From Pseudomonas sp. (lineage in GTDB: Bacteria > Pseudomonadota > Gammaproteobacteria > Pseudomonadales > Pseudomonadaceae): a DNA stretch of 64,000 nt. Location: contig NZ_JAUXMX010000034.1 of the NCBI RefSeq assembly GCF_030683065.1, forward strand, positions 2,385 to 66,384, given 5' to 3'. This document shows positions 1 through 64,000 of this stretch, in pieces. Numbering within the stretch: the stretch's first letter is position 1; each line of letters starts with the position of its first letter. Under the pieces are notes generated by a model. It was not told the origin of the DNA. It made no database searches and saw nothing but the letters and a program-made list of their open reading frames with translations. The position numbers were made by a program, and so were the translations under genes.

Positions 1-347
1 CCCACGGGGCTGATCAGCTTGCAGAGCTGATGGGCTACGACGAGGAGAACATTCAACAGCGTGAGGAGTTGATGCTGGATGTCACCAACATTCTCAGTGG
101 CGCCTGCATCAACAGCCTGGCTGAGCAGTTCGAGATTCCGGTCAGCTTCGGTGCCCCGTCAGTGTTCTCACGGCAAGCCCCATTCAAGCAAGCGATGAAT
201 AACAAGGCGCTGCAGAGCCATCAAACCTTGATCATGGAGATTCGTTTTGAAGTTAAGGCGTGCCAATTCACCTGCGATCTGCTGCTGTGTATCGCGCAGG
301 AGACGGTTGAGCATGTGATGGCGGTAATTGATCGGCTATTGAGTTAA
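1..347 (+). CDS. 3' end of a gene truncated by the window edge; probable response-regulator C-terminal CheC/CheX-like domain
   Basis: The frame of track ORF 30..347 stays open back to nt 3, so the gene begins upstream of the window. Stop TAA at 345-347, 8 nt before the kinase gene (operon-like). The domain call is from remembered similarity only. Confidence 0.4.
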   Translation, partial: HGADQLAELMGYDEENIQQREELMLDVTNILSGACINSLAEQFEIPVSFGAPSVFSRQAPFKQAMNNKALQSHQTLIMEIRFEVKACQFTCDLLLCIAQETVEHVMAVIDRLLS

Positions 348-354
348 CGCTGAG

Positions 355-1653
355 ATGACTTCATATCAGTTGCCCTCTTCAGGCCTGGAAGCGGTACTGG
401 AAAACATCAACTTGGGCGTGGTGGTAGTCGACGCTGAGTGCCGCGTGTTGTTCTGGAATCGCTTTATGGTCATCCATGGCGGGCGGTTGCCTGACGAGGC
501 CGTCGGTCGCTCACTGTTTGAGTTGTTCCCGGATTTACCGGAGCGCTGGTTACGCCAACGGGTACGCGGCGTGCTGACACTGGGAAATTTGGCATTCACC
601 ACGTGGCAACAGCGACCACATTTGTTCCCGTTCAGCGGCACGCGTCCGATTACCAGCCAGCTGTCGAGCATGTACCAAAATTGCACATTCTTTCCTTTGC
701 ATAATGGCCAAGGGGAGCCACTTGCCGCCTGTATCGCGGTGACTGACGCAACCGATACAGCCGCGCGCCAGCTGGAGCTTGAACGTCTCAATGCCCTGCT
801 GGAGGTCGAGAAAGAACAACAGGCCAAACTGATTCACCGGCTTGAAGAGGCGCAGGCTCAGTTGCTGCAATCGGAGAAAATGGCAGCAATCGGTCAGCTG
901 GCGGCAGGGGTTGCCCATGAGATCAACAATCCGGTGGGCTTCGTCTACTCGAACCTGAACAGCCTGCGTGGCTACATTGACCAGTTGACGGCCTTAGTGG
1001 ACGGTTTACAAGCTCAGGTGCAGGCTTGCGGGAATGCACAGTTGATCGAGGCCTGTGAGGCACTGGGGCGAACCTCGGACTACGCTTTTTTGCGTGAAGA
1101 CACACCTGTATTGCTCGCTGAGTCGCGTGATGGGCTGGACCGGGTTAAACGGATTGTCAAAGATCTGCGTGACTTTTCCCACGTTGATAATGGCGAGTGG
1201 CAACTCGCCGATTTGCATCAAGGGCTGGACAGTACGCTGAATGTGATCTGGAGCGAGGTCAAATTCAAGGCCAAGGTCATTAAGCAATATGGTGAGTTGC
1301 CTCCGGTGCAGTGCATTGGCGCTCAGATCAATCAGGTTTTCCTGAATCTGATTGTCAATGCCGCTCAGGCCATCGTTGAACATGGAACCATCACCTTGCG
1401 CACCGGAACATTGGACGACCGTGTGTTTGTTGAAATTCAGGATGACGGCCCCGGCGTTGCTGAAGATTTGGCGCGACGAATCTTTGAACCTTTCTTCACA
1501 ACCAAGCCCGTTGGCAAAGGGACTGGCCTTGGTTTATCCGTTTCCTACAGCATCATCGAGCGACACAACGGCGTGTTGAGCGTAAGTTCTCCGCCGGAGG
1601 GTGGGGCATGCTTTCGCATTGTGATGCCCTGCCGTCAGCCAGCACCAAGCTGA
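355..1653 (+). CDS. cytoplasmic PAS-domain sensor histidine kinase
   Basis: 432-aa ORF. PAS-like N-terminus, coiled coil, H-box AAGVAHEINNPVGFV, N-box NLIVNAAQAI, G-boxes DDGPGV and GTGLGLS. No hydrophobic TM segments. Confidence 0.9.
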   Translation: MTSYQLPSSGLEAVLENINLGVVVVDAECRVLFWNRFMVIHGGRLPDEAVGRSLFELFPDLPERWLRQRVRGVLTLGNLAFTTWQQRPHLFPFSGTRPITSQLSSMYQNCTFFPLHNGQGEPLAACIAVTDATDTAARQLELERLNALLEVEKEQQAKLIHRLEEAQAQLLQSEKMAAIGQLAAGVAHEINNPVGFVYSNLNSLRGYIDQLTALVDGLQAQVQACGNAQLIEACEALGRTSDYAFLREDTPVLLAESRDGLDRVKRIVKDLRDFSHVDNGEWQLADLHQGLDSTLNVIWSEVKFKAKVIKQYGELPPVQCIGAQINQVFLNLIVNAAQAIVEHGTITLRTGTLDDRVFVEIQDDGPGVAEDLARRIFEPFFTTKPVGKGTGLGLSVSYSIIERHNGVLSVSSPPEGGACFRIVMPCRQPAPS

Positions 1654-1815
1654 GCACGGTGGCGCTGGTAACGGGCTGAACGCTGCGCGATGCCTTGGTG
1701 CCCTCTGCGCTTAGAGGTCAGGAATATATCCGGGGACAGACCACCATTTCTCGGGGCTATATCCGCGCAAATCGTGAGCCGCCCCTTGATGACATGGAGT
1801 AAGGCGGTGGAAGAA

Positions 1816-2004
1816 ATGAGCCGACAGCGAACCATGGCTTTTGTATGCCACGTAGCGGCATGCCTGCTATTTACGCTAGCGGCCACTAGCAGCCAGTCGC
1901 GTCAGGCAGAAAACGATCCATTGCGGACGCTTAACTGTCTCGATGACGTCGGGGAGATTCAGGATATGACACGAGTTAGCCCACCCGAGTCATGGGGTAA
2001 GTGA
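1816..2004 (+). CDS. hypothetical small (62 aa) protein with signal-peptide-like N-terminus
   Basis: Internal ATG of track ORF 1690..2004, preceded by GGTGGAAG. N-terminus is MSRQRTMAFVCHVAACLLFTLAATS. The 3' end overlaps the convergent PhzF gene by 15 nt. No homolog recognised. Confidence 0.25.
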   Translation: MSRQRTMAFVCHVAACLLFTLAATSSQSRQAENDPLRTLNCLDDVGEIQDMTRVSPPESWGK

Positions 2005-2871
2005 AATTGAACCTTGCACCCGAATTGCAGATACTCCACCGATCAATATCGTACCGTCAGAACTAAACTCAACTTCAATCCTGCCATCGCGCCCGACTTT
2101 ATTTCCTTGCGATGCACTATATCGCGATGGTGCTATGCCGCTGCGCTGAAGCATCGCGGCGACGCAGCCATTACCACTGCCGCATACCGGATCTTCTGGG
2201 ACGGCGTCGCCTGGCACAAATGAGCGCACCTCAACCAATGCAGAATCACCATCTGCATACAGGCCGAAGACAGTAAGTCCCGTGCAGTTTGTAGTTGCTT
2301 GCGCGAGGCAATTAATGTTCGGCTTTAGATCTAGAACATCTTGCGCAGAGCGAAGTTGCAAAGTGATCCAGACAGCACCGACATCGATAATTGCAGCATT
2401 GCATACGGACTCACGATGGATGCCAATGGCCGCTAGAATGTCCAGTAGCCTGTGCTCACCTAGCGGCGCAAAACTAGGCGCTGGCAATTCAAAGAAGATC
2501 CTGTTGCCGAGTAAGTGAAGCGGTACCAGTCCCTGATCACACTCCTGAACAAGCATTCCAGCTGTCTTAGGAGTCTGCCCATAAGCTAGCAATGCTGCGG
2601 CGCTCCCGATGGTTGGGTGTCCTGCAAATGGTAATTCACCTCGCGTGGTAAAGATCCTCAGTCGATAATCAGCGTTGCTGATCGTTGGTGCACATACAAA
2701 AGTCGTTTCGGATAAATTTGTCCAGTTAGCTATTTCAAGCATCTGCGAACTCGAAATATTATCCGCCTCCAGAATGACGGCAACTGGATTTCCTTTAAAT
2801 GGAGCCCCTCCAAAAACATCAACCTGGAAAAATGGAAGATTCATTTGGCCACTACTCCCTGCCATGAACAC
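1990..2871 (-). CDS. PhzF-family (phenazine-biosynthesis-like) isomerase
   Basis: 293-aa ORF. Family-typical N-terminus MNLPFFQVDVFGGAPFKGNPVAVILEAD, so the true start is probably the ATG at 2844. Lower GC than the rest of the window. Confidence 0.88.
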   Translation of the reverse strand: MFMAGSSGQMNLPFFQVDVFGGAPFKGNPVAVILEADNISSSQMLEIANWTNLSETTFVCAPTISNADYRLRIFTTRGELPFAGHPTIGSAAALLAYGQTPKTAGMLVQECDQGLVPLHLLGNRIFFELPAPSFAPLGEHRLLDILAAIGIHRESVCNAAIIDVGAVWITLQLRSAQDVLDLKPNINCLAQATTNCTGLTVFGLYADGDSALVEVRSFVPGDAVPEDPVCGSGNGCVAAMLQRSGIAPSRYSASQGNKVGRDGRIEVEFSSDGTILIGGVSAIRVQGSISLTP

Positions 2872-2976
2872 CTTTAGTCATAATTTTGAGCGCCAGGCAA
2901 CGCCTGGCTAACACTTACGCTGCTCTCTTCAAAGGATATTTAAAAATCTCAGATGAGTGCACCCCCAGAGCTGATA

Positions 2977-3192
2977 CTAGCTTGCGCTAGATCTTTTGCA
3001 ATTGGCTTTATCATGGCTGACAGCCTCAGACTTCAACTTCTTCTTTTCGACTTCATTTGCGTGAATAATTTTTTGTTTAGCTCTAAATTGTTCATGCCTC
3101 TTCATAGAGCGATCATGACCGTCTTCGGCATGTACCTGTGTGTAGCCAGCGACAAGCAAAAGACCGACAATAAAACCATTTATAATCTTCAT
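2977..3192 (-). CDS. hypothetical small (71 aa) secreted protein, highly charged mature part
   Basis: Signal-peptide-like MKIINGFIVGLLLVAGYTQVHA followed by EDGHDRSMKRHEQFRAKQK. Sits in an AT-rich spacer and the RBS is weak. The opposite-strand ORF 2953..3258 looks spurious. Confidence 0.4.
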   Translation of the reverse strand: MKIINGFIVGLLLVAGYTQVHAEDGHDRSMKRHEQFRAKQKIIHANEVEKKKLKSEAVSHDKANCKRSSAS

Positions 3193-3295
3193 GATATATA
3201 TCTCGCTAGTTTAATTGATGATTTACTGGGCGCGCATGAAAACAGCGCAAGCTCATAAAGGCTGAGCCTTTTAATTAAATTAATAACGTAATGTA

Positions 3296-3319
3296 GATGC
3301 CTGTAACTTGAGAGGCATC
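3296..3319 (-). terminator. stem-loop downstream of the SDR gene (possible terminator)
   Basis: GATGCCT (3296-3302), 10-nt loop, AGGCATC (3313-3319), 74 nt past the SDR stop in AT-rich DNA. A second small hairpin AAGGC-TGA-GCCTT lies at about 3259-3271. Confidence 0.35.
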
Positions 3320-3392
3320 CGACCTGATTAACTTTCAAATCGGCGCCTTCTTAAATTTCAGTGACTTACTTTCAGTGCAGATTGGCTCTTCT

Positions 3393-4001
3393 TCAGGCGT
3401 CGACGAATATAACCTTTCCGGTGATGAAGCCATCAACCGAGCGCTCAAAGGCTTTGCCTACCAGCGCGCCAGGGACAGGCTGGAAGCCTGGCATCATTTC
3501 CCCATATACGTCCCATGCCTCTTCCAGAACTGTAGGGTTGACCACGTTGATGCGAATCTGACGTGGAAGCTCGTGCGCTACGCACTGTACGAAGGTGTCG
3601 ATGGCGCCGCTGGTGGTGGCGTCAGCAATTGCCATAGGAATAGGTTTGACATTGAGAATGCCCGAAATCAACGTAAACGAACCGCCATCGTTGATGTAGT
3701 TCAGGCCCACATTTACCAGATTGATCTGGCCGACCATCTTGCTTTGGATAGTTGTGTCCCATTGCTCATCGGTCATTTCGCTGAAGTTAGCGTATTCGCA
3801 GTAGCCAACTGTATTAACGACAGCATCGAACGGCCCAACCTTTTCGAATAGAGCCTTGATCGACGCCTTGCTGGTGATATCCACCGTGTGGTCGCAGCCT
3901 GTGCCAGAGCGGCTGGCGGTGATGACGTTGTGTTTCTTGAGGCCGGTCATAGCGGCTTGGCCCATGTGCCCTTGGGCACCAATCAAAATTACGGTTTTCA
4001 T
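3393..4001 (-). CDS. short-chain dehydrogenase/reductase (short, 202 aa, NAD(P)-binding)
   Basis: N-terminal Rossmann motif ILIGAQGHMGQA. RBS GAGG lies 8 nt upstream of the ATG. Divergent from a LysR regulator. Confidence 0.85.
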   Translation of the reverse strand: MKTVILIGAQGHMGQAAMTGLKKHNVITASRSGTGCDHTVDITSKASIKALFEKVGPFDAVVNTVGYCEYANFSEMTDEQWDTTIQSKMVGQINLVNVGLNYINDGGSFTLISGILNVKPIPMAIADATTSGAIDTFVQCVAHELPRQIRINVVNPTVLEEAWDVYGEMMPGFQPVPGALVGKAFERSVDGFITGKVIFVDA

Positions 4002-4050
4002 AGCAATGCCTCGTTAAATCTTAAGGAGGCGATACTCTAGGTGCTCACTG

Positions 4051-4088
4051 ATACAATGAAAATCACCGCAGATTTGTATGAGATACAA
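4051..4088. promoter_or_regulatory. candidate LysR-type operator in the SDR/LysR divergent spacer
   Basis: Perfect 15-bp palindrome TTGTAT-GAG-ATACAA (4074-4088) plus a third ATACAA copy at 4051-4056. Confidence 0.35.
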
Positions 4089-4093
4089 CCAAA

Positions 4094-4984
4094 ATGATTG
4101 AGAAAATCGATATCAGGCACATGCGGGTTTTACTGCATCTCGTGCGCGAGAAAAACGTTTCTCGCGTTGCCGAGCGGCTTGAGATATCACAACAGGCGGT
4201 TAGCAACTACCTCAAGCGCATGCGTGAAGTGTTTCCCAATGAGCTGTTCCTGCGCCAGAGCGCAGGCCTACAGCCGACCGACTATGCGTACGACCTCGCA
4301 GCTAAATTCGAGAAAATAGTCGAAGAGATCGACGGCATCTTCAATTCATTCCCATTCGATCCAGCAACGAGTGAGTACGCATTCAGGGTGATCGCAAATG
4401 AATATGCGCAACTGTCTATCATCCCATCGCTTTCGCTGCTCATGCGCGAACGCGCACCCGGGGTGAAGCTTGAAGTCATTGACTTCAATCCCGATCAGCA
4501 TGTCAAGACGTTGGCGCAAGGAGAGGCTGACCTAGTGATTGGTTTTTCTGACTACGTTGATCCTGGATTAGTGCGGAATAGACTGAGAAGCGACCACTAC
4601 TGCTGCGTCGCTCGGCAAGGTTCGCTGCTGCCTCGGCAGATACAGGTGCTTGCAGATGTGTCCTTACATCCTCATGTGGATTTCGCCAGTGGAGTAGGCA
4701 ATCTGGGGAGTCGAGTTGATGATTTCCTTAGTGCCCGGGATGTCAGCCGCACAGTGATTGCGACTTTGCCCTGCTACACGTCTCTGCAAGCGTTTATGCA
4801 CGTGAATGATACGGTGGCTTTTGTACCCTCGGCCATTGCTGCCACCGGTGGCTTCCAAGTGATTGACTTAGACATGTCTTCCCTAAATTTCAATGTGGTT
4901 GTGGGATGGCATAGAAGAGCTTCGGGCAGTGCATCCAGAGATTGGCTTGTTCAGGTTATTGCAGGATTGCACACGTCGAGTTAG
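4094..4984 (+). CDS. LysR-family transcriptional regulator
   Basis: 296-aa ORF. N-terminal wHTH MRVLLHLVREKNVSRVAERLEISQQAVSNYLKRMRE. Divergent from the SDR gene. In-frame TGA at 4079-4081 excludes a longer N-terminus. Confidence 0.9.
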   Translation: MIEKIDIRHMRVLLHLVREKNVSRVAERLEISQQAVSNYLKRMREVFPNELFLRQSAGLQPTDYAYDLAAKFEKIVEEIDGIFNSFPFDPATSEYAFRVIANEYAQLSIIPSLSLLMRERAPGVKLEVIDFNPDQHVKTLAQGEADLVIGFSDYVDPGLVRNRLRSDHYCCVARQGSLLPRQIQVLADVSLHPHVDFASGVGNLGSRVDDFLSARDVSRTVIATLPCYTSLQAFMHVNDTVAFVPSAIAATGGFQVIDLDMSSLNFNVVVGWHRRASGSASRDWLVQVIAGLHTSS

Positions 4985-5193
4985 CTCAAAATGAATACGC
5001 CCTGATTTTGTAGACGCTCTATGACCGCTTCTGGCCGATAACGGCCAGTCACCAGCGACCGCTTCCGGCCAATAACCTTAGAACAATCAGGGCCGGAGTC
5101 GACTTCCACGTAATTCGACCCTGATTGTGCTGCCTGTATGAGAGGCCGTAATTTGTGCCCGGCTAATAAATCCGTGCTCACGTCCAGGCTCGT

Positions 5194-5691
5194 TTAAGCG
5201 CTGGCGCCAGGGGTGTTGCGAGCGTTTTTCTTCTGCAGGATCATCGACGCTTCGTTGTAGGCGTGTTGGAAGGCGGCGCCGCCGATCCACTCCACTGCCG
5301 CGTCTTCGTCTTCATCGTGGAAGATCCCGCGATAGGTGATCAGCAGGCCCATCATGAAGTCGGTCGCCGGGTCTTCTGCTTCCTCGGCTACCACCAGTTC
5401 CAACACCGGGTATTGCAGGAACACCACGCACATTGCGAGCAGGCTGATGCCTTCGCCGACTTTCATTGCCTGGAACAGGTCGTCGAAGTGCGCCGGGTCG
5501 AAGCCGTTCTCTTCGATGTCTTTGAAGTCGAAGGTGCTCAGGTCGATTTCGACATCATCGAATGGCTCGTTGATCAGTGGATTGGCCAGCACCGGATGTA
5601 CGACAGTGGCTTTGGGCTTGCCCGAACGGTTCTGCTTGGCCTTGGCTTTGGCCCGTTGGGCGCGTTTTTGCTGTTTATCTGGGGAGGCCAT
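5194..5691 (-). CDS. conserved hypothetical protein (basic N-terminus, acidic C-terminal domain)
   Basis: Track ORF 5194..5751. The start was chosen at MASPDKQQKRAQRAKAKAK (ATG 5691). High-GC codon usage. No domain recognised. Confidence 0.55.
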   Translation of the reverse strand: MASPDKQQKRAQRAKAKAKQNRSGKPKATVVHPVLANPLINEPFDDVEIDLSTFDFKDIEENGFDPAHFDDLFQAMKVGEGISLLAMCVVFLQYPVLELVVAEEAEDPATDFMMGLLITYRGIFHDEDEDAAVEWIGGAAFQHAYNEASMILQKKNARNTPGASA

Positions 5692-5852
5692 GGAGGCGAG
5701 TTCCTTGTCCGGTGCAGCCATACACATGGCGCGGGATAATCGGGCACACATTGTATGCAGTCTTGGCCGGGCCTGGCGGCCAAAGGTGGGCGATTTATTT
5801 TTTCCTGCTCTAGGGGTGCGCTTTTGGCCCTGGCTGAGCGCCGAGTGCGCGA

Positions 5853-5881
5853 GCGCATGAGCCCGATGGATCCGGGCTCAT
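5853..5881. other. stable stem-loop between convergently ending genes (terminator- or REP-like)
   Basis: Perfect 11-bp stem GCATGAGCCCG / CGGGCTCATGC with a 7-nt loop, 11 nt downstream of the GST stop. No U-tract. Confidence 0.4.
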
Positions 5882-5891
5882 GCTGAGCAGG

Positions 5892-6554
5892 TCAGGCTTT
5901 GCCAGCCATCTTAGCGAGCATTTTTTGCTCACTCGGCAAGACACCCTGCACGGATGCGCGTGCCTTGATCCGCGCATAGTGGGCGCTTAGGTTTGGCCAG
6001 CGCTGGGCGTCGAGTTGCTCGTCGCCATATTCCATGTTGATCAGTTGGCAGGCCAGCGCCAGATCGGCCAGGGTCAACTGATCACCGACCAGGTATTGAG
6101 CTGATCCCAGTATCCCTTCCAGGTAGTCGAAGTGCGGCGGGAGCAGTTCGTTCAAGGCTTTTTGAACGGCTGCCTCGTCGCAGCTCTGGCCCATGCTTGG
6201 CTTGAGTTTACGGTTGCGGAAAACAGTGAAGGTGCACAGTTGCGCCAGTTCGTAATCCGCATACTTTTCCAGCCAGTTGACGCTGGCCCGTTGTTCGGTG
6301 GTCTGACCCATCAGTTGGGTTGGGTTCGGGTATTTCTCGTCGAGGTAGTGGCAGATCACACTGGAGTCGGCGATGCAGGTTTCACCATCCTTGAGTGCCG
6401 GAATACGGCCGAGTGGGCTGATGTCTTTGAACCAGGCTGGCTGGGCAAACGGCAGGATGATTTGCAGTTGATAATCCAGGGATTTCTCAGCCAGAAACAG
6501 GCGAACTTTACGCACGAAGGGTGATAGTGGGGCACCGTAAACAGTCAGGCTCAT
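5892..6554 (-). CDS. glutathione S-transferase
   Basis: 220-aa ORF. N-terminal thioredoxin-like fold signature VYGAPLSPFVRKVRLFLAEK. Typical GST length. Confidence 0.88.
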   Translation of the reverse strand: MSLTVYGAPLSPFVRKVRLFLAEKSLDYQLQIILPFAQPAWFKDISPLGRIPALKDGETCIADSSVICHYLDEKYPNPTQLMGQTTEQRASVNWLEKYADYELAQLCTFTVFRNRKLKPSMGQSCDEAAVQKALNELLPPHFDYLEGILGSAQYLVGDQLTLADLALACQLINMEYGDEQLDAQRWPNLSAHYARIKARASVQGVLPSEQKMLAKMAGKA

Positions 6555-7152
6555 GGACGCTTCTCGTGGCTAGGTGGTGGTGGGCAAGCAGGAAGCTTGC
6601 GGGGCAGTCGTAGATGTTGTTCGTGTTCAATTTGCTGTTGCAGCTTCTGGACTCAAGGCTTGCGTCGAGTTCTTTTGGCTTGTCTCGGCTCGAGCGTATT
6701 AGTGTGGCTGAGCTGTTTGTCGAGTCGCTTGGGCGCAGTTCTTATGGCGTGCCGGTTCAGCCTTTCAAGGCACGTACTCTACGCCCCGTTAGCGGAAAAG
6801 GGCGCGGATTTTTTACAGGGGAGACCCGCCGCATTGGCCGGTTGGAGCCGATCAAGACCGGCCGCATTTCCTGCTCAGACACCCGCACGAACCCCTGGGA
6901 TTTGGCTATAAACCCGTGAACTGTTGCGAGGAGATAGGCCCAGGTTGGGCGGCGCTGCCCCGCGTCAGCCTAGCTGTTGCATGCAGACATCTGATCGCCA
7001 GGGTGGGCGTACCAGGCATAGGCGAAGATGATGCCCAGAAGCGGCAGGGCAAGGCTTCGTCAATCAGCTGGCCCCAGACAAACCCGCAACTTTATGCAAG
7101 CGCTGGCGTCAGGCGCGGCGCAGACTTCTGGGCATCTACCGGGAGTCGTCTG

Positions 7153-8055
7153 ATGAATCTGTCGTTGTACCTGTTGACCGTGCTGATCTGGGGCACCACC
7201 TGGATCGCCATCAAGCTGCAGATGGGCGAGGTGGCGATTGCCGCCTCGATTGCCTATCGCTTCGCCCTGGCGGCGGCGGTGTTGTTTGCGGTGTTGCTGC
7301 TCAGTGGCCGGCTGCAGACGCTCGATAAACGCGGCCAGGTGATCTGCCTGATTCAGGGGCTTTGCCTGTTCTGCATCAACTTCCTGTGTTTTTACACGGC
7401 CAGCCAGTGGATACCCAGTGGGCTGGTGGCGGTGATTTTCTCCACGGCGACTTTGTGGAATGCGCTGAATGCGCGGGTGTTTTTCAAGCAGAAGATCGCC
7501 GCCAATGTGCTGGCCGGCGGGGCCTTGGGGTTGGCTGGCCTGGGGCTGCTGTTCTGGCCTGAACTGGCCGGCCATGCGGCCAGTCGCGAGACGCTGCTGG
7601 GGATCGGTTTGTCGCTGATCGGCACCCTGTGTTTTTCGGCGGGCAACATGCTCTCGAGCATGCAGCAAAAAGCCGGTCTCAAACCGATGACTACCAACGC
7701 TTGGGGCATGTTCTACGGCGCCCTGATGCTGGTGGCGATTTGTCTGGTCAACGGCACGCCGTTCGGTTTCGAGTGGAATACGCGTTATGTCGGTTCGCTG
7801 CTGTACCTGGCGATTCCCGGTTCGGTGATCGGCTTCACCGCCTACCTGACCCTGGTCGGGCGCATGGGGCCGGAGCGGGCGGCCTACTGCACGGTGCTGT
7901 TCCCGGTGGTGGCGCTGAATATCTCGGTGTTTGCCGAGGGCTACCAATGGACCGCGCCGGCGTTGTTCGGCCTGCTGCTGGTGATGCTCGGTAACGTGCT
8001 GGTGTTTCGCAAGCCCAAGGCGCTGCAGGTGCCTGAACCCCGCCCGGCGATGTGA
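7153..8055 (+). CDS. EamA/DMT-family transporter
   Basis: Track ORF 6916..8055. The polytopic part starts at MNLSLYLLTVLIWGTTWIAIK (ATG 7153), with about 10 hydrophobic segments. The upstream extension is not protein-like. Confidence 0.85.
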   Translation: MNLSLYLLTVLIWGTTWIAIKLQMGEVAIAASIAYRFALAAAVLFAVLLLSGRLQTLDKRGQVICLIQGLCLFCINFLCFYTASQWIPSGLVAVIFSTATLWNALNARVFFKQKIAANVLAGGALGLAGLGLLFWPELAGHAASRETLLGIGLSLIGTLCFSAGNMLSSMQQKAGLKPMTTNAWGMFYGALMLVAICLVNGTPFGFEWNTRYVGSLLYLAIPGSVIGFTAYLTLVGRMGPERAAYCTVLFPVVALNISVFAEGYQWTAPALFGLLLVMLGNVLVFRKPKALQVPEPRPAM

Positions 8056-8138
8056 GCGTTCGACAGGCAGGCGTCTGTCGCTGGGTGCGCGCAGGTCGGC
8101 CCGCTGGCTGTGAGCTGTGCTTCTCGGTGTAGCCCGTA

Positions 8139-8543
8139 CTAGTAAAAGCGTCTGGAAAAGCGCTCGGAGAACAGCAGTTGGGCGAACAGCGGGTAGCACA
8201 GGTAATGCACGACAAAGATCAGCAGGCCCATGGGGCTGGGGTCGTCCTTGAGCACCATCATGGTTAGCAGGCCGAGATAGAGTAGCGCCAGGACGCCGCC
8301 ATAGAGCCAGACCAGGCGCCGTCGCTCACTGGGCAAAGGCGCGCGGCGCTGGCGTGCGGCAAACCAGAGGGTCATTGCGGCGGCGACTGAGCCGGCAATC
8401 AGCAGGGTGGTCAGCAGGCCGCCGAGTTTGACGAACGTGCGCAGCAGCAGATTGAGTGCGATCACCGCCGCGACACCACTCAGGGCCAGGCGCGCGATAG
8501 CCACCTCAGCAGGGCGCGGGGTCAGGTTTCTTGAGGGCGGCAT
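8139..8543 (-). CDS. hypothetical inner-membrane protein (about 4 TM)
   Basis: 134-aa ORF directly abutting the upstream SDR gene stop. Hydrophobic segments are present. No family recognised. Confidence 0.55.
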   Translation of the reverse strand: MPPSRNLTPRPAEVAIARLALSGVAAVIALNLLLRTFVKLGGLLTTLLIAGSVAAAMTLWFAARQRRAPLPSERRRLVWLYGGVLALLYLGLLTMMVLKDDPSPMGLLIFVVHYLCYPLFAQLLFSERFSRRFY

Positions 8544-9374
8544 TCAGAGGCTCCGGTCTAAGCCGAAACGTTTTTTCAGCAGCGCCTCGAGCAAGTTCTT
8601 CGGCAACATTGCCGCCATCAACGGCAGGATGCGGCTGCCCTTGCCCAGGCGCAACAGGCGCGGCCGCCTGCTGCGCTGCACGGCAGCCAGCAGATTGCGG
8701 GCGAGGTGGATGGCCGGTGTGGGGTTGTCTTGCGAGGCATTGGCGCGGGCACGAATACCCTCGCGGATTGGCCACCAGGGTGAGGCCTCATCAATCAACT
8801 GTTCGGCTTGCTGGCTGGCACTGGCGCCGAAGCTGGAGGCAATCGCCCCGGGCTGCACTTCCATCACCTCGATGGCGAAGGGCGCCAGCTCCAGGCGCAA
8901 TACATCGGTGAGGGCATGCACCGCCGCTTTCGAGGCGCAGTAGGCGCCCGCGAAGGGGGTGACCAGTACGCCGGAAACACTGCCGATATTCACCACCAGG
9001 CCTTTGTTCTGGCGCAGCAGCGGGAACAGCGCGCGGGTTACCCCGACCAGCGAGAACACATTGGTTTCGAACTGCTTGCGCATGGCTTCGACGCCGCCAT
9101 CGAGCAGCGGGCCCATGGCCCCGTAGCCGGCGTTGTTGATCAGCACATCAAGGCCGCCTATTTCAGCTTTCAGGCGTTCGGCCAGTTGGCCCAGCCCCAG
9201 GCCATCGTTGACGTCCAGTTGCACGGCGTTGAAGCCCGCATCGCTCAGCGCGGCCAAATCGTCGGCTTTGCGCGCAGTGGCCCATACCTGATAACCGGCC
9301 TGTTTGAATTCGCCGGCCAGGGCGCGGCCGATGCCGCTGGAGCATCCGGTAATCAGGACGGTGGGCTGGGTCAT
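8544..9374 (-). CDS. SDR-family oxidoreductase
   Basis: TGxxxGIG motif ITGCSSGIGRALA and catalytic YxxxK (YCASKAA). Confidence 0.9.
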   Translation of the reverse strand: MTQPTVLITGCSSGIGRALAGEFKQAGYQVWATARKADDLAALSDAGFNAVQLDVNDGLGLGQLAERLKAEIGGLDVLINNAGYGAMGPLLDGGVEAMRKQFETNVFSLVGVTRALFPLLRQNKGLVVNIGSVSGVLVTPFAGAYCASKAAVHALTDVLRLELAPFAIEVMEVQPGAIASSFGASASQQAEQLIDEASPWWPIREGIRARANASQDNPTPAIHLARNLLAAVQRSRRPRLLRLGKGSRILPLMAAMLPKNLLEALLKKRFGLDRSL

Positions 9375-9486
9375 GCGGGCATCCTTGTGGGGGAGGGCTG
9401 AGCGGCTCTCTGTTGCCGCCCCGCCGCGGGGGTCAATTCAGTAGGCTGACGTGGGTCGCCACCCGGGCCACTTTACGCGATGATTT

Positions 9487-9951
9487 TCAGCGACTGAAGC
9501 TGCCTTGCAGGCGTTCGGCACGGAACTCCAGGGTGCTGGCGCGGTAGCCGCTGCGCAAGGTTGGCAGGGGCAGGCACGTTTGCCAGGTGGCGTCCGGCAG
9601 CAGTTCGCCCGGGCCGCTGTAACGTGGGGATTCGTAGAGGCGCTCGGCGAGGTTGACGCTGTCACCGGGGCGATAAGCAGCGATTTGCCAGTGCAGTTCG
9701 AGCAGGGCGGCGTCGCTGCCGTTTTTCAATTCCAGGGCCAGGGGGCGATTGGCAGGGCAATTTTGCGGGTCGTAGCTCAGGCGCAGTTGCAAGTGCGCCA
9801 GGTGGCGCATCTCGCGGCTTTCCTGCCAGAGCACCCAGCTGGTCACCATGCCCAGGCCGATCAGCGCGGCGAGGGAGATGGGCAGGGCTTTGCTCGGGTA
9901 GCGGATCAACAGGACCAGCCAGCTCAGAACCAATATTGCTCCGAATAACAT
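9487..9951 (-). CDS. hypothetical membrane-anchored protein
   Basis: 154-aa ORF with two N-terminal hydrophobic segments. No family recognised. Confidence 0.55.
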   Translation of the reverse strand: MLFGAILVLSWLVLLIRYPSKALPISLAALIGLGMVTSWVLWQESREMRHLAHLQLRLSYDPQNCPANRPLALELKNGSDAALLELHWQIAAYRPGDSVNLAERLYESPRYSGPGELLPDATWQTCLPLPTLRSGYRASTLEFRAERLQGSFSR

Positions 9952-10039
9952 AGTGATGGGCCTCGTTGGACAATATAGGACCCTATCCTACACAAGCCTT
10001 GAGGCATGCGTGGTGCTTGAGTATGTCGGGAAAAGTAAC

Positions 10040-10067
10040 GCCGGCCCTTGCTGTGGCAAGGGCCGGC
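10040..10067 (-). terminator. rho-independent terminator ending the alginate operon
   Basis: Perfect 12-bp stem GCCGGCCCTTGC / GCAAGGGCCGGC with loop TGTG, 30 nt past the algA stop. On the minus strand it is followed by GTTACTTTTCCC. Confidence 0.8.
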
Positions 10068-10096
10068 GTCTGTTTGCCGCTAGGGTCGACGTTGAC

Positions 10097-11536
10097 TCAG
10101 CGAGTGACGACGCTCAGCGGGGTTGCCTGGCTGCGGCCGTAGACGTCTTCCAGGCGTTCGATGTCGTCCTCACCGAGGTAGCTGCCTGATTGCACCTCGA
10201 TGATTTCCAGGGGGATCTTGCCGGGGTTGCTCAGGCGATGCACCGAGGTCATGGGGATGTAGGTGGACTGATTTTCGGTAAGCAGGAACACCTTGTCGTC
10301 ACAGGTTACCTCGGCAGTGCCGGAGACCACGATCCAGTGTTCGGCGCGGTGATGGTGCATCTGCAAGGACAGGGTGGCGCCCGGTTTGACCGAGATGTGT
10401 TTGACCTGGAAACGTCCGCCCATGTCCACCGAGTCGTAGGAACCCCACGGTCGGTAGACCTCGCAATGGTTCTGGGTTTCGCTACGGCCTTGATCGTTGA
10501 GCTGGTTGACCACGGTCTTCACGTCCTGCACGTGGTCACGGTGGGCGATCATCATGGCGTCCTTGGTTTCCACCACCACGATATCGTCCAGGCCGATCAC
10601 CGAGACCAGTTTGCCATTGCCGTGTACCAGGCAATTGCGGCTGTTGTGCACCATGACATCGCCTTTGGTGACGTTGCCGTGGCGGTCCTTGTCGTGCACA
10701 TCCCAGATCGACGACCAGCTACCGACGTCGTTCCAGCCGGCATTGAGTGGCACTACGCAGGCGCGGGTGGTTTTTTCCATCACCGAGTAGTCGATGGAAT
10801 TGTCCGGGCAGCACTCGAAGGTGGCGGCGTCGATGTTAATGACATCCCCCTCGATTTCGCTGCGTTCCAGCGCCAGCAGGCAGGTGTCATAAATGTCGGA
10901 GTCGTGCTTCTTCAGCTCCTCCAGGTAGCGACTGGCGCGGAACAGGAACATGCCGCTGTTCCAGAAGTAGTCACCCGAGGCGACGAATTCGCGGGCGCGC
11001 GCTTCATCGGGTTTCTCGACGAAGGACTGCACGCGAATCACGCCTTCAGGCAGCGCGGCGTCGGCCACCGATTTGATGTAGCCATAGCCGGTTTCCGGCC
11101 GCACAGCGGGGATGCCAAACAGCACCATTTCGCCACGTTCTGCGGCGGTACTGGCCAGGGTAAGGGCGTCCTCGAAGGCTTGCTGGTCTTCGAGTACATG
11201 GTCGGCGGGGAGGATCAGCAGCAGTTCGTCACGGCCCTCGGCGAGCAGTTTCATGGCGGCAATCGCCACCGCTGGCGCGGTGTTGCGGCCGAAGGGTTCG
11301 AGCAGGATCGCCTGGGTGGCCAACTGCTGGCTGTGCAGTTGTTCCTGGACGATAAAGCGGTGTTCCTTGTTGCACACCAGCACCGGCGGCTGCATGCCGT
11401 CAACGGTCAGGCGCTTGATGGTTTGCTGGAACAGGGTGTCTTCGCCAGTGAGGGCGAGGAACTGCTTGGGGAACTGCTTGCGCGAGAGGGGCCATAGGCG
11501 CGAACCGCTGCCACCGGAAAGAATTACTGGAATCAT
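10097..11536 (-). CDS. algA: mannose-1-phosphate guanylyltransferase / mannose-6-phosphate isomerase
   Basis: Start chosen at MIPVILSGGSGSRLWPLSR (ATG 11536, RBS AGGAG), giving 479 aa. Nucleotidyltransferase motif plus a C-terminal cupin domain. Last gene of the alg cluster. Confidence 0.95.
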   Translation of the reverse strand: MIPVILSGGSGSRLWPLSRKQFPKQFLALTGEDTLFQQTIKRLTVDGMQPPVLVCNKEHRFIVQEQLHSQQLATQAILLEPFGRNTAPAVAIAAMKLLAEGRDELLLILPADHVLEDQQAFEDALTLASTAAERGEMVLFGIPAVRPETGYGYIKSVADAALPEGVIRVQSFVEKPDEARAREFVASGDYFWNSGMFLFRASRYLEELKKHDSDIYDTCLLALERSEIEGDVINIDAATFECCPDNSIDYSVMEKTTRACVVPLNAGWNDVGSWSSIWDVHDKDRHGNVTKGDVMVHNSRNCLVHGNGKLVSVIGLDDIVVVETKDAMMIAHRDHVQDVKTVVNQLNDQGRSETQNHCEVYRPWGSYDSVDMGGRFQVKHISVKPGATLSLQMHHHRAEHWIVVSGTAEVTCDDKVFLLTENQSTYIPMTSVHRLSNPGKIPLEIIEVQSGSYLGEDDIERLEDVYGRSQATPLSVVTR

Positions 11537-11676
11537 GTTAGTACTCCTAAAGCGTTTATGCGTTCGGTTGGGTCGCCCCGCGCGTTGGCGGGGCTGCCCA
11601 GTTGCCCAGGCCGAGTAATCGGCGTTGGGGACCACTCCAGAACGCCTCCTCATGAAGGCGCTGTTCGCATGCCGGT

Positions 11677-11825
11677 CTAGCAGGCCGTTGAAAAACTACC
11701 TGCGTTGCCATCGCTGCGTTAAAAACAGGCTTAAAATGCTCATTTACAGCACGTAAACTCCGCTTTTTCGCCTGTTTTTGCCTTGCGCTGGCTGCCTCGC
11801 CTACGTTTTTTCAACGGCTTGCTAG
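11677..11825. repeat. 149-bp imperfect palindromic intergenic element (family member B)
   Basis: The left arm CTAGCAGGCCGTTGAAAAACTACCTGCGTTGCC... mirrors the right arm ...GGCTGCCTCGCCTACGTTTTTTCAACGGCTTGCTAG. The centre is CATTTACAGCACGTAAAC. It has the same 55-nt arm-to-centre spacing as the element at 32051-32192. Confidence 0.8.
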
Positions 11826-11852
11826 TGCCGATCTTTGCTTTTGTACGGGTGC

Positions 11853-12500
11853 TCAGTCGGTCTTGGCCGGGCGCTTGACCCAGACCGGCGAGAGCTGGCT
11901 GCCCTTGCCGGTGATGTACAGGCTGACCACCTCGCCACGGGCCAGGGTGACGGGCTTGAGGTCGCTGATTTTCTGCTCGCCATCGAACAGCGCCAGGCTG
12001 ATTTTTACCGGGTTGACCTCGCGCTCGCCGTTGCCATCGGGGGCGACTTTCTCGACCACCGCGGCTTTGCCGTCGGCGGTCTTCAGGCTCAGGGTGCTGT
12101 CGGACAGGTTCTGCACCCGCAGCAGGGCTTTCTGCTTGTTCTCGAAGGTGCCTTCTTCCACCAGCTTGGGCGCTACGCCCGGCTGGTTGACCAGGGTGTA
12201 GTAGCGGTCGGCATCGAGTTTCACCGGCAGGCTGCTGCTGCCGACCTGGGCGCTGTAGCTGCCGGCTGGCAGATAGCTGAATGCGCTTGCGCCCAGCGGG
12301 GCGATGTCGTTGAGGTCGGTGTTGCCGACGCTGACGCTGAGCTCGCTGTTGCCGGCGTTGTAGGCGCGCACGAAAGTCGAGCCCTTGGGCGCGTTGGGCG
12401 CGTAGAGGCCACCTTCACCAGCGTGGGCGTGCAGGGCGCCGATGCTCAGGGCGATGGCGCAGGCGTAAGACGTCCAGTTGCATTTGGTTTGTCTGTTCAT
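11853..12500 (-). CDS. algF: alginate O-acetylation protein AlgF
   Basis: 215-aa ORF with a signal peptide, RBS GGAGA. Position between algJ and algA, and length about that of AlgF. Confidence 0.85.
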   Translation of the reverse strand: MNRQTKCNWTSYACAIALSIGALHAHAGEGGLYAPNAPKGSTFVRAYNAGNSELSVSVGNTDLNDIAPLGASAFSYLPAGSYSAQVGSSSLPVKLDADRYYTLVNQPGVAPKLVEEGTFENKQKALLRVQNLSDSTLSLKTADGKAAVVEKVAPDGNGEREVNPVKISLALFDGEQKISDLKPVTLARGEVVSLYITGKGSQLSPVWVKRPAKTD

Positions 12501-12576
12501 GGGTAAGTCTCCATGTGATTTAACAAAATGATCTGCCGATCATGTTCGGATGAAGCCTCTCCAGCGCAGGGCCGAT

Positions 12577-13719
12577 TCAATGGCTGTTGCTGCTGGCCAG
12601 GCGTTGCTTGCTGCGGTTGCTTTTAAGTTCGGCGAGCCAGTCCGGATCGAAGTCGCCGAGGTCGTTGGCCATCGGCAGGTAGCGTTCGGGGAATTCCCAG
12701 ATCAGCAACTGCGGCGCGGCGTTCTTGAATTCGTCGCTCTGCAGGTACTTGAGCATCGGTACGATCGGCCCCTGGCCGTCTTCGGCGTGGTTGCTCAGGT
12801 CGCGTTGCAGGTGTTGGCGCAGGGCGCCGGCAAAGTTCCAGTTGGGGTTGGCGCTGTAACTGGTGCCGACCAGCGTCACCGGAATGTCGCTGTCGGCGAA
12901 CAGCGCATCGGCACCGCCAGCCGCGTCCGCCAAACGGGTTTGGTACTGCTGCAACTGATCGGGTTTGGGCATCAGGTGCTCGAACAGCGGCGCCAGTGGC
13001 AGGAAGCTGGTCAGGTCACCCAGCAGTGGTTTCTGTTTGGTCGCTTCGGTGACGAACGCCTGCGGTTCGCCGTCCAGGGCGAGCGAGCGCTTTACGGCTT
13101 CACTCAGTTGGCGCGCGACCAGATCCGCGCCCCGTGGAGTCCAGTGGGTGTCGGTGCGCAGGAACAGCGGACCGCTGTCCTTCTCGGCCTGCAGGGTGGC
13201 GAGCAAGTCCGGCGCGGCGATGTCGGCACTGCGCACCTCGCGGTGGAAGCGCTGATAGAGATCCTCGCGCTGGCTGCTGATGCGGTTGTCGCCGACGTGC
13301 TCCGGGTACAGGCGCGACTTGGCCGGCACTATCGCCAGCAGCAACAGCACATTGTGTTGCGCCAGTTGCTCACTCACGCCGCGAATCAGCGCCAGGTTGT
13401 CGCGCTGGTGCTGTTGACCACCGGCCACCGGGTTGAACTCTTCATCCGAATACAGCCAGTCGTGCTTGCCGATCACCACGCCGGGGCGGCCTTCGTTGAA
13501 CAGCACATAATCCAGCGCGGCCCAGACGTTGGTGCCGATCTGCTTGATCGGGAATTGCTTGTCGTAATGGCTCTCGAAGGTCTTCGCCAGGTTGCCGTCG
13601 AGCACGCTGAACTGGTTGGGAGCCTGGTAACTCAGGACTCCGCGCATGGACCAGAGCAGCAGCACGGTCAGCACGCTGAGGAACAGGGCGACGTAGAGTT
13701 TGCGTAAGGGACGCGTCAT
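12577..13719 (-). CDS. algJ: alginate O-acetyltransferase AlgJ
   Basis: N-terminal membrane anchor and the DTHWT motif (FLRTDTHWTPRGA). ATG 13719 has GAGG 6 nt upstream. The alternative ATG at 13731 abuts the algI stop. Confidence 0.88.
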   Translation of the reverse strand: MTRPLRKLYVALFLSVLTVLLLWSMRGVLSYQAPNQFSVLDGNLAKTFESHYDKQFPIKQIGTNVWAALDYVLFNEGRPGVVIGKHDWLYSDEEFNPVAGGQQHQRDNLALIRGVSEQLAQHNVLLLLAIVPAKSRLYPEHVGDNRISSQREDLYQRFHREVRSADIAAPDLLATLQAEKDSGPLFLRTDTHWTPRGADLVARQLSEAVKRSLALDGEPQAFVTEATKQKPLLGDLTSFLPLAPLFEHLMPKPDQLQQYQTRLADAAGGADALFADSDIPVTLVGTSYSANPNWNFAGALRQHLQRDLSNHAEDGQGPIVPMLKYLQSDEFKNAAPQLLIWEFPERYLPMANDLGDFDPDWLAELKSNRSKQRLASSNSH

Positions 13720-13731
13720 GCTCGGCCTCAT

Positions 13732-15276
13732 TCAGAATTGGAAATAAAGAAAGGGGGAGTAGCTCTGCGCCGAGAGCTTCAACAGCGAGGCGCAGAACAA
13801 CAGCAGCAACGCGCCGCGTACCAGGTAGCGCGGCATGGCGGCGCCCCAGGTGGCGTGTTGCACCTGCACGCCGCCGCTGCCAACGACCAGCCCCGGGCCA
13901 TCGCCAGGCACGGCTTTGACCATGCGCGACAGCTCGGTCGCCGGGCCATCGGCGCGGGCATTTGGCGCCCTGTGGCGGTAGAACTGGCGCAAGCCGCAAA
14001 AGGCCATGACCGCATAGGCCAGGATCAGGGTGGCGACCTGCAGGTCGCTGATGCTGGCGCTGTTCAGTTCGCTGAGCTGCCAGCCCTGGCTGCTGAAGAT
14101 CGCCGGGCTGAACATGGCGCTGTACATGCGCCAGGCGATGTCGAGGTTCTCGGCACGGAAGATCACCCAGCCGAGCATCACCAGGAAGAAGGTCAGCAGC
14201 CACTTCAGTGGATTGATCACCTTGGGCGCAGCGTTCACCCCGAATAGGCGTTCGATGGTCAGCCACATGCCGTGCCAGGCGCCCCAGATCAGGAAGGTCC
14301 AGTTGGCGCCGTGCCACAGACCGCCGAGCAGCATGGTCAGAAACAGGTTGCGGTAGGTGTTGAAGGTGCCCTTGCGGTTGCCGCCCAGTGGCACGTACAG
14401 GTAGTCGCGCAGCCAGGTCGACAGGCTGATGTGCCAGCGCCGCCAGAACTCGGTGATCGACTGACTGATGTAGGGCTGGTTGAAGTTTTCCATAAAGCGG
14501 AAACCCATCATCAGGCCCAAGCCGATGGCCATGTCGCTGTAGCCGGAGAAGTCGAAATACAGCTGCGCGGTGTAGGCGATCATGCCCAGCCAGGCGTCGC
14601 CGGTACTGGGGTCTTGCAGGGCGAAAATATGGTCGACCAGCGGTGCCAGGCTGTCGGCGATGAACACCTTCTTGACGAAGCCCTGCATGAAACGCGTCGC
14701 GCCTTCGCTGAACTTGTCGAGGCTGTGGGTGCGGTCGGTGAACTGGTCGGCGAGATCCTTGTAGCGCAGCACCGGCCCGGCAATCAGCTGCGGGAACAGG
14801 GCGATAAAGGCGGCGAAGTTGATCAGGTTTTCCGTGGGCTTGGTGTCGCCGCGGTACACGTCGATCAGGTAGCTGAGCGACTGGAAGATATAGAAGGAGA
14901 TGCCAATCGGCAGGATCACATGGGTCAGCAGGAACGGCTCGAAGCCGGCACCTTCCAGGACCCTGTTGATGTTCGCCACGCCGAAGTTGGCGTACTTGAA
15001 GTAACCCAGGGTCGCCAGGTTGCCGACCACGCCCCAGATCACCCAGCGCTGCGCCGCCTTGCTGCGCACGCCGGCGCGATAAATGCGCAGGCCGAAACCG
15101 TAGTTCCACAGGGTGACGGCGACGAACAGCAGGAGGAAATCCACCCGCCACCAGGCGTAGAAGGCGTAGCTGCCGATCAGGATCAGCAGGTTGCGATAGC
15201 GATTACTGCTCAAGTAATACAAGCCGAGAAAGATCGGCAGGAACAGGAACAGGAATACGTTGGATGAAAAGACCAT
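13732..15276 (-). CDS. algI: alginate O-acetyltransferase AlgI (MBOAT family)
   Basis: Start at MVFSSNVFLFLFLPI (ATG 15276, RBS GGAGA). Polytopic. MBOAT His region WRRWHISLSTWLRDYLY. Confidence 0.93.
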   Translation of the reverse strand: MVFSSNVFLFLFLPIFLGLYYLSSNRYRNLLILIGSYAFYAWWRVDFLLLFVAVTLWNYGFGLRIYRAGVRSKAAQRWVIWGVVGNLATLGYFKYANFGVANINRVLEGAGFEPFLLTHVILPIGISFYIFQSLSYLIDVYRGDTKPTENLINFAAFIALFPQLIAGPVLRYKDLADQFTDRTHSLDKFSEGATRFMQGFVKKVFIADSLAPLVDHIFALQDPSTGDAWLGMIAYTAQLYFDFSGYSDMAIGLGLMMGFRFMENFNQPYISQSITEFWRRWHISLSTWLRDYLYVPLGGNRKGTFNTYRNLFLTMLLGGLWHGANWTFLIWGAWHGMWLTIERLFGVNAAPKVINPLKWLLTFFLVMLGWVIFRAENLDIAWRMYSAMFSPAIFSSQGWQLSELNSASISDLQVATLILAYAVMAFCGLRQFYRHRAPNARADGPATELSRMVKAVPGDGPGLVVGSGGVQVQHATWGAAMPRYLVRGALLLLFCASLLKLSAQSYSPFLYFQF

Positions 15277-15389
15277 CCGTAGATCTCCGTTGAGTAGCAA
15301 CTCTTCCGAGGCTCGCAAGCCCCCCTTTCCCCCCGCGAGCGAGAGGGTGTTTCATGGTTCGTATACGGACTTGCAGGTTGCCGTTATTG

Positions 15390-15420
15390 GTAGGATGGGT
15401 TGAGCGAAGCGATACCCATC
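15390..15420. repeat. REP-type hairpin unit in the algI-algL spacer
   Basis: GTAGGATGGGTTGAGCGAAGCGATACCCATC with stem GATGGGT (15394-15400) / ACCCATC (15414-15420). The same unit occurs twice at 37219-37298. Confidence 0.8.
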
Positions 15421-15464
15421 GAAGTGCTCCTAAGTAAGCAAGCAGACGCGCCGAGCAACCATCC

Positions 15465-16568
15465 TCAGCTGTCGCCGTTCGGCTTCTGCGGGTCGAACAG
15501 CTGGCTCACGTCGCCGCCGAGGCGGAAGGTGTTGAACGGGCCCATTTTCCGTTTGAGTTCCTCGGTATCCGCCGAGCAGGTATAGAGCGTGCAATAGGGC
15601 GCCAGCCAGGCGAACTTGGTGTGTTTCTTCAGTTCCGCCATGTCCTGTTGTTCGCCGGTTTTACGGGCGAAGGCGTCCTGCTCGTTGACCCCGTCCAGCA
15701 CCTTTTGCCCCAGGCGTTGCAGCGCGCCTTGGTTTTCCGGGCGCAGGTCGACGCCGTTGGCTTGGGCGAAGGCGGCAATCATCGCCAGGGGCGGCAGGCT
15801 GTAGTTGTGGTAGGCCAGGGCGCGTTGGCTGCGTTTCAGTTCGTTGGGCAGGAAACCGTCGGCGTCGACCTGATTGGCGCCCACGCGGAACTGCGTCACG
15901 GCCCAGTCGAACAGGTCGCGGCGATCGGTGGCGATGGCCGTGGCCATCACCGACCAGGCGGACCAGTAGCTGTGGTTGTTGATTTTTTTCAGCGGCAGAT
16001 CGCTCCAGTCGTGCACCGTGTGATCGGCGAGTTTCTCGAACCAGGATTCGATCAGCTGCGCTTGCCGTGGGTAGGCCGCCAGCGGCTGCGATTCAGAGAA
16101 CTTCAGGCGCAGGTAGGAGGAGGACAGACTGCCCAGGGCCCATTTACGGATCGACTTGCCGGTGTGGTTGTATTCCTCGCTGAGCAGGGCATTGGCCTGG
16201 GCCCAGGTGCCCATCCAGCTCAGCGCGCATTCCAGTTGCTGAGGGTCGCCCTCGCGCATGTAGCGCATCACCTGCCGGTTCACGCCGCGCTCCAGTTCGG
16301 TGATGTCCGCGGTGGCATCGCGAAAGGCTTTTTCGGAGGCTTTATTGAGGGTGGCGCGGGCCTTGCCCGAGCCTTCGTACTTGCTGCGAAATTCCAGCTT
16401 GGCGGTGTAGGGCTTGGGTGGCGCCGCGCAACTGCGCGGCTTCTTGTCGGCATCGACCACCGCTGCGAAGTAGCCAGCCGGCGGCACCAGGCTGGCAGCG
16501 AATGCTGGCTGGGCGAGCAACGCCGCGCCGAGCAGGCAGGGTGCGAGTATCCACGTGGGGCGTTTCAT
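15465..16568 (-). CDS. algL: alginate lyase AlgL (PL5)
   Basis: Start at [14 protein letters not shown] (ATG 16568, RBS AGGAGG), giving 367 aa. Signal peptide and conserved NNHSYW motif. Confidence 0.95.
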
Positions 16569-16585
16569 CGTGCCTCCTATGACCT

Positions 16586-18013
16586 TCACTGGGCTTGCGC
16601 CGTGAGGGCTTTGTCGTCAGCGCCGGGGCGTTTGCACAGGGTTGCTTCGACGCTGAGATTTGCCGGCATGTCTTCCGGGCTATGGATGTCCAGGGCGAGC
16701 AAATTGAGGTCGGTCCAATCGGCTTCGTTGCGCAGTTCGAAGACATAGCGTCCACCGGTAGCTGCACGGTCGCTCTGTTCGATTTTGAAGTTCTCGCGGC
16801 GCCCGGTGAGGTACCAGAGGGTGGCTTGGGACTTGTGTACGCCGGGGTCGCTGAAGGTCAGGTCGACCTGGTAGTCGCCACCGCGAAGATCCAGCAGTGG
16901 CTGGTTCTCACCGTTGACCAGAACCTGGTTGGAGCCTGGCTTGAGGGTGACTGTGTTGTTCATCACCGCCGGCCGGCCCTCGCAGCCGTTGTTCACCAGC
17001 GGCACGGCCTGACGGTAGAAGCTGGCTTGCGCCAGGTCGTAATGGGTGGCGAACTCCCAAATGAGAATCTTCGGCGGGTTTTCGTGGAATTCCCGGCTGG
17101 TCATGTATTGCAGCAGGGCGCTGTCGAAGCCACCACCGGTGACCGACCTGTTGAGCACTTCGACGCCACTGTATTGCTGCAGGAAACCGGCAAAGTTGTA
17201 GGCTGCGCCGCTGTTGCTGGTGCCGACCAAGGCGATCTTCGGGTCAGCCTCGTCGCCGAACAGGCTGGCGCTATCGGCTTCGCCCACCGGTTCGGTCTCG
17301 TAGCGCTCGACATACTGGGTGGCATAGCTGGTGCCGCAGAAGCCCGCCGCGGTTTTGTGCAGGGTGCCGGCCTTGCCTAGCAGGCCAGTCACCGTGCTGG
17401 CGAATTCCTTCTTCGGCGCCTCGTCGAAACCGGGCATTTGCTTCAGGGTTTCAGCCACCAGTTCTGCGGTGCGCGCGGCCCCGGCCGGCGTCCAGTGGTG
17501 GTCGGCCTTGAAGTAGTAGGCCGTGTCCACGTCGTTCTGTTCGTCGAACAGCGGCGACAGGTCGGTGACCCAGATTCCGGTCTTGCGGAAATCGGCAATG
17601 GCTTTCAGGTAATTCTGCTTGGCCAGCGCGAAGTTGAAGTTGGCTTTCTCGTGCGCGGTCAGCTGCTGACGGTTAACCAGGCCGCGGGTCGGCTGATAGA
17701 CCACCATCAGCTCGATACCTTTGCGCTTGAGGGTGTCGCGCAGGCGTTTGAACTGGCGGTAACCGGCGGGCGTGGTGCCAAAGTCGCTGCGCAGGTCGTT
17801 GCCGCTACGGAACAGCCAATCGCCTTGGCCCTGCACCAGCGCGGTGAAGAAGCTCAGGTACTTGGTGTCGTACTGGCTCGGGTCCTGGGCGATCGGACAC
17901 AGTGGCCCGACTCGCTGCACCTGGTACTGCGGTGCGGCCATGGCGCTACCCGCAGCGCCCAGCAGGGCGCTGGCAAGGGCCAGTTGGCGGAAATTGAAGT
18001 GGCGTTTGATCAC
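16586..18013 (-). CDS. algX: alginate acetylation/export protein AlgX
   Basis: The track ORF starts at a TTG (18028). I prefer GTG 18013, which has GAGGAA 7 nt upstream and gives a signal peptide (M)[30 protein letters not shown] motif present. Confidence 0.9.
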
Positions 18014-18024
18014 GTTGTATTTCC

Positions 18025-19629
18025 TCAATCCTGGAGTTCGGCCTGACTCTCGACCGGGTCGATGAGTACGGCGAGTTTGCGGCGCACCATCAGGTCGAGA
18101 ATTTCATCCTGGCGCTCACCGAGGATGCCGGCGAAGCTGATGCCGGTGCTCTTGCTCGGCGCGAGCATTTCTACGCGGTACAGCTCGACCGACAGCGGCG
18201 AGTCGATGTTCAGGGGGCTGGAGCCGTTGGCGGCAAGCTTGCCTCCAACCACGATCATCGATACTTCGGTGTCGAAGGGGTCGAGTTCGATGTTGCGGTC
18301 GGTGTCGGCGAGATCCTTGATGTGGCCGTACACACCCGTCAGGCCGTTGGCCGCCGAGATGTTTTCGTACAGGCGAATGTTGGTGCTGTTGCGCAGGCGA
18401 ATACCGTGGCGGGCGTTGTTCAACACCCGGTTGCCCCACAGCAGGTTGTCCGAGCTCTCGTAGATGGTGATGCCGTCGCTTTGGTTCTGGTACACCTCGT
18501 TGTAGGCCACCAGATTGCGCACGCTGTTACGGTCGAGGACGATGCCCGAGAGCTTGTTGTCGTAGCTCTTGTTGTTGATGATCCAGCTGTCGTCGACCTC
18601 GCGGGAAATGATGATGCCGTGCTTCTGCTTGGTCCCGTGCACCGTGTTCTCGGCGATGATCAAGCCGTGGGAACGGTCATGCGGGTCGATGCCGTAGACG
18701 ATGTTGTCGCGGTAGGTATTGCCCTTGATCACAACGTTCTCGGCTTCGTAGCAGTAGAAGCCGTACCAGTGGTCGACGAACTCCGAGTCGATCAACCAAC
18801 CGGTAGGTTCCGCACGTTTGAGGCGCTCCTGCATGCCAGGGGTGTATTGGGTGATGCTGACGCCATAGGATTTGCTGTTGCTGTAGCCCAGGCTGGTGAA
18901 TACGCTGCCTGAGATGTACAGCTCACTGCCGCCCCAGGACACCAGGAACGGGCGGAACTCGCTGCCCTTGCGGAAGCTGGCCGGGCCGTCGTCCGCCTCG
19001 CGCCAGGCGGTGAGTTTGGTGTCGGTGAAAAACAGCTGGCCGTCGTTGACCATAAAGCTGCCGCGCTCCTGGGACAGGCGCAGTTCCTTGGTGTCCTTGC
19101 CCACGTGCAGGGTGGCACCCTCGGCCACGACGATCGGCAGGCGCGCCAGGTAGACGCCCGGCTCGACCTCGCTGAACTGATTGTCCGGCAGGCTGCGGGC
19201 CAGGTCCTTGGGCGTCACATAGCCGCCTTCGATAAAGATCGCATGGGGCATGCCGTTTTGCCGCTTGACCCATTCGCGCAGGCGTTCGTTGCCGCCGACG
19301 AAGTCCTTCAGCGCGTCCTGTTGCACCATGCGCCGCACCACGACTTTGCCGCCGGGCGCACGCTGGATCTTGGCCTCGACGGCGGCAGCGGTGTAGCCGC
19401 TGAGGTCGGGCAGGGTAGGTTCATCCAGATGCAACAGCTCGGGAGGTACGCTGGTTACTGTGTAGTTGCTGGTTTCCTTGAGTGCCTGCTTAGCCGAAAC
19501 ATCAGGGCTGTCGAGCACTTGCGCCGCGTGCACCCAAGGCGCTGCCAATTGCAGCGCGCCGAGCAGTAGGCCGCTGCACAGCAGGCCTACTGCACAGCCT
19601 TGTTTGAGTTTGCCTGGTCGTTGCTTCAT
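18025..19629 (-). CDS. algG: mannuronan C-5 epimerase AlgG
   Basis: 534 aa, signal peptide, beta-helix repeats, DPHD motif (VYGIDPHDRSHG). RBS GAGGA. Confidence 0.95.
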   Translation of the reverse strand: MKQRPGKLKQGCAVGLLCSGLLLGALQLAAPWVHAAQVLDSPDVSAKQALKETSNYTVTSVPPELLHLDEPTLPDLSGYTAAAVEAKIQRAPGGKVVVRRMVQQDALKDFVGGNERLREWVKRQNGMPHAIFIEGGYVTPKDLARSLPDNQFSEVEPGVYLARLPIVVAEGATLHVGKDTKELRLSQERGSFMVNDGQLFFTDTKLTAWREADDGPASFRKGSEFRPFLVSWGGSELYISGSVFTSLGYSNSKSYGVSITQYTPGMQERLKRAEPTGWLIDSEFVDHWYGFYCYEAENVVIKGNTYRDNIVYGIDPHDRSHGLIIAENTVHGTKQKHGIIISREVDDSWIINNKSYDNKLSGIVLDRNSVRNLVAYNEVYQNQSDGITIYESSDNLLWGNRVLNNARHGIRLRNSTNIRLYENISAANGLTGVYGHIKDLADTDRNIELDPFDTEVSMIVVGGKLAANGSSPLNIDSPLSVELYRVEMLAPSKSTGISFAGILGERQDEILDLMVRRKLAVLIDPVESQAELQD

Positions 19630-19642
19630 GGCGTTGTCCTCA

Positions 19643-19754
19643 GAGCTTGTGAAAATATCGAGCGCCGTCGCGAGATCGGCTCCAGGCGTTAGCGCAACGT
19701 CAGCAGCGGGTGGCTGGAGACGGTCGCAGTAGGCGAGAGGTTTTTCACAAACTC
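19643..19754. repeat. 112-bp imperfect palindromic element filling the algE-algG spacer
   Basis: Terminal perfect inverted repeat TTGTGAAAA (19647-19655) / TTTTCACAA (19742-19750). The arms continue imperfectly inward. It shares the GTAGGCGAG and AAAAAC..CTAC motifs with the other elements. Confidence 0.7.
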
Positions 19755-21257
19755 TCAGTACTTCCAGATAACGTCGACGAAGGCGCGATGCATCACCGAG
19801 TCGGTGTCGCTGCCGTAGGCATCGCCGGGCATGAACACGCCACCTCGGAAACGCACCAAGGCTGCCGGCTCGTCAATCGCCTCGCTCATCGCGGCAGGCA
19901 GCAGGCCCTGCTTGAAGTACTTGGTGACCACCAGATCCAGCTCCTGGCCGAGGTCTTTCTCGCCATCAATCAGGGCAACCTGGGGTGCCGGGACATTGTC
20001 CGAGAGCGGGTCATCGATGCGGGCGTTGATCCCGCTTCTGCCGATCTGCTGGCGGTCATCGACCCGCCAGAATTTGTGGTAGACCAGGCTGGCGTCATAG
20101 TCCTCGGCCATCTGCCAGGAGCCGAACAGGGTGGCTGACTGCAGGTTGTTCAGTTCGCCGCGGAAGGCCTCGCCATAGCGATGCACGCTGGCGCGGGTGC
20201 CGGTGAAGGTGGAACGGTTGCTTTGCAGGCCGGTCTGGCGATAGTTGCCCGTGCCGTTGCCGGCGTCATCGCCGCTAGCGCTGCCCCGTGCGTAGGCGCC
20301 GCCGACTTGCCAGTTGGGGTCCAGGCGAAAGCGCACACCCAGGTCGGTGGCCCAGGCGCTGACGTTGTCGCTGTTCTTGCCGGTGGCGATTTCCTGGCCG
20401 TTGTCGATGCCGCGCGTCAGGTCTTCGCGGTCACCGGTCAGCGAGGTGAGGCTGGCCCAGTAATTGACCGGCTTCTGGTTACGGAAGTTGTAGGCGTCGC
20501 TGTGGGCTTGCACGCCGAGCCAGGTCAGTTTGCCGGTGGCGCGTTTGTCCAGGGCGTCGATTGGCTGGCCGGGATTGGCCAGCTTGCCGTTATCGTCAGA
20601 GTGATGGGCGTTGAGGCCAGCCCAATGGCCCGGACGCCACTGGGTCGCGACATCGCCGAACAGATGCAGGCGGTCTTCATCTTCCGCGGCCAGTTCGTCG
20701 AGGTCGGTGCGGTACTCGCTGAAGCGCTGGGCTGTACCCAGGCTGGCGCGCAGCAGGGTGGTGTCGAAGGTCCAGTTCAGCGCTTCGATATTGGTATCGC
20801 GCCATTGCCCGTCATCGTTGTGCAGGCGTTGGCGGCCCAGGCGCAGGTGCTCGCCGGGGTAGTCGGTGAGGCCGGCGTAGCCGACCCAGAATTCGCGCAG
20901 GGCCAGGTAGTTCTTCTTCCGATCGCGGCCGTCGTCTGCCGGCGCATCGCTGGCCAGGTCGACGTCGGACGCCGCCAGGGTGTCGGTCTCGATAATGTCG
21001 CTGGCGACCACCGCCTGGCCCATGGCGAAGGCACTCCAGTCACCACGCTGGCCATACAGCCAGGGGCGCAGGTCGACACCGATACCGTTGACGTCGCCAC
21101 CGTCGCGGGTGCCGAGGTCGCGGTCATCTTCCGATTGCGCGGTAATCTTGATGTCGAGACCGAAGTTGTCGTCGCTCATCTGCACCGCCCAAACCGAGCT
21201 GGCGGAGAGTAATGACACACTCAGGCCCAGGCCTGCGGTGATCCTGTTGAGTTTCAT
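19755..21257 (-). CDS. algE: alginate outer-membrane porin AlgE
   Basis: ATG 21257 ([24 protein letters not shown]) has AAGGA upstream. The alternative ATG 21275 forms an ATGA overlap with the algK stop. Beta-barrel-like alternating sequence. Confidence 0.88.
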
Positions 21258-21271
21258 CGCGTAGTCCTTGT

Positions 21272-22660
21272 TCATTGGTTTTGCGCCTGTAGCGAGGCGT
21301 GCTCTTGCAAGGCGTTGCCGCGCACCTGACGCTCATCGCGCAGCAGTTGCTCGGCCTGGCTGCGTTGAGCCGGTTGCAGCTGTTGTTCGATCAGGCGGGC
21401 CAGCTCGGTGGCCTGCGGGGTTTCCTTCGGCAGCGCCAGTTGGCTGAAGACGAAGGCGTTGACCGGGTCGGGTGTTACGCCCTTGCCTTGCGAGTACATC
21501 TGCGCGAGGGCGAAGTCGGCATTGATCTGGCCGTTACGGGCGGCGCTGAGCAGGTGATCCAGGGCTTTCTGCGGGTAGATATCGCCGAGGTAGCCACGGA
21601 TGTAGAGCTGGCCGAGGAAATAGTTGGCGCTGGGCTCGCTGGGCGCGGCCTTGCGCAGATGTTCTTCGGCTTTCTGCGGATCCTGCGCTACCAGTTTGCC
21701 TTCGTAGTAGAGCCGGCCGAGCAACAGTTCGGCGCGTGGCAGGGCTGCGGCGCGGCCGTTGTCGAGGTAGCCCATCATGGTCTCGATGTCGCCCAGCCCC
21801 GGGTAGTCATAGAGCAGGCGCGCCAGGCTGACCCAGGCGGCCGGGTAGGACGGGGCGATGACTTCGAGCAGTTCCTGGGCCTTGCCTTCGTCAGGGGTGC
21901 CCAGTTCGGCGTCGGCCAGCACCCGGGCAACGGCATCCACCCGTTGCGGGGCCACGGAAGCGCTGCGGTAGCCGCTCATCAGGCGTTGCAGCAGGGCTTT
22001 CTGTTTGTCGGCCTGGCCTTGCTTCTGGTACACGGTGGCCAGTTCGATGTAGCAGACATCGGCTTCGGCAATCAGGCCTTGGCAGATCTGCTCGATTTCA
22101 TCCAGGTGCTGGTCGTAGTTGCCCTGGGTGCGATAGAGGAGGATTTGTGCCAGGTCGGCCTGGGTATGGCCTTGCTGGCGCCAGGTGGCGATGCGTTTTT
22201 GCACGTTCATACCGGGGAAATCCTGTGGGTATTGCAGGTAGAGCATGACCAGCGGCAGCAGGCTGCTCGGTTCACCCGCGGTGAAGGCGTCATTCAGCAA
22301 CTCGCCCGCTTCACGGCGCTCGGCCTGGCTGGCGTCCACTTTGCGCGCGAGCAATTTGCCCAGGCGTGCCTTGGCCCGCGGTGACTCATCGAGAGCCAGG
22401 CGGTAGGTCTGCTCGGCCTTTTCCAGGTCTTGCGGCGTGCCACCGGCTACTTGCAGATCGGCCAGGCCGACCTGCGCATTGACGTAGCCCAACTCTGCCA
22501 ATTGGCGGTAGTTCTGCTCCGCGGTGCTGGTGTCGCCGCGTTTCAATGCTTCGGCGGCCAGGCGCTCGTCCGGCAGCCCGGCGCAACCGGCGAGGCTTAC
22601 AGCCAGGGCGAGCGCCAGCAGAGGTGCGGTATGCATGCGGCAGGGGGCTTTAGTTGCCAT
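21272..22660 (-). CDS. algK: alginate lipoprotein AlgK (Sel1/TPR repeats)
   Basis: Lipobox LAGC in [26 protein letters not shown], strong RBS GAGGAGG, repeated Sel1-like motifs. Confidence 0.92.
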
Positions 22661-22673
22661 TACTGCGTCCTCC

Positions 22674-23840
22674 TCAGAGACCTTTCGCCAGGGCTTTGTC
22701 GATCAGCCAGTCGAACGACGGGCCACGGTCGAGGATGACTTCGACCGGCTGGCCGGCGAGGCTGCTGTTGAGGCTCTGTTCCGGCTCGATGATCACGCGG
22801 ATGTCCGCTGACAGGCCGCCTTCATGCAGGCTGCTGCTGACGATCTTGCCGTAGCGCGGCGTGTCTTCGCCGGCCACCCAGAAGCTGGCACGGCTACCCG
22901 GGCGCGCCTGGGCGAAGTTGCGATAGGGGAAGCTGGCCAGCACCGTGGCCTTGGTGTTTTGCGGCACCAGTTCGAAGATCACATCGCCTTTGGCGGCGAA
23001 CTGGCCGTCGGCCACCAACTGGCGGGCCACCTTGCAGTCGCACGGGCTGGTCAGGGTGCCCTTCATTTGTTTGCCGAACAGCGCTTCGACGTTCGCTGGC
23101 GACAGTTGCTCGTCGGTCAGGTGACCCTTGAGCATCTCCAGCATGCTGGCGGAGAAGGAGGCGATGGGCGCACCTTTCTCGACCATGGCGTCCGGGCCAA
23201 GCAGGCTATTCACCATGCCTTCGCGCGGCATGGTCACCTGCAGGCTGGGTACGTTGACCTGGGCCGATTGGGCATGGGTGACGAAGTAGATGCCGTAGAT
23301 CGACTTGAAGATAAAGCCGAAGGCGGCCAACCCAACCAGGAAGATCGCCAGGCTGAAGGTCACGGCCTTGAAACGGCCGAATACACCCATGCCGGTGCCG
23401 CCCGCACCGTTCTTGCGTGCCTTGGTGAAGTTTTCCCGCTGCAAGGTGCTCAACAGGTCGCCGGCGCTGACCAGTTCGCCGCCGAGGAAGGCACTGATCA
23501 GGTAGCGCAGGGTGGCCTGCTCGCGTGGCTTGATGTTATGGAACTGGCAGCCCACGCGTCCGTCATCGGCATTCACCGAACGCACCTGGAACTCGATGTC
23601 GACGCCCAGGTCGAGGCTGTCCAACTTGAACTGCAAGCGGCCTTTATGAAAGTCGCCGACCTTTACCTGCTCCTTGCCGGCGCTGAAGCAGAAACCACCG
23701 GCCGAGATGTCGCCGATAGGCAGGTCGACGCGTTCGCGGTTTTTCGTCAGGTAGCGCAGCACGGCCGGGATTTTGACCCGCGCGTGTTGCCGCTGGGCTT
23801 CCGATTCATGGACCACATTGACGTTGACAGCTGTATTCAT
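22674..23840 (-). CDS. alg44: c-di-GMP-binding alginate co-polymerase Alg44 (PilZ + MFP-like)
   Basis: Start at MNTAVNVNVVHESE (ATG 23840), giving 388 aa. PilZ motifs RQHAR and DISAGG, one TM segment, periplasmic MFP-like domain. Confidence 0.93.
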   Translation of the reverse strand: MNTAVNVNVVHESEAQRQHARVKIPAVLRYLTKNRERVDLPIGDISAGGFCFSAGKEQVKVGDFHKGRLQFKLDSLDLGVDIEFQVRSVNADDGRVGCQFHNIKPREQATLRYLISAFLGGELVSAGDLLSTLQRENFTKARKNGAGGTGMGVFGRFKAVTFSLAIFLVGLAAFGFIFKSIYGIYFVTHAQSAQVNVPSLQVTMPREGMVNSLLGPDAMVEKGAPIASFSASMLEMLKGHLTDEQLSPANVEALFGKQMKGTLTSPCDCKVARQLVADGQFAAKGDVIFELVPQNTKATVLASFPYRNFAQARPGSRASFWVAGEDTPRYGKIVSSSLHEGGLSADIRVIIEPEQSLNSSLAGQPVEVILDRGPSFDWLIDKALAKGL

Positions 23841-23883
23841 GGTTGCAATTTCCTGTTCGAAAAGGGGGCCGGTCGAGTTCCGG

Positions 23884-25383
23884 TCACAGCAACGCCAGAA
23901 GCGTGGCGATAAAGACGCTGGCAGCAGCAAAAGTCATGGAGCGCGAAGACCAGGTGTTGAACCAGCGCTGGAAGCTCAACAGGCCGCGATCGAGTTTGGT
24001 CGGCTGGCGGGTCCAGGACTGCTGGTCGAGGCGGAAGAACACGTAGACCTTCACCATCGCGCCGACGATCTGGTTGTAATAGAGAATCACCGGGTAAGCC
24101 GGGCCGATGCGGTGGCCGGTCACGCTGAGCAACAGGGTCAGCACCAGGCGGGTCAGGCCGATCCACAGCAGGTAGGCGATGAGGATGCCGGCGCCGTATT
24201 TGATGCTGGCGAGAAGCGCCACGCTCAGGCCGAGCAGGCTGGTCCACATCGACACGCGCTGGTCGAACAGCACCACGCTGGTAAACCAGCCGAGGCGGCG
24301 CGTGCCCAGACGCAGGGCGCGGGCGTTCTGCCGCAGGTTGTTGCCGTACCAGCGGAACATCAGCTTGCGGCTGGCCTTGATGAAGCTTTTCTCCGGCGGG
24401 TGCTCGACCGTATTGATCGACGCATCCGGCACGTAGAAAGTGTCGTAGCCCAGGCTCATCAGGCTGAACCAGCTCGACTTGTCGTCACCGGTAAGGAACT
24501 GGAAACGCCCCAGGCGCCAATGGTCGAGGTGATCGCTTTCCACATCGGCGATAAACACCGGGTTGGTGACCACTTCGGCGCGGAACACCGACATGCGTCC
24601 GGTCATGGTCAGCACGCGCTTGCTCAGTGCCATCGAGCACATGTTGAGGTGGCGCTGGGCGAAGCGCAGCTGGTGCCACTCGCTCATGATGTAGCCGCCG
24701 CGTACTTCGCAGAACTCGTTGGTGGTCAGGCCGCCGACATTCGGGAACAGCTTGAACCAGGGCACTGTCTTGCGCACCACGCCCTCACCGAGCACGGTGT
24801 CGCCATCGATCACCGCCACTACCGCGTCTGCATTCGGCATTTGCCGGGAAATGGCGCGAAAGCCGTAAGCCAGGCCGTCGCGCTTGCCGGTACCGGGAAT
24901 GCGCACGAAGTCCAGCGTGACGTGCTCTGGCGGGTTCATCCGGGTCCAGAGGTTTTTCACCAGCAGCTCATCGGACAGCTCGACGATGGAACACACCACC
25001 GTCGTCGGGAAACCGCAGTCAATCGCCTCGCGAATCACCGAGCGGTACACCTGGGCGGTGGTCAACGCGTCGATGCGGAAGCTGGTGACCAGCAGAAACA
25101 CCTGAGAAGGGTCGGCGTCCTTGCCGATTTTTTTCACCTTGCGGCGGTAATAGGGGTACACCACGTAAAGGAACAGGATGCCGCGCACAAAGTGCACGGC
25201 GCCCATGGAATAACGCCAGATGCCCACTGCGCCGATCAACAGGAGGTAGTCGCGCGACTCGGGGTCGAACACACTCCTGGGCAGCAGCAATGCGAGCAAC
25301 ATCAGCAGTGATAGGTAGAACAGCCACCCTGCGGCTTCCAGTAGGACGGTTTTTAGCGTGCTTGCTTGCATATGCATATCCAT
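23884..25383 (-). CDS. alg8: alginate synthase glycosyltransferase Alg8 (GT2)
   Basis: 499-aa polytopic ORF with GT2 signatures including LMFRW. The exact start among MDMHM is uncertain. Confidence 0.93.
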
Positions 25384-25447
25384 CGTGTACGCCGGAGGGA
25401 TCTTGGGCGAGGGGCTGCTCGCGCGCCCGGGGCTCGGCCCAACTGGC

Positions 25448-25492
25448 CGACAGGCCGTTGAACAACTACCGCGTGTGTTCAGCGGCCTGTCG
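25448..25492 (-). other. 17-bp-stem hairpin immediately after the algD stop codon
   Basis: CGACAGGCCGTTGAACA (25448-25464), 11-nt loop, TGTTCAGCGGCCTGTCG (25476-25492), with one mismatch. No U-tract. The arm resembles the AGGCCGTTGAAAAACTACCTGCG arm of element 11677-11825. Confidence 0.75.
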
Positions 25493-25502
25493 CAGGCTGG
25501 GA

Positions 25503-26813
25503 TTACCAGCAGATACCTTCGGAACCGCTGCGCGAGGCGGTGGGCATGAAACCGACCAGATCGACCACGTGCTTGCCGTCGAGGGCCTGTTGCGCCAGGG
25601 GCGCGAAGCGCGCATCGCCATTGCCTAAGACGATGATCTCGGCGTTATCGACTACCGTGTCGAAGTCGTTGTTGAGCAGCGAGGAGACATGCGGGATTTT
25701 CGATTCGATGTATTCCTTGTTGGCGCCGTAGACGCGGGCATATTCGACGTTGCTGTCGTAGATGCTCAGCTCGAAGCCCTTGCCGATCAGCATCTCGGCC
25801 AGCTCTACCAGCGGGCTTTCGCGCAGGTCGTCGGTGCCGGACTTGAAGCTCAAGCCGAGCAGGGCGACTTTGCGTTTGTTGTAGCTGGCGATGATGTCGA
25901 AGGCGTTCTGCACCTGCACCACGTTGCTGCGCATCAACGCACCGATCAGCGGTGCTTCGACGTCCAGGGCGCCGGCACGGTAGGACAGGGCGCGCACGTC
26001 TTTCGGCAGGCACGAGCCACCGAAGGCGAAGCCGGGCTTCATGTAGTACTTGGACAGGTTGAGCTTGTGATCCTGGCAGATCACGTCCATCACCTCGCGG
26101 CCATCGACCCCCACCGCCTTGGCGATGTTGCCGATTTCGTTGGCGAAGGTCACCTTGGTGGCGTGCCAGACGTTGCAGGTGTACTTGATCATCTCGGCGA
26201 CATCGATGTCCTTGCGGATCACTGGTGCGTCGAGTTCTCTGTAGATGCTTTCCAGCAGATCGCCCGAGGCGCTGTCGAACTCGCCGATCACGGTCATCGG
26301 CGGGAAGTCGTAGTCCTGGATCGCGGTGCTTTCGCGCAGGAACTCGGGGTTCACCGCCACGCCGAAATCGATCCCGGCTTTCTTGCCCGAGCAGTCTTCG
26401 AGGATCGGAATCACCACGTTCTTTACGGTGCCTGGCAATACGGTACTGCGCACGACTACGGTGTGGCGTTCAGGCTTGTTGCGCATGGCGAAGCCGATTT
26501 CGCGGCACACACCTTCGATGTAATCCAGCGCCAGGTCGCCGTTCTTTTTGCTCGGCGTCCCGACGCAGATAAATGAAACCTCGGTATCACGAATAGCATC
26601 GGCAACATCGGTGGTGCCGCGCAGGTGACCAGAGTTCAGGCCCTGTTGCAGTAATACTTCCAAGCCGGGTTCGACTATTGGCGATTTGCCATTATTGATC
26701 AGCTCGATCTTGTTGGCTGATATATCAACGCCGACCACATCATGGCCGCGCGCCGATAAACAACCGGCACACACGGCGCCCACATAGCCCAAACCAAAAA
26801 TACTGATTCGCAT
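25503..26813 (-). CDS. algD: GDP-mannose 6-dehydrogenase
   Basis: Start at [19 protein letters not shown] (ATG 26813), giving 436 aa. NAD-binding GxGxxG. First gene of the cluster. Confidence 0.96.
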
Positions 26814-27163
26814 CGTATTGCCTCGTCCGTTTATTACGCAATTTAATAGTGGCTTATTGGCCACAGTCGTTCATTTAACTCAGGCCGGCGGGCGGCTGAA
26901 TTAAGGCAGGTATAAGGAATATCTGGCGTCCGCAGGGGAGGCCTGAGTTGGGTCTGTACTATGAAACGTGCCCTGTGCTGCTGAGCTGCTGGCCCTGGAG
27001 GCTCTAGCTAGTGGCTCTCGGCGGGTCATTGAGGGCGCTGAATAATTCTCCGGTAATGGGGCGGGAGTATGTATGTGAGAGAAGTAACGCGGTGCACTTA
27101 TACCTGGCAATTACTGGCAGGCTTGGTCCATGTGAAGTTATCTGAATTAATATGTTACGTCGG

Positions 27164-27191
27164 TAAGAGTGTGCGATTTTTCCTATAGTTC
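27164..27191 (-). promoter_or_regulatory. AlgU (sigma-22/sigma-E)-type promoter of algD
   Basis: The minus strand reads GAACTA (27191-27186), N17, TCTTA (27168-27164), against the consensus GAACTT-N16/17-TCTGA. The predicted leader is about 344 nt, compared with the roughly 367-nt leader I recall for P. aeruginosa algD. Confidence 0.6.
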
Positions 27192-27193
27192 CT

Positions 27194-27203
27194 ACCGTTC
27201 GTC
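27194..27203. promoter_or_regulatory. AlgR-box (ACCGTTCGTC) in inverted orientation just upstream of the -35
   Basis: The core CCGTTCGTC is on the plus strand, so in the transcription direction it reads GACGAACGG-TA-GGAACTA. As I recall it, the P. aeruginosa RB3 arrangement is GACAAACGG-CC-GGAACTT. Confidence 0.55.
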
Positions 27204-27433
27204 CTCTTTTCGACGGAGATGATGCTATTGCTGTGGTGGCGGTTAGTTGAACGTTGATAGCAATTTATAATTGCGGATTTGTACTGCCTGCGCGGTGTAT
27301 TAAGTGCTGGGAAAGTTCAATGTGACAGGTGTAATTAATTAACCTGGCTGTTTATGCCAGTATTTTATTATCGCTGGAGAGGGTGCCGGCGGGCCGTCTG
27401 AGCGGCCCGTGGCGGTGCGGCGGGGAGGCAAAA

Positions 27434-28213
27434 TCAGTCGTGCGCAAGGTCGCGTAGAAACACCAATTTGTCGGTTTTCGAGTGCTCCGCCGAATACGCG
27501 TAGCCCTGATAATCGAAGGCCTTGAGTTGTTCCGGGTCGCTCACACGCTCCTTGATCACATAGCGTGCCATCAGCCCGCGGGCTTTCTTGGCGTAGAAAC
27601 TGATGATCTTGTACTGGCCGTTTTTCAGGTCCTTGAACTCGATGTCGATAATTCGTGCGCGCAGTGCCTTGCGTTTCACTGCACTGAAGTATTCGGTGGA
27701 GGCCAGGTTGAGAAGCACCTCGTCACCCTGAGCGGCCAGGGCATCATTCAGCCAGCCGCTGATGCGCTCACCCCAGAAGTCGTAGAGGTTATTACCGCGC
27801 GGGTTGGCCAGCTTGGTGCCCATTTCCAGGCGGTAGGGTTGCATCAGGTCGAGCGGACGCAGCACGCCGTAGAGGCCGGAGAGCATGCGCAGGTGTGCCT
27901 GGGCAAAGTCGAAGTCGGCTTCGCTGAAATCTACGGCGTTGAGGCCGGTGTAGACATCTCCCTTGAACGCCAGCAGCGCCTGCTTGGCGTTTTCTGCAGT
28001 GAAGTCTTTCGTCCAGCTGCCAAAGCGTGCGGCATTCAGGCCGGCGAGTTTGTCTGACAGGTGCATCAGTTCGGCAATCTGCATGGGTGTGAAGTCGCGC
28101 AGTTGGGCGATCAGGTCCTGGGCGTGATCGAGGTGCTCGGGCTGGGTATAACGCGGGGTCACCGGCGCGGTCTCGTAATCGAGGGTCTTGGCCGGGGAAA
28201 TTACCATCAGCAT
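27434..28213 (-). CDS. yaaA: peroxide-stress protein YaaA (DUF328/UPF0246)
   Basis: Start at [13 protein letters not shown] (ATG 28213), giving 259 aa. The longer track ORF (to 28414) adds a non-protein-like extension. Confidence 0.9.
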
Positions 28214-28475
28214 AAAGTCTGCTCCTGAAAGTCTGGGGGCGATTCTAGGCCGAGCGGTGGTCGCGGCTCTAGCTATTAAGACGATGGATTGTTTTGTGTG
28301 CCGGCCCGGGTAGATCCCGGATTGAGGCGCACGCCTTGCGCAGTTCCGGCAAAGCCCTTTGCAATCGCCGAGGATTGCATCCGGGCTTCGCGCGTGCAAA
28401 AGCTTCGCGGGCATGGCCCGCTCCTACGGTTTCTGCGCCCTGCAAGGCTTGTACATAGATACAGAATCTTCGGGC

Positions 28476-28506
28476 TTGACCTGGTGGAGCCAGGGGTTTG
28501 TAGTTT
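28476..28506 (+). promoter_or_regulatory. candidate promoter of the CDF gene with a 19-bp spacer and embedded dyads
   Basis: TTGACC (28476-28481), 19-nt spacer, TAGTTT (28501-28506), 30 nt before the ATG. Dyad CCTGG-N5-CCAGG lies at 28480-28494. An outer inverted repeat is TTGACCTGG (28476-28484) / CCAGGTCAA (28509-28517). Confidence 0.35.
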
Positions 28507-28535
28507 GCCCAGGTCAAATCCTCCAAGGAGCCACC

Positions 28536-29507
28536 ATGACCGCTTGCAATCATTCACGTTGGGAACCTAACCACGACTACCGGCCGCTGGAAACCCGCAC
28601 CGAGCGTCAAGCCTGGCTGGTGGCGGCGCTGACCGGGGCGACCATGCTGGTGGAGATCACGGCAGGTTATGCCTACAACTCCATGGCCCTGCTCGCCGAT
28701 GGCTGGCACATGGCCTCGCACATGCTGGCTATCGGCCTGACAGCGCTGGCGTATCTGCTGGCGCGGCGTTATGCCCACGATCCGCGCTTCGCCTTTGGTA
28801 CCTGGAAGATCGAGGTGCTGGCCGGTTTCGCCAGTGCGCTGCTGTTGCTGGTGGTGGTGGCGATGCTGGCGTTCGAGTCGCTGCGGCGGCTGTGGCAGCC
28901 GCAAGTGATTGCCTTCGAGGTGGCGCTGTGGGTGGCGGTGGTCGGTCTGCTGGTCAATCTACTGTCAGCCTGGCTGCTGCGCGACCAGCATGCGCACGGC
29001 CATGCTCATGGCGATCACGATCACGATCACGATCACGATCACGATCACGATCACGATACGTCGGCGAAGGGGCGCGACCTCAATCGGCATGCCGCCTTTA
29101 TCCACGTGCTGGCCGATGCGCTGACCTCGGTGGCGGCGATCATTGCACTGCTTGGCGGCTTGCTATTGGGTTGGAGCTGGCTCGATCCGCTGATGGGCGT
29201 GATTGGTGCGGTGATCATCGCGCTATGGGCCAAAGGCCTGTTGCTCGAGACCGCCAAGGTGCTGCTCGATCGGGAGATGGATAACCCGATTGTGGCCCGT
29301 GTGCATAGCGCGTTGGCGCAGGAAGCAGACACCGAATTGGCTGATTTGCACCTGTGGCGGGTTGGTCGCGCGCAGTACGCCTGTATTGCCAGTGTGGTGA
29401 CCCATGGCGACATCTCGGCGGATCGCTACAAGGCCCGGCTGGCAAAGATTGGTGAGTTGGTGCACGTGACGATTGAAGTCAATCGCTGTGCCGAAGGCGA
29501 GCGGTGA
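28536..29507 (+). CDS. cation-diffusion-facilitator (CzcD/ZitB-like) divalent-metal efflux protein with His/Asp-rich loop
   Basis: Start at MTACNHSRW (ATG 28536, RBS AAGGAG), giving 323 aa. Six hydrophobic segments. Loop HAHGHAHGDHDHDHDHDHDHDHDT. CDF C-terminal domain. Confidence 0.88.
   Translation: MTACNHSRWEPNHDYRPLETRTERQAWLVAALTGATMLVEITAGYAYNSMALLADGWHMASHMLAIGLTALAYLLARRYAHDPRFAFGTWKIEVLAGFASALLLLVVVAMLAFESLRRLWQPQVIAFEVALWVAVVGLLVNLLSAWLLRDQHAHGHAHGDHDHDHDHDHDHDHDTSAKGRDLNRHAAFIHVLADALTSVAAIIALLGGLLLGWSWLDPLMGVIGAVIIALWAKGLLLETAKVLLDREMDNPIVARVHSALAQEADTELADLHLWRVGRAQYACIASVVTHGDISADRYKARLAKIGELVHVTIEVNRCAEGER
29013..29054 (+). repeat. (GATCAC)x7 perfect hexanucleotide tandem repeat inside the CDF gene
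   Basis: Seven uninterrupted GATCAC units encode (Asp-His)7. They are followed by GATACG. Confidence 0.95.
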
Positions 29508-29813
29508 TGGCGCGACTGAGGCGGGAATTTTTTGCTGGGTGCGAGGGGTGTGACTTCTGACTTTAACGGTGCCTTTGCAGCGTGCCAAGCGCTATATGGC
29601 GAGGTGAAAAATAAACGTGGGAGAAATAAAAAAAACATTCGCCTGTCATGATTTTTGGAGTATTAAAAAGACAGACCGCCGAACCCTGCAGACAGGTGGC
29701 GACCCTTCACCTCGCTTGCAACTGCTCAGCCCCGTCTGAGCAGGCGGTGGTCCCCGCGGCGGAACGCTGCTCAGGCATTCCGTCGCTTGGCTCCTATAAG
29801 AAGGTGACCGAGT

Positions 29814-31205
29814 ATGGACGACCACGGAAGCTTCAAGCCCACAGCTCCAACCCTCTACGCCCTCGACACCAATGTGTTGATTCATGACCCGAATGCGCTG
29901 CTGAATTTTCAGGAACACCACGTCGCCATCCCGATGACCGTTCTGGAGGAGTTGGACAAGCTGAAAACCGGCAAGCAGGGCGTCGCCGCCGAGTGCCGGC
30001 AGGCTATTCGTTTGATCGACAAGATCCTTGGTAGCGCGACACCCGAGGAAGTCGAGCATGGGGTCGCGATCCAGCGCGAGAAGAGCGGGCCTTGTGGTTT
30101 CCTCTCGATTCTCATGAGCAAAAGCGCCTCGCCGATTACCTGGCTGCCGGAGGATCTCAACGACAACAAGATCATCAACCAACTGGTCGAGCTGAAAGCC
30201 CGTCGGCCGGATATGTCCGTGGTGCTGGTGACCAAGGACATCAACATGCGCCTCAAGGCGCGCGCCTGCGGTATCGACTCGGAGGACTACCACACCGACC
30301 AACTGGTCGATGATGTGTCGCTGCTGTCCAAGGGTTATCACAGCATGAGCGGTTCCTTCTGGGATCGGGTGAGCAAGGTCGAGACCCGTCAGGACCACGG
30401 CCGCACCTGGCACCGGGTGCAACTGATCGACAACCTGCCGGCGGTGCACATCAACGAGTTCATCATCGACGAGCAGGGTTTCGTCGGCTGGATCAAGAGC
30501 ATTCAGATCGATGAATTGCTGATCCTCGATCTGCATCAGGAACCCTTGATGCACCAGGAGGCATGGGGCCTGCGGCCACGCGATATTCACCAGGCGCTGG
30601 CGCTGTTTGCCCTGCTCGACCCGGATATTCACCTGGTCAACCTGTCCGGCGCCGCCGGTTCGGGCAAGACCATCCTGGCCCTGGCGGCGGCCATCGAGCA
30701 GACCATGGTCAGCAAGCGCTACCGCAGGATTATCGCCACCCGCAGCGTGCAGGGTCTGGATCAGGAGATCGGCTTTCTGCCCGGCACCGAGGCGGAGAAG
30801 ATGGAGCCCTGGCTCGGCGCCATCACCGATAACCTTGAAGCCCTGCACATGGACGACGAGAACACCCACGGCAGCGTCGATTACATCCTGCAAAAGGTGC
30901 CGTTGCAGTTCAAATCCCTCAACTACATCCGCGGGCGTAGCTTCCAGCACAGCCTGATCCTGATCGACGAGTGCCAGAACCTCACCCCGCACCAGATGAA
31001 GACCATCATCACCCGTGCCGGTACCGGCTCTAAGGTGGTGTGCCTGGGGAACCTGGCGCAGATCGATACACCCTACCTGTCGGCGCCCAGCTCGGGCCTG
31101 ACCTACCTCACTGAGCGCTTCAAGGACTTCCCCCACGGCGTGCACATCACCTTGCAAGGGGTGCCGCGTTCGATCCTGGCGGAATTCGCCGAAACCCATA
31201 TGTAG
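29814..31205 (+). CDS. PIN-domain + PhoH-like ATPase (PhoH2/YlaK type)
   Basis: 463 aa. N-terminal PIN signature YALDTNVLIHDP. Walker A GAAGSGKT. PhoH-like C-terminal domain. Confidence 0.9.
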   Translation: MDDHGSFKPTAPTLYALDTNVLIHDPNALLNFQEHHVAIPMTVLEELDKLKTGKQGVAAECRQAIRLIDKILGSATPEEVEHGVAIQREKSGPCGFLSILMSKSASPITWLPEDLNDNKIINQLVELKARRPDMSVVLVTKDINMRLKARACGIDSEDYHTDQLVDDVSLLSKGYHSMSGSFWDRVSKVETRQDHGRTWHRVQLIDNLPAVHINEFIIDEQGFVGWIKSIQIDELLILDLHQEPLMHQEAWGLRPRDIHQALALFALLDPDIHLVNLSGAAGSGKTILALAAAIEQTMVSKRYRRIIATRSVQGLDQEIGFLPGTEAEKMEPWLGAITDNLEALHMDDENTHGSVDYILQKVPLQFKSLNYIRGRSFQHSLILIDECQNLTPHQMKTIITRAGTGSKVVCLGNLAQIDTPYLSAPSSGLTYLTERFKDFPHGVHITLQGVPRSILAEFAETHM

Positions 31206-31328
31206 GAGGAGTCACGCTGCAAGCCACAGGCTGCGAGTTGAATGCGCAGTGGGCCGGCTTGCAGCGTGCTGCTGCCATATCTTGACTGCTGGGTTTACAA
31301 TCGGCTGATCCCTGCCTGGAGTAAACCT

Positions 31329-31805
31329 GTGCTAACCCATCTCGATTCCCAAGGTCACGCCACCATGGTCGATGTCAGCGATAAAGCGCTGACGGTCCGT
31401 GAGGCTGTCGCGCAAGCCCTGGTGCGCATGCGCCCGCAGACCCTGCAAATGATTGTCGACGGCGCGCATCCCAAGGGCGACGTGTTTGCCGTGGCGCGTA
31501 TCGCCGGTATTCAGGCTGCCAAGAAGACCGCCGATCTGATCCCGCTCTGTCATTCGCTGATGTTGAGCAGCGTCAAGGTCGAGTTGCTCGCCCACGGCGA
31601 TGATGCCGTCCAAATCACCGCGCGCTGCAAGCTGAGCGGGCAGACCGGGGTCGAAATGGAAGCCCTGACCGCCGCCAGCGTCGCCGCCCTGACCATCTAT
31701 GACATGTGCAAGGCAGTAGACCGCGGTATGGTCATCGAAAGCGTGCGCCTGCTGGAGAAGCTGGGCGGTAAGAGTGGCCACTACAAGGCCGAGGACGATC
31801 AATGA
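31329..31805 (+). CDS. moaC: cyclic pyranopterin monophosphate synthase MoaC
   Basis: GTG 31329 with GGAG upstream gives (M)[25 protein letters not shown], matching the MoaC N-terminus. The upstream part of the track ORF is not conserved-looking. Confidence 0.9.
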
Positions 31806-32050
31806 TACGCGTGCAGTATTTTGCCCGTTACCGCGAAGCGCTGGGCCTGGATGGCGAGCAACTGGGCGATACCCAGGCGCTCACTACCCTTGATGACCTG
31901 CGCCAGCACCTGCTGGCCCGCGGCGGCGTGTGGCACGTGTTGGCCGAGCAGAACCTGATGTGTGCGCGCAATCAGGAGCTGTGCAGCCTCGACGAGCCGC
32001 TGGAGGAGGGCGATGAGGTGGCGTTCTTTCCGACTGTGACTGGGGGCTGA
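31802..32050 (+). CDS. moaD: molybdopterin synthase sulfur-carrier subunit MoaD
   Basis: 82 aa ending in Gly-Gly. ATGA overlap with the moaC stop. Confidence 0.9.
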
Positions 32051-32192
32051 AAAATTATCCTCACAGCTACTGCGCGTGGGTTATTTCGGGTTGGGCGGTG
32101 CTCGAAATCCTCATGTACAGCTGTACATTCCGGTTTCTGTGCTCCGTCCGCCCCGAACTCACACACGCTCGCTACGCTTTGAGGACAATTTT
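32051..32192. repeat. 142-bp imperfect palindromic intergenic element (family member A) between moaD and moaE
   Basis: Arms are AAAATTATCCTCACAGCTACTGCGCGTG and CACACGCTCGCTACGCTTTGAGGACAATTTT. There is a perfect central palindrome ATGTACAGCTGTACAT (32113-32128). The arm-to-centre spacing of 55 nt is identical to element 11677-11825. Confidence 0.85.
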
Positions 32193-32194
32193 CT

Positions 32195-32650
32195 ATGACC
32201 ATTCGAGTGCAGGTCGAACCCTTCGATCCGGGGGTTGAAGTCAATGCGCTGCATGCGGCGAACGCGGGCGTAGGTGCGGTGGTCAGCTTTGTCGGCTATG
32301 TGCGCGATTTCAACGAGGGCCGCGCGGTCGGTGGCATGTTTCTCGAGCACTTCCCGGGCATGACCGAGAAGTCCCTGGCCAAGATCGCACTCGAGGCCGG
32401 TCAGCGCTGGCCGCTGCTCAACGTGCAGGTTATTCACCGCATCGGTCGCCTGGAACCGGGCGAGCCTATCGTCTTTGTCGGCACCACCAGCGCCCATCGC
32501 CAGGCCGCATTCGATGCCTGCGCCTTCGTCATGGATTACCTGAAGACGCGTGCGCCGTTCTGGAAAAAAGAAGACACGGCCGAGGGCTCTTGCTGGGTCG
32601 AAGGTCGCTGCAGTGATCAGGACGCAGCAGCCCGCTGGCACCAGTCATAG
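32195..32650 (+). CDS. moaE: molybdopterin synthase catalytic subunit MoaE
   Basis: 151 aa. SD GAGGA (32181-32185) lies inside the right arm of the palindromic element. Confidence 0.9.
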   Translation: MTIRVQVEPFDPGVEVNALHAANAGVGAVVSFVGYVRDFNEGRAVGGMFLEHFPGMTEKSLAKIALEAGQRWPLLNVQVIHRIGRLEPGEPIVFVGTTSAHRQAAFDACAFVMDYLKTRAPFWKKEDTAEGSCWVEGRCSDQDAAARWHQS

Positions 32651-32671
32651 CGGCTGCTGCCGGTCAGGCAT

Positions 32672-32836
32672 TCAAGCCAGTTCCCAATACACCTTCAGCA
32701 GGATGGGGGCGAACATCGACAGCATTCCAAGGCTGATCAGCCACACGCCCCACTCTTGATTTCTGTTGCTGAAGCCAATGACCAGCAGCGTAAAGCCAGT
32801 GACTACCAGCGCGATCATGATGTGGACTTCATCCAT
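32672..32836 (-). CDS. hypothetical small (54 aa) two-TM membrane protein
   Basis: ATG 32836 preceded by AGGAG. MDEVHIMIALVVTGFTLLVIGF...WLISLGMLSMFAPILL. The longer track ORF start lacks an RBS. Confidence 0.5.
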   Translation of the reverse strand: MDEVHIMIALVVTGFTLLVIGFSNRNQEWGVWLISLGMLSMFAPILLKVYWELA

Positions 32837-33037
32837 GGCTCGACTCCTGCGTAAGTTGATGAATGCTACGCGCAGTTTAGGCCGATGCAGCATTTTATGG
32901 CTGACTTGGGTCAGCGCTTGTGAGCATTTCGTGCGCTGTCGCGGCGCGGTCCTTTGACCCAGAAACCAGGCGTTGCAGTGCGCAGTTCACGTGGCTTGCG
33001 TGAATGGCATTGCGCATGAGCGCGCAGGGTTGCTCAC

Positions 33038-33409
33038 TCAGCCCGTGCGCCAGGTGATTTCCTCGACGCCGTCTGTGCTGATGCGCATCCAGCGGTCTGC
33101 CTGTTCGTCGTGTTCTTCTTCCTGCCAGCTACCGGGGGCGCAGCGCACTTCGACGCCAAGGGCGGCAAAAGCAGCGTTGGCGCACTCCAGGTCGTCATTC
33201 CAGGGGGTGGTAGCGCTTTCCAGGAAGAGGCTGTGCCATTTGCCGACAGCTTTCGGCAGCCAGGTCACCGACACATCGCCGGCCAGGCACTTGAAAGTCT
33301 GGCCTTTTTGCTGCCAAGGCGTACAAGCGCCGAGTGCTTCGCTCAACCAGGCTGCTATGGCATTGTGGTCGGCATCTTTTAGGTAAATCTCGATATCTGG
33401 TTGGCGCAT
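33038..33409 (-). CDS. conserved hypothetical protein (123 aa)
   Basis: Start chosen at MRQPDIEIYLKD (ATG 33409). The longer ORF would overlap rlmA. No domain recognised. Confidence 0.55.
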   Translation of the reverse strand: MRQPDIEIYLKDADHNAIAAWLSEALGACTPWQQKGQTFKCLAGDVSVTWLPKAVGKWHSLFLESATTPWNDDLECANAAFAALGVEVRCAPGSWQEEEHDEQADRWMRISTDGVEEITWRTG

Positions 33410-33482
33410 GGTAATTCTCTGTTTTCGGGGGCTGGGTAGGCCATTTGCATAAAAACGCGGTGTGGTCGAGCTCAGTCGTTTT

Positions 33483-34292
33483 TCAATGGCCTGTGCGCTC
33501 GATCCAATCGTAGCGTATGGCAACCGTCACCTCTAAAGGTTCGGCGATCACCGCGGCGCGCCGTTCGGCGCTGGCGCGCCAGCCGTGGGGCGTCATGGCC
33601 AGCAGGTCGGCGCGGGCCTCGCTGCTGTCCAGCTGCAGCGTGAAGGTCAGGGTTTCGCTGTGGGCCAGGCGCATGCCTTCGGGGATCAGTTCGAGGTGCT
33701 TCTGATCATCGTAATCGCGCACTTCGTCATACAATTTTTGCCGCAGTTCCATCAGGTGTTCGCGGGTCGGCCCCATGCGCAGCAGGCCGCCGCCGGGTGC
33801 GAGCAGGCGCTTGGCCTCTTGCCAGTCGAGCGGGCTGAAGACGCTGGCGAGCAGTTGGCAACTGGCATCGCTCAGCGGCACCCGGGCCATGCTGGCGACC
33901 AGCCAGGTCAGCTGCGGCGAGCGCTTGCAGCCACGCTTGATCGCCTCGCGAGAGATGTCCAGGGCATAGCCGTCCGCAGCGGGCAGGGCGTTGCCAATCT
34001 GTGCGGTGTAGTAACCCTCGCCGCAGCCGATATCCAGCCAGCGCGCGGGTGCGTACCCCTTGGCAAGTTCGGCCAGGCGCCTGGCCAGCGGCGCATAGTG
34101 GCCACCATCGAGAAAGCGTCGGCGGGCGTCGACCATGGCGGCGTTGTCGCCAGGGTCGCGACTGTTCTTGTGCTGCACCGGGAGCAGGTTCAGGTAGCCC
34201 TGGCGTGCGCGGTCGAAGCGATGTCCGGCCGGGCAGATCACGCCGTTATCGGCGGTGCTCAAGGCGCCTTGGCAGAGGGGGCAGGTCAGCAT
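33483..34292 (-). CDS. rlmA: 23S rRNA (guanine745-N1)-methyltransferase
   Basis: N-terminal Zn-finger [11 protein letters not shown]...CPAGHRFD and SAM motif LDIGCGEGYY. Confidence 0.85.
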   Translation of the reverse strand: MLTCPLCQGALSTADNGVICPAGHRFDRARQGYLNLLPVQHKNSRDPGDNAAMVDARRRFLDGGHYAPLARRLAELAKGYAPARWLDIGCGEGYYTAQIGNALPAADGYALDISREAIKRGCKRSPQLTWLVASMARVPLSDASCQLLASVFSPLDWQEAKRLLAPGGGLLRMGPTREHLMELRQKLYDEVRDYDDQKHLELIPEGMRLAHSETLTFTLQLDSSEARADLLAMTPHGWRASAERRAAVIAEPLEVTVAIRYDWIERTGH

Positions 34293-35446
34293 CAGGCGAG
34301 CAGCTTGACGAGGGTTTGATAGTAGATCTCGGTCAGTACGTCCAGATCACTGGCCAGTACCCGCTCGTTGATCTGGTGAATGGTGGCATTGACCGGGCCG
34401 AGTTCGACGACTTGGGTGCCGAGGGTGGCGATGAAGCGCCCGTCGGAGGTGCCACCGCTGGTCGATGGCTTGGTTTCGCGACCGGTCACGCTCTTGATGC
34501 TGGCGGCTACCGCGTCGAGCAGGGCGCCGGGTTCGGTGAGGAACGGCAGGCCGGACAGCGCCCAGTCCAGGTGGTAGTCCAGGCCGTGCTTACCGAGGAT
34601 CGCCTCGACGCGCTGCTGCAGGCCTTCGACGGTGGATTCGGTGGAGAAGCGGAAGTTGAAGACCGCTTTCAGTTCGCCAGGGATAACGTTGGTCGCCCCG
34701 GTGCCGGCGTTAAGGTTGGAAATCTGGAAGCTGGTGGGCGGGAAGAAGGCGTTGCCGTCGTCCCAGTGCTCGACGGTCAGTTCAGCCAGGGCCGGGGCGG
34801 CCAGGTGAATCGGGTTGCTGGCCAGGTGCGGATAGGCCACATGGCCCTGCTTGCCGCGCACGGTCAGGGTGCAGCCAAGGGAGCCGCGGCGGCCGTTCTT
34901 GACCACGTCGCCCACCAGGGTGGTGCTCGACGGCTCGCCGACGATGCACCAGTCCAGGCGCTCGTTGCGTGCGCGCAGGCGCTCGACCACTGCCCTGGTG
35001 CCATGCTGGGCCGGGCCTTCTTCGTCACTGGTGATCAGAAAGGCGATGCGGCCCTTGTGTTTCGGGTACTCGGCGACAAAGCGCTCGACGGCGATAATCA
35101 TCGACGCCAGGCTGCCTTTCATGTCGGCGGCGCCACGTCCGCAGAGCATGCCCTGTTCGTCGATCAAGGCGTCGAACGGTTGGTGCTGCCAGGCCTGCAG
35201 CGGCCCGGTCGGCACCACGTCGGTATGCCCGGCGAAGCACAGTACCGGCCCGTCCTGCTGGCCGTGGCTGGCCCAGAAATTATCCACTTCCTCGATGCGC
35301 ATGGCTTCAATCTGGAAGCCCAGGGCAGCGAGGCGGCGCATCATCAGTTCCTGACAGCCTTCGTCGACCGGGGTTACGGAGGGGCGGCGAATCAGCTCGC
35401 AGGCGAGTTCCAGGGTGGGCGTCAGGGTCAGGGCGGGGGCAGTCAT
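34292..35446 (-). CDS. dapE: succinyl-diaminopimelate desuccinylase
   Basis: 384-aa M20 peptidase with DapE-typical motifs (GHTDVVP, ITSDEEG). Confidence 0.92.
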
Positions 35447-35496
35447 TACGGCTCCAGGGCGGCGTCAAGCGGAAAGGCCGCCATATTAACAGACCA

Positions 35497-35592
35497 CTGA
35501 AAAACTACTGCGCTTGGCTATGCGTCGCTGCAGCTCGGCGCAGTCCGCAACGCTGCGTAACCGTTACCGATAAGGCGCAGTGGCAGGTTGAG
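35497..35592. repeat. probable shorter, degenerate member of the palindromic element family
   Basis: The left arm CTGAAAAACTACTGCGCTTGGCTATGCGTCGCTGCAG closely resembles the left arm of element 11677-11825 (TTGAAAAACTACCTGCGTTGCCATCGCTGCG). The right arm ...AAGGCGCAGTGGCAGGTTGAGG only partly mirrors it. Confidence 0.4.
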
Positions 35593-35700
35593 GATGCCGG
35601 GGGCGCCAATTGAGTAGTTGAGCCCAATCGGTGCTTGGGAACGGCCGGCGAGCTTTCTATAATGCGCGCCTGCCCGTGTTCCGGGTGCTGAGGTGATGAG

Positions 35701-36504
35701 ATGACGATCGACGAACAACGCTTTGCTGGAATCGCACGCCTGTACGGTCGCGAGGGTGCCGGGCGCCTGGCTGCGGCGCACGTCGCGGTGGTCGGCATCG
35801 GCGGTGTTGGTTCCTGGGCGGCCGAGGCGCTGGCGCGTTCGGGGGTCGGCGAGATCTCGTTGTTCGACCTGGACGATGTCTGCGTGAGTAATACCAATCG
35901 GCAGATCCAGGCGCTGGACAATACGGTCGGGCAGGCCAAGGTCGACGTCATGGCTGCGCGCATCCGTGCGATCAACCCCGCCTGCGTGGTCCACGCAGTG
36001 GCAGATTTCGTTACCCGCGAGACCATGGCCGAGTACATCACCGAGCAACTCGATGCGGTGATCGATTGCATCGACAGCGTAAACGCCAAGGCGGCGCTGA
36101 TCTCATGGTGCAAGCGGCGCAAGATCCAGGTGGTCACCACTGGCGGCGCCGGCGGGCAGATCGACCCGACGCAGATCCAGGTCGGTGACCTGAACAAGAC
36201 CTGGAACGATCCGCTGGCCTCAAAAGTGCGCTCGACCCTGCGCCGCGATTACAACTTCTCGCGCACGCCGGGGCGCAACTACAGCGTGCCCTGCGTGTTT
36301 TCCACCGAGCAGCTGCGCTACCCGAAACCGGACGGCAGCGTATGCCAGTACAAGGGTTTCGTCGGCGAAGGGGTCAAGCTCGACTGCGCCGGTGGTTTTG
36401 GCGCGGCGATGATGGTCACCGCCAGCTTCGGCATGGTTGCTGTAGCCAAGACCGTGGAAAAGCTGGTGGCCGGTGTCCGCAGGCCAGCCGAGCGAAGCCA
36501 ATAA
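35701..36504 (+). CDS. tcdA: tRNA threonylcarbamoyladenosine dehydratase (ThiF/E1-like, CsdL)
   Basis: 267 aa. Rossmann motif VVGIGGVGSWAAEALARSGVG. Convergent with csdE, as I recall for the E. coli csdA-csdE / tcdA locus. Confidence 0.85.
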   Translation: MTIDEQRFAGIARLYGREGAGRLAAAHVAVVGIGGVGSWAAEALARSGVGEISLFDLDDVCVSNTNRQIQALDNTVGQAKVDVMAARIRAINPACVVHAVADFVTRETMAEYITEQLDAVIDCIDSVNAKAALISWCKRRKIQVVTTGGAGGQIDPTQIQVGDLNKTWNDPLASKVRSTLRRDYNFSRTPGRNYSVPCVFSTEQLRYPKPDGSVCQYKGFVGEGVKLDCAGGFGAAMMVTASFGMVAVAKTVEKLVAGVRRPAERSQ

Positions 36505-36633
36505 GGGTTGGGCGGGGTAGGGTGCGCCGCGCGCAGATGGTTGTTGATGCGTACAGCCAGCGGTCTTGATCCTTACGCGCCCCGGCTGTGCGACAGCGCG
36601 GGGTCGTAGGCGAGGCGCTACCTGCTACGGCAT

Positions 36634-37044
36634 CTAAGCGTCGCTGGCCAGCTCATGCATGCGCCGCAGCACGGCATTCAGGCCATTGCTGCGTGATGGC
36701 GAGAGCTGGCGCGCCAGACCCAGTTGGTCGAGCCAGTCGGTCAGGTCGACGTCGGCCCGTTGTGCGTTGCTCAGGCCGTTGACCCGTGCCAGTAGCAGTG
36801 CCAGCAGGCCGCGCAGCAGGCGTGCATCGCTGCTGGCGCGAAACTGCCAGCACTGCTCGATGTGTTCGGCGACCAGCCAGACCTGACTTTCGCAGCCCGG
36901 TACACGATTGGCCGCGCAGCGCTCCTCCTCACTCAGGCCGGGCAGGCGCTCGCCCCACTGCATAAGCAAGCGCGCACGCTGTTCCCAGCCGGTGCATTGG
37001 TCGAAGGCGGCGAGGGCTTGCTGGGCAGCAACGGGTAGGCTCAT
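36634..37044 (-). CDS. csdE: SufE-family sulfur acceptor (CsdE-like)
   Basis: 136 aa with the conserved Cys loop RVPGCESQVW. Confidence 0.8.
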   Translation of the reverse strand: MSLPVAAQQALAAFDQCTGWEQRARLLMQWGERLPGLSEEERCAANRVPGCESQVWLVAEHIEQCWQFRASSDARLLRGLLALLLARVNGLSNAQRADVDLTDWLDQLGLARQLSPSRSNGLNAVLRRMHELASDA

Positions 37045-37190
37045 CGCTGCAGCTCCAGGGCCTGATCCTGGGCATCGAGCATGGCCTGGAGTTTTTGTGC
37101 GGTGGCGGCGCTGTCCAGATAGGTCTGGTCTTCACCGTCGAGGGCCAGGATGCCGGGAAAGCCGCGACGCCAGGGGGAGGGCAAAGACAT
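37041..37190 (-). pseudogene. csdA: 49-codon remnant of a class-II cysteine desulfurase (csdA) gene
   Basis: Hand translation of the minus strand gives MSLPSPWRRGFPGILALDGEDQTYLDSAATAQKLQAMLDAQDQALELQR*. The segment FP..L.....YLDSAATAQK...LDA is the typical CsdA/SufS N-terminus. The stop TGA overlaps the csdE ATG (ATGA). It is too short to appear in the ORF track. Confidence 0.65.
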
Positions 37191-37218
37191 TGCAGGATTC
37201 CTGCGGGTGACGAGAACC

Positions 37219-37298
37219 GTAGAATGGGTTGAGCGCAGCGATACCCATAAAGCGGCTGCGCTTCAGTGATGGGTATCGCGGTGCTCAACCTGGCCTAC
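37219..37298. repeat. inverted pair of REP-type units forming a roughly 25-bp-stem hairpin
   Basis: GTAGAATGGGTTGAGCGCAGCGATACCCAT (37219-37248) and its inverted copy ATGGGTATCGCGGTGCTCAACCTGGCCTAC (37269-37298). Same unit as at 15390-15420. Confidence 0.85.
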
Positions 37299-37329
37299 AA
37301 AACGTATGGCTTACAGCGTTTAGCTGCTG

Positions 37330-38364
37330 TTAATTGTGGGCGTGCAGCGCTTCGTTCAACTCAATCGCCGACTTGTGGGTTTTGCATTCCACTGCGCCGG
37401 TCTGCGAGTTGCGGCGGAACAGCAGGTCAGGCTGGCCAGCCAGTTCGCGGGCCTTGACTACCTTGACCAACTCGCCTTTGTCGTCGAGCAGGGCCACCTT
37501 GGTGCCGGCGGTGATGTACAGGCCGGACTCCACGGTATTGCGGTCGCCCAGGGGGATACCGATGCCGGCGTTGGCGCCGATCAGGCAGCCTTCACCCACG
37601 GAAATCACCAGGTTGCCGCCACCGGACAGGGTGCCCATGGTCGAGCAGCCGCCGCCCAGGTCCGAACCCTTGCCGACGAATACCCCGGCGGAGACGCGGC
37701 CTTCGATCATGCCCGGGCCTGCGGTGCCGGCATTGAAGTTGACGAAACCTTCGTGCATCACAGTGGTGCCTTCACCTACGTAAGCGCCCAGGCGAATGCG
37801 CGCGGTATCGGCGATGCGCACGCCGCTTGGTACCACGTAGTCGGTCATTTTCGGGAACTTGTCTACCGAGAAGACTTCCAGCAGTTCGCTGCGCAGGCGT
37901 GCTTCCAGTTGCCGTCCGGGCAGTTCGCTGAGGTCGATGGCGCCCTGGCTGGTCCAGGCTACGTTGGGCAGCAATGGGAAAATACCGGTCAGGTTCAGGC
38001 CATGCGGCTTGACCAGGCGATGCGACAGCAGGTGCAGCTTGAGGTAGGCCTCGGGTGTGCTGCTCAGGGGAAGGTCGTCTTGGATGAAGGTGGCGACCAG
38101 TGGCTGATGGCTTTCCGCCAGACGCGTGAGCAGGGCGGCCTGGACGGTATCGATAGCTTTCAAGGCTTCGGCCAGATCGCCGGCTTGCTGGGTGGTGAAG
38201 CTGATCGCCTGGTTGCCGCCGCTATAACCCAGTTTCTCCGCCGCTTTGGCCACCAGTTCGGCCGCAGGGTTGAGCATTGGCTGGGCATAGAAGACTTCCA
38301 ACCAGTTACTTTGACGGTTTTGTGTGCCAACGCCGAAGGCCAGGCTGAAGAGGGACATGGTCAT
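37330..38364 (-). CDS. dapD: tetrahydrodipicolinate N-succinyltransferase
   Basis: 344-aa long-form DapD with hexapeptide-repeat C-terminal domain. Confidence 0.92.
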   Translation of the reverse strand: MTMSLFSLAFGVGTQNRQSNWLEVFYAQPMLNPAAELVAKAAEKLGYSGGNQAISFTTQQAGDLAEALKAIDTVQAALLTRLAESHQPLVATFIQDDLPLSSTPEAYLKLHLLSHRLVKPHGLNLTGIFPLLPNVAWTSQGAIDLSELPGRQLEARLRSELLEVFSVDKFPKMTDYVVPSGVRIADTARIRLGAYVGEGTTVMHEGFVNFNAGTAGPGMIEGRVSAGVFVGKGSDLGGGCSTMGTLSGGGNLVISVGEGCLIGANAGIGIPLGDRNTVESGLYITAGTKVALLDDKGELVKVVKARELAGQPDLLFRRNSQTGAVECKTHKSAIELNEALHAHN

Positions 38365-38398
38365 GTTGCTTTCCTTAACGCGAATTCAAGTAGGGTGT

Positions 38399-38746
38399 TC
38401 AGGTCAGTTCAGCGGCATAGCGCTCGGGCTTGAAGCCAACCAGGGTCTGGTTGCCGAGATCAAGCACTGGGCGCTTGATCATCGACGGCTGAGCGAGCAT
38501 CAGCTCGATTGCCTTGTTCTGGTCGAGATCGGCTTTTTGCGCCTCGTCCAGTTTGCGGAAGGTGGTGCCCGCGCGGTTGAGAATTATTTCCCAGCCATGC
38601 TCGTTGCACCACTTATCCAGGTTCTCACGGTCGATACCAACGGTTTTGTAATCATGAAATACGTAGCTTACCCCGTGCTCGTCGAGCCAGGCGCGGGCTT
38701 TTTTCATGGTGTCGCAGGCTTTTATGCCAAACAGGGTCTTGCTCAT
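38399..38746 (-). CDS. ArsC/Spx-family reductase-like protein
   Basis: Start at MSKTLFGIKACDTMKKA (ATG 38746), which forms an ATGA overlap with the dapC stop. 115 aa. Confidence 0.8.
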   Translation of the reverse strand: MSKTLFGIKACDTMKKARAWLDEHGVSYVFHDYKTVGIDRENLDKWCNEHGWEIILNRAGTTFRKLDEAQKADLDQNKAIELMLAQPSMIKRPVLDLGNQTLVGFKPERYAAELT

Positions 38747-39942
38747 CAGAGGCTCTTCACAAAGTCGCGGATACGTTCGGCAGCTGCCACACACTCGGCC
38801 AGTGGCGCGACCAGGGCCATGCGTATGCGTCCTGCGCCTGGGTTGTTGCCGTCCACGGCGCGCGACAGGTAGGAGCCGGGCACCACGGTGACATGCTCGC
38901 GGGCAAACAGCTCGCGGGTAAATGTTTCATCGTCTATCGGCGTTTTCGCCCACAAGTAAAAGCCACCATCCGGACGCTGCACGTCCAGCACGCCGTCGAG
39001 AATAGCCAGCACAGCGTCGAACTTCTCGCGGTACAGCTCGCGGTTGGCTTTAACGTGCTGCTCATCATTCCAGGCGGCAATACTGGCCAGCTGGGTTTGC
39101 ACCGGCATGGCGCAGCCGTGGTAGGTACGGTACAGCAGGAAAGATTTCAAAATGTCGGCGTCGCCGGCGACAAAGCCCGAGCGCAGGCCCGGCAGGTTGG
39201 AGCGCTTGGACAGGCTGTGGAACACCACGCAGCGCGCAAAGTCGCTGCGGCCCAGTTCGGCGCAGGCGGTCAGCAGGCCGGCGGGTGGGTTCAGTTCGTC
39301 GAAATACAGCTCGCTGTAGCACTCGTCGGCAGCGATCACGAAGTCGAATTTATCAGCCAGGGCGATCAGCTTCTTCAGGGTTTCGAGCGGGATCAGTGCG
39401 CCGGTCGGATTGCCTGGCGAGCAGAGGAAGAGAATCTGGCAGCGCTGCCAGACATCGCTGCTGACGGCGTCGAAGTCCGGATTAAAGCCGTGCTCCTCCA
39501 GGCATGCCAGGTAGTGCGGCTGGGCACCCGCGAGCAGGGTCGCGCCTTCGTAGATCTGATAGAACGGATTGGGGCTGACCACCAGGCCGTCAATGTCACG
39601 CTGCACCACGGTCTGGGTAAAGGCGAACAGCGCTTCGCGCGTGCCGTTGACCGGCAATACATGGCGCGCGGGGTCGAGCATGCCGGTCGGCAGGTTGAAG
39701 CGTCGGCTGCACCAGGCGGCGATCGCTTCACGCAGTTCGGCTATACCCAAGGTGCTGGGGTATACCGCCAGTTTCTCCAGATTGGCGCTGAGCGCCTCGG
39801 CAACGAACACTGGTGAGCGATGCTTGGGTTCGCCGATCGACAGGGCAATAGCCGGCATGTCGTTGGGTGGTTGAACGCCTGCGAGCAAAACGCGGAGCTT
39901 TTCGAAGGGGTAGGGCTGCAGCTGGTTCAATGCATCGTTCAT
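38746..39942 (-). CDS. dapC: succinyldiaminopimelate transaminase (class I aminotransferase)
   Basis: 398 aa. PLP aminotransferase fold (SLSKRSNLPGLR Lys motif). Its position between glnD and dapD matches my memory of pseudomonads. Confidence 0.8.
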   Translation of the reverse strand: MNDALNQLQPYPFEKLRVLLAGVQPPNDMPAIALSIGEPKHRSPVFVAEALSANLEKLAVYPSTLGIAELREAIAAWCSRRFNLPTGMLDPARHVLPVNGTREALFAFTQTVVQRDIDGLVVSPNPFYQIYEGATLLAGAQPHYLACLEEHGFNPDFDAVSSDVWQRCQILFLCSPGNPTGALIPLETLKKLIALADKFDFVIAADECYSELYFDELNPPAGLLTACAELGRSDFARCVVFHSLSKRSNLPGLRSGFVAGDADILKSFLLYRTYHGCAMPVQTQLASIAAWNDEQHVKANRELYREKFDAVLAILDGVLDVQRPDGGFYLWAKTPIDDETFTRELFAREHVTVVPGSYLSRAVDGNNPGAGRIRMALVAPLAECVAAAERIRDFVKSL

Positions 39943-39999
39943 GTGTCTGTCCTGGGGGCTACTCGCGGCAGCCGCACGAGGGGCTTGCCGCTGTCTTGA

Positions 40000-42702
40000 T
40001 CAAATAGTTATCCGACTTGGCTCTGTGGTTTGCCCGTTGGCGTCCGAGAGTTGTTCGATGATGGTTTCCTGCAACCGCTGGCACAGTTCGGGGTCGGACA
40101 GCGGCTGATTATTGGCGTCGGTGACGAAGAACACGTCTTCCACCCGTTCGCCGAGGGTGGCGATCTTGGCATTTTGCAGTGACAGGTCGAAGTCGAGAAA
40201 GATCCGTCCGACTCTCGCCAGCAGGCCCGGGCGGTCGGGGGCGGTCAATTCGAGAATGGTCACCGGCCGCTGCGCGTCGTTGTGGATGGTCACCCGCGGC
40301 GCGAAGGCAAAATGTTTGAGCTGACGTGGTACCCGGCGCTGGATGATGTTCGGGTACTCGTCGGGGTTCTTCAGTGCGTCGATCAGGTCCTGGCGAATTT
40401 GTTTGATCCGCGCGGGGTTTTCGCCAATCGAGCCGCCTTCTGCCTCCAGCACGATATAGGTGTCGAGGGTGAACTTGCTGGTCGAGGTGAGGATTCGTGC
40501 GTCATGGATGTTCAGGTTGAGCTGGGCCATGGTGGCCACGGTCACTGCGAAGAAGTCGTGCTGGTCGGCGGCGTAGATAAAGATCTGCGTACCACCCTCG
40601 AATTCGCGCTGGGTGGTCTCCTTGATCAGTACCAGTGGATTGCCATCGTTGGGGTGCTGCAGGATGGCTTCGGCATGCCAGGCCACATCGCCAGCGGTGT
40701 GACGCAGGAAATAGTCATCGCCAAGCTGCGACCACAGTTGTTCGGCCTCGTCCGGGTCGGTACCGCCGCGCACCAGAATGTCCAGTGCGGCGCCCTGGGT
40801 CAGGCGAATCTGTTCTTCGCGGTCCAGCGGGTTTTCCAGGCCGCGGTTGAGGGCGCGCTTGGTTTCGGTGTAGAGCTGGCGCAGCAGGCTGGCGCGCCAG
40901 GAGTTCCACAGGCTGGGGTTGGTGGCGTTGATATCGGCCACTGTCAGCACGTAGAGGTAGTCCAGGCGCGTCTGGTCGCCGACCAGGCGAGCAAAATCGA
41001 AGATCACCTGCGGGTCGGACAAGTCCTTGCGTTGGGCGGTGGTCGACATCATCAGATGGTTCTGCACCAGCCAGACAATCAGTTTGCTGTCCCAGTTGGG
41101 CAGCTGATGGCGCACGCAGAAGGCTTCTGCGTCTACCGCGCCCAGCGCTGAGTGGTCGCCGCCGCGGCCCTTGCCAATGTCATGGTAAAGCCCGGCGAGG
41201 TAGATCAGTTCAGGCTTGGGCAGCTTGTCGATCAGCTTGCTGGCCAGGGGGAACTTCTCGGCCAATTCCGTCCATTTGAATTTGCGCAGGTACTTGATCA
41301 GGTTGAGGGTGTGCGCATCGACCGTATAGATGTGGAAAAGGTCGTGTTGCATCTGCCCGACAATATGCCCGAACTCGGGCAGGTAGCGGCCGAGAATACC
41401 GTAACGGTTCATTCGCCGCAGGTTACGGTGGATCCCCTGCGGTGTTTTGAACAACTCGATGAACAGGCTGGTATTGCGAATATCCTTGCGGAAATCATCG
41501 TCGATCAGGTGGCGGTGATCGCGCAGCAGGCGAATGCTGTCGGCGCATACACCTTTGATTTCGGGGTGCTGGGCCATCAGCACAAAGACTTCCAGAATGG
41601 CGAAAGGCGTGCGCTTGAATACGTTGGGGTGGGTGACTTCGATATAGCCATCACGCAGTTGGAAGCGGCTGTTCAGCGCCTGCGCCTGGCCACTTTGGCC
41701 GGCGCGAAGGATCTCTTCCTCGAAGTGCTGGTTGATCAGGTCGCTCAACTCGGCGATGCCCATCACCACACGGTAGTACTTCTGCATGAAGCGTTCGATC
41801 GCCAGTTTGGCGTCGCTGTCCTCATAGCCCAGCAGGCTGGCGATCTCGCGCTGGTGATCGAACAGCAGGCGGTCTTCGGCGCGACCGGCGAGCATGTGCA
41901 GGGCGTAACGGACCTTCCACAGAAATTCCTGGCTGGACACCAGGAGGGCGTATTCGCTTTCGAGGAGAAAGCCCTGGCCAACCATGGCGTGCAAATTCAA
42001 GGTGCCGAAATGCCGGCGGGCGACCCAGAGAATGGTCTGGATGTCGCGCAGGCCGCCTGGCGAGCCTTTGACGTTGGGTTCGAGGTTGTATTCAGTGTCG
42101 TTGTACTTGGCGTGACGAGCGCGCTGTTCTTTGCGCTTAGCCAGGTAGAAGTGCTTGCTCGGCCACATCTGCGCAGTGCTGGTGACATCCTGCATGCGCT
42201 GACGCAGGCGCTCGGGGCCGGCAATGGTACGGCTTTCCATCAGGTTAGTGACCACCGTCAGGTCGGCGCGTGCCTCTTCGGCGCATTCGTCGACCGAGCG
42301 CACGCTTTGCCCGACTTCCAGGCCGATGTCCCAAAGCAGGGTGAGGAAGCGTTCGATCGGTTCGCGGAAGGTTTCGTGGTCGGCGCTATCGAGCAGAACG
42401 AGCAAGTCGATATCCGAGTAAGGGTGCAGCTCGCCCCGGCCATAGCCGCCCACTGCAAGCAGGGCGATGTCCGCGTCGTCGCTCCACTCCAGGCGATCCC
42501 AGGCTTCACGCAGGATCTGGTCGGTGAACCAGGCGCGATCCTCGACCATTCGGCGTACCTCGCGGCCCTCTTTGAAGCGCGCGTCGAGCACCTCATGAGC
42601 GCGGCGGATAGCTTTCTTGAAGGCCGCGATAGGGCTGGCTTTCAGCGCCAGCTCGGCCTGGAATTGCCCGCGGTCGAACAGCTCGGGGTCTACCTGCGGC
42701 AT
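40000..42702 (-). CDS. glnD: bifunctional PII uridylyltransferase / uridylyl-removing enzyme
   Basis: 900 aa with nucleotidyltransferase, HD and two C-terminal ACT domains. Confidence 0.95.
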
Positions 42703-42750
42703 GCGGCTGTCTTCCTTTATGTGGGCGTCGGTATGTACGCGCGTCGTTAA

Positions 42751-43533
42751 TCAGGCCGAGGTGCGGGGGATGGTGTCGTCGCTGCGCAAGGTGAATATCT
42801 CGTAACCATCGCTGGTAACCAGGATGGTGTGCTCCCACTGTGCCGAGAGCTTGCGGTCCTTGGTGATTGCGGTCCAGCCGTCACCCAAGGTGCGGGTTTC
42901 CGCTCGGCCCTGGTTGATCATTGGCTCAATGGTGAAGGTCATGCCTTCCTTGAGCTCCATGCCGGTGCCAGCGCGACCGTAATGCAGCACCTGCGGCTCT
43001 TCGTGGAACACTGCGCCGATGCCATGGCCGCAGTACTCACGCACCACCGAGAAGCCATTTTTTTCTGCGTGCTTCTGGATCACTTCACCGATGTCGCCAA
43101 GGCGGGCGCCGGGGCGCACCAGTTCGATACCTTTATACATGCACTCTTGGGTGATCTTGGCCAGGCGCTCGGCCCACTCTGGGACTTTGCCGACCATGAA
43201 CATCTTGCTCGTGTCACCGTGGTAGCCGTCCTTGATCACAGTGATGTCGATGTTCAGCACGTCGCCTTCTTTGAGTGGCTTCTCGTTAGGGATGCCGTGG
43301 CAGACCACGTGGTTGATCGAGGTGCAGATCGACTTGGGGAAGCCTTTGTAGTTAAGCGGGGCAGGGATGGCCTGCTGCACATTGACGATGTAGTCATGGC
43401 AGATACGGTCAAGCTCTTCAGTGGTGACGCCGGGCTTGACGTGCTCGCCGATCATTTCCAGTACGTCGGCAGCCAGGCGGCCGGCTACGCGCATTTTCTC
43501 GATTTCATCGGGCGTCTTGATAGTGACGGTCAT
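42751..43533 (-). CDS. map: type I methionine aminopeptidase
   Basis: 260 aa with canonical MetAP metal-ligand motifs. Confidence 0.95.
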   Translation of the reverse strand: MTVTIKTPDEIEKMRVAGRLAADVLEMIGEHVKPGVTTEELDRICHDYIVNVQQAIPAPLNYKGFPKSICTSINHVVCHGIPNEKPLKEGDVLNIDITVIKDGYHGDTSKMFMVGKVPEWAERLAKITQECMYKGIELVRPGARLGDIGEVIQKHAEKNGFSVVREYCGHGIGAVFHEEPQVLHYGRAGTGMELKEGMTFTIEPMINQGRAETRTLGDGWTAITKDRKLSAQWEHTILVTSDGYEIFTLRSDDTIPRTSA

Positions 43534-43806
43534 ATAAGCTCTCGGGCACAGACTGAAAAGATGCCCATGTTAGCAGCTTCAGGCTGCAAGCCATAAGCCG
43601 CCTGCGGTGTGGCATTGGCTTTCAGTTTGATGCGTGTAGCTTACCGCCAACTTTTATGGTATAAAACGCGCCGCTTTGCGGGCTGTATGCCTGAAAGCTT
43701 TAATCCACACACGCATCGACACGATTTCCTGGGTGCCTTACGCCACGTGCGAATGGTTGGAGATTGGGATGCGTGGAGGCCTAACCCGACTTATCAAGGA
43801 ACTATC

Positions 43807-44550
43807 ATGTCCCAAGTCAATATGCGCGATATGCTGAAGGCCGGTGTGCACTTCGGTCACCAGACCCGTTACTGGAACCCGAAAATGGGTAAGTACATTT
43901 TCGGTGCGCGTAACAAGATTCACATCATCAACCTTGAAAAAACCCTGCCAATGTTCAACGAAGCGCTGTCGTTCGTTGAGAAGCTGGCTACTGGCAAGAA
44001 CAAGATCCTGTTCGTCGGTACCAAGCGTTCCGCTGGCAAGATCGTTGCTCAAGAAGCCGCTCGTTGCGGTTCGCCGTTCGTCGACCATCGCTGGTTGGGC
44101 GGCATGCTGACCAACTACAAGACCATCCGCGCCTCGATCAAGCGTCTGCGTGATCTGGAAGTTCAGTCCCAGGACGGCACTTTCACCAAGCTGACCAAGA
44201 AAGAAGCCCTGATGCGTACCCGTGATCTGGAAAAACTGGATCGCAGTCTGGGTGGTATCAAGGACATGGGCGGTCTGCCGGACGCTCTGTTCGTTATCGA
44301 CGTTGACCACGAGCGCATTGCTATCACCGAAGCCAACAAGCTGGGTATCCCGGTTATTGGCATCGTCGATACCAACAGCAGCCCGGAAGGCGTTGACTAC
44401 ATCATCCCAGGTAACGACGACGCCATCCGCGCCATCCAGCTGTACATGGGTGCCATGGCTGACGCGGTAGTTCGCGGCCGTACCAACACTGGCGGCGGCA
44501 CCGACGAATTCGTCGAGCAGGCTCCTGCAGTTGAAGCGGCTCAGGGCTAA
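43807..44550 (+). CDS. rpsB: 30S ribosomal protein S2
   Basis: Start at [27 protein letters not shown] (ATG 43807). The track ORF extension upstream is leader sequence. Confidence 0.97.
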
Positions 44551-44580
44551 GCGGTAAGCGTCAAGCGTTACTCGCTGCGC

Positions 44581-44606
44581 AAAAAGGGGGCTAGGCCCCC
44601 TTTTTG
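44581..44606 (+). terminator. rho-independent terminator/attenuator between rpsB and tsf
   Basis: AAAAAGGGGGC-TA-GCCCCCTTTTT: a GC stem flanked by an A-run and a T-run. Confidence 0.8.
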
Positions 44607-44727
44607 CCACGTTGAAAACCATTGTTGGCTGAGTAGTTGTTCATCGGGCCCAGGCAATGTGTTCCCAGAATTGATCGCCCGTTCAGGCGGGTGGAATGGT
44701 TAACAACCTATCCAAGAGGAATTTGAA

Positions 44728-45597
44728 ATGGCAGAGATTACTGCGGCATTAGTCAAGGAGCTGCGCGAGCGCACTGGCGAAGGCATGATGGATTGCAAAA
44801 AGGCCTTGACCAAGGCCGGCGGCGACATCGAAAAAGCCATTGATGACATGCGTGCTTCCGGCGCAATCAAAGCGGCCAAGAAGGCAGGCAACATTGCCGC
44901 CGAAGGCGCTATCGCAGTCAAGGTTGCCGAAGACGGCAAGTCGGCTGTGATTCTCGAAGTCAACTCGCAGACTGACTTCCTGGCTCTGCAGGACGATTTC
45001 AAGAACTTCGTTAACGAAAGCCTGGAAAAAGCCTTTGCTGACCAGTTGGCCGAAGCCGCGCCGCTGATTGCAGTGCGTGAAGAAGCGCGTCTGGCGCTGG
45101 TAGCTAAAGTAGGCGAGAACGTCAATATTCGCCGTTTGGCTCGTGCAGAAGGCGATGTAGTTGGTGCTTACCTGCACGGTAACAAGATTGGTGTGCTGGT
45201 TGTCCTGAAAGGCGGTGACGCTGATCTGGCTAGAGATATCGCCATGCACGTGGCTGCCAGCAACCCTGAGTTCCTGCTGCCTACGGAAGTTTCTGCTGAA
45301 GCGATCGAGCGCGAGAAAGCCGTGTTCATGAGCCTCAACGAAGACAAAATCAAGGGCAAGCCAGCTGAAATCGTCGAGAAGATGGTTGGCGGCCGTATCC
45401 AGAAGTTCCTCGCTGAAGCCAGTCTGGTTGAGCAAGCCTTCGTTAAGGATCCGGAAATCAAGGTCGGCGCTTTGGCCAAGAAAGGCGGCGCTGAAATCGT
45501 TTCCTTCACGCGTTTCCAGGTTGGTGAAGGCATCGAGAAGCCAGTGGATAACTTCGCTGAAGAAGTTGCCGCACAGCTGGCTGCCAGCAAGCAATAA
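44728..45597 (+). CDS. tsf: elongation factor Ts
   Basis: 289 aa. N-terminal MAEITAALVKELRERTGEGMMDCKKAL. Confidence 0.97.
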   Translation: MAEITAALVKELRERTGEGMMDCKKALTKAGGDIEKAIDDMRASGAIKAAKKAGNIAAEGAIAVKVAEDGKSAVILEVNSQTDFLALQDDFKNFVNESLEKAFADQLAEAAPLIAVREEARLALVAKVGENVNIRRLARAEGDVVGAYLHGNKIGVLVVLKGGDADLARDIAMHVAASNPEFLLPTEVSAEAIEREKAVFMSLNEDKIKGKPAEIVEKMVGGRIQKFLAEASLVEQAFVKDPEIKVGALAKKGGAEIVSFTRFQVGEGIEKPVDNFAEEVAAQLAASKQ

Positions 45598-45779
45598 GAC
45601 GCTTTGTTGCCCCGAAGAGGCTGCCCGCTTATGCGCGCGGCCTCTTTGTCAAAAAGGGCTATTGAGCTGTTTGGCACGCTGCGGTAGGCCTTGTGTAAAG
45701 GACTCCGGGTGATGTCAGTGGCTCGGCAAATACGTGCCGTGAGGCGCAAAGAATTCAAACGCCGCAGGAGAGACTGGTA

Positions 45780-46523
45780 ATGGCTCAGCAGGTGAGTGGT
45801 CGTCAACCGCGCTATAAGCGCATTCTGCTCAAACTCAGCGGCGAGGCCCTGATGGGGGCGGAAGATTTCGGCATCGACCCCAAGGTGCTTGATCGCATGG
45901 CCCTGGAAGTCGGGCAGTTGGTAGGGATCGGCGTACAAGTCGGCCTGGTCATTGGTGGTGGCAACCTGTTCCGTGGTGCTGCTCTCAGTGCGGCGGGCAT
46001 GGATCGGGTGACCGGCGACCACATGGGCATGCTGGCGACCGTGATGAACGCCCTGGCCATGCGCGATGCCTTGGAGCGTTCGAATATCCCGGCAATCGTG
46101 ATGTCAGCAATCTCCATGGTTGGCGTTACCGATCACTACGACCGCCGCAAAGCGCTGCGTCATCTGAAGACGGGTGAGGTGGTGATCTTTGCAGCAGGCA
46201 CCGGCAACCCATTCTTTACCACCGATTCGGCCGCCTGCCTGCGGGCCATCGAGACCGACGCCGACGTGGTGTTGAAAGCGACCAAGGTGGATGGGGTGTA
46301 CACCGCTGATCCGTTCAAAGATCCGCATGCGGAGAAATTTGACCGCCTGACTTACGATGAAGTACTGGATCGCAAGCTCGGTGTGATGGATCTCACGGCC
46401 ATTTGCTTGTGCCGCGATCACAAGATGCCGCTGCGCGTCTTCAATATGAATAAACCCGGTGCCCTGCTGAATATCGTGTTGGGCGGTGCCGAAGGTACTC
46501 TGATCGAGGAAGATGAAAAATGA
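45780..46523 (+). CDS. pyrH: UMP kinase
   Basis: 247 aa. [13 protein letters not shown] motif. Confidence 0.96.
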
Positions 46524-47077
46524 TCAACGAGATCAAGAAAGATACCCAGGAACGCATGCAGAAGAGCCTGGAGTCGCTGATCCATGCCTTCAGTCGTATT
46601 CGCACTGGTCAGGCCCATCCAAGTATTCTGGGTGGCGTGATGGTGCCTTACTACGGCTCGGACACCCCGCTGAATCAGGTGGCCAATGTGACCGTTAAGG
46701 ATTCGCGGACCCTGCAGGTTGTGGCGTTCGAGCGCAACATGCTGGGTGCGGTCGATAAGGCGATCCAGAGTTCCGGTTTGGGCTTCAATCCAACCAACCT
46801 GGGTGAGTTGCTGCTGATTTCCATGCCGGCGCTGACCGAAGAAACCCGCAAGGGCTTCACCAAGCAGGCACGCGACGCCGCTGAAGATGGCCGTATTGCG
46901 GTGCGCAATATTCGCCGTGACGCCCTTAGCCAGTTGAAAGACCTGGTCAAAGAGAAAGAAATCAGCGAAGACGAAGAGCGTCGCGGCGCCGATGATATCC
47001 AGAAGCTGACTGACAAGTTCGTCGCGGAAATCGAAGTGGCTGTGAAGCAGAAAGAAGCGGATCTGATGGCCGTTTAG
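46520..47077 (+). CDS. frr: ribosome recycling factor
   Basis: 185 aa. ATGA overlap with the pyrH stop. Confidence 0.96.
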
Positions 47078-47093
47078 CGGTCAGGAGATCTTC

Positions 47094-47849
47094 ATGCACA
47101 AGTCTATAGACGGCCCTAAAGTGGCCGTGCCGCGTCACGTGGCGATCATCATGGACGGCAATAACCGCTGGGCGCGCAAGCGCCTGTTGCCGGGGGTTGC
47201 CGGGCACAAGGCCGGCGTCGACGCGGTGCGCGCGGTCATTGAAGTGTGTGCCGAAACCGGGGTCGAGGTGTTGACCCTGTTTGCCTTCTCTAGCGAGAAC
47301 TGGCAGCGCCCGGCTGATGAGGTGAGCGCGCTGATGGAGCTGTTCCTTGGCGCGCTACGTCGTGAGGCGAAGAAGCTCAACGAGAATGGCATCAGCTTGC
47401 GCATCATTGGCGATCGCTCGCGCTTCCATCCGGAACTGCAAGCCGCCATGCGTGAGGCAGAAGCGCTGACCTCTGGCGATAAGCGTTTTATCCTGCAGAT
47501 TGCTGCCAACTATGGCGGGCAGTGGGATATTGCGCAGGCAGCTCAGCGCCTGGCGCGTGAGGTTCAGGGTGGGCACTTGCGGCCTGAAGATATTACTCCC
47601 GGCCTGCTCCAGGGTTGTCTGGCGACGGGCGATTTGCCGCTGCCTGATTTGTGTATTCGTACCGGTGGCGAACACCGCATCAGTAATTTCCTGCTGTGGC
47701 AGTTGGCTTACAGCGAGCTGTATTTCTCTGATCTGTTCTGGCCGGATTTCAAGCACGACGCCATGCGCAAGGCCTTGGCGGACTTCGCCAGGCGTCAGCG
47801 GCGTTTTGGTCGGTCCGCTGAACAGATCGATGCCGAGGCGCGTGCCTGA
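47094..47849 (+). CDS. uppS: undecaprenyl diphosphate synthase
   Basis: 251 aa. HVAIIMDGNNRWA motif. Confidence 0.95.
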   Translation: MHKSIDGPKVAVPRHVAIIMDGNNRWARKRLLPGVAGHKAGVDAVRAVIEVCAETGVEVLTLFAFSSENWQRPADEVSALMELFLGALRREAKKLNENGISLRIIGDRSRFHPELQAAMREAEALTSGDKRFILQIAANYGGQWDIAQAAQRLAREVQGGHLRPEDITPGLLQGCLATGDLPLPDLCIRTGGEHRISNFLLWQLAYSELYFSDLFWPDFKHDAMRKALADFARRQRRFGRSAEQIDAEARA

Positions 47850-48664
47850 TGCTTAAGCAACGGATCATTACTGCGTTGGTGCTACTGCCCATCGCCTTGG
47901 CTGGGTTTTTCCTGCTGGATGGGGCGGCCTTTGCGCTGTTCATCGGCGCGGTGGTCAGTCTTGGCGCCTGGGAGTGGGCACGCCTGGCGGGCCTGACTAA
48001 TCAACCGCAGCGCGTTGCCTACGCCGCAGGGGTTGTTGCTCTGTTGTTCGGGCTCTATCACCTGCCGCTATTGGCGCCTTGGTTGCTGTTGCTTGCGGTC
48101 TTCTGGTGGCTGCTGGCGACTGTGCTGGTCATCAGTTATCCGGCCAGTAGCCGTCTTTGGGCCAAGCTGCCGGCCAGGCTGTTGATTGGTTTGTTGATCC
48201 TGCTACCTGCTTGGCAGGGCTTGGTGATGTTCAAGCAGTGGCCGTTGGCCAATGGCTTGATCCTGGCGGTGATGGTGCTGGTGTGGGGCGCCGATATCGG
48301 GGCTTACTTCACTGGCAAGGCCTTCGGCAAGCGCAAGCTGGCGCCACGAGTCAGTCCGGGGAAAAGCTGGGAGGGTGCGATGGGTGGGCTGCTGACTAGC
48401 TTGCTGATCACTCTGGCAGTCGGGCTCTTTAAGGGCTGGATGGCCAGTGACCTGCTCCTGGCGCTCGCCGGCGCGGCGCTGGTGGTGTCGATTTCCGTGG
48501 TCGGTGATCTGACCGAGAGCATGTTCAAGCGTCAGGCTGGGCTCAAGGACAGCAGTAATCTGCTGCCGGGGCATGGTGGTGTGCTTGATCGCATCGACAG
48601 CCTGACTGCTGCCATCCCGATGTTTGCAGCGCTGCTGTGGCTCGCCAATTGGGGTGCCCTGTGA
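47849..48664 (+). CDS. cdsA: phosphatidate cytidylyltransferase
   Basis: 271 aa, polytopic, with the CTP-transferase signature near the C-terminus. Confidence 0.93.
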
Positions 48665-49848
48665 GCCCGCTGCAGCAGATTACAGTGCTGGGTGCGACAG
48701 GCTCGATTGGCCTGAGTACCTTGGACGTGATCGCCAGGCACCCTGCGCGCTACCAGGTATTTGCCCTGTCCGGCTACAGTCGCCTGGCTGAGCTGCAAGC
48801 GCTGTGTGTGCTGTATCGGCCACGCTACGCCGTGGTGCCTGATGAGCGCTCAGCGCGTCATTTGCAGGGCGATTTGCATGCGGCGGGCCTGGCAACGCGG
48901 GTGCTGTTCGGTGAGCGGGGCCTGTGCGAGGTGGCTGCGCATCCCGAGGTGGATGCGGTGATGGCGGCTATCGTCGGTGCGGCAGGGCTCAAGCCAACGC
49001 TGGCGGCAGTCGAAGCGGGCAAGAAGGTTTTGCTGGCCAACAAGGAAGCGCTGGTGATGTCCGGCGCATTATTTATCGATGCTGTGCGACGCAGCGGCGC
49101 GGTTTTGCTGCCCATCGACAGTGAACACAATGCGATCTTTCAGTGCTTGCCTGGTGATTATGCGCGTGGCTTGGCGCAGGTGGGTGTGCGGCGGATCTTA
49201 CTGACTGCGTCCGGTGGGCCGTTCCGCGAGACACCGCTGGAACAGTTGCATGAGGTAACTCCCGAGCAGGCCTGCGCTCATCCCAACTGGTCGATGGGGC
49301 GCAAGATCTCGGTGGATTCGGCGAGCATGATGAACAAAGGCCTCGAGTTGATCGAGGTTTGCTGGCTATTCGACGCCAAGCCCGCGCAGGTCGAGGTGGT
49401 GATCCATCCGCAGAGCGTGATCCATTCGCTGGTCGATTATGTCGACGGTTCGGTGTTGGCGCAGCTGGGTAACCCTGACATGCGCACGCCGATCAGTCAT
49501 GCATTGGCCTGGCCGCAGCGCATTGACTCGGGTGTGGCGCCGCTGGATCTGTTTGCTATCGCTCGCCTGGACTTCCAAGCGCCAGACGAACAGCGTTTCC
49601 CTTGCCTGCGTCTGGCTCGTCAGGCGGCAGAGGCGGGTGGTAGTGTGCCGGCCATTCTCAATGCTGCCAATGAAGTCGCCGTTGCGGCCTTTCTTGATCG
49701 GCGGATTCGCTTTCCTGAAATCGCGAGTATCATTGACGCCGTGCTGAACGCCGAGCCAGGCGTTGCGGTCGATAGTGTAGAAGCAGTCCTGGCGGCAGAT
49801 CGGCGGGCGCGTGAGCTAGCCGGGCAATGGTTGAGTCGTCGTGGTTAG
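48661..49848 (+). CDS. dxr: 1-deoxy-D-xylulose 5-phosphate reductoisomerase
   Basis: GTG 48661 (GTGA overlap with the cdsA stop) gives (M)[16 protein letters not shown]. The track start at 48637 lies inside cdsA. Confidence 0.93.
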
Positions 49849-49905
49849 AGCACTGACGCGGTTGTTTATTTGCTGCGAGTACACCCCCCGTCTCGGAGAC
49901 GCTAG

Positions 49906-51258
49906 ATGAGTGCGCTGTATATGATTGTCGGTACCCTGATTGCACTGGGGGTGCTGGTTACCTTTCACGAGTTTGGTCACTTCTGGGTCGCGCGTCGCTG
50001 TGGGGTCAAGGTTCTGCGTTTCTCGGTGGGCTTCGGAACACCACTGGTGCGTTGGCATGATCGTCAGGGCACTGAGTTTGTCATCGCCGCGATTCCCTTG
50101 GGCGGCTACGTCAAGATGCTCGACGAGCGCGAAGGTGATGTGCCACCCGAGCAGTTTGATCAGTCGTTCAATCGAAAGAGCGTGCGTCAGCGTATTGCCA
50201 TCGTGGCTGCGGGGCCGATTGCGAATTTCCTGCTAGCGCTGGTTTTTTTCTGGGCGGTGGCGATGCTCGGCAGTCAGCAGGTGCGTCCGGTCATCGGAGC
50301 GGTACAGGTCGGTAGCTTGGCTGCGGAAGCTGGCTTGCAGGCTGGCCAGGAAATTGTCGCGGTCAATGGCGCGCCGACCACAGGCTGGGCGGCGGTTAAT
50401 CTGCAGTTGGTGCGACGCCTGGGTGAAACGGGCACTTTGAATATCAATGTTCGCGACGAGGGCTCTACTGCCGACAGTCCGCGACAAATCGTGTTGAAAG
50501 ATTGGCTCAGGGGCGCCGATGAGCCCAACCCGATCGATGCGCTTGGCATTCGCCCCTGGCGCCCGGCGCTGTTGCCCGTACTTGCACAGCTCGATCCGAA
50601 AGGCCCGGCGCAAGCCGCCGGACTGCAAGTGGGTGATCGCTTGCTGATGCTCGACAACGAGCCGCTAAGCGAATGGCAGCAGCTGGTTGATCGCGTACAG
50701 GCCATGCCGGCGCAATCAATAACCCTGCTGGTCGAGCGTGACGGGCGGGATGTGCAGGTAGCGGTTAACCTCGCCGCCCGCGGCGAAGGCGAGGCCCGCA
50801 GTGGTTATCTGGGTGCTGGTGTCGAAGGTGTCGAGTGGCCAGCAGAGATGCTTCGCGAAGTCAGTTTTGGGCCGTTAGAGGCCGTGGTTGAGGGTTTCCG
50901 GCGCACCTGGTCGATGAGCTTGCTGACCCTTGATTCGCTAAAGAAAATGCTGTTTGGCGAGCTCTCGGTAAAAAACTTGAGCGGGCCGATAACCATTGCT
51001 AAAGTGGCGGGCGCTTCGGCCGAGTCGGGTTTAGGGGATTTTCTCAATTTCCTTGCCTACTTGAGCATAAGTCTGGGGGTTCTCAATTTGCTGCCAATCC
51101 CGGTTTTGGATGGTGGGCATCTGCTTTATTACCTGGTCGAGTGGGTGCGTGGTCGCCCACTGTCGGAACGGGTGCAAGGTTGGGGGATGCAGATTGGCAT
51201 CAGTTTGGTGATCGGGGTGATGTTACTGGCCTTGATCAACGACTTGGGTCGTCTGTAA
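49906..51258 (+). CDS. rseP: RIP zinc metalloprotease RseP (MucP in pseudomonads)
   Basis: 450 aa. HEFGH motif and PDZ domains. Confidence 0.95.
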   Translation: MSALYMIVGTLIALGVLVTFHEFGHFWVARRCGVKVLRFSVGFGTPLVRWHDRQGTEFVIAAIPLGGYVKMLDEREGDVPPEQFDQSFNRKSVRQRIAIVAAGPIANFLLALVFFWAVAMLGSQQVRPVIGAVQVGSLAAEAGLQAGQEIVAVNGAPTTGWAAVNLQLVRRLGETGTLNINVRDEGSTADSPRQIVLKDWLRGADEPNPIDALGIRPWRPALLPVLAQLDPKGPAQAAGLQVGDRLLMLDNEPLSEWQQLVDRVQAMPAQSITLLVERDGRDVQVAVNLAARGEGEARSGYLGAGVEGVEWPAEMLREVSFGPLEAVVEGFRRTWSMSLLTLDSLKKMLFGELSVKNLSGPITIAKVAGASAESGLGDFLNFLAYLSISLGVLNLLPIPVLDGGHLLYYLVEWVRGRPLSERVQGWGMQIGISLVIGVMLLALINDLGRL

Positions 51259-51348
51259 GCCGTTACTGAATTACAACGCTACTGAATTGCAAGGCTACCG
51301 CCTCAGGCGGCAGATCTTTTATCGTCAGTTGGAATAAGAAAGGACTTC

Positions 51349-53712
51349 ATGAAACGTCTGCTGCTACCTGCGGTGCTTGCCGCATTGATGATCGCCGAAG
51401 TTCACGCCGAGTCCTTCACCATCTCCGATATCCGCGTCAATGGCCTGCAGCGTGTGTCTGCGGGCAGCGTGTTCGGTGCCCTGCCGCTCAATGTTGGTGA
51501 AGAGGCTGATGACCGCTCGCTGGTGGAAGCCACTCGTGGTCTGTTTAAAACCGGCTTCTTCCAGGATATCCAGCTCGGTCGCGATGGTGACGTGTTGGTT
51601 ATTACCGTGGTTGAGCGGCCGTCGATTTCCGGCATAGAGATTGACGGTAACAAAGCCATCAGCAGCGAAGACCTGCTCAAAGGGCTGAACCAGTCCGGGT
51701 TGGCGGATGGCGAGATATTCCAGCGTGCGACCCTCGAGGGCGTGCGCAACGAACTGCAGCGTCAGTATGTGGCCCAGGGGCGCTATTCGGCTGAAATCGA
51801 AACCGAAGTGATTCCCCAGCCGCGCAACCGCGTAGCACTGAAGATCAATATCAACGAAGGCACGGTCGCGGCCATCCAGCACATCAACGTGGTGGGTAAC
51901 AGCGTCTTTGCTGACGAAGACCTGATCGATCTGTTCGAACTGAAGACCAGCAATTGGCTGTCGTTCTTCCGCAACGACGACAAGTACGCCCGCGAAAAGC
52001 TCTCCGGTGACTTGGAGCGCTTGCGTTCCTACTACCTGGATCGCGGCTACATCAATATGGATATTTCCTCTACTCAGGTGTCGATTACACCCGACAAGAA
52101 GCATGTCTATATCACCGTCAACGTCGACGAAGGCCAGAAGTACAGCGTGCGTGAGGTCAAACTATCCGGCGATTTGAAAGTGGCGGAAGATGACATTCGG
52201 TCATTGCTGCTGGTCAAAGAAGGCCAGGTGTTCTCGCGCAAGGTGATGACTACAACCTCCGAGCTGATTACCCGTCGTTTGGGTAACGAGGGCTACACCT
52301 TCGCCAACGTCAATGGTGTGCCGCAAGCCCATGATGAAGACAATACGGTGTCCATCACCTTTGTTGTCGATCCGGGCAAGCGGGCCTACGTCAATCGCGT
52401 CAATTTCCGTGGCAACACCAAGTCCGAAGACGAAGTGCTGCGCCGTGAAATGCGCCAGATTGAAGGCGGCTGGGCTTCGACTTACTTGATCGATCAGTCG
52501 AAAACTCGTCTGGAACGTTTGGGCTTCTTCAAGGAGGTCAACGTCGAGACTCCGCAGGTGCCGGGGACCGACGACCAGATCGATGTCAATTACAGCGTTG
52601 AAGAGCAGGCGTCTGGCTCGATCACGGCCAGCGTCGGTTTTGCCCAGAACGCCGGCTTGATCCTCGGCGGCTCGATCACCCAGAACAACTTCCTTGGTAC
52701 AGGCAACAAGGTCAGCGTCGGTTTGACTCGCAGTGAATACCAGGAACGCTACAACTTCGGTTTCGTTGACCCCTACTGGACCGCCGATGGCGTCAGCCTG
52801 GGTTACAACGCGTTCTATCGCACCACCGACTACGACGAGCTAGACACTGATGTTTCCAGCTATGCGGTAGACAGCTATGGGGTTGGCGCCAGCATCGGCT
52901 ACCCGATCAGCGATACATCGCGCCTGACTTACGGGCTGACCGTGCAGCAGGATGACATCAGCACCGGGGTTTATACGGTCGACGAGATCTTTGACTTCCT
53001 TGAGCAGGAAGGCGACAGCTACCTGAACCTTAAAGCCTCAGTTGGCTGGTCGGAGTCAACCCTCAATCGCGGCGTAATGGCCACCCGTGGTCACTCGCAG
53101 AGCCTGGTGCTCGAGACTACCGTGCCAGGTAGCGACCTGTCATTCTACAAGCTTGACTACCGTGGTCAGGTGTTCAAGCCGCTGAGCGACAGTTACAGCC
53201 TGCGCTTTCACACGCAGCTGGGTTATGGCGATAGTTATGGCTCGACTGAAGAGTTGCCGTTCTACGAGCACTACTATGCTGGCGGATTTGGTTCGGTACG
53301 CGGTTTTGAAGACAGCAGTCTGGGTCCTCGCAGCACGCCAAGCCGCGGCGCGGCAGTGACTGGTAATCAAGGAACCTTTGCTGACCCTGATCAAGATGCT
53401 CTTCCGTTCGGTGGTAACGTGCTGATTCAAGGCGGCGTGGAGCTGTTGTTCCCGATGCCGTTTGTGAAAGATCAGCGATCGCTGCGTACCGCGCTGTTCT
53501 GGGATGTGGGTAACGTATTCGATACCAGTTGCTCGTCCTCGTCGCCAAGTTGCAGTGGTATCGATGCCGGCGAGCTGGCAAGCTCCGTTGGTGTTGGCCT
53601 GACCTGGATCACCGCTCTGGGTCCATTGAGCTTCAGTCTGGCCATGCCGATCGTCAAGCCTGACGATGCCGACACCCAGGTATTCCAGTTTTCCCTCGGG
53701 CAGACGTTCTAA
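51349..53712 (+). CDS. bamA: outer-membrane protein assembly factor BamA
   Basis: 787 aa. Signal peptide, POTRA repeats, C-terminal beta-barrel ending in F. Confidence 0.96.
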   Translation: MKRLLLPAVLAALMIAEVHAESFTISDIRVNGLQRVSAGSVFGALPLNVGEEADDRSLVEATRGLFKTGFFQDIQLGRDGDVLVITVVERPSISGIEIDGNKAISSEDLLKGLNQSGLADGEIFQRATLEGVRNELQRQYVAQGRYSAEIETEVIPQPRNRVALKININEGTVAAIQHINVVGNSVFADEDLIDLFELKTSNWLSFFRNDDKYAREKLSGDLERLRSYYLDRGYINMDISSTQVSITPDKKHVYITVNVDEGQKYSVREVKLSGDLKVAEDDIRSLLLVKEGQVFSRKVMTTTSELITRRLGNEGYTFANVNGVPQAHDEDNTVSITFVVDPGKRAYVNRVNFRGNTKSEDEVLRREMRQIEGGWASTYLIDQSKTRLERLGFFKEVNVETPQVPGTDDQIDVNYSVEEQASGSITASVGFAQNAGLILGGSITQNNFLGTGNKVSVGLTRSEYQERYNFGFVDPYWTADGVSLGYNAFYRTTDYDELDTDVSSYAVDSYGVGASIGYPISDTSRLTYGLTVQQDDISTGVYTVDEIFDFLEQEGDSYLNLKASVGWSESTLNRGVMATRGHSQSLVLETTVPGSDLSFYKLDYRGQVFKPLSDSYSLRFHTQLGYGDSYGSTEELPFYEHYYAGGFGSVRGFEDSSLGPRSTPSRGAAVTGNQGTFADPDQDALPFGGNVLIQGGVELLFPMPFVKDQRSLRTALFWDVGNVFDTSCSSSSPSCSGIDAGELASSVGVGLTWITALGPLSFSLAMPIVKPDDADTQVFQFSLGQTF

Positions 53713-53759
53713 GCGTCTGATGACCGAACAACGACAACAGTTTTTGCAGGAGTTGTACC

Positions 53760-54263
53760 GTGCGTAAGTTGACTCATCTGGTTCTGTTAAGTGTGGCTCT
53801 GCTGGCGACACCAGCGTTTGCCGAAATGAAAGTAGCGGTTCTTAATTACCAAATGGCCTTGCTCGAGTCTGATGCAGCCAAGCGTTATGCGGTGGATGCC
53901 GAGAAAAAATTCGGTCCGCAGCTCAATAAGCTCAAAACCCTGGAGAGCGATGCCAAGCGCATTCAGGATCGCATCGTCAAAGATGGCGAAAAAATGCAGA
54001 CCGCCGAGCGTGAGCGACTGGAGCTTGAATTCAAGCAGAAAGCGCGTGACTTTCAGTTCCAGTCCAAAGAGCTGAACGAATCCAAGGCTGTGGCTGACCG
54101 CGAGATGCTGAAAAAGCTTAAGCCAAACCTGGACAAGGCCGTGGAAGAAGTAATCAAGAAAGGTAACTTCGACCTGGTGCTTGAGCGTGGTGCAGTGATT
54201 GATGTCAAACCACAGTTCGACATCACGCTGCAGGTTATCGAGCGCATGAATCAGCTGCGCTGA
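53760..54263 (+). CDS. skp: periplasmic chaperone Skp (OmpH)
   Basis: 167 aa. GTG start, signal peptide, coiled-coil-rich. Confidence 0.9.
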
Positions 54264-54265
54264 TT

Positions 54266-55324
54266 ATGCAGGCTTTGGCTTTTACCCTCGGCCAGTTGGC
54301 CGAACGCCTAGGCGCCACCGTGCGTGGCGCCTCTGAAAAAGTGGTCAGTGGTTTGGCTACCTTGCAGGAGGCTGGGCCTGATCAGCTGAGTTTTTTGGCT
54401 AATCCGCAGTATCGTAAATATCTGCCCGATTGCCGTGCCGGTGCGGTCTTGTTGACCGCTGCCGATGCCGAGAACTACAGCGGTAATGCCTTGCTTGTTG
54501 CTAATCCATACCTGGCTTATGCGCAGCTCTCGCACCTGTTCGATCGTAAGCCGCAGGCTGCTGTCGGTGTGCATCCGACCGCGCTGGTGGCGGACGATGC
54601 CCAGGTAGATGCGAGTGCCAGCATCGGCGCCTATGCGGTCATCGAGTCGGGGGCGAGTATTGATGCTGGCGTCACGATCGGTGCGCATTGCGTGATCGGT
54701 GCGCGCTCGGTGATCGGTGAGGGTGGCTGGCTGGCACCACGTGTCACCCTGTACCACGATGTGCGCATAGGCAAGCGTGTGGTGATCCAGTCAGGTGCTG
54801 TGATCGGCGGTGAGGGCTTCGGCTTTGCCAACCAGAAGGGCGTCTGGCAGAAGATTGCCCAGATCGGCGGTGTGGTTATCGGTGACGACGTTGAAGTCGG
54901 TGCCAACACCACGATCGACCGTGGTGCTTTGGCCGATACCCTGATTGGTAATGGGGTCAAGCTGGACAACCAGATCATGATCGCGCACAACGTGCAGATC
55001 GGCGATAACACGGCCATGGCTGGCTGTGCGGGTATCTCCGGCAGCACCAAAATCGGCAAGAATTGCATGATCGCTGGTGGCGTTGGCATGGTTGGCCATA
55101 TCGAGGTCTGTGATGGCGTATTCGTCACCGGCATGACCATGGTGACCCGTTCGATCACTGAGCCGGGTTCATATTCTTCCGGCACTGCCATGCAGCCTGC
55201 TGGCGAGTGGAGAAAGAGCGCGGCGCGCATTCGTCAGTTGGACGACATGGCGCGGCGACTGCAACAGTTGGAAAAACAACTGGTTGCAGTGACCTCCAGC
55301 GGAAATGCCTCATCTGATGCCTGA
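54266..55324 (+). CDS. lpxD: UDP-3-O-acylglucosamine N-acyltransferase
   Basis: 352 aa with hexapeptide repeats. Confidence 0.95.
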
Positions 55325-55372
55325 GCGCGGCGATGCCGTGCTCCTCTCTTTTTATTACAGGCTTCTCTGGAC

Positions 55373-55813
55373 ATGATGGACATCAACGAAATACGTGAGT
55401 ACCTGCCGCATCGTTACCCGTTTCTGCTGGTTGATCGGGTAGTGGATCTGGATGTAGAGGGCAAGTGCATACGTGCCCACAAGAATGTCAGCATCAACGA
55501 GCCATTCTTTAACGGCCATTTCCCCCAGCATCCGATCATGCCAGGGGTGTTGATTATCGAGGCAATGGCTCAGGCGGCCGGCATTCTCGGTTTTAAGATG
55601 ATGGGCTTGAAACCTAGCGACGGAACACTGTATTACTTCGTCGGCTCGGATAAGCTGCGTTTTCGTCAGCCGGTGGTGCCGGGCGATCAATTGATTCTCG
55701 AAGCCCGGCACCTCAGCAACAAGCGCAGTATCTGGAAGTTCGAGTGCAAAGCCAGTGTCGACGGCAAGGAAGTATGTTCGGCTGAAATCATCTGTGCGGA
55801 ACGCAAACTATGA
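55373..55813 (+). CDS. fabZ: 3-hydroxyacyl-ACP dehydratase
   Basis: 146 aa. [11 protein letters not shown] motif. Confidence 0.96.
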
Positions 55814-56586
55814 GTTTGATTGACCCTCGCGCCATCATCGATCCCTCCGCCAAGCTGGCCGACGATGTTGTCGTCGGCCCTTGGTCGATTATTGGGCCTG
55901 ATGTGGAAATAGGTGAGGGTTCAGTGCTTGGGCCTAATGTAATCATCAAAGGGCCAACCAGAATTGGTAAGCACAATCGGATCTATCAGTTTTCCTCGCT
56001 TGGCGAGGACACGCCTGATCGTAAGTACAAGGGTGAGCCGACGCGTCTGGTGATTGGTGATCACAACATCATCCGCGAAGGTGTCACCATGCACCGGGGC
56101 ACCATCCAGGATCGTGATGAAACCACTGTGGGCGACCACAACCTGATCATGGCTTATGCGCACATCGGTCATGACAGCGTAGTCGGCAATCACTGCATTC
56201 TGGTCAACAATGTCGCGCTGGCGGGCCATGTGCACATCGGCGACTGGGCGATTCTGTCCGGTTACACCCTGGTGCATCAGTTCTGCCATATCGGCGCCCA
56301 CAGCTTCGCTGGTATGGGCAGCGCGATTGGCAAGGATGTGCCTGCCTACGTCACGGTTTCCGGCAATCCTGCGGAAGCACGCAGCATGAATTTCGAAGGC
56401 CTGCGCCGGCGCGGCTTCAGTGCCGAGGCGATTCAGGCGTTGCGCCGCGCCTACAAGACCGTATATCGCCAAGGCTTGACCATCGAAGAAGCCTTGGCAG
56501 ACCTGGCCGAGCCTTCCCTGCAGTTCCCTGAGGTCGCGGTGTTCCGCGACTCGATCCAGGCGTCCAATCGCGGCATCACCCGCTAG
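55810..56586 (+). CDS. lpxA: UDP-N-acetylglucosamine O-acyltransferase
   Basis: 258 aa with hexapeptide repeats. ATGA overlap with fabZ. Confidence 0.96.
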
Positions 56587-56589
56587 CGT

Positions 56590-57723
56590 ATGGCGGATCT
56601 ATTGCGTGTCGCGCTGGTGGCTGGCGAAGCCTCTGGCGATATCCTCGGTGCTGGCCTGATGCAGGCCCTGAAGACCCGTTACCCGCAAGTCGAATTTATC
56701 GGCGTTGGCGGCCCGTTCATGCAGGCCGAGGGTCTCAATCCTTATTTCCCTATGGATCGTCTGGCGGTGATGGGGCTGGTCGAAGTACTCGGCCGGCTGC
56801 CGGAACTGCTCGCCCGACGCAGGCGCCTGATCAAGACCTTGATCGACGCCAAGCCGCATGTGTTTATCGGTATCGATGCGCCGGATTTCAACCTGGGTCT
56901 GGAGCTCAAGTTGCGTCGTGCCGGGATCAAGACCGTGCACTACGTCAGCCCCTCGGTCTGGGCCTGGCGGCAGAAGCGCGTGTTGAAAATTCGTGATGCC
57001 TGCGACCTGATGCTGACCCTGTTTCCATTCGAGGCGCAGTTCTACGACGCCCATCAGGTGCCAGTGCGCTTCGTCGGCCACCCATTGGCCGATGCGATTC
57101 CACCGCAGGCCGATCGTGCTAGTGCGCGCGAGGCCCTGGACTTGCCGCAAGCCGGCACCGTAGTGGCGTTGTTGCCGGGCAGTCGGGGTGGCGAGGTGGC
57201 GCGTCTGGGTGCGCTGTTTCTCGATACCGCGGTGCGCCTGCGTACCTTGCGTCCGGGTATTCGTTTCGTCATGCCGTGCGCCAGCCCGGAGCGTCGTGTG
57301 CAGCTTGAGCAGATGCTGGTCGGGCGTGACCTGCCCTTGACCCTGCTCGATGGCCGCTCCCACGATGCACTGGCAGCTTGTGATGCGGTATTGATCGCCT
57401 CGGGTACGGCTACCTTGGAAGCCTTGTTGTATAAGCGGCCAATGGTGGTGGCCTACAAGGTCGCGCCACTGACCTACCTGATTCTCAAGCGCCTGGTCAG
57501 CAGCGCTTATATCTCACTGCCGAATCTGTTGGCCCAGCGTCTGCTGGTTCCTGAGTTGATCCAGGATGCTGCAACCCCGGAGGCCCTGGCTCAGGCGTTG
57601 GCCCCGCTGCTCAATGACGGCGAAGTGCAGACCGAAGGTTTCGATGTGATTCATCGTGCCTTGCGTCGCGATGCTTCTGCTCAGGCGGCCGATGCCGTGC
57701 TCACGTTGATAGGGCAGGGTTGA
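56590..57723 (+). CDS. lpxB: lipid-A-disaccharide synthase
   Basis: 377 aa. N-terminal [12 protein letters not shown] motif. Confidence 0.95.
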
Positions 57724-58334
57724 TGCAGTTGGGTCTGGATTTCAGTCATGTGCAGGAATTGGTTGCCGGTGTCGACGAGGTCGGTCGTGGTCCGCTATGC
57801 GGCGCCGTGGTAACCGCAGCGGTGATTCTCGATCCGCTGCGGCCGATTAAGGGGCTTAATGACTCGAAGAAGCTCAGCGCCGCGCGTCGTGAGCAACTCT
57901 TCGATGAAATCTGCGAGAAGGCCGTGGCCTGGTGTATTGCCCGCGCCGAAGTGGAGGAAATCGATCGTCTGAACATCCTTCACGCGACCATGCTGGCCAT
58001 GCAGCGTGCGGTCGAAGGGTTGTCTGTGGTGCCGCTGCTGGCGCTGATCGACGGCAACCGCTGCCCTGTCCTGCAGGTGCCAAGCGCAGCTGTAGTCAAG
58101 GGCGACAGCCAGGTCCCGGCGATTGCCGCTGCATCGATTCTGGCCAAGGTCAGTCGCGATCGTGAGATGCAGCTGCTTGATGCGCAATACCCCGGTTATG
58201 GTATTGCCGGGCACAAGGGGTATCCCACGCCGGTGCACCTGGAGGCACTGCGGCGCCTGGGTCCGACTCCGATTCACCGGCGCTCATTCGCGCCCGTGCG
58301 CGCATTGCTGGCCGAAAACCCTGAGCGCGGATAG
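57720..58334 (+). CDS. rnhB: ribonuclease HII
   Basis: 204 aa. [17 protein letters not shown] motif. Confidence 0.95.
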
Positions 58335-58798
58335 AAAGCCGGGTACTGCCTGGATGCCGATCAATGCGATCGGAGTCATTGCGTTAAAGCGTGATTCTCT
58401 GAAATCAACTGCCCTGGCTTATTGATTCGGCGATCAACTCGCCCAGTTGCACGTGTGTCGGGTGCTGGCGGTGGATGACTCGAATGCAGCCTTGCACCGG
58501 ACGTATAATGCCACGCGTTGTCGGGTCATCGACGTCGTGTCGCTGCGCAAGAGCAGGGGTGCGATGGTAGGAATGAGGCGTTTGATCGACACGGCTCAGG
58601 CCATCAGCATTCTGCTTCGGACAATACAGTTCCCGCGATGAACAGCAGCTTGCCAGCTGACTGAGTTCGGCCTTGGACCGCGGCATGGGCCTCGGAAGGC
58701 CTCTCAAGCGTGCTGGCCACATTCTCCGTAGCTCTACTGATGAAGTGCCTGCAGCGTGCTGTCTGGAATGTCGATGCGACAAGTCCAATGGGTGACTA

Positions 58799-58831
58799 AT
58801 ACTTGACTAGAATGCTTGGTTATTGCATTGT
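58799..58831 (+). promoter_or_regulatory. IscR type-1-like operator overlapping a candidate sigma-70 promoter upstream of the Rrf2 pseudogene/suf operon
   Basis: ATACTTGACTAGAATGCTTGGTTAT (58799-58823) matches 20 of 25 positions of the type-1 IscR motif as I recall it (ATASYYGACTRWWWYAGTCRRSTAT). The left half matches perfectly. TTGACT (58803-58808), N17, CATTGT (58826-58831). Confidence 0.4.
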
Positions 58832-58862
58832 GCAGGCCTGTCCAGAAGGCTTGGAGCTGTTA

Positions 58863-59318
58863 ATGAGACTGACTACTAAAGACCGCTGTGTGCTGCCGGC
58901 AAGGCTCGATTTAGCCTTTCATGAGGGGCAAGCCCCCATTGCTTGTGCGCAAATTTACCGGCGCCAAGGCGTGTCTGGCTCATGTCTGGAGCAACTGTTT
59001 ACCGCGCTGCGCCGCCATCTGCGGGCTAACAGTGCTAACGGGCGCAGCGGTATAGTTTGCCGATTATCAGCTGGGGAGATGTGCCTACCCATCATGCGTG
59101 GTCGGTCCTGACTGACTGGCTACAGCCTGGCTGATGCAGTCAGTTGTAAGGATACCCAAGACGTCCACTTCCGTCAGGACCAATATGATGGAACCGCACC
59201 CCTGCCGGACAACAGTCTGGTACGCATTATTTTAAAACGGCCATTAGAGCCGCCTGATTCGTGCAGCACTGATACCTGGCGCCATCGGCCCTCGTACCGA
59301 GACTGCAGCCTGAACTGA
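58863..59318 (+). pseudogene. decayed Rrf2/IscR-family regulator gene
   Basis: MRLTTKDRCVLPARLDLAFHEGQAPIACAQIYRRQGVSGSCLEQLFTALRR aligns with the IscR N-terminus (MRLTSKGRYAVTAMLD...RQGISLSYLEQLF..LR). The GPGGGY wing is lost (NGRSGIVC). There is an in-frame TGA at 59109-59111. Downstream similarity (C.T..W) is patchy and appears in two frames with further stops. Confidence 0.65.
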
Positions 59319-59368
59319 CTTTGCTGCCAAGGGCCTTCGCCGCTTGGCTGCATGACTGAGGTGATACC

Positions 59369-60805
<1,437 letters not shown>

Positions 60806-60865
60806 CCTGAACACCTTACAGCGGCCTTGAATGCCCCCAATTCATGCAGATATCAGGCATTAAAT

Positions 60866-61615
60866 ATGTTATCAGTCAAAGACTTACACGCAAAAGTTGA
60901 AGGCCTTGAAATTCTTAAGGGTCTTGCTATCGAGATCAAGCCCGGCGAAGTGCATGCCATTATGGGCCCCAATGGTTCCGGCAAAAGCACCTTGGGCAAT
61001 GTGCTCTCGGGGCGTCCGGGCTATGAAGCCACTGCGGGCGTCATCACCTTCAAGGGCCATGATTTGCTGGCCATGAGCACCGAAGAGCGTGCTCGTGAAG
61101 GCTTGTTTCTGGCTTTCCAGTACCCAGTGGAAATTCCTGGCGTGAGCAATATGGAATTTCTCAAGGTGTCGGTGGATGCCAAGCGCAAGCACGCTGGCCT
61201 GCCTGCGCTGTCGGCGGTCGAGTTTATGAAACTGGCTCGGGCTACCAGTCAGCGAGTGGATCTTGATGCGAGCTTTTTAAAGCGCGGGGTTAACGAAGGT
61301 TTTTCCGGCGGCGAGAAAAAGCGCAACGAGATCATGCAGATGATGCTGCTTGAACCTGATCTGTGCATTCTCGATGAAACCGACTCGGGGCTGGATATCG
61401 ATGCCCTGCAATTGGTCGCCGAAGGCGTTAACAGCATGCGTGACGGCAAGCGTAGCTTTATCGTGGTGACCCACTACCAGCGTCTGCTGGACTACATCGT
61501 GCCGGATTTTGTACATGTGCTGGCCGATGGCCGTATCGTCAAATCCGGTGACAAGAGCCTGGCCCTCGAATTGGAAGCCAAAGGTTACAGCTGGTTGGAA
61601 AACGAGGTCGCCTGA
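60866..61615 (+). CDS. sufC: Fe-S cluster assembly ATPase SufC
   Basis: Start at MLSVKDLHAKVEG (ATG 60866). Walker A GPNGSGKST and ABC signature FSGGEKKR. Confidence 0.95.
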   Translation: MLSVKDLHAKVEGLEILKGLAIEIKPGEVHAIMGPNGSGKSTLGNVLSGRPGYEATAGVITFKGHDLLAMSTEERAREGLFLAFQYPVEIPGVSNMEFLKVSVDAKRKHAGLPALSAVEFMKLARATSQRVDLDASFLKRGVNEGFSGGEKKRNEIMQMMLLEPDLCILDETDSGLDIDALQLVAEGVNSMRDGKRSFIVVTHYQRLLDYIVPDFVHVLADGRIVKSGDKSLALELEAKGYSWLENEVA

Positions 61616-61619
61616 AACC

Positions 61620-62927
61620 ATGACTGACTTTCAAAAAAACGCCATCACCCTGGCTGCCGAGCAAAGCACGCCGGCCTGGCTAGCTGCCTTGCGCCATCAG
61701 GGCGCAGCCGACTGGTCGGCGGCCGCTTGGCCAGGGCGCAAAACCGAGCTATGGCAGAACACCACGCTGGCCCCCCTGCAAACCAACGGCCCAGTCCGCT
61801 GGGCCTCTGCTGGTACTAACGACTGGCAGGCCAGCGTCGAAACCATGCCGTTGGACGCTACCCGGCTGGTGTTTGTCAACGGTCAGTTCGCTGCCGAGCA
61901 TTCCAGCCCATTGCCGGAAGAAGTGGTGCGCTTTGCCGATGCCAATGCCGCACAGCAACAGCTGATTGAGCAGCACTTGGGGCAGGTGGTCGATGTCCAG
62001 CGGCACCTGTTTGCTGCACTCAGCAACGCTTGGCTTGCGGATGGGATTCTGCTGCAGGTGCGTCAAGGTCAGACGCTCGACAAGCCGGTGTATATTCTCA
62101 ACGTCTCGACCCCCGAGGCGCAGCCTGCGGTGAGCAATCAGCGCGTGCTGTTAGTGCTGGAAGACAGCAGCCAGGCGGAAGTCATCGAGCATTACGTTTC
62201 CAGCTCTGCGCAACAGAATGGCTTCGTCAATTGCCTGACCGAGATAGTGGTGGGTGCCAATGCCCGGCTGCAGCATTACCGCATCAACCTGGAGCAGGAA
62301 GACCTGCTGCATGTCGGTGGCGTGCATGTGAACCTGCAACGCGACGCGCATTTTTACGGTTTCACCCTGGCCCAGGGTAGCCGCCTGAAACGCATCGACT
62401 ACCAGGTCAACCACCGTGGCCCAGGTGCGCACCTGGAACTGCACGGCGTCTATCTGCCGCGCAACAAGCAGCAGATCGACTACCACACCAACGTCGAGCA
62501 CTGCGTGCCGCACTGCACTACCAAGGAAATTTTCCGCGGCATTATTGGTGATTCGGCCAGGGCGGTGTTCAACGGGCGCATTCATATCCATCCCCAGGCC
62601 CAGAAGACCTTGGCCGAGCTCAGCAACAAGAACCTGCTGACCTCGCGCAGCGCCGAGGTTTACACCAAGCCGGAGCTGGAAATCTACGCCGACGATGTGC
62701 GCTGCGCCCATGGTGCGACCATCACCCAGCTCGATCAGACCTCGCTGTTTTACCTGCAGAGCCGCGGGCTGTCGCATGCCGAGGCCATGAGCATGCTCAG
62801 TTTCGGGTTTATCAATGAGCTGCTTAACCAGGTGCCGGAGCCGGCCATTCAGGCCTATTTGCGCCCGCGCATCGCTGCTCTGCTTGGCCGTGAAGCAGTC
62901 CATCTGGAGCAACTGAACGATGAGTGA
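61620..62927 (+). CDS. sufD: Fe-S cluster assembly protein SufD
   Basis: Start at MTDFQKNAITLAAEQ (ATG 61620), giving 435 aa. SufB/D-family C-terminal beta-helix. Confidence 0.9.
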   Translation: MTDFQKNAITLAAEQSTPAWLAALRHQGAADWSAAAWPGRKTELWQNTTLAPLQTNGPVRWASAGTNDWQASVETMPLDATRLVFVNGQFAAEHSSPLPEEVVRFADANAAQQQLIEQHLGQVVDVQRHLFAALSNAWLADGILLQVRQGQTLDKPVYILNVSTPEAQPAVSNQRVLLVLEDSSQAEVIEHYVSSSAQQNGFVNCLTEIVVGANARLQHYRINLEQEDLLHVGGVHVNLQRDAHFYGFTLAQGSRLKRIDYQVNHRGPGAHLELHGVYLPRNKQQIDYHTNVEHCVPHCTTKEIFRGIIGDSARAVFNGRIHIHPQAQKTLAELSNKNLLTSRSAEVYTKPELEIYADDVRCAHGATITQLDQTSLFYLQSRGLSHAEAMSMLSFGFINELLNQVPEPAIQAYLRPRIAALLGREAVHLEQLNDE

Positions 62928-64000
62928 GCACGCCCTGCAACCGCTGCCGAGCTTTGACGCCGAACGGGTCCGCAAGGATTTTCCGATTCTGCACCAACAG
63001 GTCAACGGTCATCCGCTGGTTTACCTGGACAATGCCGCCACCACGCAAAAACCCGAGGTGGTGATTCAGGCCATCGTCGATTACTACCGCCAGGACAACA
63101 GCAATGTGCACCGTGGCGCTCACGCCCTGGCCGAGCGCGCTACCGAGAAATTCGAGGCGGCGCGCGGCAAGGTCGCCGGTTTGCTCAATGCGCCGCACAG
63201 CCGGCAGATTATCTGGACCCGTGGCACCACCGAGGGCATCAATCTGGTAGCCGCCAGTTGGGGGCGCAGTCAGTTGCAGGCCGGCGACCGGATTTTGGTT
63301 TCGGCCATGGAGCATCACTCCAATATCGTGCCCTGGCAGATGATTGCCGCCGAGCGCGGTGCCACGGTCGAGGCGATTCCGGTGGATGCCAGCGGCACGC
63401 TGAACATGAGCGCTTTTGCCGACATGCTTGATGAGCGTGTACGCATGGTCGCCTGCGCGCAGGTGTCTAACGCCTTGGGCAGTATCAACCCGGTTGAGGA
63501 CATCGTGCGCATGGCCCATGGCGTAGGTGCACTGTGCCTGGTCGACGGTGCCCAGGCCATCAGCCATTGGCCGGTGGATGTGCAGGCGCTGGACTGCGAT
63601 TTTTATGTGTTTTCCGCCCACAAGCTGTTTGGCCCCACCGGGCTGGGCGTGTTGTATGGCAAGGCTCAATTGCTGGAAAGCATGCCGCCTTACCAAGGGG
63701 GCGGTGAGATGATCGAATCGGTGAGTTTTGCCGGCACCACCTACAACCAGCTGCCTTACAAGTTTGAAGCAGGCACCCCGGATATTGCCGGGGTGATTGG
63801 ACTCGGTGCAGCCGTTGATTATGTGCAAAGCCTTGACCGCGTGGCCGCGGCGGCGCACGAACAGGCTTTGCTGGCCTATGCCGAGGAGCGCGCCAAGGCT
63901 ACGCCGGGGATGCGCCTGGTAGGCACCGCCACGCACAAGGCTGCGGTAATGAGTTTTTTGCTGGAGGGCGCGCATCCGCACGATGTGGGTATGTTGCTCG
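62920..64000 (+). CDS. sufS: cysteine desulfurase SufS (class II), 3'-truncated by the window end
   Basis: Not in the ORF track because no stop falls in the window. Hand translation from ATG 62920 gives MSEHALQPLPSFDAERVRKDFPILHQQVNGHPLVYLDNAATTQKPEV..., the PLP-Lys motif FSAHKLFGPTGLGVLYGK, and HPHDVGMLL at the edge. 8-nt overlap with sufD. Confidence 0.92.
   Translation, partial: MSEHALQPLPSFDAERVRKDFPILHQQVNGHPLVYLDNAATTQKPEVVIQAIVDYYRQDNSNVHRGAHALAERATEKFEAARGKVAGLLNAPHSRQIIWTRGTTEGINLVAASWGRSQLQAGDRILVSAMEHHSNIVPWQMIAAERGATVEAIPVDASGTLNMSAFADMLDERVRMVACAQVSNALGSINPVEDIVRMAHGVGALCLVDGAQAISHWPVDVQALDCDFYVFSAHKLFGPTGLGVLYGKAQLLESMPPYQGGGEMIESVSFAGTTYNQLPYKFEAGTPDIAGVIGLGAAVDYVQSLDRVAAAAHEQALLAYAEERAKATPGMRLVGTATHKAAVMSFLLEGAHPHDVGMLL

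Follow-up and report, generated by a model that had tools for sequence, protein, structure and literature searches.

A 49-codon remnant of csdA overlapping csdE in a suf-carrying Pseudomonas lineage

In Escherichia coli, the CsdA–CsdE–TcdA (CsdL) sulfur relay serves the formation of ct6A37 (Miyauchi et al. 2013, as cited in PMC4405576). Deletion of csdA leaves 12% of the ct6A and deletion of csdE only 2% (PMC4405576), so that CsdE matters more than CsdA and is partly served when CsdA is missing. TcdA alone, supplied with ATP, produces ct6A in vitro (PMC4405576). In Pseudomonas aeruginosa, ct6A is abolished on loss of the CsdA homologue PA14_16930 (PMC11245014), and strain PAO1 possesses the ISC system only (PMC6599224). 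Class-II cysteine desulfurases are reported to act specifically on the acceptors that belong to them (PMC8300815).

The locus analyzed here lies within a 64,000-nucleotide stretch of a Pseudomonas sp. genome (contig NZ_JAUXMX010000034.1), referred to as the window, to which all coordinates apply. It shares the E. coli arrangement, in which csdA precedes csdE, the stop codon of the one overlapping the start codon of the other, and tcdA is convergent, and its encoded partners resemble those of E. coli, with a single catalytic cysteine in the GCE loop of CsdE and a full equivalog match for TcdA. Unlike in E. coli, csdA is 49 codons long and lacks both the PLP lysine and the catalytic cysteine. 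Flanking genes and gene order are also those of the Pseudomonas dapD–csdA–csdE/tcdA locus, and the two ends of the short frame are orthologous to the two ends of that csdA; the window differs from the usual Pseudomonas locus by a 1,056-bp internal deletion and by a REP-like palindrome in the spacer. The features of the locus, in which dapD and csdE are separated by 285 bp, are as follows.

35701–36504, plus strand: tcdA, tRNA t6A37 dehydratase (makes ct6A), convergent with csdE; NF011696, 360.7 bits
36634–37044, minus strand: csdE, SufE-like sulfur acceptor, intact; Pfam SufE E = 6.8e-39, TIGR03391 E = 2.8e-28
37041–37190, minus strand: csdA remnant, comprising csdA codons 1–40, a junction codon, the last 8 codons and the stop
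37041–37067, minus strand: original csdA 3′ end (DQALELQR and stop), carrying the csdE Shine–Dalgarno sequence and the ATGA
37068–37070, minus strand: deletion junction codon CAG, where CTG is expected
37071–37190, minus strand: 5′ portion of the remnant, homologous to csdA codons 1–40
37192–37204, minus strand: 5-bp hairpin, GCAGGAATCCTGC, holding AGGAA directly before the remnant ATG
37227–37290, no strand assigned: REP-like palindrome (22-nt arms, 20-nt loop) in the dapD–remnant spacer; fold z = −7.0
37330–38364, minus strand: dapD, the upstream neighbour; TIGR03536, 615 bits

The best reading of this locus, which we consider likely, is a decaying csdA pseudogene that still supplies the translation signals of csdE, with the SufS desulfurase encoded elsewhere in the window as a plausible new sulfur donor and IscS as the alternative.

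Identity of the 49-codon frame

The ORF listing contains a 49-codon, ATG-initiated frame at 37041–37190 on the minus strand, whose translation is MSLPSPWRRGFPGILALDGEDQTYLDSAATAQKLQAMLDAQDQALELQR. Its TGA (37043–37041) and the csdE ATG (37044–37042) overlap to form the ATGA at 37041–37044. Against the NCBIfam CsdA model NF008126, the product aligns with E = 3.9e-5, residues 5–45 falling on model positions 7–43 of 401, at a score of 22.9 bits, which lies under the cutoff of 607. The Pfam Aminotran_5 profile gives 13.5 bits against a cutoff of 21.5 and covers profile positions 1–23 of 371 only. By profile search, the product therefore lacks the full domain of about 400 residues that marks a class-II cysteine desulfurase, and neither the PLP lysine motif SSHK nor the catalytic cysteine motif GHHCA is present in it. 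With the CsdA of P. borbori as the tblastn query, the frame is recovered at 87.5% identity over residues 1–40 (E = 3.5e-15), and its likeness to desulfurase N-termini is beyond chance. Position and descent agree: the frame occupies the slot between dapD and csdE, its first 40 codons match csdA at the identity just given, and its last 8 codons are orthologous to those of csdA.

These results uphold the initial annotation, made from the letters of the window, which had described a csdA collapsed to a 49-codon stub with a desulfurase-like N-terminus and an ATGA overlap into csdE, in a csdA–csdE layout convergent with tcdA; the frame and overlap are exactly as proposed, and the CsdE, TcdA and DapD identities are confirmed by profile matches. 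The 49-codon frame should accordingly be annotated as a csdA remnant, neither as a desulfurase nor as a hypothetical protein.

A protein homologue search with the 49-residue product returned three short relatives only, a result that says little about the distribution of the remnant because gene callers seldom call such a frame. A scan of metagenome contigs for the exact junction with CTNGAYGCNCARGAYCARGCNCTGGAGCT gave no match. The 401-residue protein P0244, which shares a 90% cluster with the L002 remnant described below, proved to be an unrelated protein placed there by a clustering artefact.

Origin, authenticity and drift of the deletion

The ancestral state was read from 80 Pseudomonas loci collected by a CsdE scan, one genome per species. 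In 77 of the 80, a csdA of about 401 codons occupies the dapD–csdE slot and ends at the csdE ATGA, and one further locus (L023), miscounted owing to a two-codon coordinate offset, probably carries an intact csdA as well. In 78 of the 80 loci, the match to the first 40 residues of the remnant lies about 1.2 kb upstream of csdE. A csdA of 401 codons is present in each of the five most closely related intact genomes (L004; L005, P. tumuqii; L007, P. borbori DSM 17834; L010; L016). In their proteins, with a slash marking the breakpoint, CsdA begins MSLISPWRADFPGILALDGEGQTYLDSAATAQKPQAMLDA/LLGYY and ends FFAAL/DQALELLR; in the intact gene the left DNA breakpoint lies at GATGCCCTG/CTCGGC and the right one at GCCGCCCTG/GATCAG. 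Across the junction the remnant reads GATGCC-CAG-GATCAG. The remnant thus consists of csdA codons 1–40, the codon CAG, and codons 394–401, and the loss amounts to exactly 1,056 bp (352 codons), in frame, comprising codons 41–392 or, equivalently, 42–393. Both the SSHK lysine (residue 223, within residues 220–227 of P. borbori CsdA) and the GHHCA catalytic cysteine (residue 359, within residues 356–360) fall inside the deleted block. Because both are gone, no desulfurase activity is possible from this locus.

Both breakpoints in the intact relatives carry a GCCCTG direct repeat, at csdA codons 40–41 and 392–393. Recombination between these repeats would be expected to leave CTG at the junction; all remnant alleles have CAG instead. 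One deletion between the repeats joined codon 40 to the eight terminal codons and removed the whole catalytic body, a pattern that fits a microhomology- or slippage-type event. The remnant is a pseudogene of a familiar kind, produced by loss between short repeats: as in other such cases, 6-nt repeats lie at both breakpoints, one copy is kept, and the surviving coding part is relaxed. It departs from the usual remnant of this kind in that the deletion is in frame and both translation signals are kept, leaving a clean short frame that still overlaps csdE.

The same 49-codon remnant and junction are present in two other species-level genomes, L001 and L002, whose CsdE proteins are 91% and 84% identical to that of the window. 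The exact 49-residue product is also encoded on independent contigs from Logan (SRR13727541) and JGI (3300050211 and 3300035311), and two variant remnant alleles, P0001 and P0003, derive from JGI and ENA data. Remnant alleles differ pairwise by 18–22 substitutions within the first 40 codons and nevertheless have three derived states in common, namely CAG rather than CTG at the junction, AAA rather than AAG at codon 33, and a changed penultimate codon, all of which are missing from intact csdA genes. A single ancestral deletion is the parsimonious reading of this pattern, and recurrent independent deletion, which would have to arrive at the same three states in every allele, is less parsimonious. 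The same observations bear on whether a full csdA is really present and was lost in assembly or sequencing. Short direct repeats flank the deletion and could in principle be collapsed, but 6 nt is far too short for this, and the identical junction recurs in at least six sources assembled independently with different assemblers (the window, two NCBI MAGs, and Logan, JGI and ENA metagenomes), among alleles that have diverged and yet carry common derived changes. An artefact is thus extremely improbable, and, since the junction recurs in two species genomes (the only two among the 80 loci) and in several metagenomes that were assembled independently, the remnant is not a product of assembly.

The comparison with relatives also settles what the initial annotation had said of the event itself. 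Its estimate of some 350 codons lost by an internal, in-frame deletion agrees with the 352 measured, and its view that the last codons are the original 3′ end holds, both csdA ends being retained. It had called for an alignment of the dapD–csdE interval across relatives, which places a full csdA at exactly this position, and for a check on assembly collapse, which the recurrence of the junction in independent assemblies rules out. The converse possibility it had named, that this lineage never had a csdA upstream of csdE, is contradicted by the gene of about 401 codons in 77 of the 80 loci.

Since the deletion, the coding part of the remnant has drifted almost neutrally, while its final 40 or so nucleotides are conserved. 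Over codons 1–40, dN/dS is 0.38–0.66 in remnant pairs against 0–0.2 in intact csdA pairs. Specifically, the window and L001 remnants differ by 7 synonymous and 15 non-synonymous changes, a ratio in line with neutral evolution (P = 0.29) but distinct from the 7:0 found between the intact genes of L007 and L010 (Fisher P = 0.002). Substitutions on the three remnant lineages are distributed over codon positions 1, 2 and 3 as 7:10:14, for which uniformity is not rejected (chi-square P = 0.30). The remnants of the window and L001 carry QKL in place of the conserved QKP motif. By contrast with this drift, the last 42 nt of the remnant hold only 2 of the 31 remnant-lineage substitutions (P = 0.003). 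Because the first 40 codons drift almost neutrally, the peptide appears to have no function at the protein level, and a functional micro-protein is rejected in view of the even spread of substitutions over codon positions together with the dN/dS of the remnant pairs.

The locus of L002 has a mosaic ancestry. Its dapD, its outer flanks and part of its tcdA group with intact-csdA genomes (93–97% nucleotide identity), against 86–92% nucleotide identity to the window and L001 over the same regions. Over the spacer and the remnant, starting at the dapD stop, L002 is of the window's sequence type, including the REP-like palindrome, which is common to these two genomes and missing in L001; its csdE is a patchwork. 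This mosaic structure indicates that the deletion allele or its flanks moved by homologous recombination.

Translation signals and the retained partner genes

The csdE gene possesses a GGAG (37053–37056) inside the remnant, with an 8-nt spacer before its ATG. The ATGA overlap is present in 78 of the 80 loci, and the GGAG is conserved at −12 to −9, so the arrangement has the sequence features of a translationally coupled pair, with an ATGA overlap and the csdE Shine–Dalgarno sequence inside the upstream frame, both conserved in relatives. The deletion spared the last 27 nt of csdA, which hold the GGAG and the ATGA, and expression of csdE would therefore continue unchanged, whether from the ribosome-binding site of csdE itself or through coupling to the short frame, and the last 40 or so nucleotides would be kept as the csdE translation initiation region. 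A promoter scan between dapD and csdE found no sigma-70-like site. The AGGAA that the initial annotation took for the ribosome-binding site of the stub is indeed there; it sits, however, within the 5-bp hairpin and is not conserved in L001 or L002, neither of which has a purine-rich motif before the remnant ATG.

Conservation of these signals raises the question of whether the remnant is itself actively kept, as a leader frame, with ribosomes ending its translation at the ATGA and re-initiating on csdE, and with the start codon and reading frame selected rather than the amino acids. Such a sequence-independent constraint would fit the near-neutral dN/dS, and the ATGA and GGAG are preserved. 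Moreover, the ATG, the length of 49 codons and the complete lack of indels extend to all known alleles (window, L001, L002, P0001 and P0003), whereas the upstream spacer of the same genomes has several indels, and an indel-free open frame beside an indel-bearing spacer therefore leaves room for selection on its translation. Openness as such is not significant, since in a simulation with the observed substitution numbers chance alone keeps all three frames open, start codon included, with a probability of about 0.21, and the open frame is thus no evidence of selection. Against a leader role stand also the AGGAA, which among the window, L001 and L002 occurs in the window only and is enclosed in the hairpin, and the GGAG of csdE itself, which is optimally spaced and could support independent initiation. 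Coupling is thus a possible reason for keeping the remnant, which the substitution pattern neither positively supports nor refutes, and we regard active maintenance as a leader frame as a tentative alternative, somewhat on the improbable side.

The initial annotation had judged csdE and tcdA to look functional. Consistent with this judgement, csdE is intact with its cysteine loop, TcdA scores above its cutoff, and both genes are constrained. The csdE product matches Pfam SufE at 132.8 bits against a cutoff of 27 and contains the GCESQVW loop; its best NCBIfam match is TIGR03391 (CsdE), at 98.7 bits under an equivalog cutoff of 136.4, and because of this shortfall its membership in CsdE is based on the SufE domain together with synteny. 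TcdA reaches the equivalog level of NF011696, with 360.7 bits against 304 over positions 10–266 of 268. The dN/dS of csdE is 0.27–0.34 among remnant genomes and 0.15–0.32 among intact genomes, while that of tcdA is 0.015–0.05, a sign of strong purifying selection. Judged by these ratios, both genes remain under purifying selection.

CsdE nevertheless shows some change, which could reflect incipient decay rather than retained function. His49, which precedes the GCE loop and is kept in 71 of 78 intact genomes, including the five closest, is replaced by Pro, Pro and Leu in the three remnant genomes. The CsdE proteins of the window and L001 deviate at 5–6 of the 84 positions that at least 90% of intact-genome CsdE sequences have in common, against a mean of 1.2, and their mean identity to 73 outgroup sequences is 68–69%, compared with 71–73% for intact genomes, a gap of 3–4 percentage points; no such shift in outgroup distance is found for TcdA. 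These observations would suit a lineage in which the whole CSD branch is leaving, with an orphan, unsulfurated CsdE in early relaxed decay and with TcdA either acting alone, as its ATP-dependent synthesis of ct6A in vitro (PMC4405576) would permit, or no longer making ct6A. Such a course appears unlikely. The csdE gene is intact in every remnant allele seen and preserves the GCE cysteine loop together with the full set of core motifs in all remnant genomes, and its dN/dS lies within or just above the intact range, next to a remnant that has relaxed far enough to reach 0.38–0.66. Synonymous divergence between the remnant genomes, at 0.16–0.42, amounts to time enough to disable a useless gene of 136 codons, and the Csd proteins are needed in vivo for ct6A in both E. 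coli and P. aeruginosa (PMC4405576, PMC11245014).

The suf operon and the candidate sulfur donor

The initial annotation had pointed to a SufS encoded from 62920 as a possible replacement donor. This gene is real and follows sufB, sufC and sufD; the region comprises the following features.

57720–58334: rnhB, with a 1-kb spacer to the suf genes
58863–59111, within the rnhB–suf spacer: remnant of a truncated Rrf2-type regulator; Pfam Rrf2 E = 3.5e-5, first 61 of 132 positions
59369–60805, plus strand: sufB, opening the suf operon after rnhB
60827–61615, plus strand: sufC, suf operon
about 61614–62927, plus strand: sufD, suf operon
62920 to the window end (64000), plus strand, incomplete: sufS, candidate replacement desulfurase; TIGR01979, 491.8 bits

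Even as a fragment truncated at the edge of the window, SufS exceeds the TIGR01979 cutoff of 475.1, with sufBCD directly upstream. It is the only other class-II desulfurase within the 64-kb window and is 44% identical to the CsdA of relatives. As to the earlier statement that CsdE and TcdA are left without their cognate desulfurase, the window indeed holds no csdA other than the remnant, and the statement applies to the window alone.

The suf insertion lies about 22 kb from the csdA remnant and accompanies it in all three remnant genomes. In the assembly with L001, the gene order is rnhB, sufBCDS-sufA-sufT-sufE, dnaE. In the L002 assembly, a SufS 94% identical to that of the window (MDP3978008.1) is 25 accessions away from the remnant (MDP3977983.1), and the longest contig given in each of the two records measures 138,586 nt. 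P. borbori (GCA_054483635.1) and P. paeninsulae (CP141799.1) have dnaE immediately after rnhB, with no suf genes in between, and it is relative to these two that the operon counts as inserted. P. borbori is the sole relative scored for both characters, having an intact csdA and no suf at the rnhB–dnaE site; the two observations come from different strains (GCA_054483635.1 for the suf site and DSM 17834, L007, for csdA), and the absence of suf refers to the rnhB–dnaE site rather than to the whole genome.

Because the suf operon co-occurs with the remnant, SufS is the favoured candidate donor for CsdE and TcdA. Under the pseudogene reading preferred here, another desulfurase would now charge CsdE, most likely SufS and otherwise IscS, and the presence of suf may be why csdA became dispensable. 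The genome differs in this respect from P. aeruginosa, which is without suf (PMC6599224). SufS is a class-II desulfurase paralogous to CsdA, CsdE is an acceptor of the SufE family, and both are encoded in this genome. SufS as the replacement donor is plausible. The difficulty is that the operon supplies a SufE of its own for SufS and that class-II desulfurases are reported to be acceptor-specific (PMC8300815); transfer from SufS to CsdE would therefore be cross-talk between two systems. A fuller account would join these steps into one history: the suf operon inserted, SufS took over by cross-talk, losing csdA was then neutral or advantageous, and homologous recombination carried the deletion allele between lineages, with the His49 change and the mild acceleration of CsdE as adaptation to the new donor. 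Spread between lineages is favoured by L002, which has the same junction and spacer type as the window within flanks that group with intact-csdA genomes. Taken as a whole, this joint history is doubtful.

Whichever desulfurase serves CsdE, the lineage represents a natural csdA knockout in which csdE and tcdA remain under selection. It can help to decide whether CsdE acts independently of CsdA or is charged by SufS or IscS, and it provides a natural experiment on the still unexplained need of ct6A, a non-thiolated modification, for a sulfur relay. The mildly new element is a CSD/TcdA module that is kept without its own desulfurase in a small suf-carrying Pseudomonas clade; the remnant locus does not overturn current understanding.

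Beyond the three remnant genomes, the nearest named homologues of the window's SufS belong to Halopseudomonas, at 80–84% identity. Four further SufS homologues (P0006, P0007, P0009 and P0018) display the suf layout in unrelated assemblies and thus give no link to csdA status. P. paeninsulae, a close relative, is not among the 80 CsdE loci; exact searches with the window's Frr and RpsB gave no match in it, and its PyrH differs from that of the window by 3 residues. The SufS of an isolate, Pseudomonas sp. CC6-YY-74, falls in the same 90% cluster as that of the window.

CsdE residues and P. paeninsulae

The three genomes that carry the 49-codon csdA remnant (the window and loci L001 and L002, hereafter stub genomes) differ from their closest relatives at the position adjoining the CsdE active-site loop.

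Window 36898-36900: csdE codon 49, the residue preceding the catalytic Gly-Cys-Glu loop.

Of the 78 genomes that retain an intact csdA, 71 have His here, the five closest relatives among them; the stub genomes have Pro, Pro and Leu. In the window lineage two more CsdE residues are altered, Phe105 and Leu96, both of them invariant (78/78). P. paeninsulae (L090/L103, CP141799.1), which encodes an FabZ identical to that of the window and an RnhB 95% identical, was not found among the best 80 CsdE loci, where a close CsdE would have ranked top; either this species is without csdE or its genome lies outside the searched collection.

Mosaic structure and repeats around the deletion

L002 (positions 1-8408) was set against the window and the intact-csdA loci L004, L007 and L016, and is a mosaic. 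Its dapD and outer flanks cluster with the intact-csdA genomes, while the spacer separating dapD from the stub, the junction within the stub and portions of both csdE and tcdA cluster with the window and L001. This two-way grouping of segments points to homologous recombination around the deletion allele. A palindrome and a hairpin also lie in this region.

Window 37227-37290: REP-like palindrome between dapD and the stub, with 22-nt arms and a 20-nt loop.
Window 36523-36535, plus strand: hairpin TGCGCCGCGCGCA, GC-rich and followed by a T-rich tail, within the 129 bp that separate convergent tcdA and csdE.

The palindrome arms are 91% complementary (RNA fold z = -7), and one further arm copy is located at window 15398-15419. 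The element is common to the window and L002, partial in the intact-csdA relative L010 and absent from L001. The hairpin may serve as a shared terminator of tcdA and csdE; the regional count of such hairpin sites is not above shuffled expectation.

The suf operon and its upstream ORF

The rnhB-dnaE spacer holds an inserted, complete suf operon of about 7.3 kb, preceded by a short ORF.

Window 58335-64000 (from the end of rnhB as far as the window reaches) and locus L091 10610-17925: suf operon insertion, sufBCDS-sufA-sufT-sufE.
Window 58863-59111, plus strand: 82-codon ORF (MRLTTKDRCVL...) upstream of sufB, with a partial Pfam Rrf2 match.

P. borbori and P. paeninsulae have dnaE directly after rnhB. 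Pseudomonas model species possess ISC only. The closest named homologues of SufS come from Halopseudomonas (80-84% identity), which suggests that the operon was laterally acquired. The 82-codon ORF aligns with only the first 61 of the 132 Pfam Rrf2 positions (E=3.5e-5, below cutoff), and a full 164-aa Rrf2 gene occupies the corresponding place in L083, a relative with the operon located elsewhere. The ORF looks like the truncated remnant of an IscR/SufR-type regulator.
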